A stretch of DNA of 64,000 nt from Mustelus asterias (taxonomy: Eukaryota). Of this stretch, positions 1-64,000 are shown piece by piece. The stretch spans positions 59,458,001-59,522,000 of the forward strand of contig NC_135804.1 of NCBI RefSeq assembly GCF_964213995.1, written 5' to 3'. The notes beneath the pieces are model-generated. The model made no database searches. It saw nothing but the letters and a program-made list of their open reading frames with translations, and was not told where the DNA came from. A program made the position numbers and the translations under genes. Each line of letters starts with the position of its first letter. Within the stretch, counting starts at the first letter, position 1.

Positions 1-606
1 AATGTTTCATTGATCGTTCTGCAAAAGTGAGCAATATTTTATTGATCGTCGTGTTGAAGTGAAAAACTATTTTTTATTAAAAGCAATTTGGAAAAGTTGA
101 GCTAATTAAACGAAATGTCACCTGCAGCTGTTAAAGTTAGATGTTTAGTTAAATGTTGACATGGTATCAAAGTTTGGCATTCATAATATTATTTTTGTTA
201 ATGAATGCTTTCCATTAAACGTTACAAAATTCTGCAGATGCCTGATTCAAACATCAAAACGCAACACTTAATATGGAATTCTACAAATGCTTTATTGAAA
301 CATCAAAACACATTTCAATATGCGACAATTGCAAATGAAGAACATAATTGAGAGAAAAAAAGGGAGCAGAATACCAATGATAATCACATAGTGGTTTACA
401 AAGAACAACGAACTGTATAGCACAGGGACAGGTCCTTCAGCCCGCCAAGCCTGCCCCGATACATGACACCTTTCTAAACTAAAGAACTTTTGCTTATATG
501 TGGTCCGTATCCCTCTATTCCTTACCTATTTATGTATCTGCCAAAATGCCTCTTAAATATTGCTATTTTTTTCTGCCACTACCATCTCCTCTGGCAGCAC
601 ATTCCA

Positions 607-731
607 TGATGTGGAGATGCCGGCGTTGGACTGGGGTAAATACAGTAAGAAGTTTAACAACACCAGGTTAAAGTCCAACAGGTTTATTTGGTAGCAAAGT
701 TTGTGTGGCTTTTGCTACCAAATAAACCTGT
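607..731. mobile_element. 125-bp Penelope-like (pLTR-end) insertion with 11-bp target-site duplication
   Basis: AGCACATTCCA at 596-606 and 732-742. The sequence matches the terminus of the 1150-2049 element. Terminal hairpin 678-699/709-731. Confidence 0.8.
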
Positions 732-1149
732 AGCACATTCCAGTCAGTTATCAGCCGCTGTGTAAAACAAATACCTCTCCCATCTCCTTTAAACTGGCCC
801 CCTTTTTCCTGAAAGCTATGTCCACTCGTAATTGAAACTTCTACCCTGCGAACAAGACTGACTGTCCATGCCTCTCAAAATTTTGTAAACGACTATCAGA
901 TGGCCTTCGAAGTTCAAGTGGAAACAAACCAAGTTAGTCCAGTGTCTCATCATACTTAATACGCTCCAAAACAGGCAACATACTGGTAAACCTTTCTGTA
1001 CACGCGCCAAAGTTTCCACATCCTTCTGATAGTGTGGCAGCCAGAACCTTATGCAATATTCCAAATGTGACCGAACTAAAATTCTGTACATCTGCAACAT
1101 GGCTTCCACGTTTTTATACTCTAGGCCCCGACTGCTTAAGGCAAGCTTC

Positions 1150-2049
1150 GTAAGAGTTTTAACAACACCAGGTTAAAGTCCAACAGGTTTATTTGGTAGC
1201 AAATGCCATTAGCATTCGGAGCGCTGCTCCTTCGTCAGATGGAGTGGAAATCTGCTCTCAAACAGGGCACAGATACACAAAATCAAGTTACAGAACATTG
1301 ATTAGAATGCGAATCTCTACAGCCAACCAGGTCTTAAAGATACAGACAATGTGAGTGGAGGGAGCATTCAGCACAGGTTAAAGAGATGTGTATTGTCTCC
1401 AGACAGGACAGCCAGTGAGATTCTGCAAGTCCAGAAGGCAAGCTGTGGGGGTTACTGATAGTGTGACATAAACCCAAGATCCCGGTTTAGGCTGTCCTCA
1501 TGTGTGCGGAACTTGGCTATCAGTTTCTGCTCAGTGACTCTGCGCTGTCGTGTGTTGTGAAGGCCGCCTTGGAGAACGCTTACCCGAAGATCAGAGGCTG
1601 AATGCCCGTGACCGCTGAAGTGCTCTCCCACAAGAAGAGAACAGTCTCACCTGGTGATCACACGAGGACGGCCTCAACCAGGATCTTGGGTTTATGTCAC
1701 ACTATCAGTAACCCCCACAGCTTGCCTTCTGGACTTGCAGAATCTCACTGGCTGTCCTGTCTGGAGACAATACACATCTCTTTAACCTGTGCTTAATGCT
1801 CCCTCCACTCACATTGTCTGTATCTTTAAGACCTGGTTGGCTGTAGAGATTCGCATTCTAATCAATGTTCTGTAACTTGATTTTGTATCTCTGTGTCCTA
1901 TTTGAGAGCAGATTTCCACTCCATCTGACGAAGGAGCAGTGCTCCGAAAGCGAATGGTATTTGCTACCAAATAAACCTGTTGGACTTTAACCTGGTGTTG
2001 TTAAAACTCTTACTGTATTTACCCCAGTCCAACGCCGGCATCTCCACAT
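1150..2049. mobile_element. Penelope-like element fragment with inverted pLTR arms around a GIY-YIG remnant
   Basis: ~355-bp inverted repeat (1150-1504 vs 1659-2013). The minus strand of the spacer and left arm reads VGEHFSGHGHSASDLRVSVLQGG...EQKLIAKFRTHEDSLNRDLG, the PLE GIY-YIG C-terminus. Near-TSD AGGCAAGCTT (1139-1148) / AGACAAGCTT (2052-2061). Confidence 0.85.
1921..1957 (+). ncRNA. Minimal hammerhead ribozyme motif in the Penelope pLTR (mirror copy on the minus strand at 1206-1242)
   Basis: CCAT-CTGACGA-A-GGAGC-AGT-GCTCC-GAAA-GCGA-ATGG: stem I CCAT/ATGG, CUGANGA box, stem II, GAAA box. Each copy has one core substitution relative to their joint consensus ...GAAAGCTAATGG. Confidence 0.75.
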
Positions 2050-3699
2050 TTAGACAAGCTTGCCATAGACCCTGTTGACCAACTTATCCACATGTGTTAC
2101 CACTTGAAGGGAACTGGAGACCTGTATGCTTAAATACTTTTGTACTTTAATTCTTCTCAGGGTTCTGCCATTTACTGTATACTTCCCTCCTGCCTTTGAC
2201 CTTCCAAAATGCATCACCTCACCTTTGTCTGGGTTAAGTTCGATCTGCCATTTCTCCACCCATGTCTCCACCCTATCTATATCCTGCTGTATCCTCTGGC
2301 AATCCTCTTCACTATCCACACGCAGCTCCTCCAATCTTTGTGTCGTCCACAAACCGACATTCTCCTCCAAAGCATTTATATACATATTACAAACAGCGGG
2401 GTCCCAGCACCAATCCCTGTGGACACCACTGGTCACATAACTCAAGTCAGAATAACACACTTCCACTGCTACTCTCTGTCTTCCATGATGAAGGCAGTTC
2501 TGTATCCACCTTACCAGCACACGACAGATCCCATGCTGCACCTTCTGTATCAGCCTGCCATGAAGTACCTTCACAAAGGCCTTATTAAACTCCTTGTAGT
2601 CATGTCCTCCTCAATCACCTTTGCCGCTTACTCAAAAAACTCATTCAGGTTTATGATAGACGATCTCCCCAGCACAAAGCATGTTCCTATTGCTAATAAG
2701 TCTATCTTTTTCCAAATGCAAGTGAATGCTATCGCTAAGTATGCTCTCCAATTATTCCGCTACCATTGATATAAGGCTCAGCAACCTGTAATTTCCTGGA
2801 TTGTCCCTCTTGCTCTTCTTAAACAAAAGATCAACACTGGCTATTCTCCAGTCCTCTGGCACGTGTCCTATGACTAAAATGGAGAGAACGTTTTCCTACA
2901 AGGCCCTAGAAATTTCCTCCCCCAGTATTCTGGGATAGACCCTGTTAGGTCCAGGGGACTGGTCTAACTTAATGCTTTTCAAAATATTCCACTCCTGTTC
3001 CTTTTTAAATCAACATGTCCTAGAATATCAACATGACATTCTCTGGTCTCGCCATCCACTATGTCCTTCTCCTATGTGAATACGGATGCAAAATATTCGT
3101 GAAGCACATCACCCACTTTCTCTGGTTCTACGCATAAATTCCTCCTTTGTCCTTGAGTGAATCTATCCTTCCTCTAACTACCCTCTTGCTCCTTATATAC
3201 ATACATAATGCCATGGGATTTTCCGTGATCCGTAATGCCAACATGCCATTGCCCCCATTCAGCCATCCAAACTCACTGTTTAAGTTTATTTTCAGATTTT
3301 CCAGGGCCCAGAATGTGAACTCTCCTTTCTCAACCTCATCCAATAAAGTATCAAAATCATGGTCTGAGAAATCCTGATCTTTCTTATTCGCAATTGCATT
3401 TTTAGTTTCCATAATGTAAATTAGAACAGACAGAAACATTTAAGCGTGTCACATGTAAAGTTATATAGTAATATACCACGGATTTCAATAGTAGTTTCAC
3501 AGATTTAAAACAAGTAACAAAGCCATGATAATCATCCTTAATCATAAAAATAAATTAGAAAAATACACTTTAAATGAATAAATGACAATAGGATTAATGG
3601 TTCAACAGATAAACTTCAACATGCCTTTAAGATAGTAGAGTCTTTTGAGCGGTAGTGGTAATATTGGGAAACATTACACTAGAATTCAGAGATGCATGT

Positions 3700-5580
3700 T
3701 TAAAGGAACATATGTAATTATGGGCAATTTGAATCTGTAGAATGATTGGGAGACTCTAATTAATCAACAGTACGAAAGAGGAGGAAATTCTGGAGTGGCG
3801 ATGGGATGGATTCCCAAAGAAATACATTGAGGAAACGACACGGGAAGAGGCCATCCTGGGCAGTGCAATGAGAACTGATTAGTTGGCAATCTAGGTGTGA
3901 GGGAACCCTTGGGGACGTGTGACCATAATATGATAGAATTCTTTCTCAAGGTGGGTGGTGATGCAATTGATCCTGAGATCAGTGTCCTGAATCTCAGCAA
4001 AGGTAACTGTGGTGGTATGAGACATGAATTGGCACTGATGGACCGGGAAACATTACTGAAAGGAAAGACAGTGGACAAGCAAAGCAACCATTTAAGGAAC
4101 AAATATGTCAACTCCAGAAGTTGTTTATTCCTGTTTTGTACAAGGGCGGTAAGGGAACAGTGGCCAAACCATGGCTTACAAGTGGAATTAGAGATACTAT
4201 TAGACTCGAGGAGGAAGCATACAAATTGCCAAGAAAAAGCAATAGACCTCCATTGGGAACAGTTTAAAATTCATCAAAGGAGAGCCAAGGGATTGAGTAA
4301 GAATGGGAAACTGGAGTTTGAAAGAATGCTAGCGGGGAACATGAAAACTGACTGAAAATGTTTCTCTAGATATGTAGACAGAAAAAGATTGACAAAAATG
4401 GATGTCGGACACTTACAGTCAGAAATGGGAGAATTCATAACGGGGAACAAATAAATGGCTAAGGAATTAAATCGTAGTGTGCTTCAGTCTGCCCAAAGGA
4501 AGACATGAACAATGTACCAGACGTTCTGAGAGAAACAAGTATTAGTGAGGAGGAAATCAGCATTAGTAGAGACATGGTACTGAGGAAATTGATGGGATTG
4601 ATGGTGGATAAATCTCAGGGCCTGATAATCTTCATCCCGGAATATTTAAGGAAGTGGCCCTGGAAATAGTAGATCGATTGATGGTTACTTTCAAAAATTC
4701 TTGGGACAACAGATTGGAGGGTAGCTAATGTAAGCCCGCTACCCAAAAAGGGAGGCAGAGAGAAAACAGGAAACTATAGACCAGTGAGCCTAACGCCACT
4801 AATGGGGAAGTTGTTAGAATCCATGATCAAGGATTTCATGACTCAACATTTGGAAAGCAGTACTACAATCAGACGAAGTCAGCATAGATTAACAAAGGAG
4901 AAATCATGCTTGACGAATCTATTGGACTTCTTTGAGATTGTAACTAATTGACTGGACCGAGTAGAACCAGGGGCTGTGGTTTATTTAGATTTTCAGAAGG
5001 CTTTCGACAATGTCTCGCTATTATGTAAAGCAAAAGCACATGGGTTGCCGATAATATCTTGAGATGGATAGAAAACTGGTCAGGAGATAGGAAGCAAAGA
5101 GTAAATGCATCTTTTTCTCCTTGGCAGGCAGTGACGAGTGGGATACTGCAAGGATCTATGCTAGGACCCCAACTATTCATATTATATATTAATGATTTGG
5201 AAGATGGGACTAAATGTATTATCTCTAAATTTGCAGATGATTCAAAGTTGGGTGGGAGGGTGTGCTGCGAGGAGGATACAGGAGAGATTATTCAGGGTGA
5301 TTTGCACAGGCTGTGTGTGGGTATATGCATGGCAAATGCAGTATAACCTGAATAAATGCGACATTTTCCACTCTGGTAGCAAGAATAGAAAGACCGATTA
5401 TTACTCGAAGGGGTGTAACGTGAGAGATACTCGGCGGAGCCTTGGCGTCCTCATGGATCAGTCGCTGAAAGTAAACACGCAAGTATAGTTGGCAGTAAAG
5501 CAGGCAAATGGTATGTTGGCCTGCATAGCGAGAGGATTTGAGTAGAGAAATAGTATATGCAATTGTATAGGTCGCTGGTG
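3700..5580 (+). mobile_element. Decayed CR1 LINE ORF2 fragment (endonuclease end to RT)
   Basis: ORFs 3897-4355 (EPLGTCDHNMIEF) and 5059-5346 (VTSGILQGSMLGPQLFILYINDL...SKFADDSKLGG). Boundaries approximate. Confidence 0.9.
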
Positions 5581-7645
5581 AGTTCAAAGCATGAACTTAT
5601 GGGCGTTCCCAATCCGTTCCGTCCCTCGGGGGCTTGGCTGCTCTCCTCTTGCGTCGCACTGTCGCTGCAGAATGAAGGCTGCGGCAGCAAACGGGAGTTT
5701 AATCGGGATTTTTCAACGCAGGTCAGTCAATTGGTAAGGAATCCCTGGCGGCTCTTGGCTTTCCACCGCAAGGCAGAAGGGTGTGTATGCTCTCTCTCCG
5801 TAACTTCTGCTTCCCTCTGAATAGCAGTCACTTGCTGCTCAACTTGCTCACTGAAAATGTCTGCTTTCCAACTCATCTTAGGCCATAACCCACAGCGGGA
5901 TCAATGCTGTTACTGAATTGTAATTGGCTTTCATGAGGCGAACTTAATTCTTAGTTGCCTTAAGGAGGGGCTGATCAATGTATTGTTCTAGGTGGGCATG
6001 GTTAGTTTTAAATCAGTTTCTCGAGTGCGATGGTCATCTATTGATATAATGTCTCATTGTTCCTTGACTGAGCCTCCAAGTTGTCAATTACTTGTCGGAC
6101 CATCAGCTTATTAAAGTTTGTTCGATATTATAATTCTTGCTAAGAGAAAATAATGCTTCGTGATATTTCCATTGCCCAGCTATTCAGATTGGCGAACATT
6201 ATATATAACGGAAAATGATTGGGAAAAAAAACAGTTCGGGTTCTTTTTCAAAGATTCTGAAGACAGGAAAGGCGAAGAAAAGCAAGAATTGAAAAACGGT
6301 CAAAAGATGGAGCTTACGGATGGCTTTAAGACCCAGAGGAAGGGGTTAGCTGCAAATGGACGTGGTAAGTTTATTTAGATAAATGGCGAGAAAAGGACAC
6401 CCTTTTCAAGGTTGAAAGGCACGCTACTCTTCGCACCATTCTAATTCAACCCGCTGTACATTTGTTGTTATCCTTTGCGTTCCATGGACAAGACATCCAC
6501 CCACTCATTCTCCTTGATACGGGATATAAGTCTAAGTGTTCATGCTTGCAATTATAGAGATTTAACGAAATATCTGGTGGCTGAGAAACTTCAACTTACA
6601 CACCCCATCGTATTCCACCCTATCATAGAACTTCCTTTTCATCCATCCTTCTACATATTTAAACATTTTAGCATCCATTGCATTCCTACAAAATGCAAGT
6701 ACTGCTGATGCCGGAAATCTGAAATAAAGGTAGAAAATGTTAGAGCTACCCAACAGGTCTGGCAGCATCCGTGGCGAGAAAAATAGAGTTAACCGTTCAG
6801 GTCAAAAAATATTTCCTAACCATCGACTGTATCCCCTCCCTGACAAATATCTGGGGAGAATCAGGCTGTTTGCAATATTGATGTTATGTTTGATTCTTAG
6901 ATGATATTCTGGCCATATATTTGCAACTGCACGAAATTTGTTTACTTTTATCTTTGCAATATAGTAAATTCCTTCCCTGGAAAACTCACCTATGTGTTTG
7001 CAACATCCAAGTTTTACGACCCTTATTTACTTCTGGCCAGCCACACACACCGAACGCTCTGTAAACATACAGTTACCGAACAGTTTGCTGCAATTCCCCA
7101 AACTCTATTCAAATCGTTTCATCCATTACCTATGTGTTCGCTGATCTACATTTGCTCCCAATTAAGCAATGCCATTTAAAATACTTATCCTTCCTATTTA
7201 CACAGCCTCCATGCAATCTCTGTGATGTTCTCTAGCCATAGAGCCGTCGGCTGTACCGCACACTCCAAATTACGGCTCTTTGAGGATTCAAAAACTCCAT
7301 TATTCCGCCATTGGCAGCCGACCCGCCGCTTTCAACGCACCAAGCACCAAAACCTTACCCCCCCCCCCCCCCACCCCGCGTTTTTCCTCCTCTAATAAAC
7401 ACCTTAACACTTCCCTATTTGATGAAATCTTATCGCCCAAGATACCTCATTTGCGATTCGGTGTCAATTTTTACATTACCATGGTGCTATTAAACATTTC
7501 ATTGCTTCACAGGCGCGAAATAAAACAAAATGATGTTGTAAATCATCCTTCATCTTCTGTTGCCGGTCGCGCTACAAGCCATTCCAAAAGTTGCGGAAGA
7601 GCAGAATGGTTACAAATAAAATGTATTTTCTTACCAACGGGCATA

Positions 7646-7664
7646 GGATGTCAAACGTCACTGC
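7646..7664 (+). promoter_or_regulatory. Conserved proximal promoter motif of gene A (ETS-like GGAT plus half-CRE CGTCA)
   Basis: GGATGTCAAACGTCACTGC is 18/19 identical to the motif upstream of gene B. Both end 92 nt before the ATG. Confidence 0.7.
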
Positions 7665-7755
7665 TCTAGTCTCAGATTCAATACTCAGCAGACAATTTGC
7701 ATAGTGGCAAACACATGGTCAATACAGCCAGACATCAGTTGAGCTTTATCTTGCA

Positions 7756-7816
7756 ATGTTGCCGAATTTGATCTTTCTCTTCATGTTCCTGTCTCTCCCG
7801 ATGATCATTTTAACAG
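7756..7816 (+). CDS. Gene A exon 1, signal peptide MLPNLIFLFMFLSLPMIILT
   Basis: ATG at 7756, hydrophobic leader, phase-1 donor ACAG/GTATAG, in frame with the V exon. Confidence 0.85.
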
Positions 7817-8005
7817 GTATAGGGATATTCTCTATCCCAGATGGCTTATTAAATAAAACATTTTTCCACAGTTCTCACATCATGTAATTCGTATGTCTGT
7901 AATCGTTTTCTGTTTTGCATTTCCATGCAGAAATGTGTACCAAAGTCTCTGGTTTCACATTGAATACAGTGAATTAATACAAACCTTGAATATATTTTCT
8001 AACAG

Positions 8006-8326
8006 GTAATCCAGGAGCTTCGATCAGGGTGTCTCAAAGTCCTAAACAGGTAACTATATTGAGGGGGACAAATATCAGATTCTACTGCATAATCCCCCTT
8101 TCTCATGACAATGTGGATGTCGAGGTGCTTTGGTGGAAACAGGGTGAGAATAAATATATGACAAATGGAACCGATGACAGAAAACGATTCGATTTCAAAA
8201 CTAAAGGAGGTGGTTCATTTGAGCTGCGAAACGCGACTCTCCAGGACTCAGGAATCTATCACTGCGCAGTGATCCGTCAGGGAAAAAATAGTGGAAATGG
8301 AACAGGATCAAATTTAACTGTCTGCG
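8006..8326 (+). CDS. Gene A exon 2, Ig V-set domain with germline J-like G strand
   Basis: Acceptor ttttctaacag; VSQSP..FYC..VLWWKQ..LQDSGIYHC..GNGTGSNLTV; phase-1 donor G/GTAAGT; 321 nt. Confidence 0.95.
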
Positions 8327-8932
8327 GTAAGTGACTGAAATGACCGGGAACCTCAAGCACGCTGTTTTGCCATTGTTTTATTGTGCTGCCTTTGATGTTG
8401 TAAAGCTCTGTGCACAACTGCTAATTACGCAGCGGAATGTGACATTTTATTTGCTGTGTTATTCCAAACTGCTGGAAATACTCAGCAATTCAGGGCATGT
8501 CTGCGAAGAGAGAGGCAAAGTTAAAGTCTCAGGTCTATCAACTTTTTGAGTAAAATGTTACCTGATTCATCTCAAAATGTAATTTTTACATCAGGTTTCT
8601 TAGTCCGAGGTTGGCCCACCGTAGTCTCGATTCCCCAGCCAGAGGAAACAACCTCGCCGAATCTATCCTGTCAAGCACATTTACAATCTTGAATGTTCCA
8701 ATGACATCACTTCATTCTAACTTTTTCGTTTTTCGCCTGTATGAGCTTCCATAAATCTATATAACCTTGCTTTTATTACCGGTGTCGGACAGATTGTTTT
8801 TCTCTTGCGGACGCTGGAGACTGATCTCTTCTTACTAACATAAAGGGAAGCGAATGAGGATATAATTCATTTCTCATTCCTTCCGCTGAACATTTCTTCA
8901 CCAACCTGACTTTCCCCATGTTTTGTTCGCAG

Positions 8933-9244
8933 CTGCACCAACTCCGTTGAAGATTTTCGCTAAGCATCCCGCAAGCAACTCAACTACGTTCCTGACTCTT
9001 GTGTGTCAGACGGCTGGATTTTACCCGGGTGATTTGACCCTCCTTTGGTATAAAAATGGCGTGAACATCGCAACAGTGGGAAATCCGATCAAACAGCAGA
9101 ACGCAGAAGGACTGTATGAAGTTTTCAGCTCTTTTGAAGAGCCGCACTTTGTGCGGAACGAAGCTGTTTACATCTGTTTGGTAATTCACATCTCCCTCCG
9201 GACTCCCGCCATTGCCATTCACACCGTTACCAACTCCTGCTCAG
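8933..9244 (+). CDS. Gene A exon 3, Ig C1-set domain
   Basis: Acceptor ttttgttcgcag; TLVCQTAGFYP..L.WYKNG..GLYEVFS..YICLVIHISL; donor CAG/GTATGT; 312 nt, phase 1/1. Confidence 0.95.
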
Positions 9245-10559
9245 GTATGTTGCCGACAGGCCAAGAATCAATCTCCAAATTCAGTAAGGGGCATTTCTTG
9301 GAGTTTATTGGCATTGGCAATGATGCGTCTAATTTTAAAATAATATCCCGAAATATCCAATCTAAGGAAATATTATGTTTTCATTCAAGATATATTGAGA
9401 CAAATATCTTGTCAAACCTAAGTAATTGTACTGACTTCCGACTGAGCGGTGTATTACAGCAGGTTCTTAATTGCTTGAAAATAAAAAAAAGAACAAGTGG
9501 GTTTTCTCTCCCATCCAATTATTTTACACTATGTACCTATTATTAGACATAGAGTTACTTCTTATTTTATTTTCCCAGCATTAGTTTTCCTCACACGATT
9601 TTACAGAAAATAAAGCGTCAGTTTTGTTTTATTGGCCTGATGTGAAAGTGTCAGAAGTTAGCCTTTTAGATAACTCCTATTGGGCCTGTTTCTCTAGAAA
9701 GGTAATTTCGACCCGTAACGTTAACTCTGTTTCCCTCCACAGATGCTGCCGGACCTGCAGCATTTTCTATTTTTGTTTTTCCTTATGCAGTGTTTTGGAG
9801 CGGGGAGGCATTTCATAAAATGCATTTCGACTTTAACTGTGATTTGCTTCCATTAAATGTAACTGAAACTCGTCTGATTAATGATAGCTATTTCCGTTTA
9901 ATTAATAAATAACCGAAATTTAATTTGAGGGTGAAAGGTAAACATTACTTTGACAGCGATCTCCTTTCCGATGTAGTGACCGTCTGCAGTTAATAAACTG
10001 CAGACAATTGAGCATTTATTTTGTTGAATTGAAAAAAAAGTACCCCTTTCAGCCTTGGCAAGTCCAAGTCTCTCTAATTTGCCGCGAATTAATCAAATAA
10101 GAGTGGAAGAGGCAAAGAAAATTGAAGTAGCAGAAAACGTCCTTCTGTCAAACGGAACGTTAACCCTCTCGCGCCAATGATTAGAACATCCGAAACTGGT
10201 AATCTCCCTGGCAGATAATTATGGCCTTGTGCCACTCTTTGTTAAAGTAAGTTACTTTTACTTGCAGCTTATGACGGTAAATGTCATGGCCCCCGGAGTT
10301 CTGGAGTTAAGTCTTTAATTAGAAATACTACATGTAAAATGATTGGGAGACAAAGATAATCCGGCTGCTCGTTTGTAGTTTTTCCACATCATATCTAGAA
10401 AAATGACTTAGGGTAATTTTTAAACGTCCTTCTCCTAGGGCTGCCGTACATAGCTGCTGTAAATATGAGCAGTAGTTTACCCAATCGATTATCGTGAGAG
10501 TCAAGAATAGGTAATGCAGAAACAAATTAAATCACAGACCCAACCATTTCTTCTTGCAG

Positions 10560-10670
10560 ATGCTGATGGTGGATGTCATTACCTCTGGATTTCTAGGTGT
10601 GTCATGGGTGGATTGGTGTTTCTGGTGCTTATAATCATCACTGGGGCGAAATTGATTTCGAAGAATAAAG
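10560..10670 (+). CDS. Gene A exon 4, stalk and transmembrane segment with Arg (DADGGCHYLWISRCVMGGLVFLVLIIITGAKLISKNK)
   Basis: Acceptor ttcttcttgcag, donor AAG/GTAATC, phase 1. Aligns with the gene B TM exon (YLWISRCVMGGLVFLVL vs YYWIPVCALVGLSFLAL; ends KNK vs KNE). Confidence 0.85.
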
Positions 10671-10739
10671 GTAATCCATAATTTTCATTTTGAGATAAAT
10701 CTTCAGGGCGATCGTAAGGGCGCCCTCACGTAATCCCAC

Positions 10740-11160
10740 ATGTCTTTAGAATGCAGAAGGAGGCGTTTTGGCCCACCCAGACTTCATTGGTTCGCTGAAA
10801 GTACATTCTACTAAACCCCACTCCGTCCCTTTTCTCCGTAATTTTGCATGTTATTTCTTTTGAGATATCAATCAAATTCCCCTTCGAATACATCGATCGA
10901 ACCTGCCTCCACCATCCTTTAAGGAAATTCGTTCCAGACTCCAACCACCCGTTGGGTGTACAAAATCCTCACGTAATTTCTATTGCTTTGCCTATTATTT
11001 TGAAACGGTTCCCTGTAGTTTTTGATGTACACCTGAGGGAAAAGAGTTTCCCACTGATTGCCCTGTCCATACCTCCCAGGACCTGGGATACCTTTATAAA
11101 CCTTCCTCTCAGCCATCTATTTTCCAAGGAAAACAGACCCAATTTAAACAATCTATGCTC
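10740..11160 (-). mobile_element. Old CR1 3' fragment downstream of the gene A TM exon
   Basis: ORFs read KLGLFSLENRWLRG.FIKV and YTQRVVGVWNE, the CR1 ORF2 C-terminus. Confidence 0.8.
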
Positions 11161-11383
11161 ATATCATGTTTCCTTAGAATCATTCTTGTGAATTTCCTGA
11201 GCAGCCCCACACGATAACTATTCAATTAATATTTATTTGAAGCAAAAAAAGAAATCTTTTTCTCAAACTCCAGCTGAATTCAGAATGTTATAATGAAAGA
11301 ACTGCCACAAATTGTAAAGCATCACATGATTTGGACAACACCAATGACGTTTTTAAGTAAAATGCTGTCAATGTCTTTTCCAG

Positions 11384-11403
11384 TTGCTGTACGCGAATGC
11401 TGA
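11384..11403 (+). CDS. Gene A candidate terminal coding exon (VAVREC*), short cytoplasmic tail
   Basis: Strong acceptor tgtcttttccag in phase 1. Alternative candidates exist (13065-13078 GDEA*, and an exon starting at 11712), so this is unresolved. Confidence 0.3.
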
Positions 11404-13887
11404 TGAATTCATCGATTCGGATTTCCAACAAAGCCAAGAAAATTTAATACCTCAAAATCACTGCTGATAGTAATCCTACTTGATCCACCTCGAAATGTGG
11501 ATTGTTCACTTCAATGTAGAATGCGATTCTTTTTTATGGGATCTGAAGACGCTTCACACACTGGTCTACATAAAAGTTTATTCCACATATCTTTCTCTGT
11601 GGAAAGTAAACGATCTCCGGGTATTATTAGTAAAATGATAATTTTTGTTTTGTTTTACCAATGATCTCTGTACTGGCACTCACAGTTACACATGTCATAC
11701 TATATTTGTAGGGAAATGTCGTGCTTATATTACTGCAGCAATAGTTCAAAGATGTGGATTCGTAATGCCGAGCAAATGGGGTAAAACTTGCAATGGGATT
11801 GTGAGAGTTTGAATTCAGTTAATATATATATATAAAACATTTGATCAGTAAAAGATTTGTGATTTGAGTGATTAGCATAACATGTTAGGTATCCGTTTAA
11901 TATACTTCGGAACCGAAAACTCGATTTATCGCGATCCATCTATATGTGACTCCAATCCTACAACAGTATGGTTAGCTCTTAACAGGCCTTTGAACTGGCC
12001 GTGCAAGCAGTTTACGTCTCTCCAACGAAAGATGGAGAATAAGTATCTGCGTCAGTGTTGCCCACGTCCAAAGAATAAATAAAACAAAATTCTGTGGTTT
12101 AACGTTTTTTGCATTCTTTGCATTCTCGTGCATTTCCAAAAAAAATCGCTTCCTTTGCAGTTTAAGATTACAAATATATTCAGGGTGTCCACATAACTCA
12201 ATACTCTGACAATGGGAAAGAAATCTTGTGGCTCTTTGAACTGTTTTTAGCAGATGAGACAAACATTTTTCACAATATTATTGGTCCACTTTACACATTG
12301 GTTCCTGCTTGTTTAATCTATATTAGAGTGTCTTGCCTTTGTGATTTAATATCCAGCCATCTTTCCCATTACTGCTCTTCGCTGACTGCTTTGCAGCCAG
12401 AATCCGGTGTCTCTTTGAATTCTATCCTTAGATGTTATCAACAGAATCAACTGATAATTTTCTTCATGGTTGGAAAGCTCTACTGTTCTGTGCGCTGCAT
12501 TCCCCCGTCATACAAATTCCTTGGAAAGCACAAGCATGGAGACTGACTGAATATCATGATAATGAAATATATTTAAATTCCATTAATCCGGTTAGGTATG
12601 AAAATGTAACAATACTGGACCGTGAGCTGGTAAATTCTTATAATTTATCCAAGAAGAGGATTAAAATTTATATAAATTTTGTGGAAATGAAAATTGTTTA
12701 CTCCGACTTATTTCACAAAAGGTCTTTATCTCTCTTTCATGTCCACTAAAATATTGTTTTGATAAGCATTTGGTACTTCTTGAGATGTAGGTGCAGGTGG
12801 TTAAAGAAATACTGAAAATTACATTGGTAGTGTCAACGACACACAGTTCTGTACTAATTACATACAATTATCGGAGCGTTGCTTTGGCGAGTTGGCATTG
12901 CATGTCTAAGATGTTGAAATTGCTTGGAATTGTGTTCTAACTGTAACACTGTAGTTTAGTGAAAATCGACAGAACGAAATTTCAGTTACAATAGCCACCC
13001 GAATTTCCGGACTTAACATTGAAACATCAATATGTATATTAACTGTGGTTGATGCATTTTTTAGGAGATGAAGCATAACACACTTGTGAGAGCATTGAGA
13101 AGATTAACACGTTGCAGCGACGCACCGCTTGTGTTTTTACTATATTAACAATTGTTGCGAAATATGTACCGCATGGGCGGGTTTATAAAACTAAATAAAG
13201 AAAATGCTCATTAGCCTCATGTCGCTGCGGTAATGCTTTTCTAAATTTAGATGTTAATGATTACAACATTAAAATGTACCTCGTGTTACCTATCAATATA
13301 ATCGCGGTTCTGCTTACCTGCAGAAACAGACAATGTTCGGATTAAATTCTACACCATGTTTTCCATTGTAAACTTTCCTAACTCACGAACAAATGGAAGC
13401 TTCAGCCGGTTCGCTTTAAGACCCATTAATTTTTCTCATCTTTTAATTTCTAATATTATGCTACATGTAGGAGTATGTTCTTAAATACATTTTTAGGTTG
13501 TTTGTTTGTTTCTCTATACATATCTATTAGCATACATCTGCTAAACTCGTGACACTTGCCTTTGTGTAACGCACTGAAATGTTGTAATGATGATCAAATT
13601 ATAGATAAGTGGGATTGCAGGAACTGGGAGCACAACCGCCTGAAAGTTCCTTTTCAAGTCCTCATCATACTGATTTGGAAATACATCGCCGTTTATTCAC
13701 CGTCGCTTGGTCAACATGCTGGTACTCCCTCCATAACTGCTCTGTGGGCATGCTGGGGCTGCAGTGGTTTCCCATGACAGCTCACTGTCACCTTCTCAGG
13801 AGTCGCTGGCGATGGGCGGTAAATGCTGGCCGAGAAAGAGACACCCAAAGCCAAAATCAGATAGATTTTTAAGTCTGCAATCAATAT

Positions 13888-14030
13888 ATAGAATCCCTAT
13901 AGTGCAGAAGGAGGCCAAACAGCCCATCAAGTCTGCTTCGACTCTCCGACAGGGCATCCCACAGACAGTCACCCAAGGCCAGAATCGAACCTGGTCCCCG
14001 GGCATTGCGTTAACCACTGTGCCAGCGTTC
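13888..14030 (-). mobile_element. Internally deleted HE1-type SINE (tRNA head joined almost directly to the CR1-type tail)
   Basis: Reverse complement has GGTTCGATTC (B box) and TGACTGTCTGTG, then the ...GCAGACTTGATGGGC..TGGCCTCCTTCTGCACT tail shared with 56534-56876. Confidence 0.6.
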
Positions 14031-15288
14031 CGCCTTTTTTCAAATGACAATAAAATGTTGGAATTGTGCAAATTTTATTCAATCGCCTTTCGATTACAAC
14101 AAATTTTACGAATGCCAACTAATGTTGCCCAAGCACTGTATTGTGTGAAAAAATACCTGATGGGATGTGTTGCTGTTCAGCTTCATCCGCAGCGTGATCC
14201 TTGCACAGGTTCGAAGGTAATTGTGATGTCACATTCGGGGAAGTTACTGAATATATTCATGCTCAAGAATCCCTTTCAGCCACAATTTAACTTGTATAAA
14301 TAACGATTCAAAGCTGCTGTCAATGTATCCATAATTCCCTGTTTCACCCTCAGGAGTCCTGTATGGTTTGGAAGATTGCCCTTTTCTTTTAAGAACCCTC
14401 TGAAATTTGCTACGGTCGTGACAATGGAAACGTTCGTGCTCACAAAGAGAGGCGAATACTGCTCAACACACACGCATGAGAAGGTACCCGCAGAGTGCAG
14501 TGAAAAAATACACAGACGGGAAATGCATTGACAGTATGCACGCCCAGTGAAAAGATATCTGTCCCAGATAATTAAAATACGTACACTATGAGAAAGACGA
14601 GCATATCAAAGATAATCGATTGCCGTTTTGGAAAACAAAAATATGGCAACATTCATTCTTTCATTCTGTCTTAATTCATCGCGTACTCGCTGAATTTCTC
14701 ACTCATCACTATCAGAAGATATTTACTTCATGATTTTGCCGTCAAGGTGAGCTCTGCATTTCAGATCGCAGATGTAAACTTGCCAGGGAATGGACTGGGT
14801 ACTGTTTATCCAGTCCATCATTATTAGACCTAAATATCAGCACGTCGGCTGTATAGATGGCGTCATCCATACTTACCGAGGTGTCCTAAATTTTAGAGAT
14901 TCCATTGACTGCTTTAATGCATATAGATAAAATGACATGTACAGAACACATACTTTTCAAACAATAGGAGCAACGTGGTATGGAGACTGCAGCATATCTA
15001 ACTGTAAGGCGATGGCCTACGCAGCTGAGATGCAGAGAGAGTCCTTCTCCTCGCAGGATTTATTGTCCCGCCTGCCGACTAAGCCAGAAACCAAAGCAGC
15101 ATCTGTATCGACTTCTAAATCACAGTTAGATACGGGCAGTTGTACATTCGCAAAATCCTCTACTTCCTCTCCTTCTGTCAAATGAACCTGCATCCAGTGA
15201 AACTGGTTCTACGTTTTCCAAAGAAAAGTTGTATTCAGCTTTATTTCACAGATATGCAGGATCAACCGCGCATCATAGAAACCCGCTG

Positions 15289-15606
15289 ATAGAATCATTG
15301 AATTTCTCCAGTACTGAAGACCATTCGGCCCATTGAATCTGTACAGACTCAGCATTTTTCCAAGGCCATCCCTATTCCCCTGCCCGATCCCCATTCTCCC
15401 ACGCATTTATCAGGGCTAATCCACCTAACGCGCACATCTTGAGACAATAAGGGGCAATATATACTGGCCAATCCATTTAATCCTCACATCACTGGACTGT
15501 GGGAGGAAAGTGGATCCCCTGAAGGAACCCACAGAGACACGGGGGAACGTACAAACTCCACATAGTCCGGAATTGAGCCCGAGTCCCTGGCGCTGTGAGG
15601 CAGCAG
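15289..15606 (-). mobile_element. HE1-type V-SINE, head truncated by an adjacent CR1
   Basis: Reverse complement resembles 56534-56876 (TGTGGAGTTTG..CG..CCCCGTGTC..GTGGG..TTCCTCCCACAGTCC). Confidence 0.75.
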
Positions 15607-16860
15607 AAACATAACATAGAAACATAAAAAATAGAAGTAGGAGTAGGCCTTTCGACCCTTTGAGCCTGCTTCGCCATTCATTGTGATCATGGCTGATCAT
15701 CAAACTCAATATCCTGATCCCAACGTTCCTCGATGTCCCTTGATCCCTTTAGCCCCATGAGCTATATCTAATTTATTCTTGAAATTACACAAAGTTTTGG
15801 CCGCAACTACTTTCTGTGGCGGTGAATTCCACACGTTCACCACTCTCTGGATGAAGAAATTTCTCCTCACCTCAGTTTTAAATGGTTTACCCCTTATCCT
15901 CAAACTATGACCCTTATTTCTGGACTAACCCGCGATCGGGAACATTCTTTCTGAATGTACCCTGTCCGACCCATGATCGGGAACGTTCTTTCTGAATCTA
16001 CCCTGTCTAACTCAGTTAGAGCCTGAAAATTCAAAACTCTAATGAACACACTCATTGCCGACTTTGTCTCTCCTCACACGACAGACCTGCCTCCCAGGGA
16101 TGAGCCTGATAAGCCTTCGCTGTTATCCCTCTATAGCAAGGGCATCGCTCCTCAGATAAGGACACCGGAGCTGCACATAATACTCCAGATGTGACCTCAC
16201 CACGCCCCACGCAATTGCAGTAATAAATCTCTATTCACATACTCAAATCCTCTCGCTCTGAAGGCCAACATGCCATTTGACTTCTCTACTGCCTTATGTA
16301 CCTGCACGAGGACACCAAGATCTCGTTAATTTCACACATTAAAGTAACAATCGGTCTGCCTATTATGGCTACCAACGTGAACAATCCCACATTTATCCAC
16401 ATTGCACTGCATCTGCCATGTATATACTCACATACTCAGCCTGTCCAAATCACGCTGAAGCATCTCTGCTTCTCAACTCAACCTCCCACCCAACTTTGCA
16501 TCATCTACAAATTTGGAGATAATACATTTAGTGTCCTCTTCCAAATCAATAATATATAATATGAACAGTTGGAGTCCTAGCAGATATCCTTGCGGTGTCC
16601 CACTAGTCATTGCCTATCAATCAAAAAAGATCCATTAATGCCAAAGTTTTGCTTCCTAGCTGCTAACGAGCTTTCGATCTATCTCAGGAAATTACCTGTA
16701 ATCCCATGCGCTTTAACTTGATATAGTAATCTGCTATTTGAGACGCTGTCGAAAGCCTACTGATATTCTAAATGAACCACATCCACTGGTTCTCGTCGGT
16801 GAACTCTACGAGCTACATCCTCGAAGAATGCCAATTTCCCCTTTGTAAAGCCATGCTGCT
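15606..16860 (-). mobile_element. Decayed CR1 3' fragment with (TTCTATG)n-type tail and an internal 41-bp tandem duplication (~15934-16010)
   Basis: ORF 15706-15903 RGKPFKTEVRRNFFIQRVVNVWNS; tail microsatellite at 15606-15630. Confidence 0.85.
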
Positions 16861-16879
16861 TTAGCTGATTTAGGGACTG

Positions 16880-17500
16880 AAACATGGACTTCACGGAAAG
16901 TTGGATAGGAAATTGAAGGGGGAAACACGGTCATGGACTTTGGAGAGGCAAAGATGTTGGAAATAGGATAGTGGTTTGCATGAATGAAGGGCGGAAGGAT
17001 TGATCATTTGAGAAGACGGATTATGTTGGCAAATTGGCAGAAGTGTGTAATCGTATAGAGAAGAACTTCCAACTGTATCAGCTACCATAGATAGCAGGAA
17101 TGAGGGATTGCGTTATCATCAGTTTAGTGGGAATAGAGTCAAGCATGTCGGCGGTTGGCTTCATGATGAGTTCGAAGACGGCAAGTGGAGAAGCTGGAAG
17201 GAAAGTGGAGAATAATGTGATTTTAGGGCTGGGGTGAAGGGTATGGCGGGGTGCGCATTCCTCAGAGAACAATGGGGAAAAGAATGCGACGGAGGCAGCT
17301 GAGCAGATGTTTTCAAGTTTAGTCACTGAAAAGTCCATGCAATCCTCCGACTTGTTGTAGGAGATAGCGCATGAGCAGAGATAAAGGTTTATGGAGACGG
17401 TTTGTAGCAGATGAAAGATGCCAGGGGTCAGTCAACATTGCTTTCTGGGTGATTCGCGAAAATAGAATAATTTTGGCAGACTGTAGCAGGACCCTATGGT
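16880..17500 (-). mobile_element. Highly decayed L2-like LINE fragment
   Basis: Minus-strand peptides such as LDSIPTKLMITQ and F.TKLENICSAA resemble L2 ORF2. No intact ORF. Confidence 0.45.
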
Positions 17501-20500
17501 TCTTTATATGGCCCATAGTCATCAGCCGATCAATAAACAAACCAGTTTAATTATATTGCCATAAATTAAGTTGATAATTATTGCTCACTGGCAATTAGAG
17601 GATATAAATAACCCACGTCCTTTCAAGTTAATAAGAGTTTGATATGGATGCAGCTGCGTGCGCCTGACCGTCTAATTATATTGACGCCGTGCAGAGTTTG
17701 ACAGTGTATCTAACGATGCCTATGCTTGCCACCTCAAAAACATAGTGTGTGTGTGGATGGAATCCAGAAAACGTTAATAAAGCAATTCAGTACTTGAAAC
17801 ATAGTTCAGAGTGTTTTATGAATGGTGAAGATTAACGAATAATAAACGAATTCAATTACTTAAAAAACACAGTTCAGAATTTTGGTTTTAATTATTAAGT
17901 TACCACAGTTGATAATTTCTGCCTCTGCTGCACATAATTCCACGAGTGCACATAGTGTTTGAACAAGAAGAAAATGCTTCCAAATACAGTTGGAAGCGCA
18001 GAGAGCAGAAAGACTCAAAAGCTGAGAGCAAGACGAAGGAGCCACAAATGAGGAGAATCGAAGGTTCGTGCAGCATTCGCTTACAACTATTTCACCTTGA
18101 ATCTTACGACATATTCGTCCTCTAACATTAGATCATATAATCTTAACTGCTGGTTGAATTCTATATGGAAAATGAGCTTGATTCTATGCAAACGGCTGTA
18201 ATATGAAGAGGGAGAGGGCTGTGGTTGCGTTTCCACGTCGATTCTTTTTTTACAGGCTGTCAGGTAGCTTGATGGATGAATGGCGCCAGGTGATGTTAAT
18301 TTTTAAATAAATCTATTTGATACTTGTGAATACGACGCTTCTGAGTGTGCAAGCATTTTTGTTGTCTTACGTTTTACTGATATTAATAGGAGTGCCCCAC
18401 AGACAATTTTCCGTTCAGAGAATGATAAGTACGAGCTGTGTTAAAAGACCATTAAAAACAACACACACTTCCTGTATTTCTGCCTCCATCCACAGTCACG
18501 ATATAAGTTCTGAAGGTACGCTACATTATTAGTTTGCTCTCTTTTGCACCAGGTCATAAGCGTAGAATCGTTTTTCTGCTTCTGGCCGTTGAATTGCCCG
18601 GAAAAATGAACACAGGCCCTGTTTGGAATATGAAGAGCGAGATTTACCGATAACACGATCTGTAGTTTCGCAACAATCAGCCGTTTAAACAAAATAAATC
18701 ATCAATAACTTTATTAATGAATGTATGTAGTCTCTTTTCCGCAATTTGATTGCATATTTTACGATGACTGCACTCCACAGAGAATTAATTGTTTGTGATA
18801 TGTTCTGGAATGTCCCCGGTAAGTGATTAGGGTATAATTTTAAAGCAACATCTTTATTATACTTTACGGTCGTAAGTCTTTGGACCAATACCCCTTTACT
18901 GTGGCAAATGTTTTGTAATCTGCAGTTGTGCAGTTTTTCAACTATCAAATTTCAAGTATTTAATCTTATTTAGTGCTGAATGATATGTTTCAGTCAAGCC
19001 TTAGAGGGGACGCAAAAAAGTCTATCATTTTTCAAACCCGACCCATTATCTCAACACGTCAGCTTCCATCAATATTTTGCCAGCGTCCTCTTCCTTCATT
19101 AAGACTAAGACACAATACTTATCCAGAGTTCTACCTGTTGCGTTAAACATATATCACATTCTTCGTTTCAATAGATGACACCACTCCCACAACCAGATTG
19201 CTATGGACATCCTGGGAGTAGATCTTTGATTCCGTTTTATGCTAACTGCTATTCTATTCTCATGTTATGTATTTTCCAGTCTTGGTTTCCTCTTCTCGTC
19301 CCCTTTCAACTTATTGTATCTGCCCTGGTTCTTGTTTGAGTAATCCACCTGACATGCATCTTGCACTTGTTTTGTTTCAGCATAACGTCTGCCTTCCTAA
19401 CACCCAGCAGCCCTGCTTAACATTGGGCTGTCTTAATCTCTTGTTGAAATGTATCTATCCTGGACCCGAAATGTCTCTTCCTGAAAGATTCCCCGATTGT
19501 TTCCTGAATTAACTTGCGCTAAATTTTCATGTTGTAATATAGTACAGGCTAAATATAATCTCTTAATAAAAGCAGAGATAAATAAAACCACACATTTTTC
19601 ACCCATGTTTCCCATCTCCTTAAAGACATTTCGGGTGGAGTACAATCAAACTTTTATATGGCTTTGACACACAGCGTGCGTTGGGGAGGTCAACCAAAAG
19701 ACAAATTTTACCCTCACCAGAGGCCTACAACTTCAGGTCACTGATGAAAGATCAAGGATGGAAACTGTAACTTTGTATCCGCCTCTTTGTCTCAAAGGAG
19801 TGTAAACCCAGTTGTCGGGTTTCGCCACTGACTGGTTGAAATTCAATAAAATCAAGAAATACACACTGAAATGTTGGTGACCGTATATTCTTGTCAGATT
19901 AACCCATTATGAGGAGCCGTTGGACGTCTCCCAAGAGAGGAATGCTGTGTAAAAGCAAAGCATTTGTTTGTGTCACAGTATCACAGTAAAGTGCATTGCT
20001 TATCTGTTTTTTTTTCTACAGACGTAATGACTGTCGGCTATTAAACCTTTCAGTTCGTTTCTGACGTTAACTTAAATCTTGGCTGATCCATGCCTTAACC
20101 CAATTTACTCATTGTTGCGCCACATACCTTGAAATCTTTATCCAAGAAACATGTGTCCATCGAAGTTCTTGATTAGCTCAACGGGTTTCTGAGAGTTGCA
20201 AATATCCATTACAATTTGCGTGAAAATGAACATGTGCAATATTCATATTATAGTAGTTCTTATTAACTATTAACTTGTATTTGCTCAAGTGATTTTTGTA
20301 TTTACTATCTCATCCTACACTAGGTTCATTTAGGCGTTTATTTTATAAATATGATGAGCATTCCACAATGCCGTGTGCAAGGCGACAAAATATGGACAGC
20401 TGTTTTCAGCATTTAAGTGTGTACAGTGTTCTGGTGGTAAGTCATCAGCCTGACTATTTCTCCCCTTACAAATTTCTCCCGGGTTGCACTACAGGTCCAA

Positions 20501-22854
20501 CATTTTGCTTTTTTCGTTTCAGATTTTCAGCATCATCTATGTTTCATTTCTTATATCATGAGGTGGAATGTTTTGGGAGATAACTGACTGCAGCCGAAGT
20601 GCTGACGACTCAGGCTTCTGCTACAGATGGTAGAGTGCATTGTGAATGAGCTGTGGGGAGAGCAAGGGTGAAGAAGAGTATCATCATATATTGTGATGGG
20701 GTTGAATGTAACCAAGTGGAGTGGGACTTATTTCCGGTGGAAATTAATGCCAGGCATAGATCATTAGGGATCAGTGTCAGTTTTATTGATGGCATGAATT
20801 ATTTGTGGTTTTGTATGCTCCCCAAACGTTCGGTTAAAGGGATTATGTCGACGTAAGGGCAGGGTAAAACGAACTGGTCGTGTTGCAATCAACCTCAGTG
20901 TAAGTTATATCTGAATACTATGTGCCAACTTCTATATATAAAAGTTTTCACTCTGCATACCTCTGTAAGATACATTTCATTTCCCGACTTTACTCTGTAT
21001 TTACGGCAGACTGATTTTTTTTAAAAATTGCTCCAAATACAAAGTACTGCGGATGCTGGAAATATAAAACGATTATCCGACATCTGAAGAATAATCACGA
21101 CCTGAAATGTTGTCTCAGTTTCTCTTTTCATAGATGCTACCAGAGCCCCTTAACATTTCTACATTTTCCGTTCTTATTTAATATTATATTTGAAATGAAC
21201 AGACACTGGTGAAAGTTCTAGGTGTTATTTGAACTTAAATTCTACTCGTATTCATTTGAGACTTTAACTATTTAGGCAACACGAGATAGTTTGGCGAATG
21301 AACTCAGGAAATCTTCAGCAAATTGCAGATTAATTCCTCCTAAAGACAGGGCGGGAATTGCCTAGCGTACTAGGGCTTTTGCATTTCGGTTCAGACTTTG
21401 GGCACACACTAAATCTCCAGGCGGCATTTTACAGGACCGTCCCGTCCATCGATGGGCGGTTCGAGCCCGGAAAAGGGCGAGAGGCTGAATAATTTATCTA
21501 AATATACTTAAATGTGAATTTACATTTTAGCGAGTCTGGCGCTCATATAGATGAGAACAAGCACAAAGCCAGAGCACGCCTTAAGTCAATTGAATATTAG
21601 CCTTGCCGCAGTTAGGCCAGTTAGAATGCAATAACAACATTGCTCACTATGTGAGTTGTGACTTGGAATAAGTTAAATGGCAGAAGCTTTCACTGACCAA
21701 GTTGCACAGCAAGTGCCGCTGCACAGAGGGAAACAGAAATTACAGTGAAAGAAATGTTAAATTAAATTAATCTCCGACCCAAAAGTAGAAGTCTAGCATG
21801 GATCACTGACTTTTGATGGAGAGAGGGGTGATAAAATAAATGGGGGAGGGGAGAATTAAAAGGGATCAGTTCCGAAAAATGTAACAATATTTTTCTGTTG
21901 ACGCCATTCTTTTCAGTGCACATGGATGGATACCCAGTTTTTGTCTCCTTTTCGCGACAACGCATTCGCTACACAGATAATATTTTGTTATCTTCAGTCC
22001 ATTGGTGGATATTCAGATTATAGATAATAATGCATTTGATCATCTGATCTTCTCTCCATCTGCGATCGGCAGAAGAATACTATTAGCTTCCGTCTATTTG
22101 TACAATTGCCAGGGTTTAGATAAAGTGACCATCTTGCTCTATGTGACACATTAGTACATTATGGGTACAATATGCACTTAGTGTTTCTCTCAGTGTCAAG
22201 TATAACGTGCTGTAGTTGGTCACAGTATCAACAAGCACAGTTCGTCCTCGTTTACGGTGAAAGACTCTACTGGTTAAAAAAAGCCTAAGGATCTGAGAAA
22301 ATATTTCGTCAGATAATTTTGCAAGGTGCATTTGTATAAAAATTCATGTTGCAAAACTGATTAGTTTAAGACGAGTTTCCTTCGCAAAAGTGGTGGCCGC
22401 TCCATATTTGCTTAATTGCAGATGAATGCTCTGATAAATCTTCACATACCCATGTGTCTGTGTGTGCCTGCTAATTATGTAAGTAGCTTCAGCATTAGTT
22501 CATGGTCGGGGCAACATTTTCTGCTTTGAGAAGCAGTTCTGCATCGCTCTGTCCAGTAGGGAGATAGGTTAATTTAAAAACTTTTGAGAAAATGTTCTTA
22601 ATCTGTTCACACAAGACGTGTCATTGTGTTCACTAAGCATTGATCTGTGGCATGTAAGCTCCTTGGAGTGGCAATCACCGGCGGATTGCTACTCCGGAGG
22701 GGCTTACATTCGTTATAATTCCAAAGCCACTGTCGTGCCCAACATTCGTCTCTCAGAACTGGTGAGACGGGTGCACAGGCAAAGGAAGGCAAGCCCCTTT
22801 CTGGGCACAAGCCAATCCTGCGATTTCACAGCCTGATTTTAGTTCTCTGTCGTT

Positions 22855-22950
22855 CTCCTCCCGGTCAGCTTCACAGTGATCCTGGCCTGATTCACACTCC
22901 TCCCGGTCTGCCTCATAATGATCGTGACCTGTTCCACACTCCTCCCGATC
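22855..22950. repeat. 42-bp minisatellite, about 2.3 degenerate copies
   Basis: CTCCTCCCG(G/A)TC... recurs at 22855, 22897 and 22939. Confidence 0.8.
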
Positions 22951-23571
22951 AATGTCACGCCGAGGCTAACCTGCTACACATCTGCAATCTATCAACAAGC
23001 ATTGATGAAACTGACCACACTTCTTCTACAGCCTCTCACCATGGCCCAAATGAATGTCTATGCAGTTGCGTGGTTCCATTCTTCTATTATTGATTCCTAA
23101 TCAGTGAATAACAATCAATGATTTCTCTCCTCGTTCCTGTAGTGCTGCTATTGTCTCCCAAAGAAGGTACTCTGGCTTTGTGCTTGTTCTCATCTATATG
23201 ATTCCCCTCTGAGATCTCATCCTAATACAGTGTCAGTGTTTACATCTAGGTTGGTAACACACAGCTGTACCTCACCACAGCCTCTCTCAATACCTCCCCA
23301 TCCCTACATTGTCACAATGGTTGTACAACCTCCAGTACTGGACAAAATAATCCTGCAACTAAATATTAGGAGGCCCAAACCGTTTGTATTTGGTGTGCCA
23401 CGCCATCCGTCCACATGTCGTTCTCGCTGGCAAGTGTCTAGGATTGATTAGGAATGTCTAAAAAAAATGTTCTTATATTTCTCCGTGAAATGCCTTTCCG
23501 ATCAGAAATCCAGGCCGTCAATAAGGCCATCAATTTAAACTCGTGACATTTCCTGACTCAATTGCTGCCCC

Positions 23572-24008
23572 AGGGAACCTGTCTCGGGGGCAGGGAATTC
23601 ATATGGTGTTCGTGGAAGTGGAAATGACTAGGGTTGGGAAGCATTTTCCGATCGGGGCCATAGTGAACTCCTGGACTCGTTTCGATCGCCTCAGGGGGTC
23701 GGAGAGGAATTTCCCAGATTTTCTTCCCCCATATTGGCCCTGGGGTTTTTCACTCTGGGTTTTCGCCTCTCCCTGGAGATCACATGGTCTGGAATGGGGG
23801 GGTGGGGGTAAGTTAATAGGTTGTAATGAACAAAGCATCGTAGCTGTGAGGGACAGCTCGGTGGATAGGAAATTGGTATGTAGATAGGCTGGAAAATTGG
23901 GCGGGGATCCTGGATTCAGGATTCAATCCTGGACCGGGGAGCGGCGCGGGCTTGGAGGGCCGAAGGGCCTGTTCCTGTGCTGTATTGTTCTTTGTTCTTT
24001 GTTCTTTG
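23572..24008 (+). mobile_element. 5'-truncated CR1 3'UTR carrying the extended cassette, (TTGTTCT)n tail
   Basis: Highly similar to 53606-54030 and to the reverse complement of 49952-50390. Confidence 0.9.
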
Positions 24009-24124
24009 TTTGTTCCAGCTGATTTGCTTCCAAATCCTCATCCGTGTCGTTTTTACCTCTGGATGTAACTCTACCAATGCATTCATTAACGACCTCTTGC
24101 AACTGAGGAAACGTGGTCTGCCTG

Positions 24125-26705
24125 ATACGATGCAAGAAAGGGTGTTCCGAGGCATGGTAGATTGGCGAGACCATGCAGTCACGAGGACAGTGGATGAATG
24201 GACACCACTCGACAACCACCAGGCAGGAGTGTTCCCTTCCTGTCGGGGAACACTTCAGCAGTCGAGGGCATTCAGCTTCTGATCTTCAGGTAAGCGTTCT
24301 CCAAGGCGGCCTTCAAGACACATGTCAACGCACAATCGCTGAGCAGGAACTGATAGCCAAGTTTCGCACACATGAGGACGGCCTCAACCGGGATCTGGGT
24401 TCATGCCACACTAACTGTAAGCCTCCACGACGTGCCTGGACTTGCAAAATTTCGTTAACTGTCCTCGCTTGAAACAATTCACACCTCTTTAATCTCTACT
24501 AAACCCTCTCTCCACTCGCATTGTCTGCACCTGCTAAGACTCGCATTCCAACCATTATTTTGCAAATTGATTCTGTGTCTCTATGTGCCCTATTTGAGAA
24601 CCCAATCCTCCACTTGCCTGTTGAACGAGCAGGGCTCCGAATGCTCGTGCTACCAAATAGGCCTACTCTATCTATCCCCTTCATCATTTTATAAACCTCT
24701 TTTAAGTCTCCACTCAGCCTCCTCCGCTCCACAGAGAACAGCCCAAGTTCCCTCCACCTTTCCACATAAGACCTACCCTCCAAACCAGGCAGCATCCTGG
24801 TAAATCTCCTCTGCACTCTTTCCAGCGCTTCCACATCCTTCTTATATTGAGGTGACCAGAACTGCACACAATATTCCAAATGTGGTCTAACCATGGTCCT
24901 GTACAGTTGCAGCATAACCCCACGGCTCTTAAACTCCAACCCCCTGTTAATAAAAGCTGACACACTGTAGGCCTTCTTCACAGCTCTATCCACTTGAGTG
25001 ACAACCTTTAGAGATCTGTGGATATGGACCCCAAGATCTCTCTGTTCCTCCACAGTCTTCAGAACCCTACCTTTGACCCTGTAATCCACATTTAAATTAG
25101 TCCTACCAAAATGAATCGACTCACATTTATCAGGGTTAAACTCCATTTGCCATTTTTCAGCCCAGCTTTGCATCCTATCTATGTCTCTTTGCACCGACAA
25201 CAGCCCTCCACCTCATCCACTACTCCACCAATCTTGGTGTCATCAGCAAATTTACTGATCCACCCTTCAGCCCCCTCCTCTAAGTCATTAATAAAAATCA
25301 CAAAGAGCAGAGGACCAAGCACTGATCCCTGTGGCACTCAGCTAGCAACCTGCCTCCAATCCGAAAATTTTCCATCCACCACCACCCTCTGTCTTCGATC
25401 AGACAGCCAGTTACCTATCCAATCGGCCAACTTTCCCTCTATCCCACACCTCCTCACTTTCATCATAAGCCGACCATGGGGGACCTTATCAAACGCCTTA
25501 CTAAAATCCATGTATATGACATCAAGTGCCCTACCTTCATCAACACACTTGGTTACCTCCTCAAAAAATTCAATCAAATTTGCGAGGCACGACTTGCCCT
25601 TCACGAATCCGTGCTGACTATCCCGGATTAATCCGCATCTTTCTAAATGGTCATAAATCCCATCTCTAAGGACCTTTTCCATCAATTTACCAACCACTGA
25701 AGTCTGACTAACTGGTCTATAATTACCAGGGTCATTTCTATTCCCTTTCTTAAACAGAGGAACAACATTCGCCATTCTCCAGTCCTCTGGCACCATCCCC
25801 GTGAACAGTGAAGACCGAAAGATCAAAGCCAAAGGCTCTGCAATCTCATCCCTTGCCTCCCAAAGAATCCTAGGATACATTTCATCAGGCCCAGGGGACT
25901 TATCGACCTTCAGTTTATTCAAAACTGCCAGGACATCCTCCCTCCGAACATCTATTTCCTCCAGCCTATTAGCCTGTAACACCTTCTCTTCCTCAAAAAC
26001 ATGGCCCCTCTCCTTGGTGAACACTGAAGAAAAGTATTCATTCATCACCTCGCATATCTCTACTGACTCCATACACAAGTTCCCACTACTGTCCTTGACC
26101 GGCCCTAACCTCACCCTGGTCGTTCTTTTATTCCTCACGTAAGAGTAAAAAGCCTTGGGGTTTTCCTTGATCCGTCCCGCCAAGGACTTCTCATGTCCCC
26201 TCCGAGCTCTCCTAAGCCCCTTTTCCAGCTCATTCCTTGCTAACTTGTAACCCTCAATCGAGCCATCTGAACCTTGTTTCCTCATCCCGACATAAGCTTC
26301 CCTCTACTTTTCACAAGACATTCCACCTCTTTCATGAACCATGGTTCCCTCACTCGGCCATTTCCTCCCTGCCTGACAGGGACGTACCTATCAAGGACAC
26401 CCAGTATTTGTTCCTTGAAAAAGTTCCACTTTTCATTAGTTCCTTTCTCTGACAGTTCTGTTCCCAACTTATGCCCCTAATTCTTGCCTAATCGCATCAT
26501 AATTACCTCTCCCCCAATTGTAAACCTTGCCCTGCCGTACGGCCCTATCCCTCTCCATTGCAATGACAAAAGATACCGAATTGTGGTCAATATCTCCAAA
26601 GTGCTCTCCCACAACCAAATCTAACACTTGGCCCGGTTCGTTTCCCAGTACCAAATCCAATGTGGCTTGTTGGACTTTAACCTGGTGTTGTGAGACTTTT
26701 GACTG
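24125..26705 (+). mobile_element. Penelope-like element 3' part (GIY-YIG plus pLTR), split by a CR1 fragment
   Basis: CKKGCSEAW*IGETMQSRGQWMNGH...VGEHFSSRGHSASDLQVSVLQGG...EQELIAKFRTHEDGLNRDLG. The pLTR stops at ...CTACCAAATA (24659) and resumes TGTTGGACTTTAACCTGGTGTTGTGAGAC at ~26668. Confidence 0.85.
24664..26667 (-). mobile_element. CR1 ORF2 internal fragment lacking both 5' end and 3' tail
   Basis: ORFs 26469-26762, 25338-26285 (PGPDEMYPRIL, GNYRPVS.TSVVGK, DFSKAFDKVPH) and 24499-25200. Confidence 0.92.
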
Positions 26706-27744
26706 TTTTAATTCCATGAAGGTGTTATTTGATACTTTTCGCCATATAAACCTCTGAAGCACTTATGTCATGCAATTCAGGTTTCTGCAGCATCCGCAGT
26801 TTGAAATGGTCCTGTACTGGTGGCCCTGTCTTCATTAGTGACTTTCCTGAATCGTGGCATTCTCTCCCTAACTCATTCCGCCTGCGTAATGTAGAGCTCC
26901 AAGCTAAGGAAACAAGAAACTATCTAACTTTAATCAGGCTGCACCAGCACTGATACTCGAGAAATTGTAACAGTTGTTATGCAAGGCTAGCTCGTTTTCA
27001 GGCTGTTGCACTCAACAGATAAACGTATTCTGCTGTAGCAGAGATGAGCGAAAGAGCCATGTTCCATAATTAGCTTTCGAAACCCACGCGTCCGTATCAA
27101 TATTTAGCAACAGGTGTTAGTAATAGCAGAACAAACCCACCAGCACTTCAGCTTATTGTTTCAATGTGTTGACATTTCCATTGCTGTTCATGAATCCCTA
27201 CTTTGAATGTTAAAAATATTGCTGATCCGAGGAAGGTATCATAGACAGGTTTCATTGTTCACAGCCAACGTTGCGGTGGAGCGAGCACGTCAGGCTCCTG
27301 GGATTGTTCCAGAGTAAAACATTAATCTGGGCACTACTGATGATCAATTTGAGGGTTTTCACTCCCAGTGTACATTGCTGTTTCTTTCTAGATCAATACT
27401 AATCTAGAAATCTGCCTGAAGACAGAAAGACAACATATGCTCCCACTTGCATTCCAAGTTGGACACTTTGTCAATAAGCATTCACAGCCACTTATAATTG
27501 CCATGTACGTTCGAGTCACCATAATTCCTTTTTTTATCTGTTTGCGTATAACCTTTTCAGAACATCTTTAGAATAACCATTAGTGTGTTTCTTAAAGGGA
27601 ATGCAAATTTCTCAAAAGAGTTATTTTATGTTCGTTCATTTATGTAGTGGGAAATATATTTTAGCGTATTATTAATCCCAAGTCCCATTTTATGGAGAGA
27701 TCGGGCAGGAAGGCCGATGCCCAGTGAACTAGGAATGCAGGAAT

Positions 27745-28055
27745 CCTGAGCAATGCTCTGCGGCCTCGGGTTCGATTCCCACTATGGCCCATGAGGAACT
27801 TTGAATTCAATTGAAAAAATCTGGAACTGAAAAGTCGAATGATGACCATGAAAGCATTGTCGTAAAAAAAACAACCTGGTTCTCAAATGCCCTTCAGGGA
27901 AGGAAATTTGCCATCCCTTCCATGCCTGGCCTACAAGTGACTTCAGAAAGACAGCAATGTATTTGACTTTTAACTGCCCTCTGATATGACTTAGTAAGGC
28001 ACTTAGAAGGGCAACAAATGCTGGCCTGGTCAGCGATGCCTACTTCCTAACAGAA
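27745..28055 (+). mobile_element. tRNA-derived SINE (second family)
   Basis: B box GGTTCGATTCCC at ~27769; body TGATGACCATGAA...GAAGGAAAT.TGCC.TCC...GTGACT.CAGA shared with 48308-48655. Confidence 0.7.
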
Positions 28056-28789
28056 AAATTCTGTCCGTGATCAGTAGTGACAGGCAATAACATCTCCTTC
28101 ATGATTATCCTCAACACCGGTCCCCCACAAGGCTGTGTCCTGAGCCCCCTACTATGCTCCTTATACACCTATGACTGTGTGGTCAAATTCCTCTCCAACT
28201 CGATTTGTAAGCTTGCTGATGACACCTTCATAGTGGTCGGATCTAAAACAATGATGAGACGGAATACAGGACCTAGTGAATTGGCGCAACAACAATAATC
28301 CCTCCCTCAAAGTTAGTAAAGCGAAGGAGAGAGTCATCGACCTCAGGAAGCATAGTGGAGACCATGCCCCTGTCGACATCAACGGGGATGAAGTGGAAAT
28401 GATTGAGACCTTCAAATTTCTCGGTGTCCAAATCACCAACCACCTGCCCTGGACACTTGACAGCGACGCTATAGCTAAGCAAGTCCACCAACACATCTAC
28501 TTTCTCAGGGGCCGAAGGAAATTCGGCATGTCCGCTACAACTCTCACCCAAATTTTACAGATGCACCAGAGAAAGCAATATTTCTGGATATATCACAGCA
28601 TGGTATGGCTCCTGCTCTGACCAAGACCTCAAGGCATTAAAACGGGTCGTGAACGAAGCCCAGTCCATTACGCAAACTAGCCTTCCATACATTGACTTTG
28701 TCTGCCCGTCCCGCCGCCACGGAAAAGTAGCCAGCATAATCAATGACCCTATGCACCCCGGATATACTCTCTTCCACATTTTTCCATTG

Positions 28790-31389
28790 AACAAAGAACA
28801 AAGAACAGTACAGCACAGGAAACAGGCCCTTCGGCCCTCCAAGCCTGTGCCGCTCCTTGGTCCAACTAGACCAATCGTTTGTATCCCTCCATTCCCAGGT
28901 TGCTCATGTGACGATCCAGGTAAGTCTTAAACGATGTCAGCGTGCCTGCCTCCACCAACCTACTTGACAGCGCATTCCAGGCCCGCACCACCATCTGTGT
29001 AAAAAACATCCCTCTAATATCTGAGTTATACTTCGCCCCTCTCACCTTCAGCCCGTGACCCCTCGTGAACGTCACTTCTGATCTGGGAAAAAGCTTCCCA
29101 CCGTTCACCCTATTTATCCCCTTCATAATCTTGTACACCTCTATTAGATCTCCCCTCATTCTCCGTCTTTCCCGGGAGAACAACCCCAGTTTACCCAATC
29201 TCTCCTCATAGCTAAGACCCTCCATACCAGGCAACATCCTGGTAAACCTTCTCTGCACTCTCTCTAACGCCTCCACGTCCTTCTGGTAGTGCGGCGACCA
29301 GAACTGGACGCAGTCCTCCAAATGTGGCCGAACCAGCGTTCTATACAGCTGCATCATCAGACTCCAGCTTTTATACTCTATACCCCGTCCTATAAAGGCA
29401 AGCATACCATATGCCTTCTTCACCACCTTCTCCATCTGTGTTGCCACCTTCAAGGATTTGTGGACTTGCACACCTAGGTCCCTCTGTGTTTCTATACTCC
29501 TGATGACTCTGCCATTTATTGTATAACTCCTCCCTACATTATTTCTTCCAAAATGCATCACTTCGCATTTATCCGGATTAAACTTCATCTGCCACCTCTC
29601 CGCCCAATTTTCCAGCCTATCTATATCCTGCTGTATTGCCCGACAATGCTCTTCGCTATCCGCAAGTCGAGCCATCTTCGTGTCATCTGCAAACTTGCTG
29701 ATTACACCAGTTACACCTTCTTCCAAATCATTTATATATATCACGAATAGCAGAGGTCCCAGTACAGAGCCCTGTGGAACACCACTGGTCACAGACCTCC
29801 AGCCGGAAAAAGACCCTTCGACCACTACCCTCTGTTTCCTATGGCCAAGCCAGTTCTCCACCCATCTAGCCACTTCTCCTTGTATCCCATGAGCCTTAAC
29901 CTTCTTAACCAACCTGCCATTGGGACTTTGTCAAATGCCTTACTGAAGTCCATATAGACGACATCCACGGCCCTGCCTTCATCAACCATTTTTGTCACTT
30001 CCTCAAAAAACCCCACCAAATTTGTAAGGCACGACCTCCCTCTTACAAAACCATGCTGTCTGTCACTAATGAGATTGTTCCGTTCTAAATGCACATACAT
30101 CCTTTCTCTAAGAATCCTCCCCAACAACTTCCCTACCACGGACGTCAAGCTCACCAACCTATAATTTCCTGGGTTATCCCTGCTACCCTTCTTATACAAC
30201 GGGACCACTTTCGCTATCCTCCAATCCTCAGGGACCTCACGCGTGTCCAAAGAAGCGACAAAGATTTCCGTCAGAGGCCCAGCAATTTCATCTCTCGTCT
30301 CCCTGAGCAGTCCAGGATAGATGCCATCAGGCCCTGGGGCTTTGTCAGTTTTAATGTTCCCTAAAAAACCTAACACTTCCTCTCTTGTAATGGAGATTTT
30401 CTCTAACGGGTCAACACCTCCCTCCGAGACACTCCCGGTTAACACGCCCCTCTCCTTCGTGAATACCGATGCAAAGTATTCATTTAGGATCGCCCCTATT
30501 CCCTTGGGTTCTAAGCATAATTCCCCTCCTTTGTCCCTGAGAGGTCCGATTTTCTCCCTGACAACTCTTTTGTTCCTAACGTATGAATAGAATGCCTTAG
30601 GATTCTCCTTAATCCTGCTTGCCAAGAACATCTCGTGACCTCTTTTTGCCCTTCTAACTCCTCGTTTGATTTCTTTCCTACTCTCTCTGTATTCCTCCAG
30701 AGCTCCATCTGTTTTCAGTTGCCTGGACTTAACGTACGCCTCCCTTTTCATTTTAATCAGATCCTCAATTTCCCTGGTTATCCACGGCTCTCGAATCCTA
30801 CCTTTCCTATCTTTCCTTTTTACAGGCACATGCCTATCCTGCAGCCTTATCAATAGTTCCTTAAAAGACTCCCACATGCCAGACGCGGACTTACCCTCGA
30901 ACATCCTCTCCCAATCAACATCCACCAATTCCTGCCTAATCCGGCTATAGTTAGCCTTCCCCCAATTTAGCACCCTGCCCGTAGGACAGCACTCATCCTT
31001 GTCCATTACTATCCTAAAGTTAACAGAGTTGTGGTCACTATTTGCCACATGTTCCCCTACTGAAACTTTGACGACCTGACCGGGCTCATTTCCCAGAACT
31101 AGGTCCAGTATAGCCCCCCCTCTAGTCGGGCTATCTACATACTGTTCCAAAGAACCTTCCAGTACGCATTTTACGAATTCCTCCCCGTCCGGACCCCCAG
31201 CTCTAAGCACTTTCCAGTCTGTGCCAGGGAAATTAAAGTCCCCCACTACAACAACCCTATTTTTGCTGCACCTATCCAGAATCTCCTGACATATCCTTTC
31301 CTCCACTTCCCGTGGGCTGTTGGGTGGTCTGTAGTGCACCCCCAGCATAGTGACTGTACCCTTCCTGTTTCTGAGTTCCAACCACAGCG
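28790..31389 (-). mobile_element. Young 5'-truncated CR1 (ORF2 endonuclease plus RT, single frameshift near 29920)
   Basis: ORFs 29825-31381 (YRPPN, GDFNFP, SDHN, DFSKAFDKVP) and 28866-29912 ([12 protein letters not shown]); (TTGTTCT)n tail; 4-bp TSD ATTG at 28786-28789 and 31390-31393. Confidence 0.95.
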
Positions 31390-31533
31390 ATTGGGAAAAA
31401 GATACAATTGTCTAAGGTCACGTTCCAAATGAATCAAGAACAGTTTCTTCCCTGCTGTCATCGGACCTTTGAATAGACCTATCGTATGTTAAGTTGATCT
31501 TTCTCAACAGCCTAGATAGGACTGTAACACTAC

Positions 31534-32135
31534 CAATCGAGGGATTGAGTTTAGGAGTCCGGGGATAATGATGCAGCTCGATAAGACCCTCGTCAGACCC
31601 CACTTGGAGTACTGTGCTCAGTTCTGGTCGCCTCACTATAGGAAGGATGTGGAAAAGATTGAAAGGGTGCAGAGGAGATTTACAAGGATGTTGCCTGGAT
31701 TGAGTGGCATGCCTTATGAGGATAGGCTGAGGGAGCTCGGTCTTTTCTCCTTGGAGAGACGAAGGAGGAGAGGAGACCTAATAGAGATGTATAAGATGTT
31801 GAGAGGCATAGATCGGGTGGACTCTCAGAGGCTTTTTCCCAGGGAGGAAATGTCTGCTACGAGAGGACACAGCTTTAAGGTGCTGGGGGGTAGGTACAGG
31901 GGAGATGTTAGTGGTACGTTTTTCACACAGAGGGTGGTGGACGAGTGGAATCGGCTGCCGTCAGTGAAGGTGGAGGCGAACTCAATAGGGTCTTTTATGA
32001 GACTCCTGGATGAGAACATGGAGCTTAATAGGATGGTGGGTTATAGGTAGGTCTAGAAGATAGGGACGTGTTCGGCACAGCTTGTGGGCCGAAGGGCCTG
32101 TTTGTGCTGTAGTTTTTCTATGTTTCTATGTTTCT
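31534..32135 (+). mobile_element. 5'-truncated CR1 (ORF2 C-terminus plus tail)
   Basis: ORF 31568-32050; (TTTCTATG)n tail; TSD ACTAC at 31529-31533 and 32136-32140. Confidence 0.92.
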
Positions 32136-34248
32136 ACTACATTCTGCAGCGTTATGCTTGGTCTCTCTAGGAGCAACAAACAATACTTTTACTGTATACT
32201 AATATATGTGACAATAAAAGATCAATTTAAAAGCAGGGACTTAAAATGGAAGTCCCTTGCCTGTGTGTTTACAAATGGGAATGTGCTAGCTCTGTTCAAT
32301 GTTGTAATGGTTTTTGCAAAACTCTTCATCATTTCCATCTCCAAATTTACGATATGGGGGATACGGTAGGAGGATAAGAATCAGCTTAATAAGGAACATT
32401 CCTCACCAAGTGCCCAGAATGTGTTTAAAGTTGGCTTTTATGGCTGATTTTGGACAATATGCAGAAGCTGTAACTTCCGAGTCACTGAGGTCAGTGTTAC
32501 GGTATTTTAGCATATAGGAAAAATGCAATACGTGTGGGAGATATAAACTTAACTTTCCTAAATCTTGTGCAATCATTAGTAAAAAAAAGACAGACAATGT
32601 ATGCAGGAAGATGCCTTCAGTCATAGAAAGAAATTAATTGAATAATTAAATGTCAATAGACGAAACAGTTAGATTATTCCTGTTGTAACGATAGTGCAAT
32701 TCGGAAAGGTACAGCGACGTGTAAAATAGGACATCCGTTGCACGTGTGTGTCGCTATAATTATAGATTGAAACGCGATGTAAAATAACTGCTGCTATTGA
32801 ATACTAGATACGTCCACAGTGTGTTGCAATGTTGTTACATTTAGAACCGACATGTTCGCATTTCGAGAAGACCGAGTGAAATACGTCCACTGCCAAGTTC
32901 CAATCGTCAATACGCCTTGTCACTATTTAGCAATGTATAAGTGCAGCTCAAAACAGAAACTTACAAACCCCCAGCAATTGGTTTGCACGTTATCAGCTTA
33001 TCCAGATAAAGAGCCAACGCAATAATCTTTTACATACCATAAGTAGAGGTGCCACTATTTGGGTTAATTTAGCATCAAAATTATTTACACTACTTTGTTT
33101 CCGCATTGAGTCAACTGTTGTTTTTCAGGTCAGAAAATTACATGTTAGGACTTTATTGCAAAACGGAATTCGATGCATACCCATAAAGGAGAACTTTGAT
33201 TGCTCTGGAGAAAAAATCAGGAGTGGGAATAATTGGGCAATGCTGTCAAATTGCCAGCACGGATCAAACGGTCGCCTTCTCAGATGCAGGATTCCATAAT
33301 TCGACATGGTGTCATGTGGAAATGGATGTTTGTAAAGCAAGAAACAAACCCGAACCTACTTTCAGTAAGTTAATAGGGAAATCCAAGTATTCAGCTTCAC
33401 CCCTTTTCTATCAGGAGCATCAGCTGAGCTGGATGTGACGCACTGGCATGTACTCAACGTGATAACGGGACGTATGAATAATCTACACGCAGGTTTTTCT
33501 GCGTTACTGAACAAAGTGAACACTGATCGTTAATTTGTAAGAATTCGTAGAAAACCGATTTTTAAATTTTACTTTACTATACAGGTAATTAGGTACCACA
33601 AGACACAATGTACCGTTGTAGCCGAAGGAACATATTTGTCATTATTTAAAAAAATACTCATTGAACAATAATGTATGACAAGAAAGTTACTTTCTTCCTA
33701 AAGCAACGAAAATAAACTTCTTAAAATAACTGAGTAGCAAGTGACTACCATGTACTGCATTATCTGATAGACACGGTATCATACAGTACAAATACTCCTG
33801 CTCGCGGTAGGGCAAAGGGACGCGATCAGTGTCGACCAGAGAAGTGAATTCTGCGTCGAAATTCAATGGCTAATTGATTTTCGCCTCCATATAGCCAGTC
33901 GCTTTTACTCCATTTTGTTTTGCTCTCCGCAGTTCGGCATATTCAGTGCACCTTTCGTTGGCTTTGCCTTTGTCTGAGCCAGTCAACGCTACACGTGCGT
34001 ATATCAGGTCATTACCGACTTTCCTTTGTTGTGTCTGCAAGGTCAATGTTTGAAAACATTGTTTATTGGTTGCTTCGCAAGTCCGCTATTCAAAAGATTC
34101 ATCAGAAAGACACGCAGATCATCTTATAGACAGCATACGGGCAAAGTCATAAGAACATAAAAACATAAGAAATAGGAGCAGGAGTAGGCCATCTAGCCCC
34201 TCGAACCTGCCCCGCCATTCAATAAGATCATGGCTGATCTGACGTGGA

Positions 34249-37200
34249 TCAGTACCACTTACCCGCCTGATCCCCATAACCCTTAATTCCCTTACCGATC
34301 AGGAATCCATCCATCCGCGCTTTAAACATATTCAGCGAGGTAGCCTCCACCACCTCAGTGGGCAGAGAATTCCAGAGGTTCACCACCCTCTGGGAGAAGA
34401 AGTTCCTCCTCAACTCTGTCTCAAACCGACCCCCCTTTATTTTGAGGCTGTGTCCTCTAGTTTTAACTTCCTTACTAAGTGGAAAGAATCTCTCCGCCTC
34501 CACCCTATCCAGCCCCCGCATTATCTTATAAGTCTCCATAAGATCCCCCCTCATCCTTCTAAACTCCAACGAGTACAAACCCAATCTCCTCAGCCTCTCC
34601 TCATAATCCAAACCCCTCATCTCCGGTATCAGCCTGGTGAACCTTCTCTGCACTCCCTCCAATGCCAATATATCCTTCCTCATATAAGGGGACCAATACT
34701 GCACACAGTATTCCAGCTGCGGCCTCACCAATGCCCTGTACAGGTGCATCAAGACATCCCTGCTTTTATATTCTATCCCCTTCGCAATATAGTCAACATC
34801 CCATTTGCCTTCTTGATCACCTGTTGTACCTGCAGACTGGGCTTTTGCGTCTCATGCACAAGGACCCCCAGGTCCCTTTGCACGGTAGCATGTTTTAATT
34901 TGTTTCCATTGAGATAGTAATCCCATTTGTTATTATTTCCTCCAAAGTGTATAACCTCGCATTTCTCAACGTTATACTCCATTTGCCATATCCTCGCCCA
35001 CTCACTCAGCCTGTCCAAATCTCTCTGCAGATCTTCTCCGTCCTCCACACGATTCACTTTTCCACTTATCTTTGTGTCGTCTGCAAACTTCGTTACCCTA
35101 CACTCCGTCCCCTCCTCCAGATCATCTATATAAATGGTAAACAGTTGCGGCCCGAGTACCGATCCCTGCGGCACGCCACTAGTTACCTTCCTCCAACCGG
35201 AAAAACACCCATTTATTCCGACTCTTTGCTTCCTGTCGGATAGCCAGTCCCCAATCCACTTTAACACACTACCCCCAACTCCGTGTGCCCTAATCTTCTT
35301 CAGCAGCCTTTTATGGGGCACCTTATCAAACGCCTTTTGGAAATCCAAAAACACCGCATCCACCGATTCTCCTCCATCAACCGCCCTAGTCACATCTTCA
35401 TAAAAATCCAACATGTTCGTCAAGCACGACTTTCCCCTCATGAATCCATGCTGCGTCTGATTGATCGAACCATTTCTATCCAGATGCCCTGCTATCTCCT
35501 CTTTAATAATGGATTCCAGCATTTTCCCTACTACAGACGTTAAGCTGACCGGCCTATAGTTACCCGCCTTTTGTCTCCTTCCTTTTTTAAACAGCGGCGT
35601 AACATTAGCCGTTTTCCAATCAACCGGCACTACCCCAGAATGCAACGAGTTTTGATAAATAATCACTAACGCATCCACTATTACCTCTGACATTTCTTTC
35701 AATACCCTGGGATGCATTCCATCCGGATCCGGGGACTTATCCACCTTCAGTCCCATTAGTCTACCCAGCACTGCCTCTCTGGTAACATTAATCGTATTAA
35801 GTATTTCTCCTGCTGCCAACCCTCTATCGTTAATATTTGGCAAACTATTTGTGTCCTCCACCGTGAAGACCGACACAAAAAACTTATTTAAAGACTCAGC
35901 CGTATCCTCATTTCCCACTATTAACTCCCCCCTCTCGTCCTCCAAGGGTCCAACATTCACTCTAGCCACTCTATTCCTTTTTATATATTTGTAAAAACTT
36001 TTACTATCATTTTTTATATTAATTGCTAGCCTAGCTTCATAGTCTATCCTTCCTTTCTTTATCGCTTTCTTAGTCTCTCTTTGTTGTTTCTTAAATTTTT
36101 CCCAATCACTTGTTTCTCCACTATTTTTGGCCACTCTGTACGCAGCTGTTTTTATTTTAATACTCTCCTTTATTTCCTTCGTTATCCACGGCTGGTTCTC
36201 CCTTTTCTTACAATCCTTGTTTTTTGCTGGAATATATTTTTGCTGAGAACTGAAAAGGATCTCCTTAAAAATCCTCCACTGTTCCTCAGCTATCCTACCT
36301 GCCAGCCTGCTCTCCCAGTCTACCTTAGCCAATTCATCCCTCATCCTATCATATTTCCCTCTGTTCAAACAGAGGACACTGGTTTGGGACCAAACTTTCT
36401 CCTCTTCCATCTGAATCAGAAATTCGACCATATTGTGGTCACTAGACCCAAGAGGATCCTTCACAATAAGATCCTTAATTCTACCTACCTCGTTACACAA
36501 TACCAGATCCAAAATAGCTCGTTCCCTCGTCGGTTCCGTAACATGCTGTTCAACGAAACTATCCCGACAGCATTCTAAGAACTCTTCCTCCATTCCACCC
36601 TTACTGACTTGAGTCTGCCAGTCAATGTCCATGTTGAAGTCCCCCATGATTATTGCCGTTCCGTTTTTACACGCATCCCTTATCTGCTTGTTTATAGCCC
36701 TCCCTACCTCAACATTATTATTTGGGGGCCTATATACCACACCTACTAGTGTCTTTCTCCCTCTACTATTCCTCATCTCTACCCATAATGATTCCACGTT
36801 TTGTTCCTCAGAGCCTATGTCATCCCTCAGTACTACCCTGATATTATCTCTTATTAATAGCGCGACCCCACCACCTTTTCCTTCCTGTCTATTCTTCCTA
36901 AACGCCTGATACCCCTGGATATTCATCTCCCAGTCCTGGTCACCTTTCAGCCACGTTTCTGTAATGGCCACTAGATCGTACCCACTTGTGCTGATTTGCA
37001 CCATCAACTCATTTACCTTGTTCCGAATGCTTCGTGCATTCAGGCAAAGTGTCCTTATTCCAGCTTTTATCTGGACCCGCTTTGATGAGTCGCGAACACC
37101 CTCTCCCTCTACTCCCTTATCTAAATTACCGCCTTCATTCACTTGCACCCTCTCCTCTACCATTAATTTTGTAATTCCCCTTACCCCTGCATCCTCCCCC

Positions 37201-37253
37201 CCATCAATTAGTTCCTTGATCCTAGTCAACTCTTCTAGCTCCCCTCCCCCCAA
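34249..37253 (-). CDS. CR1 ORF2p (APE endonuclease plus reverse transcriptase) with one 1-nt deletion near 34790
   Basis: [41 protein letters not shown]. The 826-aa and 167-aa ORFs join as ML(x)YIAKGIEYK if one base is restored. Confidence 0.92.
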
Positions 37254-37258
37254 CCTAT

Positions 37259-38197
37259 CTAGTTTAAATTCTCCCCAGTAGCCTTAGCCAACCTACCGGC
37301 CAGGATATTGGTCCCCGTGTGATTCAAGTTCCACCCGTTTTTTGTATACAGATCACCCCTGCCCCTAAAGAGGTCCCAATGGTCCAGGAACCTGAATCCC
37401 TGCCCCCTGCACCAGTCCCTCAGCCACACATTCATCCTCCACCTCACTCCATTCCTGCCCTTACCTTCCCGTGGCACAGGCAGTAATCCTGAGATTACTA
37501 CCTTTGCTTTCCTCTTTCTCAGCTGTCTCCCTAATTCCCTGTACTCCCTTTTCATGACCCCTTCTCCCTTCCTACCCACATCAGCGGTACCAATATGTAC
37601 CGCTACCTCAGGCTCCTCTCCCTCCCACCTCAGGATTTCCGGGACGCGACTAGTGACATCCTGGATCCCGGCCCCAGGGAGGCAGACCACCATGCGAGAC
37701 TCCCGCCTGCCTCCGCAGAAACGCCTGTCTGTCCCCTTCACCATCGAGTCCCCGATTAATACCGCCTTCCTCCTCTTTTCCTTAGCCCTCTGAGTTACAG
37801 GGCTGGACTCCACTGCGGAGACATGGCCACTGCTGCTTCCCCCAGGCGGGCTGTCCCCCCCAGCAGTACTCAAGCAGGAGTACTTGTTGTGTAGGGGCAA
37901 ATCCACTGGGGTGCTCTCAACCACCCTAGCCTTACCCTTCCTGGCCGTCACCCACTTGGCCTCCTCCCGTGGCCCTGGTGTGACCACCTGATGATAGCTC
38001 TTGTCTATCACCTCCTCATTCTCCCTCATCAGCCTAAGATCCTCGAGCTGCAGTTCCAGCTCCCTAACACGGTCCCTCAGGAACCGCAGCTCGACACACC
38101 CCTCACAGATGTGGATGTCCGGGAGGCCAGATGCCTCCAGGACCTCCCACATCCTACAGTGGGAACAGCACACTGGTTTCACACTCATACTGGACAC
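37259..38197 (-). CDS. CR1 ORF1p: zinc finger/leucine zipper plus SGNH esterase-like domain (312 aa)
   Basis: CSHC..HICEGC, LRDRVRELELQLEDL, LIGDSMV, VCLPGA, VHIGTAD, ISGLLP; uninterrupted. Confidence 0.93.
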   Translation of the reverse strand: MSSMSVKPVCCSHCRMWEVLEASGLPDIHICEGCVELRFLRDRVRELELQLEDLRLMRENEEVIDKSYHQVVTPGPREEAKWVTARKGKARVVESTPVDLPLHNKYSCLSTAGGDSPPGGSSSGHVSAVESSPVTQRAKEKRRKAVLIGDSMVKGTDRRFCGGRRESRMVVCLPGAGIQDVTSRVPEILRWEGEEPEVAVHIGTADVGRKGEGVMKREYRELGRQLRKRKAKVVISGLLPVPREGKGRNGVRWRMNVWLRDWCRGQGFRFLDHWDLFRGRGDLYTKNGWNLNHTGTNILAGRLAKATGENLN

Positions 38198-38362
38198 TTT
38201 ATGTCAAGTAAGACAGTGAAAAGTTAATAAGAGTGTAAGGAAACAAAAACTCACCCCTGCTCGTCCAAGCCCTGTGAGCCAAAGCCCTGACAGCTCACTC
38301 AACTTCCCACTCACTCTGCTGCCCGCTACGATGCTGCCCGCTGTATACTTTGGTGCACTTTT

Positions 38363-38704
38363 AAACCCTCCAAAAACTTCCCCAGGCCTCTGCTGGCCCG
38401 ACTTCCGGTTTTGAAAAAAACCTCCGATTTTAAACCCAAAATTAACTGAAAAAATAAATAATTAATTACAGTCAGAAAACCCAGTCTCTTACCCTCAGCC
38501 TGCTCCTGGGAACAATGAAGCTGAACCTCCAAGGTAAGCCCTTTTGAAACCCTCCAAAAACTTCCCCAGGCCCCTCCTGGCCCGACTTCCGGTTTTGAAA
38601 AAAACCTCCGATTTTAAACCCAAAATTAACTGAAAAAATAAATAATTAATTACAGTCAGAAAACCCAGTCTCTTACCCTCAGCCTGCTCCTGGGAACAAT
38701 GAAG
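38363..38704 (-). promoter_or_regulatory. CR1 5'UTR tandem monomers (184-bp period), putative internal promoter
   Basis: Near-identical blocks start at 38363 and 38547; each has CCGGAAGT (ETS consensus) on the element strand. Confidence 0.75.
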
Positions 38705-38761
38705 TCAACAGAGACATATTTACTGCTTTGTCGCATGGGTGTTGATCTTACACTGGTGTAC

Positions 38762-38878
38762 TTATTTTCCCTGATCGGTTACTCGGCCCCACCTGAGCAT
38801 ACTCACCTCGTCACGTTTATGCTTTGGAGTTTTGCTCAAATCTAATGCGGCATAATGCACAAATTCAGACGCATTTTC
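38762..38878 (-). CDS. Gene B exon 6, cytoplasmic exon with ITIM VHYAAL (ENASEFVHYAALDLSKTPKHKRDE...)
   Basis: Acceptor ttttgtccaagcag (NAGNAG), phase 0 matching exon 5. Stop at 38762-38764 if unspliced, or donor GAG/GTGAGT after 38807. Confidence 0.75.
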   Translation of the reverse strand, partial: ENASEFVHYAALDLSKTPKHKRDEVSMLRWGRVTDQGK

Positions 38879-39303
38879 CTGCTTGGACAAAACGGAAATT
38901 TTTTGTTACGCAGCTGGTTCAATGTGTTCAGCAGTTTACAGTAATTCTGGTCAAACATTGAGCGGATTAACCTGGGATCGAATAGACGTGAGCAAAATAT
39001 AATTAATTTACATTTACCGAAGACACCCTAGACTTTACACTCCGATACCAAATATTTAAACCCGCCAATTTCACTCGACATAATTGTTACACAAATGTTG
39101 AAACAGGCGGCAGCTTCATTACGTACAACTTATTTTCGATCTGAATGAATAAATGAATTGATGAAAACGTACTAACTGGATTTTCAACGAGGTAAGCAGT
39201 TCTCTTTTCGAAGTGTTTATCACTGTTTGCCAATAAAAGCACGCGGTGGCAACTAAATTTCCACATCCGATTGAAATGTAGAATCTCATTGAGACAAAAC
39301 AAG

Positions 39304-39458
39304 ATGCGGAGATGCCAGCGTTGGACTGGGGTGGGCACAGTAAGAAGTCTCACAGCACCAGGATAAAGACTCACCTGATGCAGGAGCAGCGCTCCGAGAC
39401 TTCGTGATTCCAAAAAAAACCCCGTTGGACTTTAACCTGGTGTTGTGAGACCTCTTCC
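39304..39458. mobile_element. 155-bp Penelope-like pLTR insertion in gene B intron 5, 14-bp TSD
   Basis: TGAGACAAAACAAG at 39290-39303 and 39459-39472. Inverted two-part structure. Degenerate hammerhead CAC-CTGATGC-A-GGAGC-AGC-GCTCC-GAGA...GTG. Confidence 0.82.
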
Positions 39459-39580
39459 TGAGACAAAACAAGTACATTTGTTCAGTGGACTTAAACTTGT
39501 CTGACGTGATTATATTAAGTTTCCATTATATCAATTTTTCCTGGTGTTTCAGCAAACTGCCTGTAAATGAATGAACGTAC

Positions 39581-39624
39581 CAGTTCCTCGCTCCGGTTCT
39601 CTCCTGTTAAACGCCCGTCTTTAC
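39581..39624 (-). CDS. Gene B exon 5, cytoplasmic (GKDGRLTGENRSEEL)
   Basis: Acceptor cttatttccag, donor CTG/GTACGT; 44 nt, phase 1 to 0, bridging the TM exon and the ITIM exon in frame. Confidence 0.7.
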
Positions 39625-39662
39625 CTGGAAATAAGTGAAATTTAATGATATTGAAAGAAAAA

Positions 39663-39701
39663 AGTTCTGAAGAAGAGTCTTACGGACCCGAAATGTTAAC
39701 T
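39663..39701 (+). ncRNA. Minimal hammerhead-like motif in a short Penelope-derived repeat
   Basis: AGTT-CTGAAGA-A-GAGTC-TTACG-GACCC-GAAA-TGTT-AACT: stem I AGTT/AACT, both core boxes, stem II with one mismatch. Confidence 0.6.
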
Positions 39702-40344
39702 CTGTGTGCCTCTACACAGACGCTATCGGAAATGTTGACTTTGTCCAGGATTTTTTGTTTTTCAAGTCATTTTTCACATCAGAGATTGCAAAGTTACATC
39801 TATGGTCAAATGCCCAAGAGGATTTCCAATTTCGTAATGTGCGGAAAATAATTGAAATCCTTACCAGCAGCCGGGTGCTTTAAAATATTTCGCGGAAACT
39901 ACGGTAATATTTCGCATTGTACGAGAAGGCGGGCAAGTGCCGAACATCAGCAATGGTAAGATTGCGTGACGGAGCAGGCCCGAGGAGTCATCTGGCCTAC
40001 TACTGCTCCTGTTTGTTTTGTAGCTCTGCGCACAACCGTTCCCGGACCAGAGCCACAGTTAAAGCTAATTGTGACTCCACCACGCAGCGGTTTGGAAACT
40101 AATTTTGTGTCACAGTGTATTTCGTTCATCTGGCTCCAAAAGGAAATGTATTTGGAAACATCTAGATAACTGCTTTCATCTTTATTATTTCTCTCTATGT
40201 CCTAAAACATATTTTCAACAATTAGTGCTTCCTCAAAACAATACGACTCTTTCCAACTTTAATTCCGAACTGTTCTTTCTGTTGTGTTCCCTGGAAACTA
40301 TCAGTCGTCCCAAGGGTATGTACGAAAATCAAGTGTTATCTTAC

Positions 40345-40458
40345 CTTCATTCTTTAGCATTTGTTGCCGCCTCGTAATGACGATCGCAAGCGCGAGGAAC
40401 GACAATCCAACCAACGCGCACACTGGAATCCAATAGTAAGGAAATTTCGGGATATTTT
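40345..40458 (-). CDS. Gene B exon 4, stalk and uncharged transmembrane segment (ENIPKFPYYWIPVCALVGLSFLALAIVITRRQQMLKNE)
   Basis: Acceptor aatcttgcag, donor AAG/GTAAGA, phase 1/1, RR stop-transfer. Confidence 0.9.
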
Positions 40459-41494
40459 CTGCAAGATTAATTGTAACATGAGGTAATAGTGGATATTAAA
40501 TCAACAAAAATAGTCTCCAAGATAGTTTATTATTTAAACTATCGAGATGGCTGCACTAGTCCCGCAGTATTCAACGGAAGGAGAACGTTTGAATAAAAAG
40601 CTTGTTTGCAGCTACGTATCTGCAGTATCTTCTTCCTCGAACATTTGGCGCGTTATTGATTCATCTACGAAGACTAAACGGCTGGAGTCACATGTAGGCC
40701 AGATTGGGAAAGGATGACTGATTTCCTTTCCTAAAAGTCATCAGAGAGCCAGATCTGTTTTTGCGTCTGAATTATAGTTTCATGACACATTACTAAAACG
40801 AATGTTTAGTTCAGTACTTATTAGTTGGTTTTAAATGTCATGATGTGATTTGAACCGATATCCTTACAGCTTTAGCCTGCACCTCTTAAGTAATAGTCTA
40901 GTGAGATTAAAATCTCGTCACTATCTTCCATTAGTAGTATGCCATTGGAGTTAATCGGACAACAACCAAATGGTTCACTCTTAACTGTCGCCTGAAAGGG
41001 TCTAACAAGCTACTCCGTTTAAGGGCAATTAGGGATAAGCAATAAATGTTGGCCTAGCCAGCAACTTTCACATCTCATGAAAGACTTTACTTTAAAAAAT
41101 GCAGTGAACCGGACAGACAGCGTTTTTTCCGGTTACAGTTTAAATGAGATTTATAAGACTGATTTCAGTTAAACCCGTCATGATCTGTAAGTAGGATGAG
41201 AAGTTGGTCATTTGGTTATTCCAAAACTCTGCACTGAACGTAACCGAACGTGTGACAATATCGGAAATCCCACGGCAATCAGTCCTTGCGCGAACAACGT
41301 ACCTGCAGATCATAATAATAGTTTTCAAGCAAGACGAGTTCGCAACGGTCAAGTTTAAAGCATTTTCAAAAAAATTAAACAGCAAGTGAAAAAGATTAAT
41401 AACATTCAGGTTAAGAAATATTACACTCGAAAATATGAACGGCTGTTTAATATTGTTCCGTTAGAAATAGAGAAATTTGAAAGCAAATCCGGTT

Positions 41495-41850
41495 GGATTT
41501 TTGTTCTTGTATGGGATGCGAGCATTGCTGACGAAGCCAGCATTGGCCATTCCCAATTGCCCCTGAACAGAGTGGCCCGCTAGAGAGTTGCAGGGGGCAG
41601 TTAAGAGTCAACCACGTTTCCCTGGCTCTGAAGTCACATGTAAACCTGGCTGAGTCAGGAGGGCAGATTTCTTTCCCTGAAGGACATTCGTGAACCAGAT
41701 TGGTTTTTACCACAATCGATCATAGTTACATGGTCACCATTACTAAGACGAGCCTGATATTCCATAGCTATTAATTGAATTATGTTTCTAGAAGCTGCCT
41801 TTGTGGGATGTGAATCCATGTCCTCAGATTGATTACCAGCCTGAGTGCAT
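41495..41850 (-). mobile_element. tRNA-derived SINE (second family) in gene B intron 3; related pieces at ~40675-40930 (-), ~40965-41100 (+), ~45985-46325 (-) and ~11945-12085 (+)
   Basis: Reverse complement shares GAAGGAAATCTGCC..GTGACT.CAGA..GTGGTTGACTCTTAACTGCCC with 48308-48655. Confidence 0.7.
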
Positions 41851-42024
41851 GGCTGGCTATGTAAATCGATTTCAACACATTGCATTAAATTCAGTGTAAA
41901 GGCACTTTAAAGTTGAAATTTCCCGTGACATTTCCGTGATTATTAATATGCATAAAACTTACGAAAAATTTCACTATGAATTCTACTATAGCTGGCTTTC
42001 CTTTTAGAACAGTTTTTCCCCTAC

Positions 42025-42336
42025 CTCGGTTCGGTTTAGGAATCGTGTACGCCACAATAGCCGGAGTCTTGAGGGCGACATGAGATACCCGGCATGTATA
42101 ATTGCCGTCTTTCGGTACAGGCTGAATCTCAACCAAAGTGCTGGAAACTTCATACAGTCCCTCTCTGTTCTGCACTTTACTGGTGTGTATTCCTGATGCA
42201 GTTTCGACGCCATTTTTATACCAAGTAAGGGTGAAATTTTCCGGATAAAATGCAGCCGTTTTACAAACGAGGGTCAGAGGCGCAGTCGAATTCCCTTCAG
42301 TTGTCCTGGAGACAAGATTCAGTGGGGTTGGGGCCG
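42025..42336 (-). CDS. Gene B exon 3, Ig C1-set domain
   Basis: AAPTPL..TLVCKTAAFYPENFTLTWYKNG..GLYEVSS..YTCRVSHVAL; 312 nt as in gene A; canonical AG/GT. Confidence 0.95.
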
Positions 42337-42784
42337 CTGCGGAGCAGAAAATGAACAACGTACTGTGCACGGCTTGGAGAAATTAAATATACTTTTGACG
42401 TTCGGTTAATATTCCTACTCACTGGCAATTCCTATTTCCTGTATTTGAATATTACACACAAGATCAGTGTAGATCTAATCTATATAAAGTCCGGCATTCG
42501 ATCAATTTCAATAATTTTTGAATTCCTTGTCGGACAAGGTGAAGTGATTTGCTAATCAACGTTCTGTTTAAATCGCCCAGAGAATTTAATCTTGATGAGA
42601 CAGTCGTCTCGCTGAGTTGTTACGTGTTTTATGTGCAACGACATGACAGAGTGACGAATAATATTCATATTCTTGATGATGAAATGAGCGTTTTAATGCT
42701 CCTTTAACGCCGCAGCTTGACATTTGATTAAACAAATAACTTTCAGTTGAATCTGCCGAAGTTTCACCAACACAGCCTCTCTGT

Positions 42785-42823
42785 TAAATTTTAGGCAAAA
42801 TACTGCGGATGCTGGAATCTGAA
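42785..42823 (+). mobile_element. 39-bp micro-insertion (AAATACTGCGGATGCTGGAATCTGAA repeat end) with 13-bp TSD
   Basis: ACAGCCTCTCTGT at 42772-42784 and 42824-42836; related motif at ~6700 and ~21045. Confidence 0.75.
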
Positions 42824-43356
42824 ACAGCCTCTCTGTGTTGTTTATTTATTGGAAAATTAGTGAACTGGCAGCCATGTTGTGTCTGAAACTCCAATCTGTT
42901 GAGTAAATCGATTTGGTCAACAGTTAGACAAACATTGAGTATTTGAATACGCGCCGTATTGTTCTTTGAAATTTACTTTAAGGAATACTTGTATTCATGG
43001 ACTATTAAAACTAAGCCAAAAGCTTTGTATATTTATCTTGGGAATGGAGCATTAGTATAAAAGATTTTCTGTTAGTTTTACTTTAGGAATTCATTCTGAA
43101 TGCCGCCAATGTAAATCTGGTGCATAAATTGACTTTATCGTTGTGATGTGTTTGATAAATATTACTAATATATTCAGTACTCTCCGAGTGGCATTGCAGG
43201 TATAATTAGCACTTTAATGCAGAGGACGCGAATATACAACTAACTTATCGCGAAATATGTTCACAGACATGATTTCACTGACAGAAAGTATGCACATCCC
43301 CGATTTTTGTGTTTGATATATTATGGCGATCTCGCTCGCCTGTATTCCAATCTTAC

Positions 43357-43677
43357 CATGCACAATTAGATGTGATCCGGTTCCATTTCCTCGACCTACT
43401 CCCTGACGGATCACCGTACAGTGATAGATTCCAGAGTCTTGCACTGTCACATTTAGTAAGCGAAAGAAACCGCTCACTTTACTTTCCATACCGAACCTTT
43501 TTCTCTTGTCTGGGCTTGAATGCAGGAATTCATTCTCACCATGTTTCCACCATAACACCCGTATCCAGGCTTGGGATTGAAAAATGGGGAATATGCAGTA
43601 GAATGTGATGTTTCCCCCTCTGGATACAGTCGTTTCTTCTGGTGCTTGAGACACTTTGAACGAAGTGTGGTCCGCAG
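43357..43677 (-). CDS. Gene B exon 2, Ig V-set domain with germline J-like G strand
   Basis: VSQAP..FYC..VLWWKH..VQDSGIYHC..GNGTGSHLIV; 321 nt; 55/107 aa identical to the gene A V exon without gaps (manual count). Confidence 0.95.
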
Positions 43678-43844
43678 CTGTCAGAAAGATAGACAAACAC
43701 AGGTTAATTGCATTAGATACAACATAAAGGTAGAACAGTGAAAGCATGATCTAGAGAGAGGAAATAAGGTTCTTTAAATTAATATGAAAACTACTTCCTC
43801 GGAAGTTATTAATTAAAGTAACATGGCAAGTAAAAAACTAGTGC

Positions 43845-43902
43845 CTGTATGAATAATTCCTCGGAGGATCAAGTACAGAAGCACCATGATCGTTGTCATC
43901 AT
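43845..43902 (-). CDS. Gene B exon 1, signal peptide MMTTIMVLLYLILRGIIHT, with non-canonical donor ACAG/GCACTA
   Basis: Position homologous to gene A exon 1 (TTGCA before the ATG, ends ACA G); donor is GC, not GT. Confidence 0.75.
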
Positions 43903-43993
43903 TTGCAAGGCTTACAACAGTTGCCTCTCTGTAGTAACTGCGAGTTTACAACTTTTAAAAATAGCTTGCTGTTAGTTTTCCACCAGAGGCGTC

Positions 43994-44012
43994 GCAGTGA
44001 CGTTTAACATCC
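43994..44012 (-). promoter_or_regulatory. Conserved proximal promoter motif of gene B
   Basis: GGATGTTAAACGTCACTGC (preceded by TTCC), ending 92 nt upstream of the ATG at 43902. Confidence 0.7.
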
Positions 44013-47000
44013 GGAAAGTGAGGTTTCAGAAACTAAAGTTCCATTTTTAAGTGAGATTTTCTAATTTTTGCAACTATTAAATTCCCTGGAATGACATGTT
44101 TTACGGGCAGCATAAAGCAAGGGGAATATAGATTTTCTAACGCTGAATTTACGAACATTCTCGGGGTTGGTTTGTTTCCTGACAGGTAATGGTTTTGTAA
44201 CCACGATGGACATCAGGGAGGTTGTGAACGAAAATAAATTGAGAATACGCACCATGTTCATATTCAGACGTATTGTAATTAGGGACGGTTGTCTGGCTGT
44301 TTTTATATTGCACAAGAGCTGGACAAATTCATGAAGAGACATGATCTGTGAGCTGACAACATATGCACTGTCTTCAGTGAGGACCAGAAGGTTGGGGATA
44401 TGGTGGCTTTTTCCAAGGAGACCACAGTCGAAGACGAGTTTTTTGAGAAGGAGTGATGACAGTGGTACCCATGGGCATAAAGTCATCAGATAAGCCGCCA
44501 GTTAGCATGCTAGCTATGATGGGGACTGAAAAAGTGGGCGACAAGTTGTTCATTCGCGTATAAATTATGGCACAGGAAATGGTTCTTGGATAATAAATAT
44601 TTGGAGTATGTTTGGGGAAGAAGACGAGATGTTTCTGCGTTACAGAGTTTCACGGTTATGGTAGGATGCCGAGTAGTAATTTGGTTCGCTGGATAAGTGG
44701 AAAGAAGGAAGCAGCAGAAATCATTGGCTGGAAGATAATTTGATGACGAGGGATTCCTTGAGCTTCTTGTAATATTCGCTAAGCGAGGAAAGTTGAGAGA
44801 TTTAAGCAGAAGGTTTTGGTTTTGGGGGATGGATAGGGAGGGTGAATGTGCGGGGTGGTGGGTTGCTTGTGGTGAGCGTGGGAGTGGGGGTGTAAGGGAA
44901 CAAATAATTAGTTATCGTTGCTCTCCAGCATAATTATCCAGTAATGAGCAGTAGTGGCTGTGAACGGTGAGACTTTGGGAAGCTTCTCTTGATTTAACCA
45001 GATGAGGCTCTGGATGGTTAGACCAGTTGTTTGTAAGACCTAGCCAATCCTTTTGGAATTGAGGATGCGAAGGTTAATGCTATGCCATTATTACAGTAAG
45101 CATTCGAGACCGTGAGGCATTTATTTTGACTACGTGCGCTTACTCTTTATTTCCTGTTTTTTCTCAACAGATTTCCAAATTATTTCATTCAAGGAGTGCA
45201 CTGTTTCCAATCTGCATCCCAGAAAGACACTTTGCTACACAGCTGTATAATCTGTTCGTCGTCACGGAAAATTGCCTTGTATATTATTGTCGCATGCTTC
45301 CTCTCAAAGTAATTTTTGGATACAATTATTCAACCAGAGAGCGTGCTACATACTCATTGGTGTCTCATTTCCAGCACAGTCGATTATGAGTTGGATCCTC
45401 ACTCCGGAGGCTTCAACAGTTAATCTGAACTGCAAGGTATTGCTCTGCAAGGCGAATGCTACAATATTAGAGACGTGGCATTTCAGATGAGGTGTTCAGT
45501 GGCCGCAACGGCTTCGTAAAACGACCTTTCCTTCGCCAGTTCTTGCTTCCTGTTTTTTTTTTCTTTTCCATGTAAGATTTGTACCTCGATGTGAATTGGA
45601 TCACATCGAAGATTAACTACTGCTATGGGAGAAGAACACCAAGATGAATGGTGAAAAACGAGATAAAAATTGCACAGCCAACTGAGAGAGCCAACCCTCT
45701 TGGTGTGAAGATGAGTTCGGAAATGGGAGAGATTGTGCCCAGTTTCACGGAACTCAGTTATGCAGATAGGCAGGAGACGCTGGGAACATTCTTTTTAGAA
45801 AAGAAACAATGAAGAATAAATTTGACAATAGTTTTCGAAACTTTGAGTAGTTTTACAGAAGTAAATGGAGAAATTGTTTCTAGGATTTGTAAGGTAAACA
45901 CGCACATTTATGATGATTAGCAAAGCAGTCATAGGTGAGAAACATTTATGGTCACTGCACCATTTTCTCCCTTATTCCTTCACGGATGTTGATGTCGCTG
46001 GAAAGATCGCCATTTGTTACTCATCCCGAATTGCCCTACCAGAGCATAGTCAAGAATCAACCATTTTGTTGTAGATCTGGAATCACGTGCCGGCCAGACT
46101 GGACAATAAGGCAAATTTCCTTCTCTAAAGGGCATTACTGAAACAAAATGTTGATAGTCACCATCACTGATAGTAAATTTAGATTCCGGATAAAATAGCT
46201 GCAGTCAAATACATCAATAACTTAAATACGAGCTGGCGTGCTGGTATTAGATCCAATGCTGCCAAATCGTTACAATCAGTCCTCTTTATTATTTGGTCAG
46301 CCACATTACCACTAAGCCACCGTCTTCGCACTCTGTACTGCTCATGCTGAGCAATGTTTGGCTCGCATCATGCAAACGGATGCCAAAATGTCCTAAACAC
46401 TTGACTTAAAATGTTTTAATTGCAGCCCATCAATGGAGCAGCGTTAAGTATTGAATTCTATCACACTGAAACAAGTTGCAGGAGATAATACTGACGAGGA
46501 GAGAAAATGTGTATGCTTACGTAAGGCCGAGTTTCCAAGGAACTTTGAAGCTGCTGTCCTGCATTTATGTGGCACCGGAGCATTTTGGTTTATGCTGAGA
46601 TGGATCGAGTATTCCATCTTAAGCAAATGGATGTTTTGAGCAACAAACCATCAACCAGTAAGGAAAAAGAAAATATGTCCCCAAACCGTGGCTTGACCAA
46701 AAAAAAGTCATTGACCAGTTGAAATGCACGATTATTACATTGAATAATATGAAGGGAAATACGGGGATCTCTAACAATAACAAACAGACCACAGAAAATT
46801 CAGAGCTAAAGGCGAACATTCCAAGGTGAATAAAAGTGGATATTTATAAGAAAGCAAGCACCAAATTTAGAGATAGAATTCTAGTTACCAACACTTAATG
46901 GCAAATGTCCATGTCAAATCTGTATGCATTAGCAGGGCAAAAGAAATAGTACTAACATAATCTTGATATTCTTTATAGTTATCCAGTCAATTGTCTTTTC

Positions 47001-48307
47001 TGGATTTTAAAAGCTTAACTAAAGTGTATAGTTCAATATCCAAGCCTGTTACAAAAGCAAATTAATTCTTGTTCACCGCGCGACATTTGCAGAAGCAACC
47101 ATTTCAGTGCGTTCCGATTTTTGGAAGTTGACTGAATTTTCCAACAGGCATTTTTTGCATTCTCGGTATTCCTGCTTTCTATTTTTTTTCGGCAAATTAT
47201 TGTTAGTTTCATAATCATTAGTGTAATAAGACTATCCTTTTGTAGTTTGATTAATATGTTCTGAAGCATTTTCTGCTCAAATTGATGAAGCCATTTAACA
47301 AAAGCAAAACCAGGATTATTGGAAACCAGACAGGTTAGTTCAGGGGACAGCCTTAATTGTGTGACAATTAAGGAATAATTAGTTCATTAGTAGAAATGCT
47401 AGAAATACTGGAAATGTAATTTGGAAAAGAAAACTTTCTAACTTTTATAATTATGAACAAATCATTAACACTTGATTATTAATACAGTTTCTTAAAGTGC
47501 TGTGGGAATAAAAATCTAGTGTACTTCTCAGGCCGCAGAATGAAAAGAGATAACATGACTTGTTAATCTTGTCTAGAAAGAATGAATAGGCACTTGATTC
47601 AGGAGATGTTGAAATATGTGGATAGCGAGGGAGAGAGAGAGCGTTTGATGGTTAGGCGTTGAGAGTTATTTTCTACGTTTTTCGGAGTCGTCACTTCAGA
47701 ACATGGCCTTTGAAGGGTGACAAGAAGTCTCTTCAATTGTTAAAGATAAGCTCTCTCCGTTTATTGCTCATTACTAATAGCACATTGCTATTAATTAGCA
47801 CTTTGCCTTTTATCTTTCTGACATTTTACCTTTTTCATAGTTAATAAACATTTTGTACTCGCCATTTAGAGTGATCCTTCTTCCAATATGGTTAAGTCTT
47901 TGGAATCTGATGCGATTTTTAAATGGGTGGTAATTGCAAACAAGTGATCCCCATAAATCTTAGATCAGATAAATAAATAAAATATAATACTGCCTCTGTA
48001 TGAAGAAGATTCCGAAGGGTACAGGGGACGTCGCTTCATTACTGATTGATTGAAAATTGCGTTGCCTTTTTCTAAAAGGCTTTGAAATAAATTTGAGGTT
48101 GAAGTCTCAACACATATATATTTCGTGTGATAGCATTTACTTTATATTGTACTCGATAACAGCTCGCACACCATCTTTAAGCATCAGACCGTTGATTAGC
48201 GTACTTGGTGATTGTTGTTCCCACAACCATCCTGCTGCTTATTAAAATTGCTGTTAAATTCAAGCATGTTGTGTTGATCGCTATAACTTATTTAAACTGA
48301 CAGTGTA

Positions 48308-48655
48308 GGCAATGGCCTAGTGGTATTATTGCTAGATCATTAATTCAGAAACTCAGTTGATGTTCTGGGGACCCGAGTTCGAATCTCGCCACGGCAACTG
48401 GTGGACTTTGAATTCAATAAAAAATATCTGTAATTCAGAATCCACTGATGACCATGAAACCATTGTCGATTGGTGGAAGAACCCATCTGGTTCATGAAGG
48501 AAATCTGCCGTCCTTACCCGGTCTGGCCTCGATGTGACTCCAGAACCACAGCAATGTGGTTGACTCGCAACTGTTCCCTGAACAAGGGCAACTAGGCCTG
48601 GGCAATAAATGCGAGCCAGCCAGCGACGCCCATGCCCTACGAATTAATTAAAAAA
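48308..48655 (+). mobile_element. tRNA-derived SINE (second family), most complete copy
   Basis: A box TGGCCTAGTGG (48313), B box GAGTTCGAATCTC (~48375), A-rich 3' end; several relatives in the window. Confidence 0.8.
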
Positions 48656-49951
48656 TCCTCTGGTCATTGTCTGCATCCGCTCCATAGTATCCATTAACTG
48701 TAAGAAATAGAATTGTTCTATGTGGGCACCTATGGATACAAAAGGACACTTAGTTGTGTTGTAATAATTTGAAAAATATTTAACATAATCACAAATCGGG
48801 GTTTATGTCATATTCTTCTGGACACGCCCTATCTGCGAGATAGGCAGTTTCCTGGCAGTTCTCAGGAGAACTCAATACCACACGGTGATATCCGTAGATA
48901 TTATCCCGTTATTCCGGCTGACGTGTCGAAAGTAACTGCCTAAATTATTCTTTGTTTTTTTTGAACGAAGATGTTTATTTTTCTTCACAGTTAGGAAATT
49001 GAGTAGGATGCATAGATATAGACAAAAGCCAATCGAATGTAGAATGTAGAATCACAGACACAATTGCAGTTTCATAATCACAAATTCACTCAGTTATACA
49101 TTTTATACCTTTACTGCGACCAAAGTCTATCCAAAGAATTAAACAATTAAAACATGCATGAAAACAAAGCCCAAGCAAATTGTAAAGGTATAAAGTGCAC
49201 AGGGCCTTAAACTGTTTAAGTTTCAACTCCATGACCTTCTTAGAAAATAACTGTTACGACAGCGCAATACGACATTCCTAACTTTTGAGAGGTGCCCATT
49301 ATCCTGCCACCCAGCAGACAACGGCACTTCTTTTCGGGTTGATTACGTTTCAATCAGGGAGGCTTAATTTAGGTATGAAATAAATGCAGCGCATCTCTGT
49401 CTCACCCAATGCGTGTCTGATAACTACTTGTACTTTGCGTTCGGCTTTCTAATAACTCTTTCTTAACCTAACGCCTAATCCTATCTGACGACGTGAGCCC
49501 AGATTTTGTGTCTCGAATATTTACGCGATGCTTCCAAGCAGATGCACAATTCACTTTGGACATTATAATTACTATTTTGGGAATGGCTGCCAAGATCATC
49601 TGGTCCTGAGATTCGCTTTTAGTGTTCACAAAACTTTTAACTATACTTCCAGTGATTCCTGATACCAGAACTATCGCCATTGCCGTCAGACCTGGAATAG
49701 AATTCACCCTTAATCTCACTGTGGTCACAGCATGCTCTGCCTCTCATCAGTGTTACTGGGAACTCGCTAATGTTTTCAGAATAACAGGCTCTCTATCAAT
49801 GTTTTAGACCCCGAGACCATGAAAAGATAGCTCAACTCGATCCAACATTTCTAAACATTGATATTCCGGAAGTCCCGAGATTCCGGGGTTGCTGGAGTTG
49901 TGCTTAACCTGATTCCATTCTGAACATGCAAGTGTTCCATTGGAGTATTGT

Positions 49952-50595
49952 TAAGAACAAAGAACAATACAGCACAGGAACAGGCCCTTCGGCCCTCCAA
50001 GCCCGCGCCGCTCCCCGGTCCAGGATTGAATCCTGAATCCAGGATCCCCGCCCAATTTTCCAGCCTATCTACATACTTATATCCTATCCACCGAGCTGTC
50101 CCTCACAGCTACGATGCTTTGTTCATCACAACCTATTAACTCACCCCCACCCCCCCCCCCCCCCCATTCCAGACCATGTGATCTCCAGGGAGAGGCGAAA
50201 ACCCAGAGTGAAAACCCCAGGGCCAATATGGGGAAAACAAATCTGGGAAATTCCTCTCCGACCCCCTGAGGCGATCGAAACGAGTCCAGGAGATCTCACT
50301 GGCCCTGATCGGAAAATGCTTCCCAACCCTATTCATTTCCACTTCCACGAACACCATCTGAATTCCCTGCCCCCGAGACAGGTTCCCAACTATCCGCAGT
50401 CTCGCTCTGTACTGGCACCAGCAAGATGATCATAGAATGAAGCCTTGAAACGAGAAACAAAGAACAATTAGCCCGCGCCGCTCCCTGGTCCAAACTAGAC
50501 CACTCTTTTGTATCCCTCCATTCCCACTCCGTTCATATAGCTGTCTAGATAAGTCTTAAACGTTCCCAGTGTGTCCGCCTCCACCACCTTGCCCG
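49952..50595 (-). mobile_element. 5'-truncated CR1: last ORF2 codons plus extended 3'UTR cassette and tail
   Basis: 50495-50595 is homologous to the ORF2 end at ~28866-28960; the remainder matches 23572-24008 and 53550-54030. Confidence 0.9.
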
Positions 50596-51813
50596 TTCTT
50601 CCAAAACTTGTCAGAAATGCCACAGAGACTTTCCATGTTTAATAAAACTGATGTGGCGCCGTTTCTCCCAAATAATCCACAATACACGTCTGCGCTTTGT
50701 TTTTATATGCTGGTACTTTGTTCCACAAACCAACGCGAGTAATACTTCCAGCAATTCTAGTTATAGGTGTTTTGCTTTTTTATGGGCTGTTACGATCTTC
50801 GAGTGAGCAATTTAAGTGTCAATCATGGCACAGTTGACAGCAGTTCCGCCAGTGATTCAGAAGGTTTTTAGTTCCAGTCGCACTCCAAATATCAAGGCTG
50901 ACACCACAGTGCACTTCTGAAGGAACGATTCACAGTTGTATCTGTCGCCTTTCGGACGCAACTTCATACTGCGGCCCCGCCTGCTGGAAGGCGCTCGGAA
51001 AGAATTCCCAAACATGATCTGATTCACCTCCCCTGCCCTAGGGAACGCAGCTGGCGGGAATGCCCGGAATGAAGTGACAAGTCGATCAAAAATGAAAGCA
51101 GGTAAGCATTTGGGCCTGCAGTTTACGCACCTCGTGGAAAGCATGACAAACGCTGCTCTCATCATTACGCAGCGGGCGAGGTACAACGTCCAGAGCACCA
51201 CCCTCAGCAAGATCCGATTACTTGAGGAGAGTCGGTTCAAGGAAATTGGCGGTGGTGACGTAATTTGTCTATGGAAATGAAGAACTGTACGCAGCCGGGA
51301 TCGACTTTTTGAATCTAACCTACCTTGGTTTCTTTATCTGAGTAAGGATGTCCTTGCCATAGCAGGAATGCATCTAAGGTTTACCAGGCTGATCCCTAGG
51401 ATGGCAGGTCTTCATATGAGGAGAGATTAAGTTGGATAGGATTATATTGACTGAGATAAGAAGTGAGAGAAGGGAAGTTTCACAGGGAAGGGAAGGGAAG
51501 AGAAGTGAGAGACGTTTCTCAGGGAAACTTATACAATTCTAACAGGGTTAGGCAGGGTAGATTGAGAAGGAATGTTCCAAATGGTGGCGGAGTCCAGAAC
51601 GAGGGGCCATAGTTTTAGGATGATGGTAAATCTTTTAGAACTGAGGTGAGAAGGAATTTCTTCACCCAGAGAGTAGCGAATGTGCGGAATTCACGAGCAC
51701 AGAAGGTAGGCGAGGCCAAAACGTTCTCTGATTTCAAAAACAAATTTCAGACAGCTCTGGGGACGAAAGGAATCAAGGGATATGGGGGAAGGTGGGATCA
51801 GGATACTGAATTC

Positions 51814-54037
51814 TGAAGAAGTGATTTAATTATTCATTTATTCATTTAAGGATATTCCTTGTATATTTCGCGGGCTTTTTTCAGGGTTTTGAATTGAGGA
51901 AGTGAGGTCAGCTGAAGGGGATTCTGGGAGGTTGAGTCTTAGTATAAAAGGCAGTTACCTGGGGGTTCGACCTCTTTGTTTGACTGGAGTGAGACTGGGG
52001 GAGAGAGTCTTAGCAGGAGTGCTGAGAGTAAGCAAAGAAGTGATTTAATTATTCATTTATTCATTTAAGGGTATTCCTTGTATATTTCGCGGGCTTTTTT
52101 CAGGGTTTGAATTGAGGAAGTGAGGTCAGCTGAAGGGGATTCTGGGAGGTTGAGTCTTAGTATAAAAGGCAGTTACCTGGGGTGTTCGCCTGCAGCATAA
52201 AAAGCCGGCTGCACTATACAGCGGGCAGCGTCGGGAGCGGGCAGTGGAGTGAGTGGGAAGCAGAGTGTGAACTATAAGGGCTTTGGCTCACAGGGCTTAG
52301 GCTGAAAGGGCGAGGCAAGGCTAGTTATTTTTTATCCAACCCTATAAAGGACAAGGGCAGGTATGAGTGATCGGCCAGTTCAGTGCTTCCGATGTGGGAT
52401 GTGGGAGTTCCTGCAAACACCTAGCTTCCCAGAGGTTCACATATGTGCCAGGTGCGTGGAACTGCAGCTCTTGAGGGACCGTGTCATGGAACTGGAGCTG
52501 CAGATCGCTGACCTTAGTCTAGTCAGGCAAAATGGGAGAACAATTGACAGGAGTTATAGGCAACTAGTTATACCGGGGCAAAGGGCGGAAGACACGTGGG
52601 TCACAGTTAGGAGGAGTAAAGGGCAGAAGGGTAAAGTACCAGGGAGTACTCCAGTGGTGGTCTCTCAAAATAGGAAGGGCTTGGTGACAGGTGTGAGAGG
52701 AGAGGGGAGTGAACAGTTAGAAGAGGGGTCACCTGTGGTTGTCCCACTCCAAAACAGGTATATTGTTTTGGATAGTGTGGAGGAGTGTGCCTCTCCAGTG
52801 GGAAGACACAGTGACCAGGTCACTGGCACACAGTCAGGCTCTGTGGCCCGGCAAGGGAAGAGAGGGGTTAGGAGAGCGATAGTGGTGGGGGATGCATCAG
52901 TTAGAGGCACAGACAGGCGATTCTGTGGGTGCGAACGGGACTCCAGGATGGTAGTCTGCCTACCTGGTGCTGGGGTCACGGATGTCTCCGAGCGGATAGG
53001 AGGCATATTAAAAGGGGAAGATAAAGAAACGGAGGTCATTATACACATTGGTGGAAATGACGTAGATAGGAAGAGTAGGGGGATCCTAAGAGAGCAATTC
53101 AGGGAGTTGGAAAATAGGTTAAAAAGTAGGGTCACTAGGGTGGCCATCTCTGGGCTGCTCCCAATGCCTCGTGCCAGTGAGGCTAAGAATAGGGAGTTGG
53201 TACAAATGAATGCCTGGCTAAAGGACTGGTCCAGGAGGGAGGGCTTCATTTTCCTAGATCAATGGGAAGTTTTCAGGAGTGGATGGCACCTGTACAAGAG
53301 GGAGGGGTCACAACTAAGTTGGAAGGGTACAAATATCCTGGCTGGGAGCTTTGCTAGTGCAGTTCAGGGGGGTTTAAACTAGCATGGCAGGGGGGTGGGG
53401 ATCAAAATATTAGTTCTATAAGTGTGGAGGCTGGGGACGAGCTTGGGGCTGGGACAAGGCTGGCAAAGAAGAAGAGCACTCTGGGGGAGGACGACCTCAC
53501 TGGGCCTGGAGGTCTGGAGTGCTTATACTTCAATGCAAGGAGCGTAGCAGGCTTCATTCTATGATCATCTTGCTGGTGCCAGTACAGAGCGAGACTGCGG
53601 ATAGTTGGGAACCTGTCTCGGGGGCAGGGAATTCAGATGGTGTTCGTAAAGCAGAAGTGGAAATGAATAGGGTTGGGAAGCATTTTCTGATCAGGGCCAG
53701 TGTGATCTCCTGGACTCGTTTCGATTGCCACAGGGGGTCGGAGAGGAATTTCCCAGATTTTTTTCCCCCATATTGGCCCTGGGGTTTTCACTTTGGGTTT
53801 TCGCCTCTCCCTGGAGATCACATGGTCTGGAATGGGGGGGTGGGGGTGAGTTAATAGGTTGTGATGAAGAAAGCATCGTAGCTGTGAGGGACAGCTCGGT
53901 GGATAGGATATTAGGATGTAGATAGGCTGGAAAATTGGGCGGGGATCCTGGATTCAGGATTCAATCCTGGACCGGGGAGCGGCGCGGGCTTGGAGGGCCG
54001 AAGGGCCTGTTCCTGTGCTGTATTGTTCTTAAAAAAA
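51814..54037 (+). mobile_element. Internally deleted ORF1-only CR1 (~2.2 kb)
   Basis: 5'UTR tandem repeat (219-bp period, 51816/52035), intact ORF1, ~57 codons of the ORF2 frame, then the 3'UTR cassette and tail; TSD AATTC at 51809-51813 and 54038-54042. Confidence 0.9.
52363..53382 (+). CDS. CR1 ORF1p (zinc finger/leucine zipper plus SGNH esterase-like domain, 339 aa)
   Basis: CFRC..HICARC, VVGDASV, VCLPGA, HIGGND; clearly homologous to 37259-38197. Confidence 0.93.
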   Translation: MSDRPVQCFRCGMWEFLQTPSFPEVHICARCVELQLLRDRVMELELQIADLSLVRQNGRTIDRSYRQLVIPGQRAEDTWVTVRRSKGQKGKVPGSTPVVVSQNRKGLVTGVRGEGSEQLEEGSPVVVPLQNRYIVLDSVEECASPVGRHSDQVTGTQSGSVARQGKRGVRRAIVVGDASVRGTDRRFCGCERDSRMVVCLPGAGVTDVSERIGGILKGEDKETEVIIHIGGNDVDRKSRGILREQFRELENRLKSRVTRVAISGLLPMPRASEAKNRELVQMNAWLKDWSRREGFIFLDQWEVFRSGWHLYKREGSQLSWKGTNILAGSFASAVQGGLN

Positions 54038-55261
54038 AATTCGATGATCAGCCATGATCAAAATGAATGATGGGGTAGGCTCGAATGGCCTACTCCTGCT
54101 TCGAGTTTCTATGTTTCTATCTTATCAGTAAATTGACTGACCTTTCCAAGGGTGTCAATGGTTGTCTGTTAGCCCTTAAACCTCCCTGCATGGCAACAAG
54201 CAAGTAACTTCCACAGGTGTTTCCACCTCTCGCATAACCAACACTGACGAAGCCCCCAATATATTCTACTTCTTGCTTATTGCTGTTCCAAAATAAGATA
54301 AGTTTATCATCCTTCCTTGGTAAGCTTCAGCGGTTGCGCAGACCTACGGGCAGGGAACGTTTAATTGGTGAAGACGGTCAGTTGCAACATAAACTGTTTC
54401 TTCTCGCTGAAGATATCTGCTGAATGTGCGTTCTGAATCATCAAGTTTCCCGCCTCTCTGATCGCAAAGAGCCGTCTTGTTTGCACCCGTGCTCCATGCA
54501 TTAACATCTACTCCTCTATGTCATTAATAGGCAGAGGGACAGATAGGACGTGCTTACAACGAATGACTACCGTTTCCCCGCTAGATGCCCCCAGAGCACA
54601 TGGGTCCAGAAGCGTCTCAAGCTTCAAGGCTCAACCAGGCAATCATGAAGGAATCTATTACTGAAAAACTCAAGAGTTGCCTATGTATAGCGAAAATAAA
54701 CTGCATCAAAGTTGACTAGCTAACCTTGAGATATATGGTGCACTCCACTGTTCCAGTGGCCATTGGCCCTACAGCGTAGAGATCACCATTGGTTTCACCA
54801 AAAACTAGGAGTTCCGGAAACAAGCAGAAGAGAAGCATCATGCAGTAGAGGTCCTACTTCAATGACAAGTCATCACTATCCAGGCACATTGCCGACACGT
54901 CCACCTACAGGACTCTCCATTGCAAGTTCGAAGAAATTTAAGAAAGTTGGCCGAATCAGAAAACAGGTGAACTTCCGTCACATTCCAAACACAAAGGCTG
55001 GAATATATTCTACGATGCTCTGAAGTCTGTCTGTCAACTCCCACTCTACGAGTACGTTCCCATTTATCAGTGTCATGATGTTAATATTGGTCACAGGGAA
55101 TAACCGCACACATTCTAAAATGACGGGCAGAGAGATTTAGATACATCTTTCATGAACTTCCACCCCTTAACGAGAATAATGAACATGCTACTACTGGTGT
55201 CCATCAAATGTTCTGCTGAGGACGCGGACTTTCCCCACACCCCCGTCCAACAAAAGTTCCC

Positions 55262-55325
55262 CGCCGCACCGCCGCCACCACCCCCCCCCCCCCGCCACCA
55301 CCGCCCTCTCCCCCCCCGCCGCCCC

Positions 55326-55356
<31 letters not shown>

Positions 55357-55360
55357 CCCC
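55262..55360. repeat. C-rich low-complexity tract ending in (CA)n
   Basis: Long C runs with CCG/CCA units. Confidence 0.9.
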
Positions 55361-55419
55361 GTCACCTTTCGCCATGCAGTTAGAAATGATGCTGCTGACT
55401 AGCAGCCAAGCTCCGGGAG

Positions 55420-57230
55420 TTGATTACCTCTCAGCTGTGGTGCACAAGGCCAGGGGTAATTGGCTGGTCAAAACGCTCAATGAACTATTTCAGCCCAAAT
55501 GCCAGTAAGGAATCATTCCACAAAAACAGAAATATGTTTCCATTATCGACAAATACAAACTGAAAGAAGCTCTGCAATCTTGTGGCAATGAAAGGTGAAT
55601 CTCACTTCTCTGCATCATCAGAAAAGTATTCAGCAGACTCCTATCGAACTTTTAGTACGTCATCTTGATCAGAATGTGCAGCCAGAGAGATAATGTGGTT
55701 TCTGAAAAGGCTGATGGAGCTATGATACCGTGTCTGCAGATAGACCGCTCAAGGATGAATGTTAGGAAAATAACACGGACTTCGACACCACTTTTGTTAA
55801 CCTGACCATTTCCTTCAACACATTCCGTCATGAGGGCATTTGAAAGGTACTGGAGAAGTTAGACTGCACTGGGAAATTCATCACAATGGTTCAGCAGTTT
55901 CACCACGGCATGCTCACGGATGTATTGGATGATGCTGAGTCATCTGATTCATTCCGTGTCACTAACGGAATAAAACAGGACTGCGTGCATGTTTTTGTTA
56001 ATCCACAGGGCTCAGCAATGCCTTCAAAGATATCCATCCGATCATTGAAATCAGATATCATATGGGCGGGAAGCTGTCTGAACTGAGACGGCTCCAAAGA
56101 CTACGGTCTCCAAGACCGTATTTGACGATTTCATGTTTGTCGATGACAGTGCACGAACTGTCGGATCCGATCTTGACATCCATCGTAGCATGCGCGTGTG
56201 TTCCACTGCATGTGCCAACGTTGGCCTTATGATCAGCACAAAGAAAACCGAAGCAACGTACCAGCTTGTTCCAGCGAAGCCCTATCTCAAGTTCGGTGGC
56301 CCATAGTGGTTCGCTTATGTTGACTGCCCTCTCTCTCGCTGTCCCCTCTCCCTTCTTTCTCGATCATTACATCCACAAAACGCCAGCAAGAATTGTAAAA
56401 GCACCTCTGTAACCATTAAAACACCACGAAGACGAACAGTCTGCCTACCAGACTGAAATTCTATGGAGCAATGATCCTCTCTATGCAGGCCACGGCGCTG
56501 GAAATTGTACCTCCGCCATGCCGAAAAGTTCGACGGCACGGTAGCACTGTGGTTAGCACTGCTGCTTCACAGCTCCAGGGTCCCGGGTTCGATTCCTGGC
56601 TCGGGTCACTGTCTGTGTGGAGTTTGCACATTCTCCTCGTGTCTGCGTGGGTTTCCCCCGGTTGCTCCGGTTTCCTCCCACAGTCCAAAGATGTGCGGGT
56701 TAGGTTGATTGCCCAGGTTAAAAATTGCCCCTTAGAGTCCTGGGATGCGTAGATTAGAGGGATTAACGGGTAAATATGTGGGGGTGGGGCCTGCGTGGGA
56801 TTGTGGTCGGTGCAGACTCGATGGGCCGAATGGCCTCCTTCTGCGCTGTAGGGTTTCTATGATTGATTCTATGATTTGCTGTGGCTTTAACTTGAGTTAT
56901 CCTTGGAAGCTTCTGAAGATTGGATGGTCGTACAAAATACAGACAGTGATGGGTTGACCCGAGCTTGTATGTCAAACATCCGCACAATAAAGAGAGGTCA
57001 CAACTGAATTGAGTTGGTCTGATTGACAGAATGCCTGGCACTCGTTCACCAAAGTTAATCTTCTATGGAGATCTTGAGTAAAGGGACTCCCACAGTCAAA
57101 GGAACAGCTACGAGGACATTCTGAAGACTTTGCTTTGGCGTGTTAATATCGACCCTGATTCATAGGTGAAGTTCATCGAGGTTTGCGGCATCTGGTGCAA
57201 TGGAACAAAAACAAATGGGCGTGGGATCGT
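55420..57230 (+). mobile_element. Decayed RTE-clade LINE RT region, interrupted by a SINE
   Basis: KFITMVQQFHHGM...SDSFRVTNGIKQDCV, DFMFVDD, GLMISTKKTE, RMP..R.PKLIFYG.L motifs. Confidence 0.7.
56534..56876 (+). mobile_element. Full-length HE1-type V-SINE (tRNA head, V domain, CR1-derived tail)
   Basis: A box TAGCACTGTGG, B box GGTTCGATTCC, central TGTGTGGAGTTTGCACATTCTCCTCGTGTCTGCGTGGGTTT..TTTCCTCCCACAGTCCAAAGA, tail GATGGGCCGAATGGCCTCCTTCTG..(TTCTATGA). Confidence 0.9.
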
Positions 57231-57979
57231 TCAATTTTGAGAATCATTTACATTGGTTTAGTTATTGGCATTCGTGAAATAATCACTGTGTGCCAACCCA
57301 ATGTGGTTTTATGCTGAATTATGGGACAGGAAGTCACCATATGACTTGGTCGTACCATCACACTCAAAATTAACAAGAGAAAAAGAATGTATGCCCTTAA
57401 GCTTGGCATGCAAGATGGCAAGGTTGACCAGTTAATGGTATGGAACCATCCACCTCCTTCACAATTAAAATTCTCAACTCCATTCCATTAATTCAAAGTA
57501 CTATTATGCAAAGAAACACAACATTTAGCTTTGTGCTTTAAATTGAGACAGTTTAAAATGTGATATTTAAAGGAAGTCAATTTCAAATTCAAGACGTAAC
57601 CAGCTTTGATTTTGCAAGTTTAGGATCAAGTTCTGTAATTCGCTTTTGTAACTCTACAGTTCTTTTAAATTTCAACATATATTTTCAAATCACTTTCGAG
57701 CATTGATTCTACATGTATTCTGTATAGCCTTTGCGTATTTTCTGTAGCTTTAAGTTTGGCAAAACTATTCTGCAATTTTACTTGACTTATACCAAGAACA
57801 GCAACAACAAAAACACACTATAACCAAGCAGTTGCCCAAACAAAACCACGTTGATGAGTGTCTGTTTTAATGAAGTTCTACATCCACTGGACATCTGGAC
57901 AAATGAGTGCATTTTCCCAGGCATCTCATTCTGTCTTATCTCAAATAAAAGTAGAACTATTCTGACTCACATTCTTCGC

Positions 57980-58000
57980 GTGTGTGTGTGTGTGTGTGTG
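57980..58000. repeat. (GT)n microsatellite
   Basis: About 10 GT units. Confidence 0.9.
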
Positions 58001-58419
58001 CTCCCACGTGCTTTATGTACTATGTCAGTTCTATGCAAATTGCTTTATTACTTTTAAGGTTATAAGCAAATTTATCAATCAATGTTTTGTTGCAAAAATA
58101 AATTAACTCATCCCAAAAAACCAAAGTAATATCGACCTTCTAATCACCTATGCAAAACAGAAAGTCGCTGATAGGAATCTGATTTGAACGCAAATAAATG
58201 AAATCTGAGACTATGAGCTCAAGATATCAATCGCGGGGGCATGACAATATATTTCCCCCATTCTGAACAACTAGGGAATGAAGATAGCGTGAAATATGAT
58301 ATTATCTTAACAAGAAGTAAGTAAATTAACAAACTAACTTTAGTGACTGGACTGGTCCCAGAAGTAACTGACATCTTCGAAGGCCATTCAGGGGACAGTA
58401 GTAAATATGAGCAGATATT

Positions 58420-59990
58420 TCCTTTCATAAGAGGACCAAAACTGTTCACAGTATTCCCGTTGTCGTCTGCCTGGTGCTTTGTATAGTTTTAGCAAGTCTT
58501 CCCTATTTCATGCACAATTCCATTTGAAATAAAGAGTAACAATCCATTTGCCTTCCCTATTACTTCCTGAACATTCAGGCTCGCTTTTTGTGATTTTTGC
58601 CCGAGGACACCCAAATCCCTCTGGGTTGCAGCTTCCTGCAGTCTTTCTCCATTTAAACAATATTCGGCTCCTTTATTCTTCCTATTGACGTGCATAAATT
58701 AACATCCTCCTACATTGCATTCCAAGTTTTTGCCCACTCACTTAAGCTATCTGTATCCTCTGTAGACTATTTGTGTCATCCTCATCACTTGCCTTTCCAC
58801 CTATTTTGTGTTATTAGCAAATTTGGTAATAGTACAATTACTTTGCTTATCCACGTCACTGATATATATTGTAAATAATTGTGGCCCCAGCACTGATCCC
58901 TGTGACACTCCACCAGTTATAGGTTGCCATCCTGAAAATTTCCCTCTTATTCCAAATCACTATCTTCCTGTAGGTAGCCAATCCTCTATCCATGCTCATA
59001 CACTTCCCCCGACACAATGGACTCCTATCATATGAAGTAGCCTTTTGTGTAGTATCTTATCGAATGCTTTTTGTAAATTCAAGTATACTACATCTCATGG
59101 TTCCTCTTTATTAATCCTGCTCATTATCACCTCAAAGAATTGTAATTAATTTTGCAGCAATATTTTCCCCTCATGAAGTCATAACTGACTCTGCTTTGTT
59201 ATGTCATGCATCCCTAAACCCTCTGCTAAAACATATTTTATAATAGGCTCTAACATTGTCCCAATAACAAATATTAAGCTAACTATCTTATACTCACCTG
59301 ATTTTCTCCCCCTTCCTTTTTGAATGGTGTTACATTGGCAGTTTTTCGATCCTCAGGGAATTTTCCAGAACGGAAGGATCTTGGAAACTTACAACCAATG
59401 CACTTACTGTCTCTGTCGCTACTTCCTTTAATATCCGAGGATGCAACCAATCAGGTCCAGAGACTTATCGGCCTTGAGCCGCATTAGTTTACCGAGTACT
59501 TTGTTCTCGAGTGCACCTTATTGTATTAATTCCTTCACCTCCTCCCCCACCCCAGCTCCCACCGTTTTTGCCCTTGATTATTTAGTATTTCTGAAGTGTT
59601 ATTAATGTTTTCCATCGTGAAGACAGACTCAAAGTATTTATTTAACTCCTCCACCATTTTCTGGTTTCCCATTTTTACTCCCCCATGTTCAACTAAGGGG
59701 TTTATGGTCCCGTCAACCTCTCCTGTCCTTTTCATAATTTTAAAGAAACTCTTACTGTTGTTTTTACATTACCCTCTCGTTTAATTCATGGTTTATCTTC
59801 TCCCTCTTCATTATTTTGGTAATCTTTTGCTGAATTTTAAATCATTCGCAATCCTCTGGTTTATCATTAATCTGTGCCACATAGTGTGTTCAGTTCATTT
59901 AGTGTTATAAAATCTGTATATGTATTTAATAACCATGGTTGAATTATCCCCTTCCTAGAAATCATCATCCACACAAGGATATTTATTTGT
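58420..59990 (-). mobile_element. Decayed CR1 ORF2 fragment
   Basis: ORFs 58489-58695 (QRDLGVL) and 59535-59735 (EELNKYFESVFTME). Confidence 0.85.
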
Positions 59991-60499
59991 CTGAGGATCA
60001 CACTTTGGTCTGATCAGCCATCTCAGAGTTGAAAGAAGCCATCGTTGTTCCCTCGGGCCTGCCTTAGGGAACAAGAGGTATTTGCAAGAGAGCATTCTGG
60101 AACAGATTGCCTATGCCTGCGGCAGAACCTCACCCTGTGCCTTAGATGTTAGACATGATGATCTTACCTCGAAGGACGAGCAACACCACTTTCCTATCAA
60201 TTCAAATTGCCCAAAACTATACCAATTATATGTTTCGTGGTACTCGGGTGTCAACAAACGATATAATGCACAAATGATCTGGAAACATTTCCATCGTCTG
60301 GATTGAAACGAATAGAGAACTGATTGCAGCGTTATTCTTATTTGTGGGGTTGCAATGCAGTTCATTTTTAAAGGAATGTGAACATGATAATGTGGCTATA
60401 CGAACTTGTATACTTCCCTACGTTGAACAATCATAAACTTTTTCAAGAAGACAGAGTTGCAATATTAATTCTTCGGCCGTGACATATTTTAAAATGTTC

Positions 60500-61990
60500 A
60501 TCGTGGAACCACGGAATTGTTATGGTACGAAAAGAGGCCATTTGGCCCATCGTATCTGCGTCAGCTCTGCAAATGACCATCATGCTTGAGTGCAATTCAC
60601 CTGCATTTCCCCCCTCGCTCTGCATTTTTTTCTATTCAAATAATCACCTAATGCTCTTTCGAATGCCTCGGTTGAATCGACATCCACCTCACTTCCAGGC
60701 AGCGCATTCCAGACCAGAAGCATTCATTGTCTGTAGAGATATTTTCTCACATCACATTTGGTTCTTTTGAAAATTACTTTAAAACTGTGCTCTCTCGTTA
60801 CTGGTCCTTTTACGAACGGAAACAGTTTGGCTCTATTTACACTGCACAGCCCTCTCATGATTTTGAACATCTCTATCAAATTTCCTCTGAGCCGCATTCT
60901 CTCCAAGGAGAACAATCGTAACCGCTCACATCTGTCCTCATAACTGAAGTTTCTCATCCCTTCATCCAATCTTGCAAACCTCTTCTGCACTCTCCAATGC
61001 GTTCACACTGTTCCCATAACGTGGCACCCAGAACTGTATATAATTTTCCAGCTGAGGTCCAATTAGTGTCAGTTTAACGTCCTTGCGTATGTACTCCAAG
61101 CACGTATTAATTGAGTTCAGAATACTATATGCTTTAGTAACCGTTCTCTCCACCTTTCCTTACGATCTATTCACATATGCACCCAGGTCGCTCTGCTCTT
61201 GCATCCCTTTAAGAATTTTACCCATTGTTTCATATTGTCTCTCCATGCTCGTCCAACAAAAATGCATCACCTCACATTTCTCCATATTTAATGTTATCTG
61301 CCACCTATCTTCCCATTCCAGCAACTTATCTGAAATTCTCCACTACTCTTTGATTTGATTTGATTTATTATTGTCACATCTATTAGCAGACGGTGAATAG
61401 TATTGTTTCTTGCGCGCTGTACAGACAGAGAATACCGTTTATCGAGAAGGAAGCGAAAGAGTGCAAAATGTCGTGTTACAGTCGTAGCTAGGGTGTAGAG
61501 AAAGATCAACTTAATGCAAGGTAGGTCCATTCAAAAGTCCGATGGCAGCAGGGAAGAAGCTGTTTTTGAGTCGGTTGGTACGTGACCTCAGACTTTTATA
61601 TATTTTTCCCGACGGAAGAAGGTGGAAGAGAGAATGTCCAGAGTGCGTGGGGTCCTTAATTATGCTGGCTGCTTTACGGAGGCAGCGGGAAGCGTAGACA
61701 GGGTGTACTCATCACAGTTTACGATAATTATGGTTTTGTGTCATCCGCAAACTTTGAAATTGCCCCGTGCACACCAAGATCTGGATAATTAATATTTCTC
61801 AGAAAATGCAAGGGTCTCAATACCGATCCCTGGGGAACACCACTACAAATCTTTCTTCAGTCCAAAAAATATCTATCAACAATTATATTTTGCTTCCTAT
61901 TATACAACCAATTTTGTACAGCCGCTATAACTTTCCCTTTTATTTCATGAGCTATAACTTTTCCCACAAGTATGTTGTATGGCACTGCAT
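60500..61990 (-). mobile_element. Decayed CR1 3' part interrupted by a Rex/Babar 3' end (61350-61700, minus, (TTTGA)n tail on the + strand)
   Basis: ORFs 60724-60990 and 60962-61153. The insert is the reverse-complement homologue of ~28700-28785, 31390-31530 and 32140-32222. Confidence 0.8.
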
Positions 61991-64000
61991 CACAAACCCG
62001 CCTTTACCACCCTCCGAGGCAGTGCATTCCAGGCCGTCACCACCCTCTGGGTAAAAAAGGGCTTTCCTCACATCCCCCCTAAATCTCCTGCCCCTCAACC
62101 TGAACGTATGTCCTCTTGTGACTGTCCCTTCAACTAACAGGAGCAGCTGCTCCCTACCCATTCTGTCCATGCCCTTCATTATCCTGTACACCTCAATCAT
62201 GTCGCCCCTCAGTCATCTCTGCTCCAACGAAAACAATCCAAGCCTATCCAACCTCCCTTCATAACTTAAATGTTCCATTTCAGGCAGCATCCTGGTGAAT
62301 CTCCTCTGCACCCTCTCGAGTGCAATCACAATCTTCCTATAATGTGGTGACAGAACTGCACACAATACTCCAGCTGTGGTCTCACCAAAATTCTATACAA
62401 CTCCAACATTACTTTCCTGCTTTTGCAATCTATGCCTCGATTGATAAAGGCAAGTGTACCGTATGCATTTTTCACCACCACCTGCCCTTCCGACTCCAGA
62501 GATCTGTGGATAAAGACGCCAAGGTCCCTTCGTTCCACAGAACTTCCTAGCGTCGATCATTCATTGAATGCTTCCTTATCAAATTACTCTTTCGAACGTG
62601 TATCCCCTCACACTATTCAGGGTTAAATTCCATCTGCCACTGAGCTGCCTATTTGATAATTCCATTGTGGTGATATAAACAGGGCCAAGTTTTAAGGCTG
62701 ATAAAATTGGATATCCTAAATTAAAGAATTGGCCATATTCAAATCAAACGCAGTCAAACCTCAGGCAGGCCAATTATACAAACACACAAACGTGTCTGGG
62801 CCTGACCCATCAACCACCCATCAAAGGTCGTTATACTCTACTTGAGACTTAGCAGGAGATCGTGGCACCTCATTGAAATGCATCGGCCTATTGTTAGAAG
62901 TGCAGATCGAACCAGACTTTCTGTCACCAAGAGTTCCTGTAGATACCTTATATGATAACAAGTGGAGATGGACATCTGGGGGGGCGGACCCTGGTGTCCT
63001 GTCAGGCAGACATCAAGAAACCCACTGGGTTTTGGAACCCTATCCTGGGACCTCATTGGCCGGAAGCCAGAGAAGTTTCTGGAAAGGCAAGCAGGCTGGG
63101 GGATAAAGGGACACATTTTCAGACACACTGCAGCGAAGACTCGACAGGGGAGACGGCCGTGACCATTCGGAAGACTGACCTGAGAAGGAAGGCAAGAAGA
63201 AGCGACCATCGAGACTCACCTTCGTGATGACGGACCAGAGGGACTTAGAGAATCGGACCAGCAGTTCAACCAAACCATCTTTACGGGTAGTATACTTGAA
63301 TCTGCTGGGTTATCCTCTTGTTTTATGTGGGTAATTTAAGGATTAATAGTGTTATTATTGATAAACTTGTTGAACCTTTACTTGTGTTTGTCCTTTGTCC
63401 ATCTTGCAAATAAGGGCACCGGGGTAAAACCTTGGAGTAAGTAAACTAGTTGAAAGTATCTGAGAATTAACAGGTACAACACCATCTATATCTTCTTATA
63501 GGTAGTTAGCCTTGCTGCTAACCACCTGGCAAATCTTTGTGTCATCTGCAAACTTATTAATGCTTCCCCACGAAGTCATCAATATCATTTCCATAAAGGA
63601 CAGATAATATAGGACCCAACACGGATCCCTGTGGTATGCAAATCGACTATGGCTTCCAGTCACGAAAGCAGCCTTCTGCCATCTCTCTCTCGTACAATAG
63701 TACCAATTCTGAATCCACTTTATCAAATTGTCCTCTTCCCATGTGCATTTACCTTCTTTACAAGTCTCCTACTTGGAACATTATCAAAGGCTTTGCTGAA
63801 AACCATTTTAACTACGTCGACTGCACTACCCACGTACACACACCTGGTGACCGCCTCAAAAAATTCAATCAAATTTGTTCGGCATGATCCCCCCCTGATG
63901 AAGCAACAATGACTATCCAAGTGGGTATAGATTCTCTCCATCAGAATTTTCTCCAAAGGTTTCCCTGCCAATGACGTAAGACTCACTGACCTGTACTTCT
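61990..64000 (-). mobile_element. Decayed CR1 ORF2 fragment running off the window end, split by a solo LTR
   Basis: ORFs 61952-62200, 62326-62538, 63496-63726 (NKFADDTKI) and 63723-63986 (FSKAFDNVP). Confidence 0.88.
62666..63481. mobile_element. 816-bp solo LTR
   Basis: Starts TGTGGT, ends ACAACA; 4-bp TSD CCAT at 62662-62665 and 63482-63485; cleanly interrupts a CR1; no recognisable coding content. Confidence 0.8.

What the first reader, a model, noticed from the sequence alone, without database searches (positions are those of the whole stretch)
37240..37268. Canonical U-UUA-AAC -1 frameshift signal at the ORF1/ORF2 junction of the full-length CR1
Seen: ORF1 ends AAT TTA AAC TAG, giving the X-XXY-YYZ heptamer TTTAAAC (37268-37262) in the correct phase and directly followed by the stop. 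ORF2 is in the -1 frame, open through the heptamer (TTT AAA CTA GAT AGG TTG GGG...), and has no AUG for over 30 codons. After a 6-nt spacer comes GG-TT-GGGGGG-A-GGGG-A. Established: U-UUA-AAC is the coronavirus 1a/1b slippery site, stimulators lie about 5-9 nt downstream, G-quadruplexes can stimulate -1 frameshifting, and mammalian L1 ORF2 uses termination-reinitiation instead. Inference: these CR1s make a gag-pol-like ORF1-ORF2 fusion. I cannot check whether this has been proposed before for CR1.
Basis: partly seen in the sequence, partly recalled or inferred. Interest (0 to 1): 0.8.

Follow-up and report, generated by a model that had tools for sequence, protein, structure and literature searches.

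The report
Conserved frameshift site in CR1 LINEs
In all 13 lineages of a common vertebrate jumping gene (a CR1 LINE) sampled from this genome, the first gene ends in the same seven-letter slippery sequence plus a stop, and the second gene runs on one base back, often with no usable start codon, so its enzyme is likely made when ribosomes slip back one base, as in retroviruses.

Summary
Observation confirmed; reading largely supported; the G-quadruplex part is not. The element is an esterase-type CR1 LINE (closest named relatives: rays, sharks). U_UUA_AAC plus stop ends ORF1 in 185 of 198 own-genome copies and 13 of 13 lineages (third-position identity 0.52). The codon before Leu-Asn codes six different residues yet always ends in T; control Leu columns use 3-5 codons. 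ORF2 is in the -1 frame (149 of 188), across linkers of 98-341 nt. In 7 of 11 families the first Met lies past the endonuclease's first motif. Published CR1 consensuses of crocodilians, a lizard, a frog, bowfin and coelacanth carry the same junction. A G-rich motif sits 10 nt after the heptamer, but no conserved hairpin, pseudoknot or G-quadruplex was found. Best reading: -1 frameshift giving an ORF1-ORF2 fusion (0.78). Main rival: stop-coupled reinitiation (0.13); one lineage has UAAUG. Nothing here measures translation. A review states -1 frameshifting for Dictyostelium TRE5-A/TRE3-A; I found no CR1 report, but four key CR1/LINE papers were unreadable. The scan found this before on other DNA (e1-8041403, e1-9568866).

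The parts
34148..38704 (-). Full-length esterase-type CR1 LINE copy (approximate ends; 3' tail of short TTCTTATG-like repeats, no poly-A)
   Evidence: 5' end from blastn with sister copies; 3' end read by eye
38359..38704 (-). 5' UTR with two tandem units of about 180 nt
   Evidence: three units in L039, L047
37259..38188 (-). ORF1, 309 aa: Cys-rich N-terminus, coiled-coil-like stretch (by eye), SGNH esterase; ends Leu-Asn-stop
   Evidence: PF13472; 4c1b, E 1e-35 for profile A1
37262..37268 (-). Slippery heptamer U_UUA_AAC in X_XXY_YYZ phase
37259..37261 (-). ORF1 stop directly after the heptamer (TAG here; TAG 8, TAA 4, TGA 2 among 14 family representatives)
37242..37251 (-). Conserved G-rich motif GGGGG-R-N-GG(G), offsets +10 to +19 from the first base of the stop; candidate stimulator, mechanism inferred
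   Evidence: same spacing by eye in published crocodilian and chimaera consensuses
37065..37268 (-). Stop-free -1 frame linker from the heptamer to the endonuclease (197 nt after the last ORF1 codon here; 98-341 nt across families)
34249..37268 (-). ORF2 (APE endonuclease + RT) in the -1 frame; first AUG 37163; broken by a frame change near 34790 in this copy
52363..53401 (+). Second, divergent CR1 ORF1 in the window (44-49% aa identity) ending GGT TTA AAC TAG (heptamer 53373-53379) plus the same G motif; its ORF2 breaks off shortly after the endonuclease start

Best explanation
CR1 LINEs of this kind end ORF1 with an invariant U_UUA_AAC heptamer and a stop, with ORF2 open one base back, and a fraction of ribosomes likely slips -1 there to make an ORF1-linker-endonuclease-RT fusion, while most would stop and release ORF1p. 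Shown: heptamer, phase, adjacent stop, -1 register, open linker, lack of a usable AUG in most families, and a G-rich motif at fixed distance. Inferred: the slip itself (tRNA-Leu/tRNA-Asn re-pairing from UUA-AAC to UUU-AAA), the pause (slow termination at the adjacent stop and/or the G motif, which is 7 nt past the stop codon), and a Gag:Gag-Pol-like ratio of ORF1p to enzyme.
For: Heptamer in 185 of 198 own copies and 13 of 13 lineage representatives with mean aa identity 0.57 and third-position identity 0.52 (9 lineages after merging five close pairs). Column 309 codes N, T, A, R, G or D but ends in T 13/13; Leu is TTA 13/13 while seven other invariant Leu columns use 3-5 codons; Asn is AAC 13/13 while Asn255 is AAT 7, AAC 5. 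AAT would keep both frames' residues yet is absent from the 13. EN in -1 frame in 149 of 188 copies with an EN hit. Modal linkers 98, 113, 122, 128, 131, 158, 173, 197, 209, 266, 341 nt, all the same register; -1 frame closed 1 or 5 codons upstream in the modal copies. First Met downstream of the EN NARS motif in 7 of 11 families. Linker up to the first Met or EN is open where shuffles are open with P 0.006-0.57 each. Stop type varies, so it is kept as a stop, not as a splice AG. Same heptamer+stop in JGI loci L049, L053-L056 (L052 reads TCA) and in 18 of 23 motif hits in published consensus rows, with 0 of 11 hits for six synonymous spellings in a CR1 row. ORF1 proteins end LN in 84 of 137 distinct termini; 9 end QGN and 2 SKN, as G_GGA_AAC and A_AAA_AAC would encode. 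No variant listed in 37259-37268 in four public runs while flanks vary. U_UUA_AAC is among the most shift-prone heptamers on mammalian ribosomes (PMC5009743, passage).
Against: No translation data at all. No conserved stem-loop or pseudoknot downstream (MFE z -1.0 to +1.3 in 15 representatives) and no conserved G4; a long-range pairing lead showed no covariation (p 0.30). 39 of 188 copies are in frame 0 or +1 (read as decay, not shown one by one). In family F7 the G run lies between heptamer and first AUG, and non-modal lengths are not enriched in frame (6 of 23, p 0.83). Four of 11 families have an in-frame AUG before EN; one lineage (F8) and three published shark consensuses have UAAUG at the stop. 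Single-codon columns also occur elsewhere (3 of the other 29 invariant columns). Two copies read TTTAAAT, four TTCAAAC. The QGN/SKN swaps are inferred from protein only. Representatives in the openness test were picked as open.
Confidence: 0.78

Rival explanations
1. Termination-reinitiation: ribosomes stop at the ORF1 stop and restart on the -1 frame codon that overlaps it (UAAUG-like, or AUG-independent as recalled for L1), giving a separate ORF2p; the G motif would play the part of SART1's downstream structure.
For: UAAUG coupling gives the same -1 register and would also explain the open linker. UAAUG occurs in F8 and in ScyCan_CR1-1a, SquAca_CR1-17a and -6c; L053/L054 have an in-frame AUG 5 nt after the stop start. 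SART1 and L1 use such coupling (PMC2881922 passage; PMC3708506 passage).
Against: The codon at that place is AUG in 1, near-cognate in 3 and non-cognate in 10 of 14 representatives. It gives no reason for an invariant X_XXY_YYZ upstream of the stop, including the wobble T of a variable codon, nor for the QGN/SKN termini. It may act beside frameshifting in the UAAUG lineages.
Confidence: 0.13
2. The heptamer-stop-G motif block is an RNA element with another job (protein binding, packaging, termination control), or Leu-Asn is a protein constraint, and ORF2 is made by some unrelated route.
For: No classical stimulator found. F1 and F2 share this block but have different linkers and ORF2s, so it travels with ORF1 as a unit.
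Against: A protein constraint does not fix codons. The solved LINE esterase 4c1b aligns only to profile position 306 of 311, and other distant esterases end without LN. The fixed -1 register with open linkers of 11 different lengths would be a coincidence.
Confidence: 0.06
3. ORF2 starts at its own internal AUG by leaky scanning, an IRES or a spliced or subgenomic RNA.
For: The window's family has an AUG 35 codons in, before EN; so do F3, F6a and F7.
Against: In 7 of 11 families the first Met is past the EN NARS motif or absent through the second motif; the AG after the heptamer is absent in TAA and TGA families.
Confidence: 0.03

Closest known systems
Dictyostelium TRE5-A and TRE3-A (APE-type non-LTR retrotransposons)
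   Same: Two-ORF LINEs stated to need a -1 frameshift for ORF2 (PMC5911963, figure-legend passage; primary papers not seen).
   Different: Different clade and ORF1; I did not see their slip site or any measurement. Here the site is U_UUA_AAC plus an immediate stop plus a G motif, conserved across vertebrate CR1.
Coronavirus 1a/1b and retroviral gag-pol -1 frameshifting
   Same: X_XXY_YYZ heptamer of a highly shift-prone type (PMC5009743 passages), overlapping -1 ORF without its own start, structural protein upstream of polymerase. A stop right after the slip site is also known from Rous sarcoma virus (recalled, no call).
   Different: No pseudoknot or hairpin after the spacer; the downstream element is an unpaired-looking G tract; host is a non-LTR element.
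SART1 (UAAUG) and mammalian L1 termination-reinitiation
   Same: Bicistronic LINE RNA; SART1's stop-start gives the same -1 register; a few CR1 lineages have UAAUG.
   Different: 13 of 14 own representatives lack AUG at the stop; an invariant slippery heptamer precedes it.
Canonical vertebrate CR1 (esterase ORF1; PMC13343379 section 15 and supplement)
   Same: Esterase ORF1, APE+RT ORF2, no poly-A; F8 junction matches the row labelled ScyCan_CR1-1a by eye.
   Different: That survey has no occurrence of 'translat', 'overlap' or 'start codon' in the main text and none of 'frameshift' in the held supplement.
Drosophila HeT-A; 2A-containing CR1/L2 elements
   Same: Recoding in non-LTR elements (PMC5009743; PMC3708506, passages).
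   Different: HeT-A shifts within gag; 2A is peptide-driven skipping in ORF2 N-termini, mostly in single-ORF elements.

Membership tests
Canonical CR1 LINE | ORF1 with SGNH esterase | tested here: met
   PF13472 E 3.7e-10; profile hits 4c1b E 1.1e-35
Canonical CR1 LINE | ORF2 with APE endonuclease and RT | tested here: met
   PF14529, PF03372, PF00078
Canonical CR1 LINE | 3' short-repeat tail, no poly-A | tested here: met
   read by eye
Canonical CR1 LINE | RT phylogeny inside the CR1 clade | not tested
   no tree built; only by-eye match of junctions to rows labelled CR1
Classical structure-stimulated -1 PRF | X_XXY_YYZ heptamer in phase, conserved at synonymous sites | tested here: met
Classical structure-stimulated -1 PRF | Downstream ORF in -1 frame, open through the site, no own start needed | tested here: met
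Classical structure-stimulated -1 PRF | Stem-loop or pseudoknot 5-9 nt downstream | tested here: not met
   MFE z -1.0 to +1.3 in 15 representatives, no shared fold; long-range helix without covariation; no dedicated pseudoknot predictor was run
Classical structure-stimulated -1 PRF | Measured frameshift and transframe product | not testable with these tools
   no ribosome-profiling or peptide data; no run on record as RNA
G-quadruplex-stimulated -1 PRF | Four conserved G runs forming a stable intramolecular G4 | tested here: not met
   G4 in predicted MFE 8 of 14, two-tier pattern 10 of 14, three-tier 3 of 14; only two G runs conserved
SART1-type UAAUG coupling | AUG overlapping or beside the ORF1 stop | tested here: not met
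   1 of 14 own representatives; absent in the window's element
L1-type AUG-independent reinitiation | ORF2 made as a separate protein, dependent on ORF1 termination | not testable with these tools
   needs reporter or protein data

The most novel reading that the evidence does not exclude
-1 frameshifting is the ancestral and general way esterase-type CR1 LINEs make their enzyme, from cartilaginous fish to reptiles, with swaps to G_GGA_AAC and A_AAA_AAC in distant relatives. It uses a new kind of stimulator, a stop codon plus an unstructured G tract at fixed distance, and yields an esterase-endonuclease-RT fusion, so that the dominant vertebrate LINE is expressed like Gag and Gag-Pol.
Probability: 0.45. 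Interest if true: 0.85.

Novelty: new variant of a known kind. Interest (0 to 1): 0.72.

Why it matters
How bicistronic LINEs translate ORF2 is an open question with few worked cases (L1, SART1). CR1-group elements are the dominant retrotransposons of most vertebrates (PMC13343379 abstract). If right, CR1 ORF2p carries the membrane-binding esterase ORF1p at its N-terminus, which offers a route to RNP assembly and cis preference. It would also mean that CR1 ORF2 annotations starting at the first Met truncate the endonuclease, and that engineered CR1 assays must keep the junction. A -1 site without a folded stimulator would be a new test case for frameshift mechanism. The claim is testable with one dual-reporter series.

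Tried and rejected
G-quadruplex as general stimulator: not conserved, although G4Hunter ranks the site in the top 5% of its +/-600 nt in 13 of 14 own representatives. Local hairpin: none. Long-range helix with the CLPG codons 423 nt upstream: among the best partners in several families, but weak in F6a, F6b, F7, F12 and without covariation (p 0.30). Frame selection on the F7 G run: an apparent excess of G13 in the first 26 copies vanished in 104 of 108 matched copies. Splice acceptor reading of the TAG: fails in TAA/TGA families. Natural fused ORF1-ORF2 proteins: 'longer' search gave 2 hits; P0230 has the esterase after an RT ORF, not a CR1 fusion; P0045 and P0054 (Hypanus gene models) read ORF1 into FKL and EN in one frame, but may be model artefacts or single-copy indels. 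The residue-before-LN test (E/Q/K/M/W 1 of 84) is confounded by helix periodicity (5 of 84 at -6 and -7). Expression: no RNA holder listed; contigs cannot show it. The frame labels were wrong (query in the wrong frame) and were redone. Literature: ten searches gave no paper proposing a CR1 frameshift; Haas 1997, Kajikawa 1997, Kapitonov and Jurka 2003, Kojima 2005 and Alisch 2006 were not held. PMC4316615 supplement hits were ORF2 3' ends and one file was unreadable.

Full report
OBSERVATION. The window holds a CR1-type LINE on the minus strand, about 38704-34148. ORF1 (309 aa, SGNH esterase) ends AAT TTA AAC TAG; ORF2 (APE + RT) lies in the -1 frame, open from 5 codons upstream of the heptamer, with its first AUG 35 codons downstream. 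The copy is full-length but ORF2 changes frame near 34790. One heptamer proves nothing: TTTAAAC occurs 26 times in the window. But the only other CR1 ORF1 in the window (52363-53379, 44-49% identical) ends the same way. The closest named homologues are from rays and sharks.

CONSERVATION IN THE OWN GENOME. I fetched copies with nine searches and coordinate look-ups and located the ORF1 end with a profile of alignment A1. Of 228 records, 7 had no ORF1 end and 19 were dropped as sequence-identical; 198 own copies remained. TTTAAAC ends ORF1 in 185 of 198; four of the other 13 are one-base offsets of the profile, four read TTCAAAC, two TTTAAAT. The endonuclease is in the -1 frame in 149 of 188 copies with a hit (+1: 22; 0: 17). 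These are top hits to chosen queries, not a random sample. One natural representative was taken for each of 13 ORF1 lineages (mean aa identity 0.57, third-position identity 0.52; five close pairs reduce them to 9). The third-last codon codes N, T, A, R, G or D and ends in T in 13 of 13; Leu is TTA and Asn AAC in 13 of 13. Seven other invariant Leu columns use 3-5 codons, and Asn255 splits AAT 7, AAC 5. Invariant third bases occur at 7 of the other 156 columns, so three in a row at the stop is about 1e-4 by my arithmetic, relatedness included in the base rate. The constraint is on the RNA, and it is exactly X_XXY_YYZ.

ORF2 HAS NO USABLE START IN MOST FAMILIES. Modal linkers of 11 families run 98-341 nt, all in the same register; most modal copies are open in -1 (25/25, 8/10, 21/21, 13/13, 4/4, 4/6, 2/2, 1/3, 5/6, 4/4, 5/6) while the other frames mostly hold stops (modal copies were chosen among -1 copies). 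Upstream, the -1 frame closes after 1 or 5 codons in the modal copies. In 7 of 11 families the first Met lies past the Asn of the endonuclease NARS motif (catalytic role recalled from L1 EN), or is absent through the ETW motif; in 4, including the window's, an AUG precedes EN at unrelated positions. The stretch up to the first Met or EN is stop-free where shuffles are open with P 0.006-0.57 each (representatives were picked as open, families not fully independent). So the linker is read from the junction onward.

BEYOND THIS GENOME. JGI loci L049 and L053-L056, whose ORF1 is about 33-37% identical where measured, have the heptamer and a stop; L052 has the heptamer with TCA, L051 a decayed form, and L048, L050, L057 lack the junction. 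ORF1 proteins named from coelacanth, a tree frog, a wall lizard and a sturgeon end in LN. Of 137 distinct C-termini, 84 end LN; 9 unnamed distant ones end QGN and 2 SKN, which CAG GGA AAC and TCA AAA AAC would encode; 16 of 53 non-LN termini fit some heptamer against 6.6% background (no DNA, relatedness uncorrected). In the supplement of PMC13343379 (only the first 400 characters of each row are held), TTTAAAC+stop had 23 hits; by eye 18 are ORF1 ends, in rows labelled AllMis, CroPor, PogVit, AquCat, AmiCal, LatCha, CalMil, PriPec, SquAca, ScyCan, HypSab (CR1) and AldAff (Crack); 5 are not. Six synonymous spellings with TAG gave 11 hits, none in a CR1 row. This search selects for the motif and gives no denominator, and the rows carry small deletions, so I did not use them for frame. 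Four public runs showed no listed variant in 37259-37268 while 37256-57 and 37269-74 varied (contigs, close relatives).

THE DOWNSTREAM ELEMENT. G is invariant at +10, +12, +13, +14, +17 and +18 from the first base of the stop in 14 of 14 family representatives. Two of these (+10, +13) are third positions in the -1 frame, against 29% G in the rest of the linker, so the motif is likely read as RNA. The same spacing is seen by eye in AllMis_CR1-1b, -6a, CalMil_CR1-1b, PriPec_CR1-7 and ScyCan_CR1-1a; AldAff and SquAca_CR1-17a show no such tract. It is not a hairpin or a conserved G-quadruplex: MFE z -1.0 to +1.3; G4 predicted in 8 of 14; three-tier pattern in 3 of 14. A pairing with the CLPG codons 423 nt upstream lacks covariation. 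My best guess (inference) is a pause from slow termination at the adjacent stop, helped by a protein-bound or intermolecular G tract at the mRNA entry channel; it begins 10 nt after the heptamer and 7 nt after the stop.

RESULTS AGAINST. In F7 the G run lies between heptamer and first AUG; G10 (in frame) is modal in 81 of 104, but other lengths are in frame in only 6 of 23 (p 0.83), so no extra evidence of frame selection. F8 and three published shark rows have UAAUG at the stop, the SART1 signal, which gives the same -1 register. This is the serious rival; but that codon is non-cognate in 10 of 14 representatives, and reinitiation does not explain the heptamer. Both routes could coexist. No translation or expression data were available.

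MECHANISM. Shown: heptamer, phase, stop, register, open linker, missing AUG, G motif. Inferred: -1 slippage giving ORF1-linker-EN-RT at low frequency beside abundant ORF1p (0.78); stop-coupled reinitiation 0.13; other RNA role 0.06; internal AUG 0.03.

WHAT IS KNOWN. PMC5009743 (passages from the first 300,000 of 449,034 characters; no 'CR1' there) lists U_UUA_AAC among the most shift-prone sites and, for non-LTR elements, HeT-A, TART and L1. PMC2881922 (passages) gives reinitiation for SART1 and L1 and has no 'frameshift'. PMC5911963 (passage) says TRE5-A and TRE3-A require a -1 frameshift, so the idea is not new for LINEs; this lead came from e1-8041403. PMC3708506, PMC3905857, PMC5006619, PMC4255032 and PMC6609765 were seen as passages, PMC13343379 as passages, section 15 and supplement hits; none proposes a CR1 frameshift. 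Ten searches found none. Haas 1997, Kajikawa 1997, Kapitonov and Jurka 2003, Kojima 2005 and Alisch 2006 could not be read; the first two described the junction and may have suggested frameshifting, so priority is open. It works like a Gag-Pol -1 site but fails the folded-stimulator test, so I file it as a new variant. The scan noted the same thing in two other genomes; these are AI notes, not evidence.

VERDICT. Real, strongly conserved and cheaply testable. Interest 0.72.

Noticed in passing
window 38704-38359 (-): 5' UTR made of tandem units of about 180 nt (two here, three in L039 and L047), reminiscent of monomeric LINE promoters.
   Followed up: partly
L001 family versus L002-L016, just after the G motif (window 37242): Two families share the ORF1 3' end, heptamer and G motif but have unrelated linkers and ORF2s, suggesting ORF1/ORF2 module exchange right after the signal; L013 looks chimeric.
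   Followed up: partly
L118-L125, L188-L207, L228-L307: A very young CR1 family (median 0 differences over 666 nt) with an unstable G10 run at the junction (9-16 G); at least 129 near-identical ORF1 hits.
   Followed up: yes
L128, L214-L216 (F8): UAAUG stop-start overlaps the heptamer's stop; L214-L216 read TTTAAAT, lack an endonuclease hit and belong to a set repeated on small contigs.
   Followed up: partly
P0045, P0054: Hypanus sabinus gene models read ORF1 straight into FKL, the linker and the endonuclease in one frame.
   Followed up: no
P0023, P0066: Vertebrate-type CR1 ORF1 proteins filed under Pseudomonas aeruginosa and Protopolystoma xenopodis, likely host contamination.
   Followed up: no
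window 41891-42382 (-): Open frame resembling an immunoglobulin C1-set exon (by eye), possibly part of a host immune gene.
   Followed up: no
window 2053-5536, 16248-16876, 24940-26720, 29382-31393, 58519-59765, 61734-63995: Further 5'-truncated CR1-like ORF2 fragments.
   Followed up: no
window 38708-38703 and 34149-34144 (-): Possible 6-bp target-site duplication (TGACTT) at the element's ends, read by eye.
   Followed up: no

What the first reader, a model, noticed from the sequence alone, without database searches (positions are those of the whole stretch)
38701..38878. Hidden four-tyrosine (SIRP-alpha-like) tail of gene B spread over three reading frames
Seen on the minus strand: VHYAAL (Tyr codon at 38854, in frame), EYAQV (38801), NKYTSV (38760) and SKYVSV (38718). 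The spacings are 53, 41 and 42 nt, so restoring one base in each of the first two intervals gives a single ORF with four YxxL/V motifs, the last three 14 aa apart. As written, the protein keeps only the first ITIM, and a perfect GAG/GTGAGT donor lies at 38807/38806. Inference: either mutational trimming of an inhibitory tail or two assembly indels.
Basis: partly seen in the sequence, partly recalled or inferred. Interest (0 to 1): 0.7.

Follow-up and report, generated by a model that had tools for sequence, protein, structure and literature searches.

The report
Shark receptor lost one tyrosine motif
The supposed hidden tail of this shark immune-receptor gene is mostly intron: the gene has an overlooked last exon with two more predicted brake motifs, and a small old deletion likely moved a splice site and left one weak tyrosine motif behind as a fossil, an ordinary event in this gene family.

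Summary
The four Tyr codons, spacings and donor are as stated, but the four-Tyr ORF is not real. Gene B has an intact last exon at 34034-33870 (LIYARV, TEYAEL), missed because a 4.5-kb LINE sits in the intron. Splicing at 38807 keeps the frame and gives three motifs. NKYTSV and SKYVSV are intronic: no long-form paralogue has them, their frame is closed by stops there, and the closest paralogue lacks NKYTSV. Assembly error is excluded: a paralogue, a second sample and two other organisms keep the offsets. One part is real. EYAQ is the relic of the family's second tyrosine, ending at the old donor (38793/38792); its V is the intron's GT. Four paralogous exons have 69 nt between the first two tyrosines, gene B has 53 (9 + 7 nt lost, not 1). 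The 7-nt loss likely made the new donor, which restores the frame. This tyrosine is the family's weakest (hydrophobic +3 in 5 of 23) and is missing in 7 of 30 models. No RNA junction was seen; exon skipping remains possible. The scan noted this receptor family before in other genomes, not this donor shift.

The parts
43845..43902 (-). Likely leader exon of gene B; its donor reads GC where sister copies read GT
   Evidence: resembles the N-termini of P0005 and P0006
43357..43677 (-). V-set Ig exon
   Evidence: PF07686, E 3.8e-09
42025..42336 (-). C1-set Ig exon
   Evidence: PF07654, E 4.2e-13
40345..40458 (-). Transmembrane exon
39581..39624 (-). First cytoplasmic exon (44 nt)
38807..38878 (-). 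ITIM exon (72 nt, phase 0-0) with VHYAAL, ending at the derived donor GAG/GTGAGT
   Evidence: use of this donor is inferred
38793..38806 (-). 14-nt relic of the old exon end with the second Tyr codon (38801); old donor CAG/GTGGGG at 38793/38792
   Evidence: alignment with L042, L043, L045 (two copies) and L038; proteins P0005, P0006, P0010, P0011
38707..38792 (-). Intron sequence holding the chance readings NKYTSV (38760) and SKYVSV (38718)
   Evidence: homologous to paralogous introns (0 of 1000 shuffles reach the score), not to last exons; in-frame stops in paralogues
34150..38701 (-). Non-LTR retrotransposon (endonuclease + reverse transcriptase), 4552 nt, flanked by a 6-nt target duplication (38707-38702, 34149-34144); absent from paralogue L002/L048
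33870..34034 (-).
   Evidence: matches the last-exon part of P0002, P0005, P0010

Best explanation
Gene B is a V-C1 transmembrane receptor gene, predicted to be inhibitory, whose 72-nt ITIM exon is likely spliced at 38807 across a LINE-swollen intron to an intact last exon, which would give three tyrosine motifs; EYAQ behind the donor is likely a fossil of the family's second tyrosine, and NKYTSV and SKYVSV are intron sequence. Steps. Shown: exon anatomy, open frame, LINE with target duplication, 69 nt against 53 nt between the first two Tyr positions, the old donor right after YAQ. Inferred: in an ancestor of gene B and its closest copies a net 7-nt loss just before the second Tyr shifted its frame and brought GAG next to GTGAGT (a weaker GAG/GTGACA lies at this place in L045); the new donor, on a codon boundary 14 nt upstream of the old one, keeps the last exon in frame. 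The lost Tyr would have had Thr at +3, so it was probably not an ITIM and its loss probably cost little. Inferred from known ITIM biology, untested: after ligand binding the remaining motifs would be phosphorylated and recruit SHP-1/SHP-2.
For: Six exons from V to stop, all with AG acceptors and the five internal ones with GT donors, translate as 342 codons with one terminal stop. Last exon intact here and in L002/L048; intron there 205 nt. Four paralogous exons have 69 nt Tyr1-Tyr2 and end on YxQ/P followed by GT; MAFFT puts gaps of 9 and 7 nt in gene B. V+C1 tree nests gene B, L048 and L037 (99/99) among long-form copies. Family models of sharks, a ray and a chimaera mostly show spacing 23/14/23. 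Tyr2 column: Tyr in 23 of 30, hydrophobic +3 in 5 of 23, Thr in 13; the other three columns have hydrophobic +3 in 27 of 28, 27 of 27, 25 of 26. New donor matches 8 of 9 consensus letters, old donor 7 of 9. Same offsets in L002, sample S2 (record 19, 0 gaps) and organisms B and C (records 11 and 1).
Against: The use of the 38807 donor rests on sequence alone. The one NCBI model of the closest paralogue (P0002) skips this exon. The leader donor of the three gene-B-like copies reads GC with a poor consensus. Window against L048 shows more amino-acid-changing than silent codon differences in V (14:4), C1 (7:2) and last exon (6:5), ITIM exon 1:2, which shows no clear purifying selection. The long-form paralogues in this genome are partly broken themselves. 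The place of the 7-nt gap is alignment-dependent. Heterodontus model P0004 also ends this exon early and its DNA was not seen. The 30 tails include near-duplicates and are gene models.
Confidence: 0.65

Rival explanations
1. The 7-nt loss made the ITIM exon useless and it is skipped; the receptor carries only the two motifs of the last exon.
For: NCBI model P0002 of the paralogue joins the first cytoplasmic exon to the last exon; skipping keeps the frame; a third copy, L037, has lost this exon under a LINE.
Against: Acceptor, open frame, VHYAAL and a near-consensus donor are intact in both copies; 2 of 3 codon differences are silent; P0002 also lacks the family-type leader, so it may be poorly supported; L037 is also frameshifted in its last exon.
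Confidence: 0.15
2. Gene B is a decaying pseudogene; the tail changes are drift.
For: Leader donor GT changed to GC in all three gene-B-like copies; excess of amino-acid changes against L048; many neighbours are broken.
Against: No stop or frameshift from V to the last exon; an in-frame ATG 24 codons before the V exon with a hydrophobic run is open in all three copies; excess amino-acid change in V is usual in immune receptor clusters (general knowledge).
Confidence: 0.1
3. The old donor at 38793/38792 is still the main one; the last exon is read out of frame and the tail ends soon, with one ITIM only.
For: The old donor is intact (7 of 9 consensus letters) and identical in L002; the stop would fall in the last exon, which by the usual rule would escape decay (rule recalled).
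Against: The upstream donor matches better; the last exon keeps its open frame and both motifs in both copies.
Confidence: 0.07
4. One reading: a single exon with four YxxL/V motifs decayed by two one-base deletions.
For: The window does lack one base in the second interval relative to L042, L043 and L045, and L042/L043 have a Tyr codon in exon frame at the SKYVSV position.
Against: That codon reads YISG behind three in-frame stops in L042/L043 and is a stop in L045; no Tyr at the NKYTSV position in any of the four; first interval is 16 nt short, not 1; family spacing is 23/14/23 across a splice; the frame would run on into the LINE.
Confidence: 0.02
5. One reading: two assembly indels.
For: None found.
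Against: L002 (93% identical) has the same 53-nt interval; a contig of sample S2 spans 38745-38988 with no gap; contigs of organisms B and C differ from L002 by 9 inserted bases over this span, giving the window's 136 nt.
Confidence: 0.01

Closest known systems
Cartilaginous-fish V-C1-TM receptor cluster (NCBI models labelled SIRP-alpha-like, tapasin-related-like, CD276 homolog, NCR3LG1-like; e.g. XP_067853517.1, XP_067853772.1, XP_067906051.1, XP_007902825.2, XP_078066559.1)
   Same: V-C1-TM layout, 67-87% V identity to the six best hits other than P0001 and 73% to P0001, same Tyr1, Tyr3, Tyr4
   Different: Gene B lacks 16 nt in the ITIM exon, likely uses a new donor and so lacks Tyr2; LINE in the last intron
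Mammalian SIRP-alpha (SHPS-1)
   Same: V and C1 domains, best solved-structure hit for P0002 (2wng, E 1.5e-17); ITIM and ITSM-like motifs in the tail (ITYADL, LTYADL, TEYASI in passages of PMC5413580)
   Different: One C1, not two (SIRP layout recalled); not beside the genes recalled as SIRP neighbours; ligand unknown
Splice-donor shift / partial intronization
   Same: Short donor displacement that turns exon end into intron and keeps the frame (passages of PMC5010894)
   Different: Here the shift is 14 nt, not a multiple of three, and is in frame only together with the 7-nt loss

Membership tests
   stops in 4 of 4 long-form paralogous exons; NKYTSV deleted in L002
Cartilaginous-fish V-C1 ITIM receptor cluster | V-C1-TM ectodomain related to the cluster's models | tested here: met
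Cartilaginous-fish V-C1 ITIM receptor cluster | Tail of two Tyr pairs on two exons (23/14/23) | tested here: met
   both exons present; Tyr2 present only as a relic
SIRP family | V-C1-C1 ectodomain (recalled) | tested here: not met
   one V and one C1 ORF on the minus strand
SIRP family | ITIM/ITSM-bearing tail in the inhibitory member | tested here: met
   VHYAAL, LIYARV, TEYAEL; SIRP-alpha motifs in PMC5413580
SIRP family | Position beside NSFL1C and PDYN (neighbours recalled, from no call) | tested here: not met
   SEP-domain genes on C7 and C20, opioid-precursor matches on C5, C7, C20, C13; cluster is on C4
SIRP family | Binding to CD47 | not testable with these tools
   CD47 family search found no match and rang nowhere in controls: uninformative
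ITIM inhibitory receptor | Tyr phosphorylation and SHP-1/2 recruitment | not testable with these tools
   motifs only
Non-LTR retrotransposon (LINE) | Endonuclease + RT ORF, target duplication, simple-repeat 3' end | tested here: met
CR1 clade of LINEs | RT phylogeny | not tested
   label recalled from resemblance only

The most novel reading that the evidence does not exclude
One 7-nt deletion created two competing donors 14 nt apart that are both used, giving a long three-motif receptor and a short one-ITIM receptor whose stop lies in the last exon: a splice-tuned brake born in one step and kept in at least three shark species.
Probability: 0.12. Interest if true: 0.5.

Novelty: new member of a known kind. 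Interest (0 to 1): 0.2.

Why it matters
As proposed (hidden four-Tyr tail, or assembly error) the finding does not stand. What remains is a tidy small case of a frameshift likely rescued by the donor it created, and a corrected gene model in a large, little-described shark receptor cluster. It shows that Tyr2 is the dispensable tyrosine of this family, and it gives a simple RT-PCR test of three splice forms. It answers no long-standing question.

Tried and rejected
RNA: no RNA holder listed. Seven runs were laid, all as contigs; no joint at 38807, 38793 or 34034 was listed, and 602 joints were not shown. X20 (RNA by guess) had a contig fitting only 42028-42335, the C1 exon, but another ran from exon into intron, so it settles nothing. 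Intron as a decayed copy of a last exon: rejected, scores 16-19 against shuffle means 17-18 for 4 last exons. Orthologue DNA outside this genome could not be fetched, so exon borders in Heptranchias and Heterodontus are inferred from proteins. A search with the L045 exon found only its own two copies. CD47 search blank. Papers: no hit for SIRP + cartilaginous fish + ITIM + shark or signal regulatory protein + shark + evolution + multigene family; searches listed nothing on this cluster by title or abstract start; passages of PMC10751288 and PMC12227049 have no 'SIRP'. Subscription papers and supplements were not seen and may describe the cluster. Earlier notes: nothing near this place or like this sequence. 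No structure or complex was predicted.

Full report
Observation. The minus strand has Tyr codons at 38854, 38801, 38760 and 38718, read as VHYAAL, GEYAQV, NKYTSV and SKYVSV in three frames. The donor GAG/GTGAGT is at 38807/38806. Such clusters are common when any frame is allowed: 35 runs of three Yxx[LV] within 90 nt and 19 runs of four within 140 nt in this window, overlapping runs counted.

The gene. Joined at these borders the frame is open for 342 codons to one stop, with VHYAAL, LIYARV, TEYAEL and one more Tyr without a motif. The last intron is 4772 nt because a LINE lies at 38701-34150 between 6-nt target duplications. The paralogue 333 kb away (L002/L048, 93% identical) lacks the LINE and has a 205-nt intron. 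NCBI model P0002, labelled Mustelus asterias, is identical to this paralogue in V and C1, so the genome is of that species or a very close one.

Not an assembly error. L002 has the same 53-nt first interval and lacks NKYTSV through a 9-nt deletion. A contig of a second sample spans 38745-38988 with two letter differences and no gap (record 19). Laid on L002, a contig of organism B has 18 gap letters, all listed, 9 of them between the first and fourth Tyr; a contig of organism C is 9 letters longer over the span, with the places of 7 of them not shown (records 11 and 1). Both give 136 nt, as in the window, not the 138 that a single frame needs.

What EYAQ is. Four exons in the same cluster (L042, L043, two in L045) and a degenerate fifth (L038) align with this exon and run on in frame to YxQ/P followed by a donor. 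First to second Tyr position is 69 nt in all four; in gene B it is 53. The alignment shows gaps of 9 nt (in frame) and 7 nt, the second just at the new donor, and aligns EYAQ and CAG/GTGGGG (38793/38792) with their exon ends. So the V of EYAQV is the GT of the old intron. Heptranchias models have TVYAQ or IVYAQ here, followed by sequence matching the last exon. A V+C1 tree of 18 rows nests gene B, L048 and L037 (99/99) among long-form copies, so the long form is most likely ancestral (midpoint root, L043 not included). L045 has a weaker GAG/GTGACA (6 of 9 consensus letters) at the place of the new donor; the new donor has 8 of 9 and the old one 7 of 9. Inference: the 7-nt loss shifted the frame of the exon end and made a better donor on a codon boundary, which rescues the last exon.

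What the two later motifs are. The 91 nt behind the old donor are homologous to the introns of L042 and L045 (0 of 1000 shuffles reach the scores) and not to four last exons. Read on in exon frame, these introns have stops in 4 of 4 copies. Against my reading: the window lacks one base here relative to those copies, and L042/L043 have a Tyr codon in frame at the SKYVSV position; but it reads YISG behind three stops, L045 has a stop codon there, and none has Tyr at the NKYTSV position. Two or more Yxx[LVI] arose in 4.7% of shuffles of this stretch.

The family tail. A search with a Heptranchias tail gave 27 proteins; of ten looked up, all are shark, ray or chimaera models. I aligned 30 tails: 24 new ones and six held before (P0012 and P0008, with the same tail as P0010, left out). 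Most show spacing 23/14/23. Tyr is present in 28, 23, 27 and 26 of 30 at the four columns; hydrophobic +3 in 27, 5, 27 and 25 of those; Tyr2 has Thr at +3 in 13. Tyr2 is missing in 7 of 30, P0002 and P0004 included. Gene B's last exon starts with Thr, so its Tyr2 would have been of the weak kind. The set has near-duplicates and consists of gene models.

Open points. No transcript junction was available. P0002 skips the ITIM exon. The leader donor of gene B, L009 and L010 reads GC where L008 and L011 read GT, though an ATG with a hydrophobic run lies in frame before V. Codon differences against L048 show no clear purifying selection. Heterodontus model P0004 also ends the exon early, groups weakly with L042 (81/93), and its DNA was not seen.

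Comparison. The gene works like SIRP-alpha in having V and C1 domains and an ITIM/ITSM-like tail, but it has one C1 and does not lie beside the genes I recall as SIRP neighbours, so I do not file it as a SIRP. It belongs to the cartilaginous-fish V-C1 cluster that NCBI already models. Short donor shifts are known (passages of PMC5010894). Searches listed no paper on this cluster. I read passages only of PMC10751288, PMC5010894, PMC12227049 and PMC5413580, and no supplements. Earlier notes of this scan describe the same family in other genomes; they are leads, not support.

Verdict. The hidden four-tyrosine tail is not a real feature; a relic second tyrosine and a likely donor shift are. Interest 0.2.

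Noticed in passing
window 43845/43844; L009, L010: Leader donor reads GC with a poor consensus in all three gene-B-like copies, GT in L008 and L011; an in-frame ATG 24 codons before V with a hydrophobic run is open in the three.
   Followed up: partly
L008/L038 and L011/L040 (G000:C4 59.19 and 59.35 Mb): V domains 96-97% identical to gene B's but C1 only 75-79%; L038 has an Arg in its TM exon and a degenerate ITIM exon: likely activating partners kept alike by conversion.
   Followed up: partly
L037 (G000:C4 59.65 Mb): Third gene-B-like copy: first cytoplasmic and ITIM exons replaced by LINE-like sequence, frameshift in the last exon.
   Followed up: partly
L045:3778-4587: ITIM exon tandemly duplicated 702 nt apart; last exon has an early stop.
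   Followed up: no
window 38359-38520 and 38543-38704: The 5' end of the LINE carries a 162-nt direct repeat, 98% identical.
   Followed up: no
G000:C4 58.8-60.0 Mb and 67.6-70.0 Mb: Two large clusters of V-C1 genes (110 exon matches scored of 583 candidates); a unit of about 160-170 kb appears three times near 59.5-59.9 Mb.
   Followed up: no
window 7990-10672 (+): Gene A, a V-C1-TM paralogue of the other subclade; no ITIM exon was found for it in the window.
   Followed up: no

Follow-up and report, generated by a model that had tools for sequence, protein, structure and literature searches.

Programmed -1 ribosomal frameshifting at U_UUA_AAC sites is well known in viruses, and this heptamer is named among the shiftiest ones on mammalian ribosomes (PMC5009743). 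In coronaviruses such as IBV, and at retroviral gag-pol sites, a rare polymerase is placed in the -1 frame, behind an abundant upstream structural protein (PMC5009743). In PRRSV nsp2, -1/-2 frameshifting involves an unstructured C-rich motif about 11 nt after the site, which is bound by nsp1beta and PCBP (PMC7939443). In synthetic constructs, G-quadruplexes stimulate frameshifting at UUUAAAC, best with a spacer of 6–8 nt (PMC3919603). Non-LTR retrotransposons are also represented: ORF2 of the APE-type elements TRE5-A and TRE3-A of Dictyostelium requires a -1 frameshift (PMC5911963). For LINEs, reviews call the translation of ORF2 an open question, with reinitiation as the default, taken from L1 and SART1 (PMC3894237, PMC2881922, PMC5009743).

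In most vertebrates, the dominant retrotransposons belong to the CR1 group; its elements make up 22–34% of shark and ray genomes (PMC13343379). Those with an esterase, such as ZfL2-1 (PDB 4C1B), combine an SGNH esterase ORF1 with an APE-RT ORF2, like the elements described here (PMC3905857; PMC13343379). The accessible text of these two papers has no mention of ORF overlap or ORF2 translation in esterase CR1-group LINEs, and that of the second, a 2026 survey of the vertebrate CR1 group, has none of overlap, translat-, start codon or frameshift. The accessible frameshifting text of PMC5009743 mentions CR1 zero times, and the junction site presented below has no mention in the accessible text of PMC11835228, PMC5006619, PMC4255032 and PMC3905857. 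Among the matches listed for frameshifting in CR1, non-LTR elements or ZfL2-1, a set outside which stand the CR1 papers of 1997–2003, the SART1 paper and the Repbase reports, the site is undescribed.

The window is a stretch of 64,000 nucleotides of the Mustelus asterias genome (contig NC_135804.1, positions 59,458,001 to 59,522,000). It contains two CR1-type LINEs, element A and element B. To judge by sequence comparison, the ORF1-ORF2 junction of these elements is a real and strongly conserved recoding-type signal, and these LINEs quite probably produce endonuclease and reverse transcriptase as part of an ORF1-ORF2 fusion, through programmed -1 ribosomal frameshifting. The features of both elements are the following:

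52081..54030, plus strand: CR1-type LINE of lineage B, spliced retrocopy (element B), from blastn against its unspliced sibling L302
52363..53382, plus strand: element B ORF1, 339 aa, Cys-rich N-terminus and SGNH/GDSL esterase, C-terminus GGLN followed by the stop
53355..53357, plus strand: closure of the -1 frame upstream of the heptamer, element B
53373..53379, plus strand: slippery heptamer U_UUA_AAC (TTTAAAC) in the ORF1 frame, X_XXY_YYZ phase, element B
53380..53382, plus strand: ORF1 stop abutting the heptamer, TAG in element B (TAG, TAA or TGA across lineages)
53384..53413, plus strand: out-of-frame (+1) mini-ORF, 9 codons and a stop; an ATG is there in 3/16 representatives
53390..53400, plus strand: G core GGGGGG T GGGG, candidate frameshift stimulator, after a 10-nt spacer from the heptamer
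53373..53564, plus strand: -1 frame remnant of element B, without AUG
53550..53551, plus strand: splice junction of element B, 2806 nt removed compared with L302
37259..38188, minus strand: element A ORF1, 309 aa, esterase
34773..37268, minus strand: element A ORF2 with APE endonuclease and reverse transcriptase domains, -1 frame, 831 open codons counted from the heptamer
37241..37268, minus strand: junction signal of element A (lineage A), with heptamer at 37262–37268, stop at 37259–37261 and G core at 37241–37251

The junction of element B (53370–53401, plus strand) reads GGT TTA AAC TAG CAT GG CA GGGGGG T GGGG A. The first-pass annotation had proposed that both elements share heptamer, stop and spacer geometry, with ORF2 in the -1 frame relative to ORF1, and a second reading of both elements confirmed this. 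It had also placed the ATG at 53384 in the wrong frame; it is in the +1 frame, nine codons from a stop. This mini-ORF is not conserved across lineage representatives and was rejected as a functional feature. The string TTTAAACTAG occurs twice in the window against 0.19 expected, and two occurrences were reached in one of 100 shuffles. The presence of the signal in both elements had been presented as independent replication. They are instead divergent relatives, with ORF1s 44% identical, and the signals do not have independent origins, because the lineages have a common ancestor.

Element B contains part of the 5' UTR, ORF1, the junction, 59 codons of the ORF2 frame and the 3' UTR, and ends in a short A run. 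Its 5' end probably extends further upstream, via a duplicated monomer at about 51862–51969. Blastn against L302 gives 96.5% over 1472 nt and 95.2% over a further 484 nt of 3' UTR: The two sequences match through the first endonuclease motif, and a 2806-nt jump to the 3' UTR follows. At the jump, a CAG/GT donor is joined to a 3' UTR branch point, pyrimidine tract and AAG/G acceptor. The exact spliced 25-mer has 47 copies in the genome, the unspliced 23-mer has 1540. Element B is thus a retrocopy of spliced lineage B RNA, which kept the signal and lost ORF2. This is why its ORF2 frame ends just past FNARSVAG: It runs through an unalignable linker, the first endonuclease motif (YFNARS) and four codons of the spliced-on 3' exon to a stop. 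Such a copy cannot make ORF2p, and the signal must therefore be judged in relatives. L1 SpIREs are also retrotransposed spliced LINE RNA, with splicing within the 5' UTR or into ORF1 (PMC5860796). Element B differs from them in keeping ORF1 whole, with nearly all of ORF2 removed.

Element A retains the ORF2 domains (PF14529, PF03372 and PF00078) which element B lost by splicing. Its similarity to relatives is limited to query bases 1–269, ending just beyond the G core. The ORF1 profile matches PDB 4C1B with an E value of 1.1e-34, and the SGNH esterase of element B ORF1 matches PF13472 (E 6.5e-8). The 3' ends of CR1-group LINEs are short tandem repeats, with no poly(A), and ends of the (TTCTATG)n type are found in lineages A, A3, F and G. 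Named homologues come from rays, skates and sharks. Together, an esterase-type ORF1 and an ORF2 with APE endonuclease and reverse transcriptase, as in element A, indicate CR1-type LINEs, assigned to the CR1/L2 group by domain content rather than by placement beside named references.

A 22-letter pattern built from elements A and B has 11,889 matches in the genome (3.68 Gb), compared with one for the reversed control. This count is circular: It shows a feature of a repeat family and is no evidence of function. A less circular survey located ORF1 ends by tblastn, using queries without the last five residues, in loci from similarity-search matches and in four arbitrary 200-kb stretches (800 kb). 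The similarity loci are top matches whose original queries held the site as a small part, hence they are only partly blind. Among 166 copies chosen without the motif pattern, heptamer and stop are exact in 148 (TAG 104, TAA 25, TGA 19), 16 are one base off or have lost the stop, and two have no site at the anchor. Seven of the 11 matches in the arbitrary 800 kb are exact, one has one mismatch and three have no site at the anchor: a split match of a counted copy, a copy whose site has one mismatch and was shifted by an expanded G run, and a truncated copy. In some small groups, the copies have TTCAAAC or TTTAAAT in common instead of TTTAAAC. The first-pass annotation had considered that the signal might be absent in other intact copies; it is present in them. 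Contigs of four public runs, from outside this genome, list no variants at 53373–53381 or 53384–53404 against 25 listed in the flanks, a weak comparison, made with contigs only and biased towards similar sequence.

In order to compare lineages, one natural copy was taken per lineage, for the 13 lineages whose esterase domain is open. Lineages A4, B3 and H, whose ORF1s are broken, were used in the AUG survey only, which has 16 representatives. The esterases of the 13 representatives are 48–90% identical, and their four-fold sites have a median identity of 45%. TTA and AAC are found in all 13. The first T of the heptamer is found in 12, though the codon it belongs to stands for six amino acids (G, D, N, S, T and R). 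The sole exception is L311, with a C at heptamer position 1. This substitution is probably private to that copy, since a motif-selected copy of the same lineage has T. The stops are TAG in eight representatives, TAA in four and TGA in one, with four changes on the tree. Control codons for invariant residues of the same domain behave differently: Only one of 28 is invariant (1/10 four-fold, 0/6 two-fold, 0/12 six-fold), and the mean numbers of parsimony changes are 3.5, 2.3 and 4.3, respectively. Codons neighbouring the motif have 7, 9, 6 and 8 changes. As for codon use, TTA accounts for 25 of 187 Leu codons and AAC for 30 of 74 Asn codons. Because the lineages are relatives that exchange sequence by recombination near the junction, the 13 representatives amount to fewer than 13 independent trials. 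The comparison of lineages with control codons supports well the constraint at the RNA level that had been claimed for the slippery site, and both heptamer and G core are fixed at the nucleotide level, beyond what the amino acids need.

The -1 frame is closed five codons upstream of the heptamer in 11 of the 13 representatives, one codon upstream in another and 37 in the last, and no Met is found between closure and heptamer in any of them. With a closure five codons upstream, the heptamer lies in the one short stretch that allows -1 entry into ORF2. The site thus combines an X_XXY_YYZ heptamer in phase with ORF1, a downstream ORF in the -1 frame which is open from the heptamer, and a nucleotide conservation that exceeds amino acid need. 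If frameshifting takes place, the majority of ribosomes would terminate at the stop and free ORF1p. In a minority, the Leu- and Asn-tRNAs would slip one base back, from UUA AAC to UUU AAA. These ribosomes would decode the next codon as Leu and go on through the linker into endonuclease and reverse transcriptase. The fusion product, of about 1280 aa, would read GLN-L-x-W-Q-G-G-G across the junction, followed by a variable linker of 39–72 residues and both enzymatic domains. As to the source of the pause, we would suggest, with less assurance, slow termination at the adjoining stop together with the G core 10 nt downstream.

A fused ORF can also arise by mutation. In the natural copy L321, ORF1 and ORF2 are fused in a frame of 1280 codons, and two other long frames are due to upstream read-in, with no fusion. 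In one lineage, eight copies have lost the stop, compared with 2619, and the loss has not spread. Constitutive fusion was therefore rejected as the normal form. The rarity of stop loss would fit a requirement for free ORF1p in excess.

The G run pattern GG-NN-G6-N-G4, which had been described as identical in the two elements, is found in lineages A and B but not in D, E and F. What all lineages share is a core of two G runs, G-GGG-RNW-GGG, which starts 10 nt after the heptamer. The preceding G, which ends a TTG, CAG or GGG codon, is found in 13/13 representatives, the first GGG in 12/13 and the second in 13/13, and the middle codon is one for Gly, Ala, Asp or Ser. At other ORF2 codon positions the pattern is found 0 times in 5762. 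Glycine codons with free third positions had been considered as a trivial explanation. They do not account for the core, because its GGG codons are fixed, its middle codon may be other than Gly, and control Gly codons vary: GGG makes up about one third of Gly codons, and 1/7 control Gly columns in ORF1 and 0/4 in ORF2 are invariant, the one in the esterase being likewise GGG in 13/13. Linkers are alignable up to about 25 nt only.

We have found no fold shared by the lineages in the 90 nt downstream of the stop. Folding z values range from -2.1 to +1.1 (60 shuffles each), below -2 in one of the 13 representatives. The region 53300–53560 has no Rfam matches at E up to 1. The G core has no shared long-range partner either, its best partners being at different places in the 13 elements, although this is a weak test, several of these regions extending beyond the element or crossing rearranged copies. 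The conserved alternative stem or pseudoknot that had been envisaged was thus not found, nor was the stem-loop or pseudoknot 5–9 nt downstream that is typical of canonical sites. For this reason, we have filed the junction as -1 frameshifting-like with a non-canonical stimulator, not as a pseudoknot site. With neither a conserved stem nor a shared long-range partner, the efficiency of frameshifting could be low. An unstructured conserved motif about 10–11 nt after the shift site is present here, as in arteriviruses. On balance, and with some reserve, we favour a role of the G core in stimulating frameshifting. It would most likely act through a bound G-tract-binding protein, either a host factor or ORF1p, with no fixed RNA fold, although action through a protein is itself a tentative proposal.

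The core might instead stimulate frameshifting as a two-tier or intermolecular RNA G-quadruplex, which would make this a natural G4-stimulated site. In reporters, G-quadruplexes after UUUAAAC raise the -1 shift to as much as about 7% (PMC3919603). A quadruplex is predicted by ViennaRNA in 10/13 representatives, and the same number reach a G4Hunter-style score of at least 1.2. However, ViennaRNA predicts none for lineages D, E and F. All 13 representatives have two or three G3 runs within 42 nt, of which two are conserved, and none has the four runs expected of G4-stimulated frameshifting. The spacer is 10 nt here, compared with the reported optimum of 6–8 nt for the synthetic sites, which also have G-rich RNA following UUUAAAC but with four G3 runs (PMC3919603). 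The conserved canonical G-quadruplex that had been suggested is thus not borne out, and we consider the two-tier or intermolecular form unlikely. The geometry fits a bound protein better, which seems a likelier stimulator than a canonical quadruplex.

Start codons bear on a different explanation, termination at the ORF1 stop followed by reinitiation in the -1 frame, at an AUG or non-AUG codon that overlaps the stop or lies near it, with the conserved motifs tethering the ribosome. The endonuclease motif is separated from the junction by a variable linker of 39–72 codons. Its Asn, which we take to be required for activity, aligns with Asn14 of the L1 endonuclease, although weakly (E 0.5). The first-pass annotation had stated that ORF2 has no in-frame AUG. 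This is correct for the remnant of element B, but in element A the first in-frame Met is codon 35, ahead of the endonuclease motif at codon 75. Of 114 copies with an open frame between the site and the first endonuclease motif, 89 reach the motif without an in-frame Met; the other 25 (lineage A, most of lineage A3, lineage G) have one in the linker. Two elements are fully open (975 and 968 codons), and their first Met comes 31 and 79 codons past the endonuclease motif; in a third lineage (G), a Met precedes the motif. UAAUG with its AUG in the ORF2 frame is present in 3/16 representatives (lineages B2, B3 and D), so a conserved overlapping stop-start like that of SART1 is not a feature of these elements.

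Reinitiation has been reported as the mechanism in SART1 and L1, bicistronic LINE RNAs in which ORF2 depends on ORF1 translation (PMC2881922; PMC3894237). The LINEs described here would share this dependence, and UAAUG is present in three of their lineages. The AUG-independence of L1 ORF2 also weakens any argument from missing AUGs (PMC5009743). A separate ORF2p is made in those elements, whereas what stays invariant here is the slippery heptamer, with or without an AUG (PMC2881922; PMC3894237). In fact, the codon at the AUG position takes eight different values among the 13 representatives, including GAT, GAA, GTA and GTT. We therefore read the AUG as incidental, and reinitiation may contribute in lineages that have one. 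Reinitiation also leaves unexplained why the fixed bases are an X_XXY_YYZ heptamer in the phase of ORF1. Moreover, the G core is downstream of the stop, while the ribosome-tethering motifs of caliciviruses lie upstream. As the general route to ORF2p, reinitiation is quite improbable.

The G core might have no relation to translation and act in splicing, as a silencer of the hnRNP F/H type that limits the removal of ORF2. Lineage B RNA is spliced from a donor about 170 nt downstream, and there are 47 spliced retrocopies. But the distance from heptamer to core is fixed and that to the donor region is not, with a linker of 39 to 72 codons, and a GGTAAR donor is found there in only two of the 13 representatives readable at that place. 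We regard this explanation as very unlikely. A 3' splice site at the ORF1 stop was also rejected, because the lineages with TAA and TGA do not have the AG. Finally, it is hardly credible that LN with its stop and the Gly-rich start of the linker are kept only as amino acids, through protein constraint, shared ancestry and recombination: The lineages do have a common ancestor, with modules swapped near the junction (as in the match of element A over bases 1–269), and the region is purine-rich, but bases within the motif and to either side of it vary freely, unlike in block copying, 27 of the 28 synonymous control columns vary, and ORF2s without AUG would stay untranslated.

Our DNA comparison covers cartilaginous-fish-like elements. 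Scans of metagenome, viral and prokaryote contigs for related DNA gave nothing usable, the two loci found, L299 and L300, carrying esterases in other contexts. Of 41 close ORF1 homologues in other species, 10 are truncated or run on, and 31 reach the C-terminal helix. In this subset 28 end in LN, and the preceding residue is always one having an NNT codon. Three gene models, two of them from stingray, read ORF1 into FKL-x-x-x-G, the stingray form being FKL-x-x-Q-G-A-G. These ORF1 ends are compatible with a slippery site, and other animals may have esterase LINEs that work in the same way.

Returning to the frameshifting reading, the closest viral counterparts are the coronavirus sites such as IBV, with an identical heptamer in the correct phase and a like order of abundant structural protein and rare -1 frame polymerase (PMC5009743). 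The LINE site differs from these and from retroviral sites in having no conserved stem or pseudoknot, in its stop, which abuts the heptamer, and in its host, a non-LTR element. TRE5-A and TRE3-A share the translation of a non-LTR ORF2 by -1 frameshifting, there stated by a review; they are amoebal elements which target tRNA genes, and the comparison is with the statement in the review, whose accessible text does not give shift site or stimulator (PMC5911963). PRRSV nsp2 resembles the LINE junction in having no discernible RNA structure and a short conserved motif rich in a single base after the shift site; it is C-rich and has known binders there, while here it is G-rich with a putative binder (PMC7939443). 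The complete picture, in which esterase CR1 LINEs combine a retrovirus-like -1 shift with a protein, possibly ORF1p, on the two-run G motif, tying reverse transcriptase covalently to ORF1p, is possible but doubtful.

A signal of about 30 nt fits a standard reporter, which makes the question of ORF2 translation directly testable. If a protein does act on the G motif, it would be a G-rich counterpart of the protein-driven frameshifting of arteriviruses, encoded in an animal genome, and the natural stimulators of frameshifting would include a new kind, a G motif without structure. If frameshifting is confirmed, the ORF2p of CR1 elements would be an ORF1-ORF2 fusion, like Gag-Pol, and the annotated starts of ORF2 would be wrong.

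The ORF1 of element A, the minus-strand CR1-type LINE of the window, is shared with its relatives at 91–94% (window 37020–37480 compared with loci L032–L046), and this shared segment ends just past the G core, the G-rich motif following the slippery heptamer. Beyond the G core, element A carries an ORF2 linker different from that of these relatives. The pattern is that of a module swap between ORF1 and ORF2, placed where the two meet. In one very young lineage, with 2619 exact copies in the genome, the G core is a run of ten G (sampled loci L239–L268), and the length of this run breaks ORF2 in 12 of the 30 sampled copies; the variable length may reflect RT slippage or long-read assembly error. 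In a natural copy, L321 (G000:C71), the stop is lost and one G is added, and a single ORF1–ORF2 frame is open for 1280 codons. Fused CR1 ORF1 and ORF2 are found in stingray gene models (P0025, P0052), one of which bears the name hydroxyacid oxidase 2.

In the ORF1 esterase, the Gly codon before the catalytic D-S motif is GGG in all 13 lineage representatives, the only invariant codon among the controls; this may be due to chance or to a second RNA element. Distant esterase ORF1-like proteins (P0042–P0051, 24–35% identity) end in FFR, VGF, HPFL or NDLN, residues which, as read from the proteins, would be compatible with slippery heptamers. A shark-type CR1 ORF1 is filed at NCBI as Pseudomonas aeruginosa (P0032, on a 4-kb contig), likely a contamination.

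Tandemly duplicated 5′ UTR monomers are found in both window elements. Some frames, judged by eye, look like host-gene exons of the immunoglobulin superfamily, of C1 and V type.

Features in the window
51808–52200, duplicated 5′ UTR monomers, lineage B copy
38400–38700 (−), duplicated 5′ UTR monomers, element A
8890–9546 (+), immunoglobulin-superfamily-like frame, by eye
41891–42382 (−), immunoglobulin-superfamily-like frame, by eye
43214–43750 (−), immunoglobulin-superfamily-like frame, by eye
53550|53551 (+), lineage B splice junction, by comparison with L302

The lineage B copy lacks 2806 nt present in its unspliced sibling L302, from a donor just inside ORF2 to an acceptor in the 3′ UTR. 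This intron has GT-AG ends, a branch point and a pyrimidine tract, and the ORF1-only retrocopies of this lineage evidently derive from spliced RNA. Exact spliced junctions number 47, versus 1540 unspliced. Upstream, spliced and unspliced copies differ in only one of 305 columns, so that the spliced copies may come either from a single founder or from repeated splicing. The spliced RNA could serve as an ORF1-only mRNA, tuning the ORF1:ORF2 ratio.
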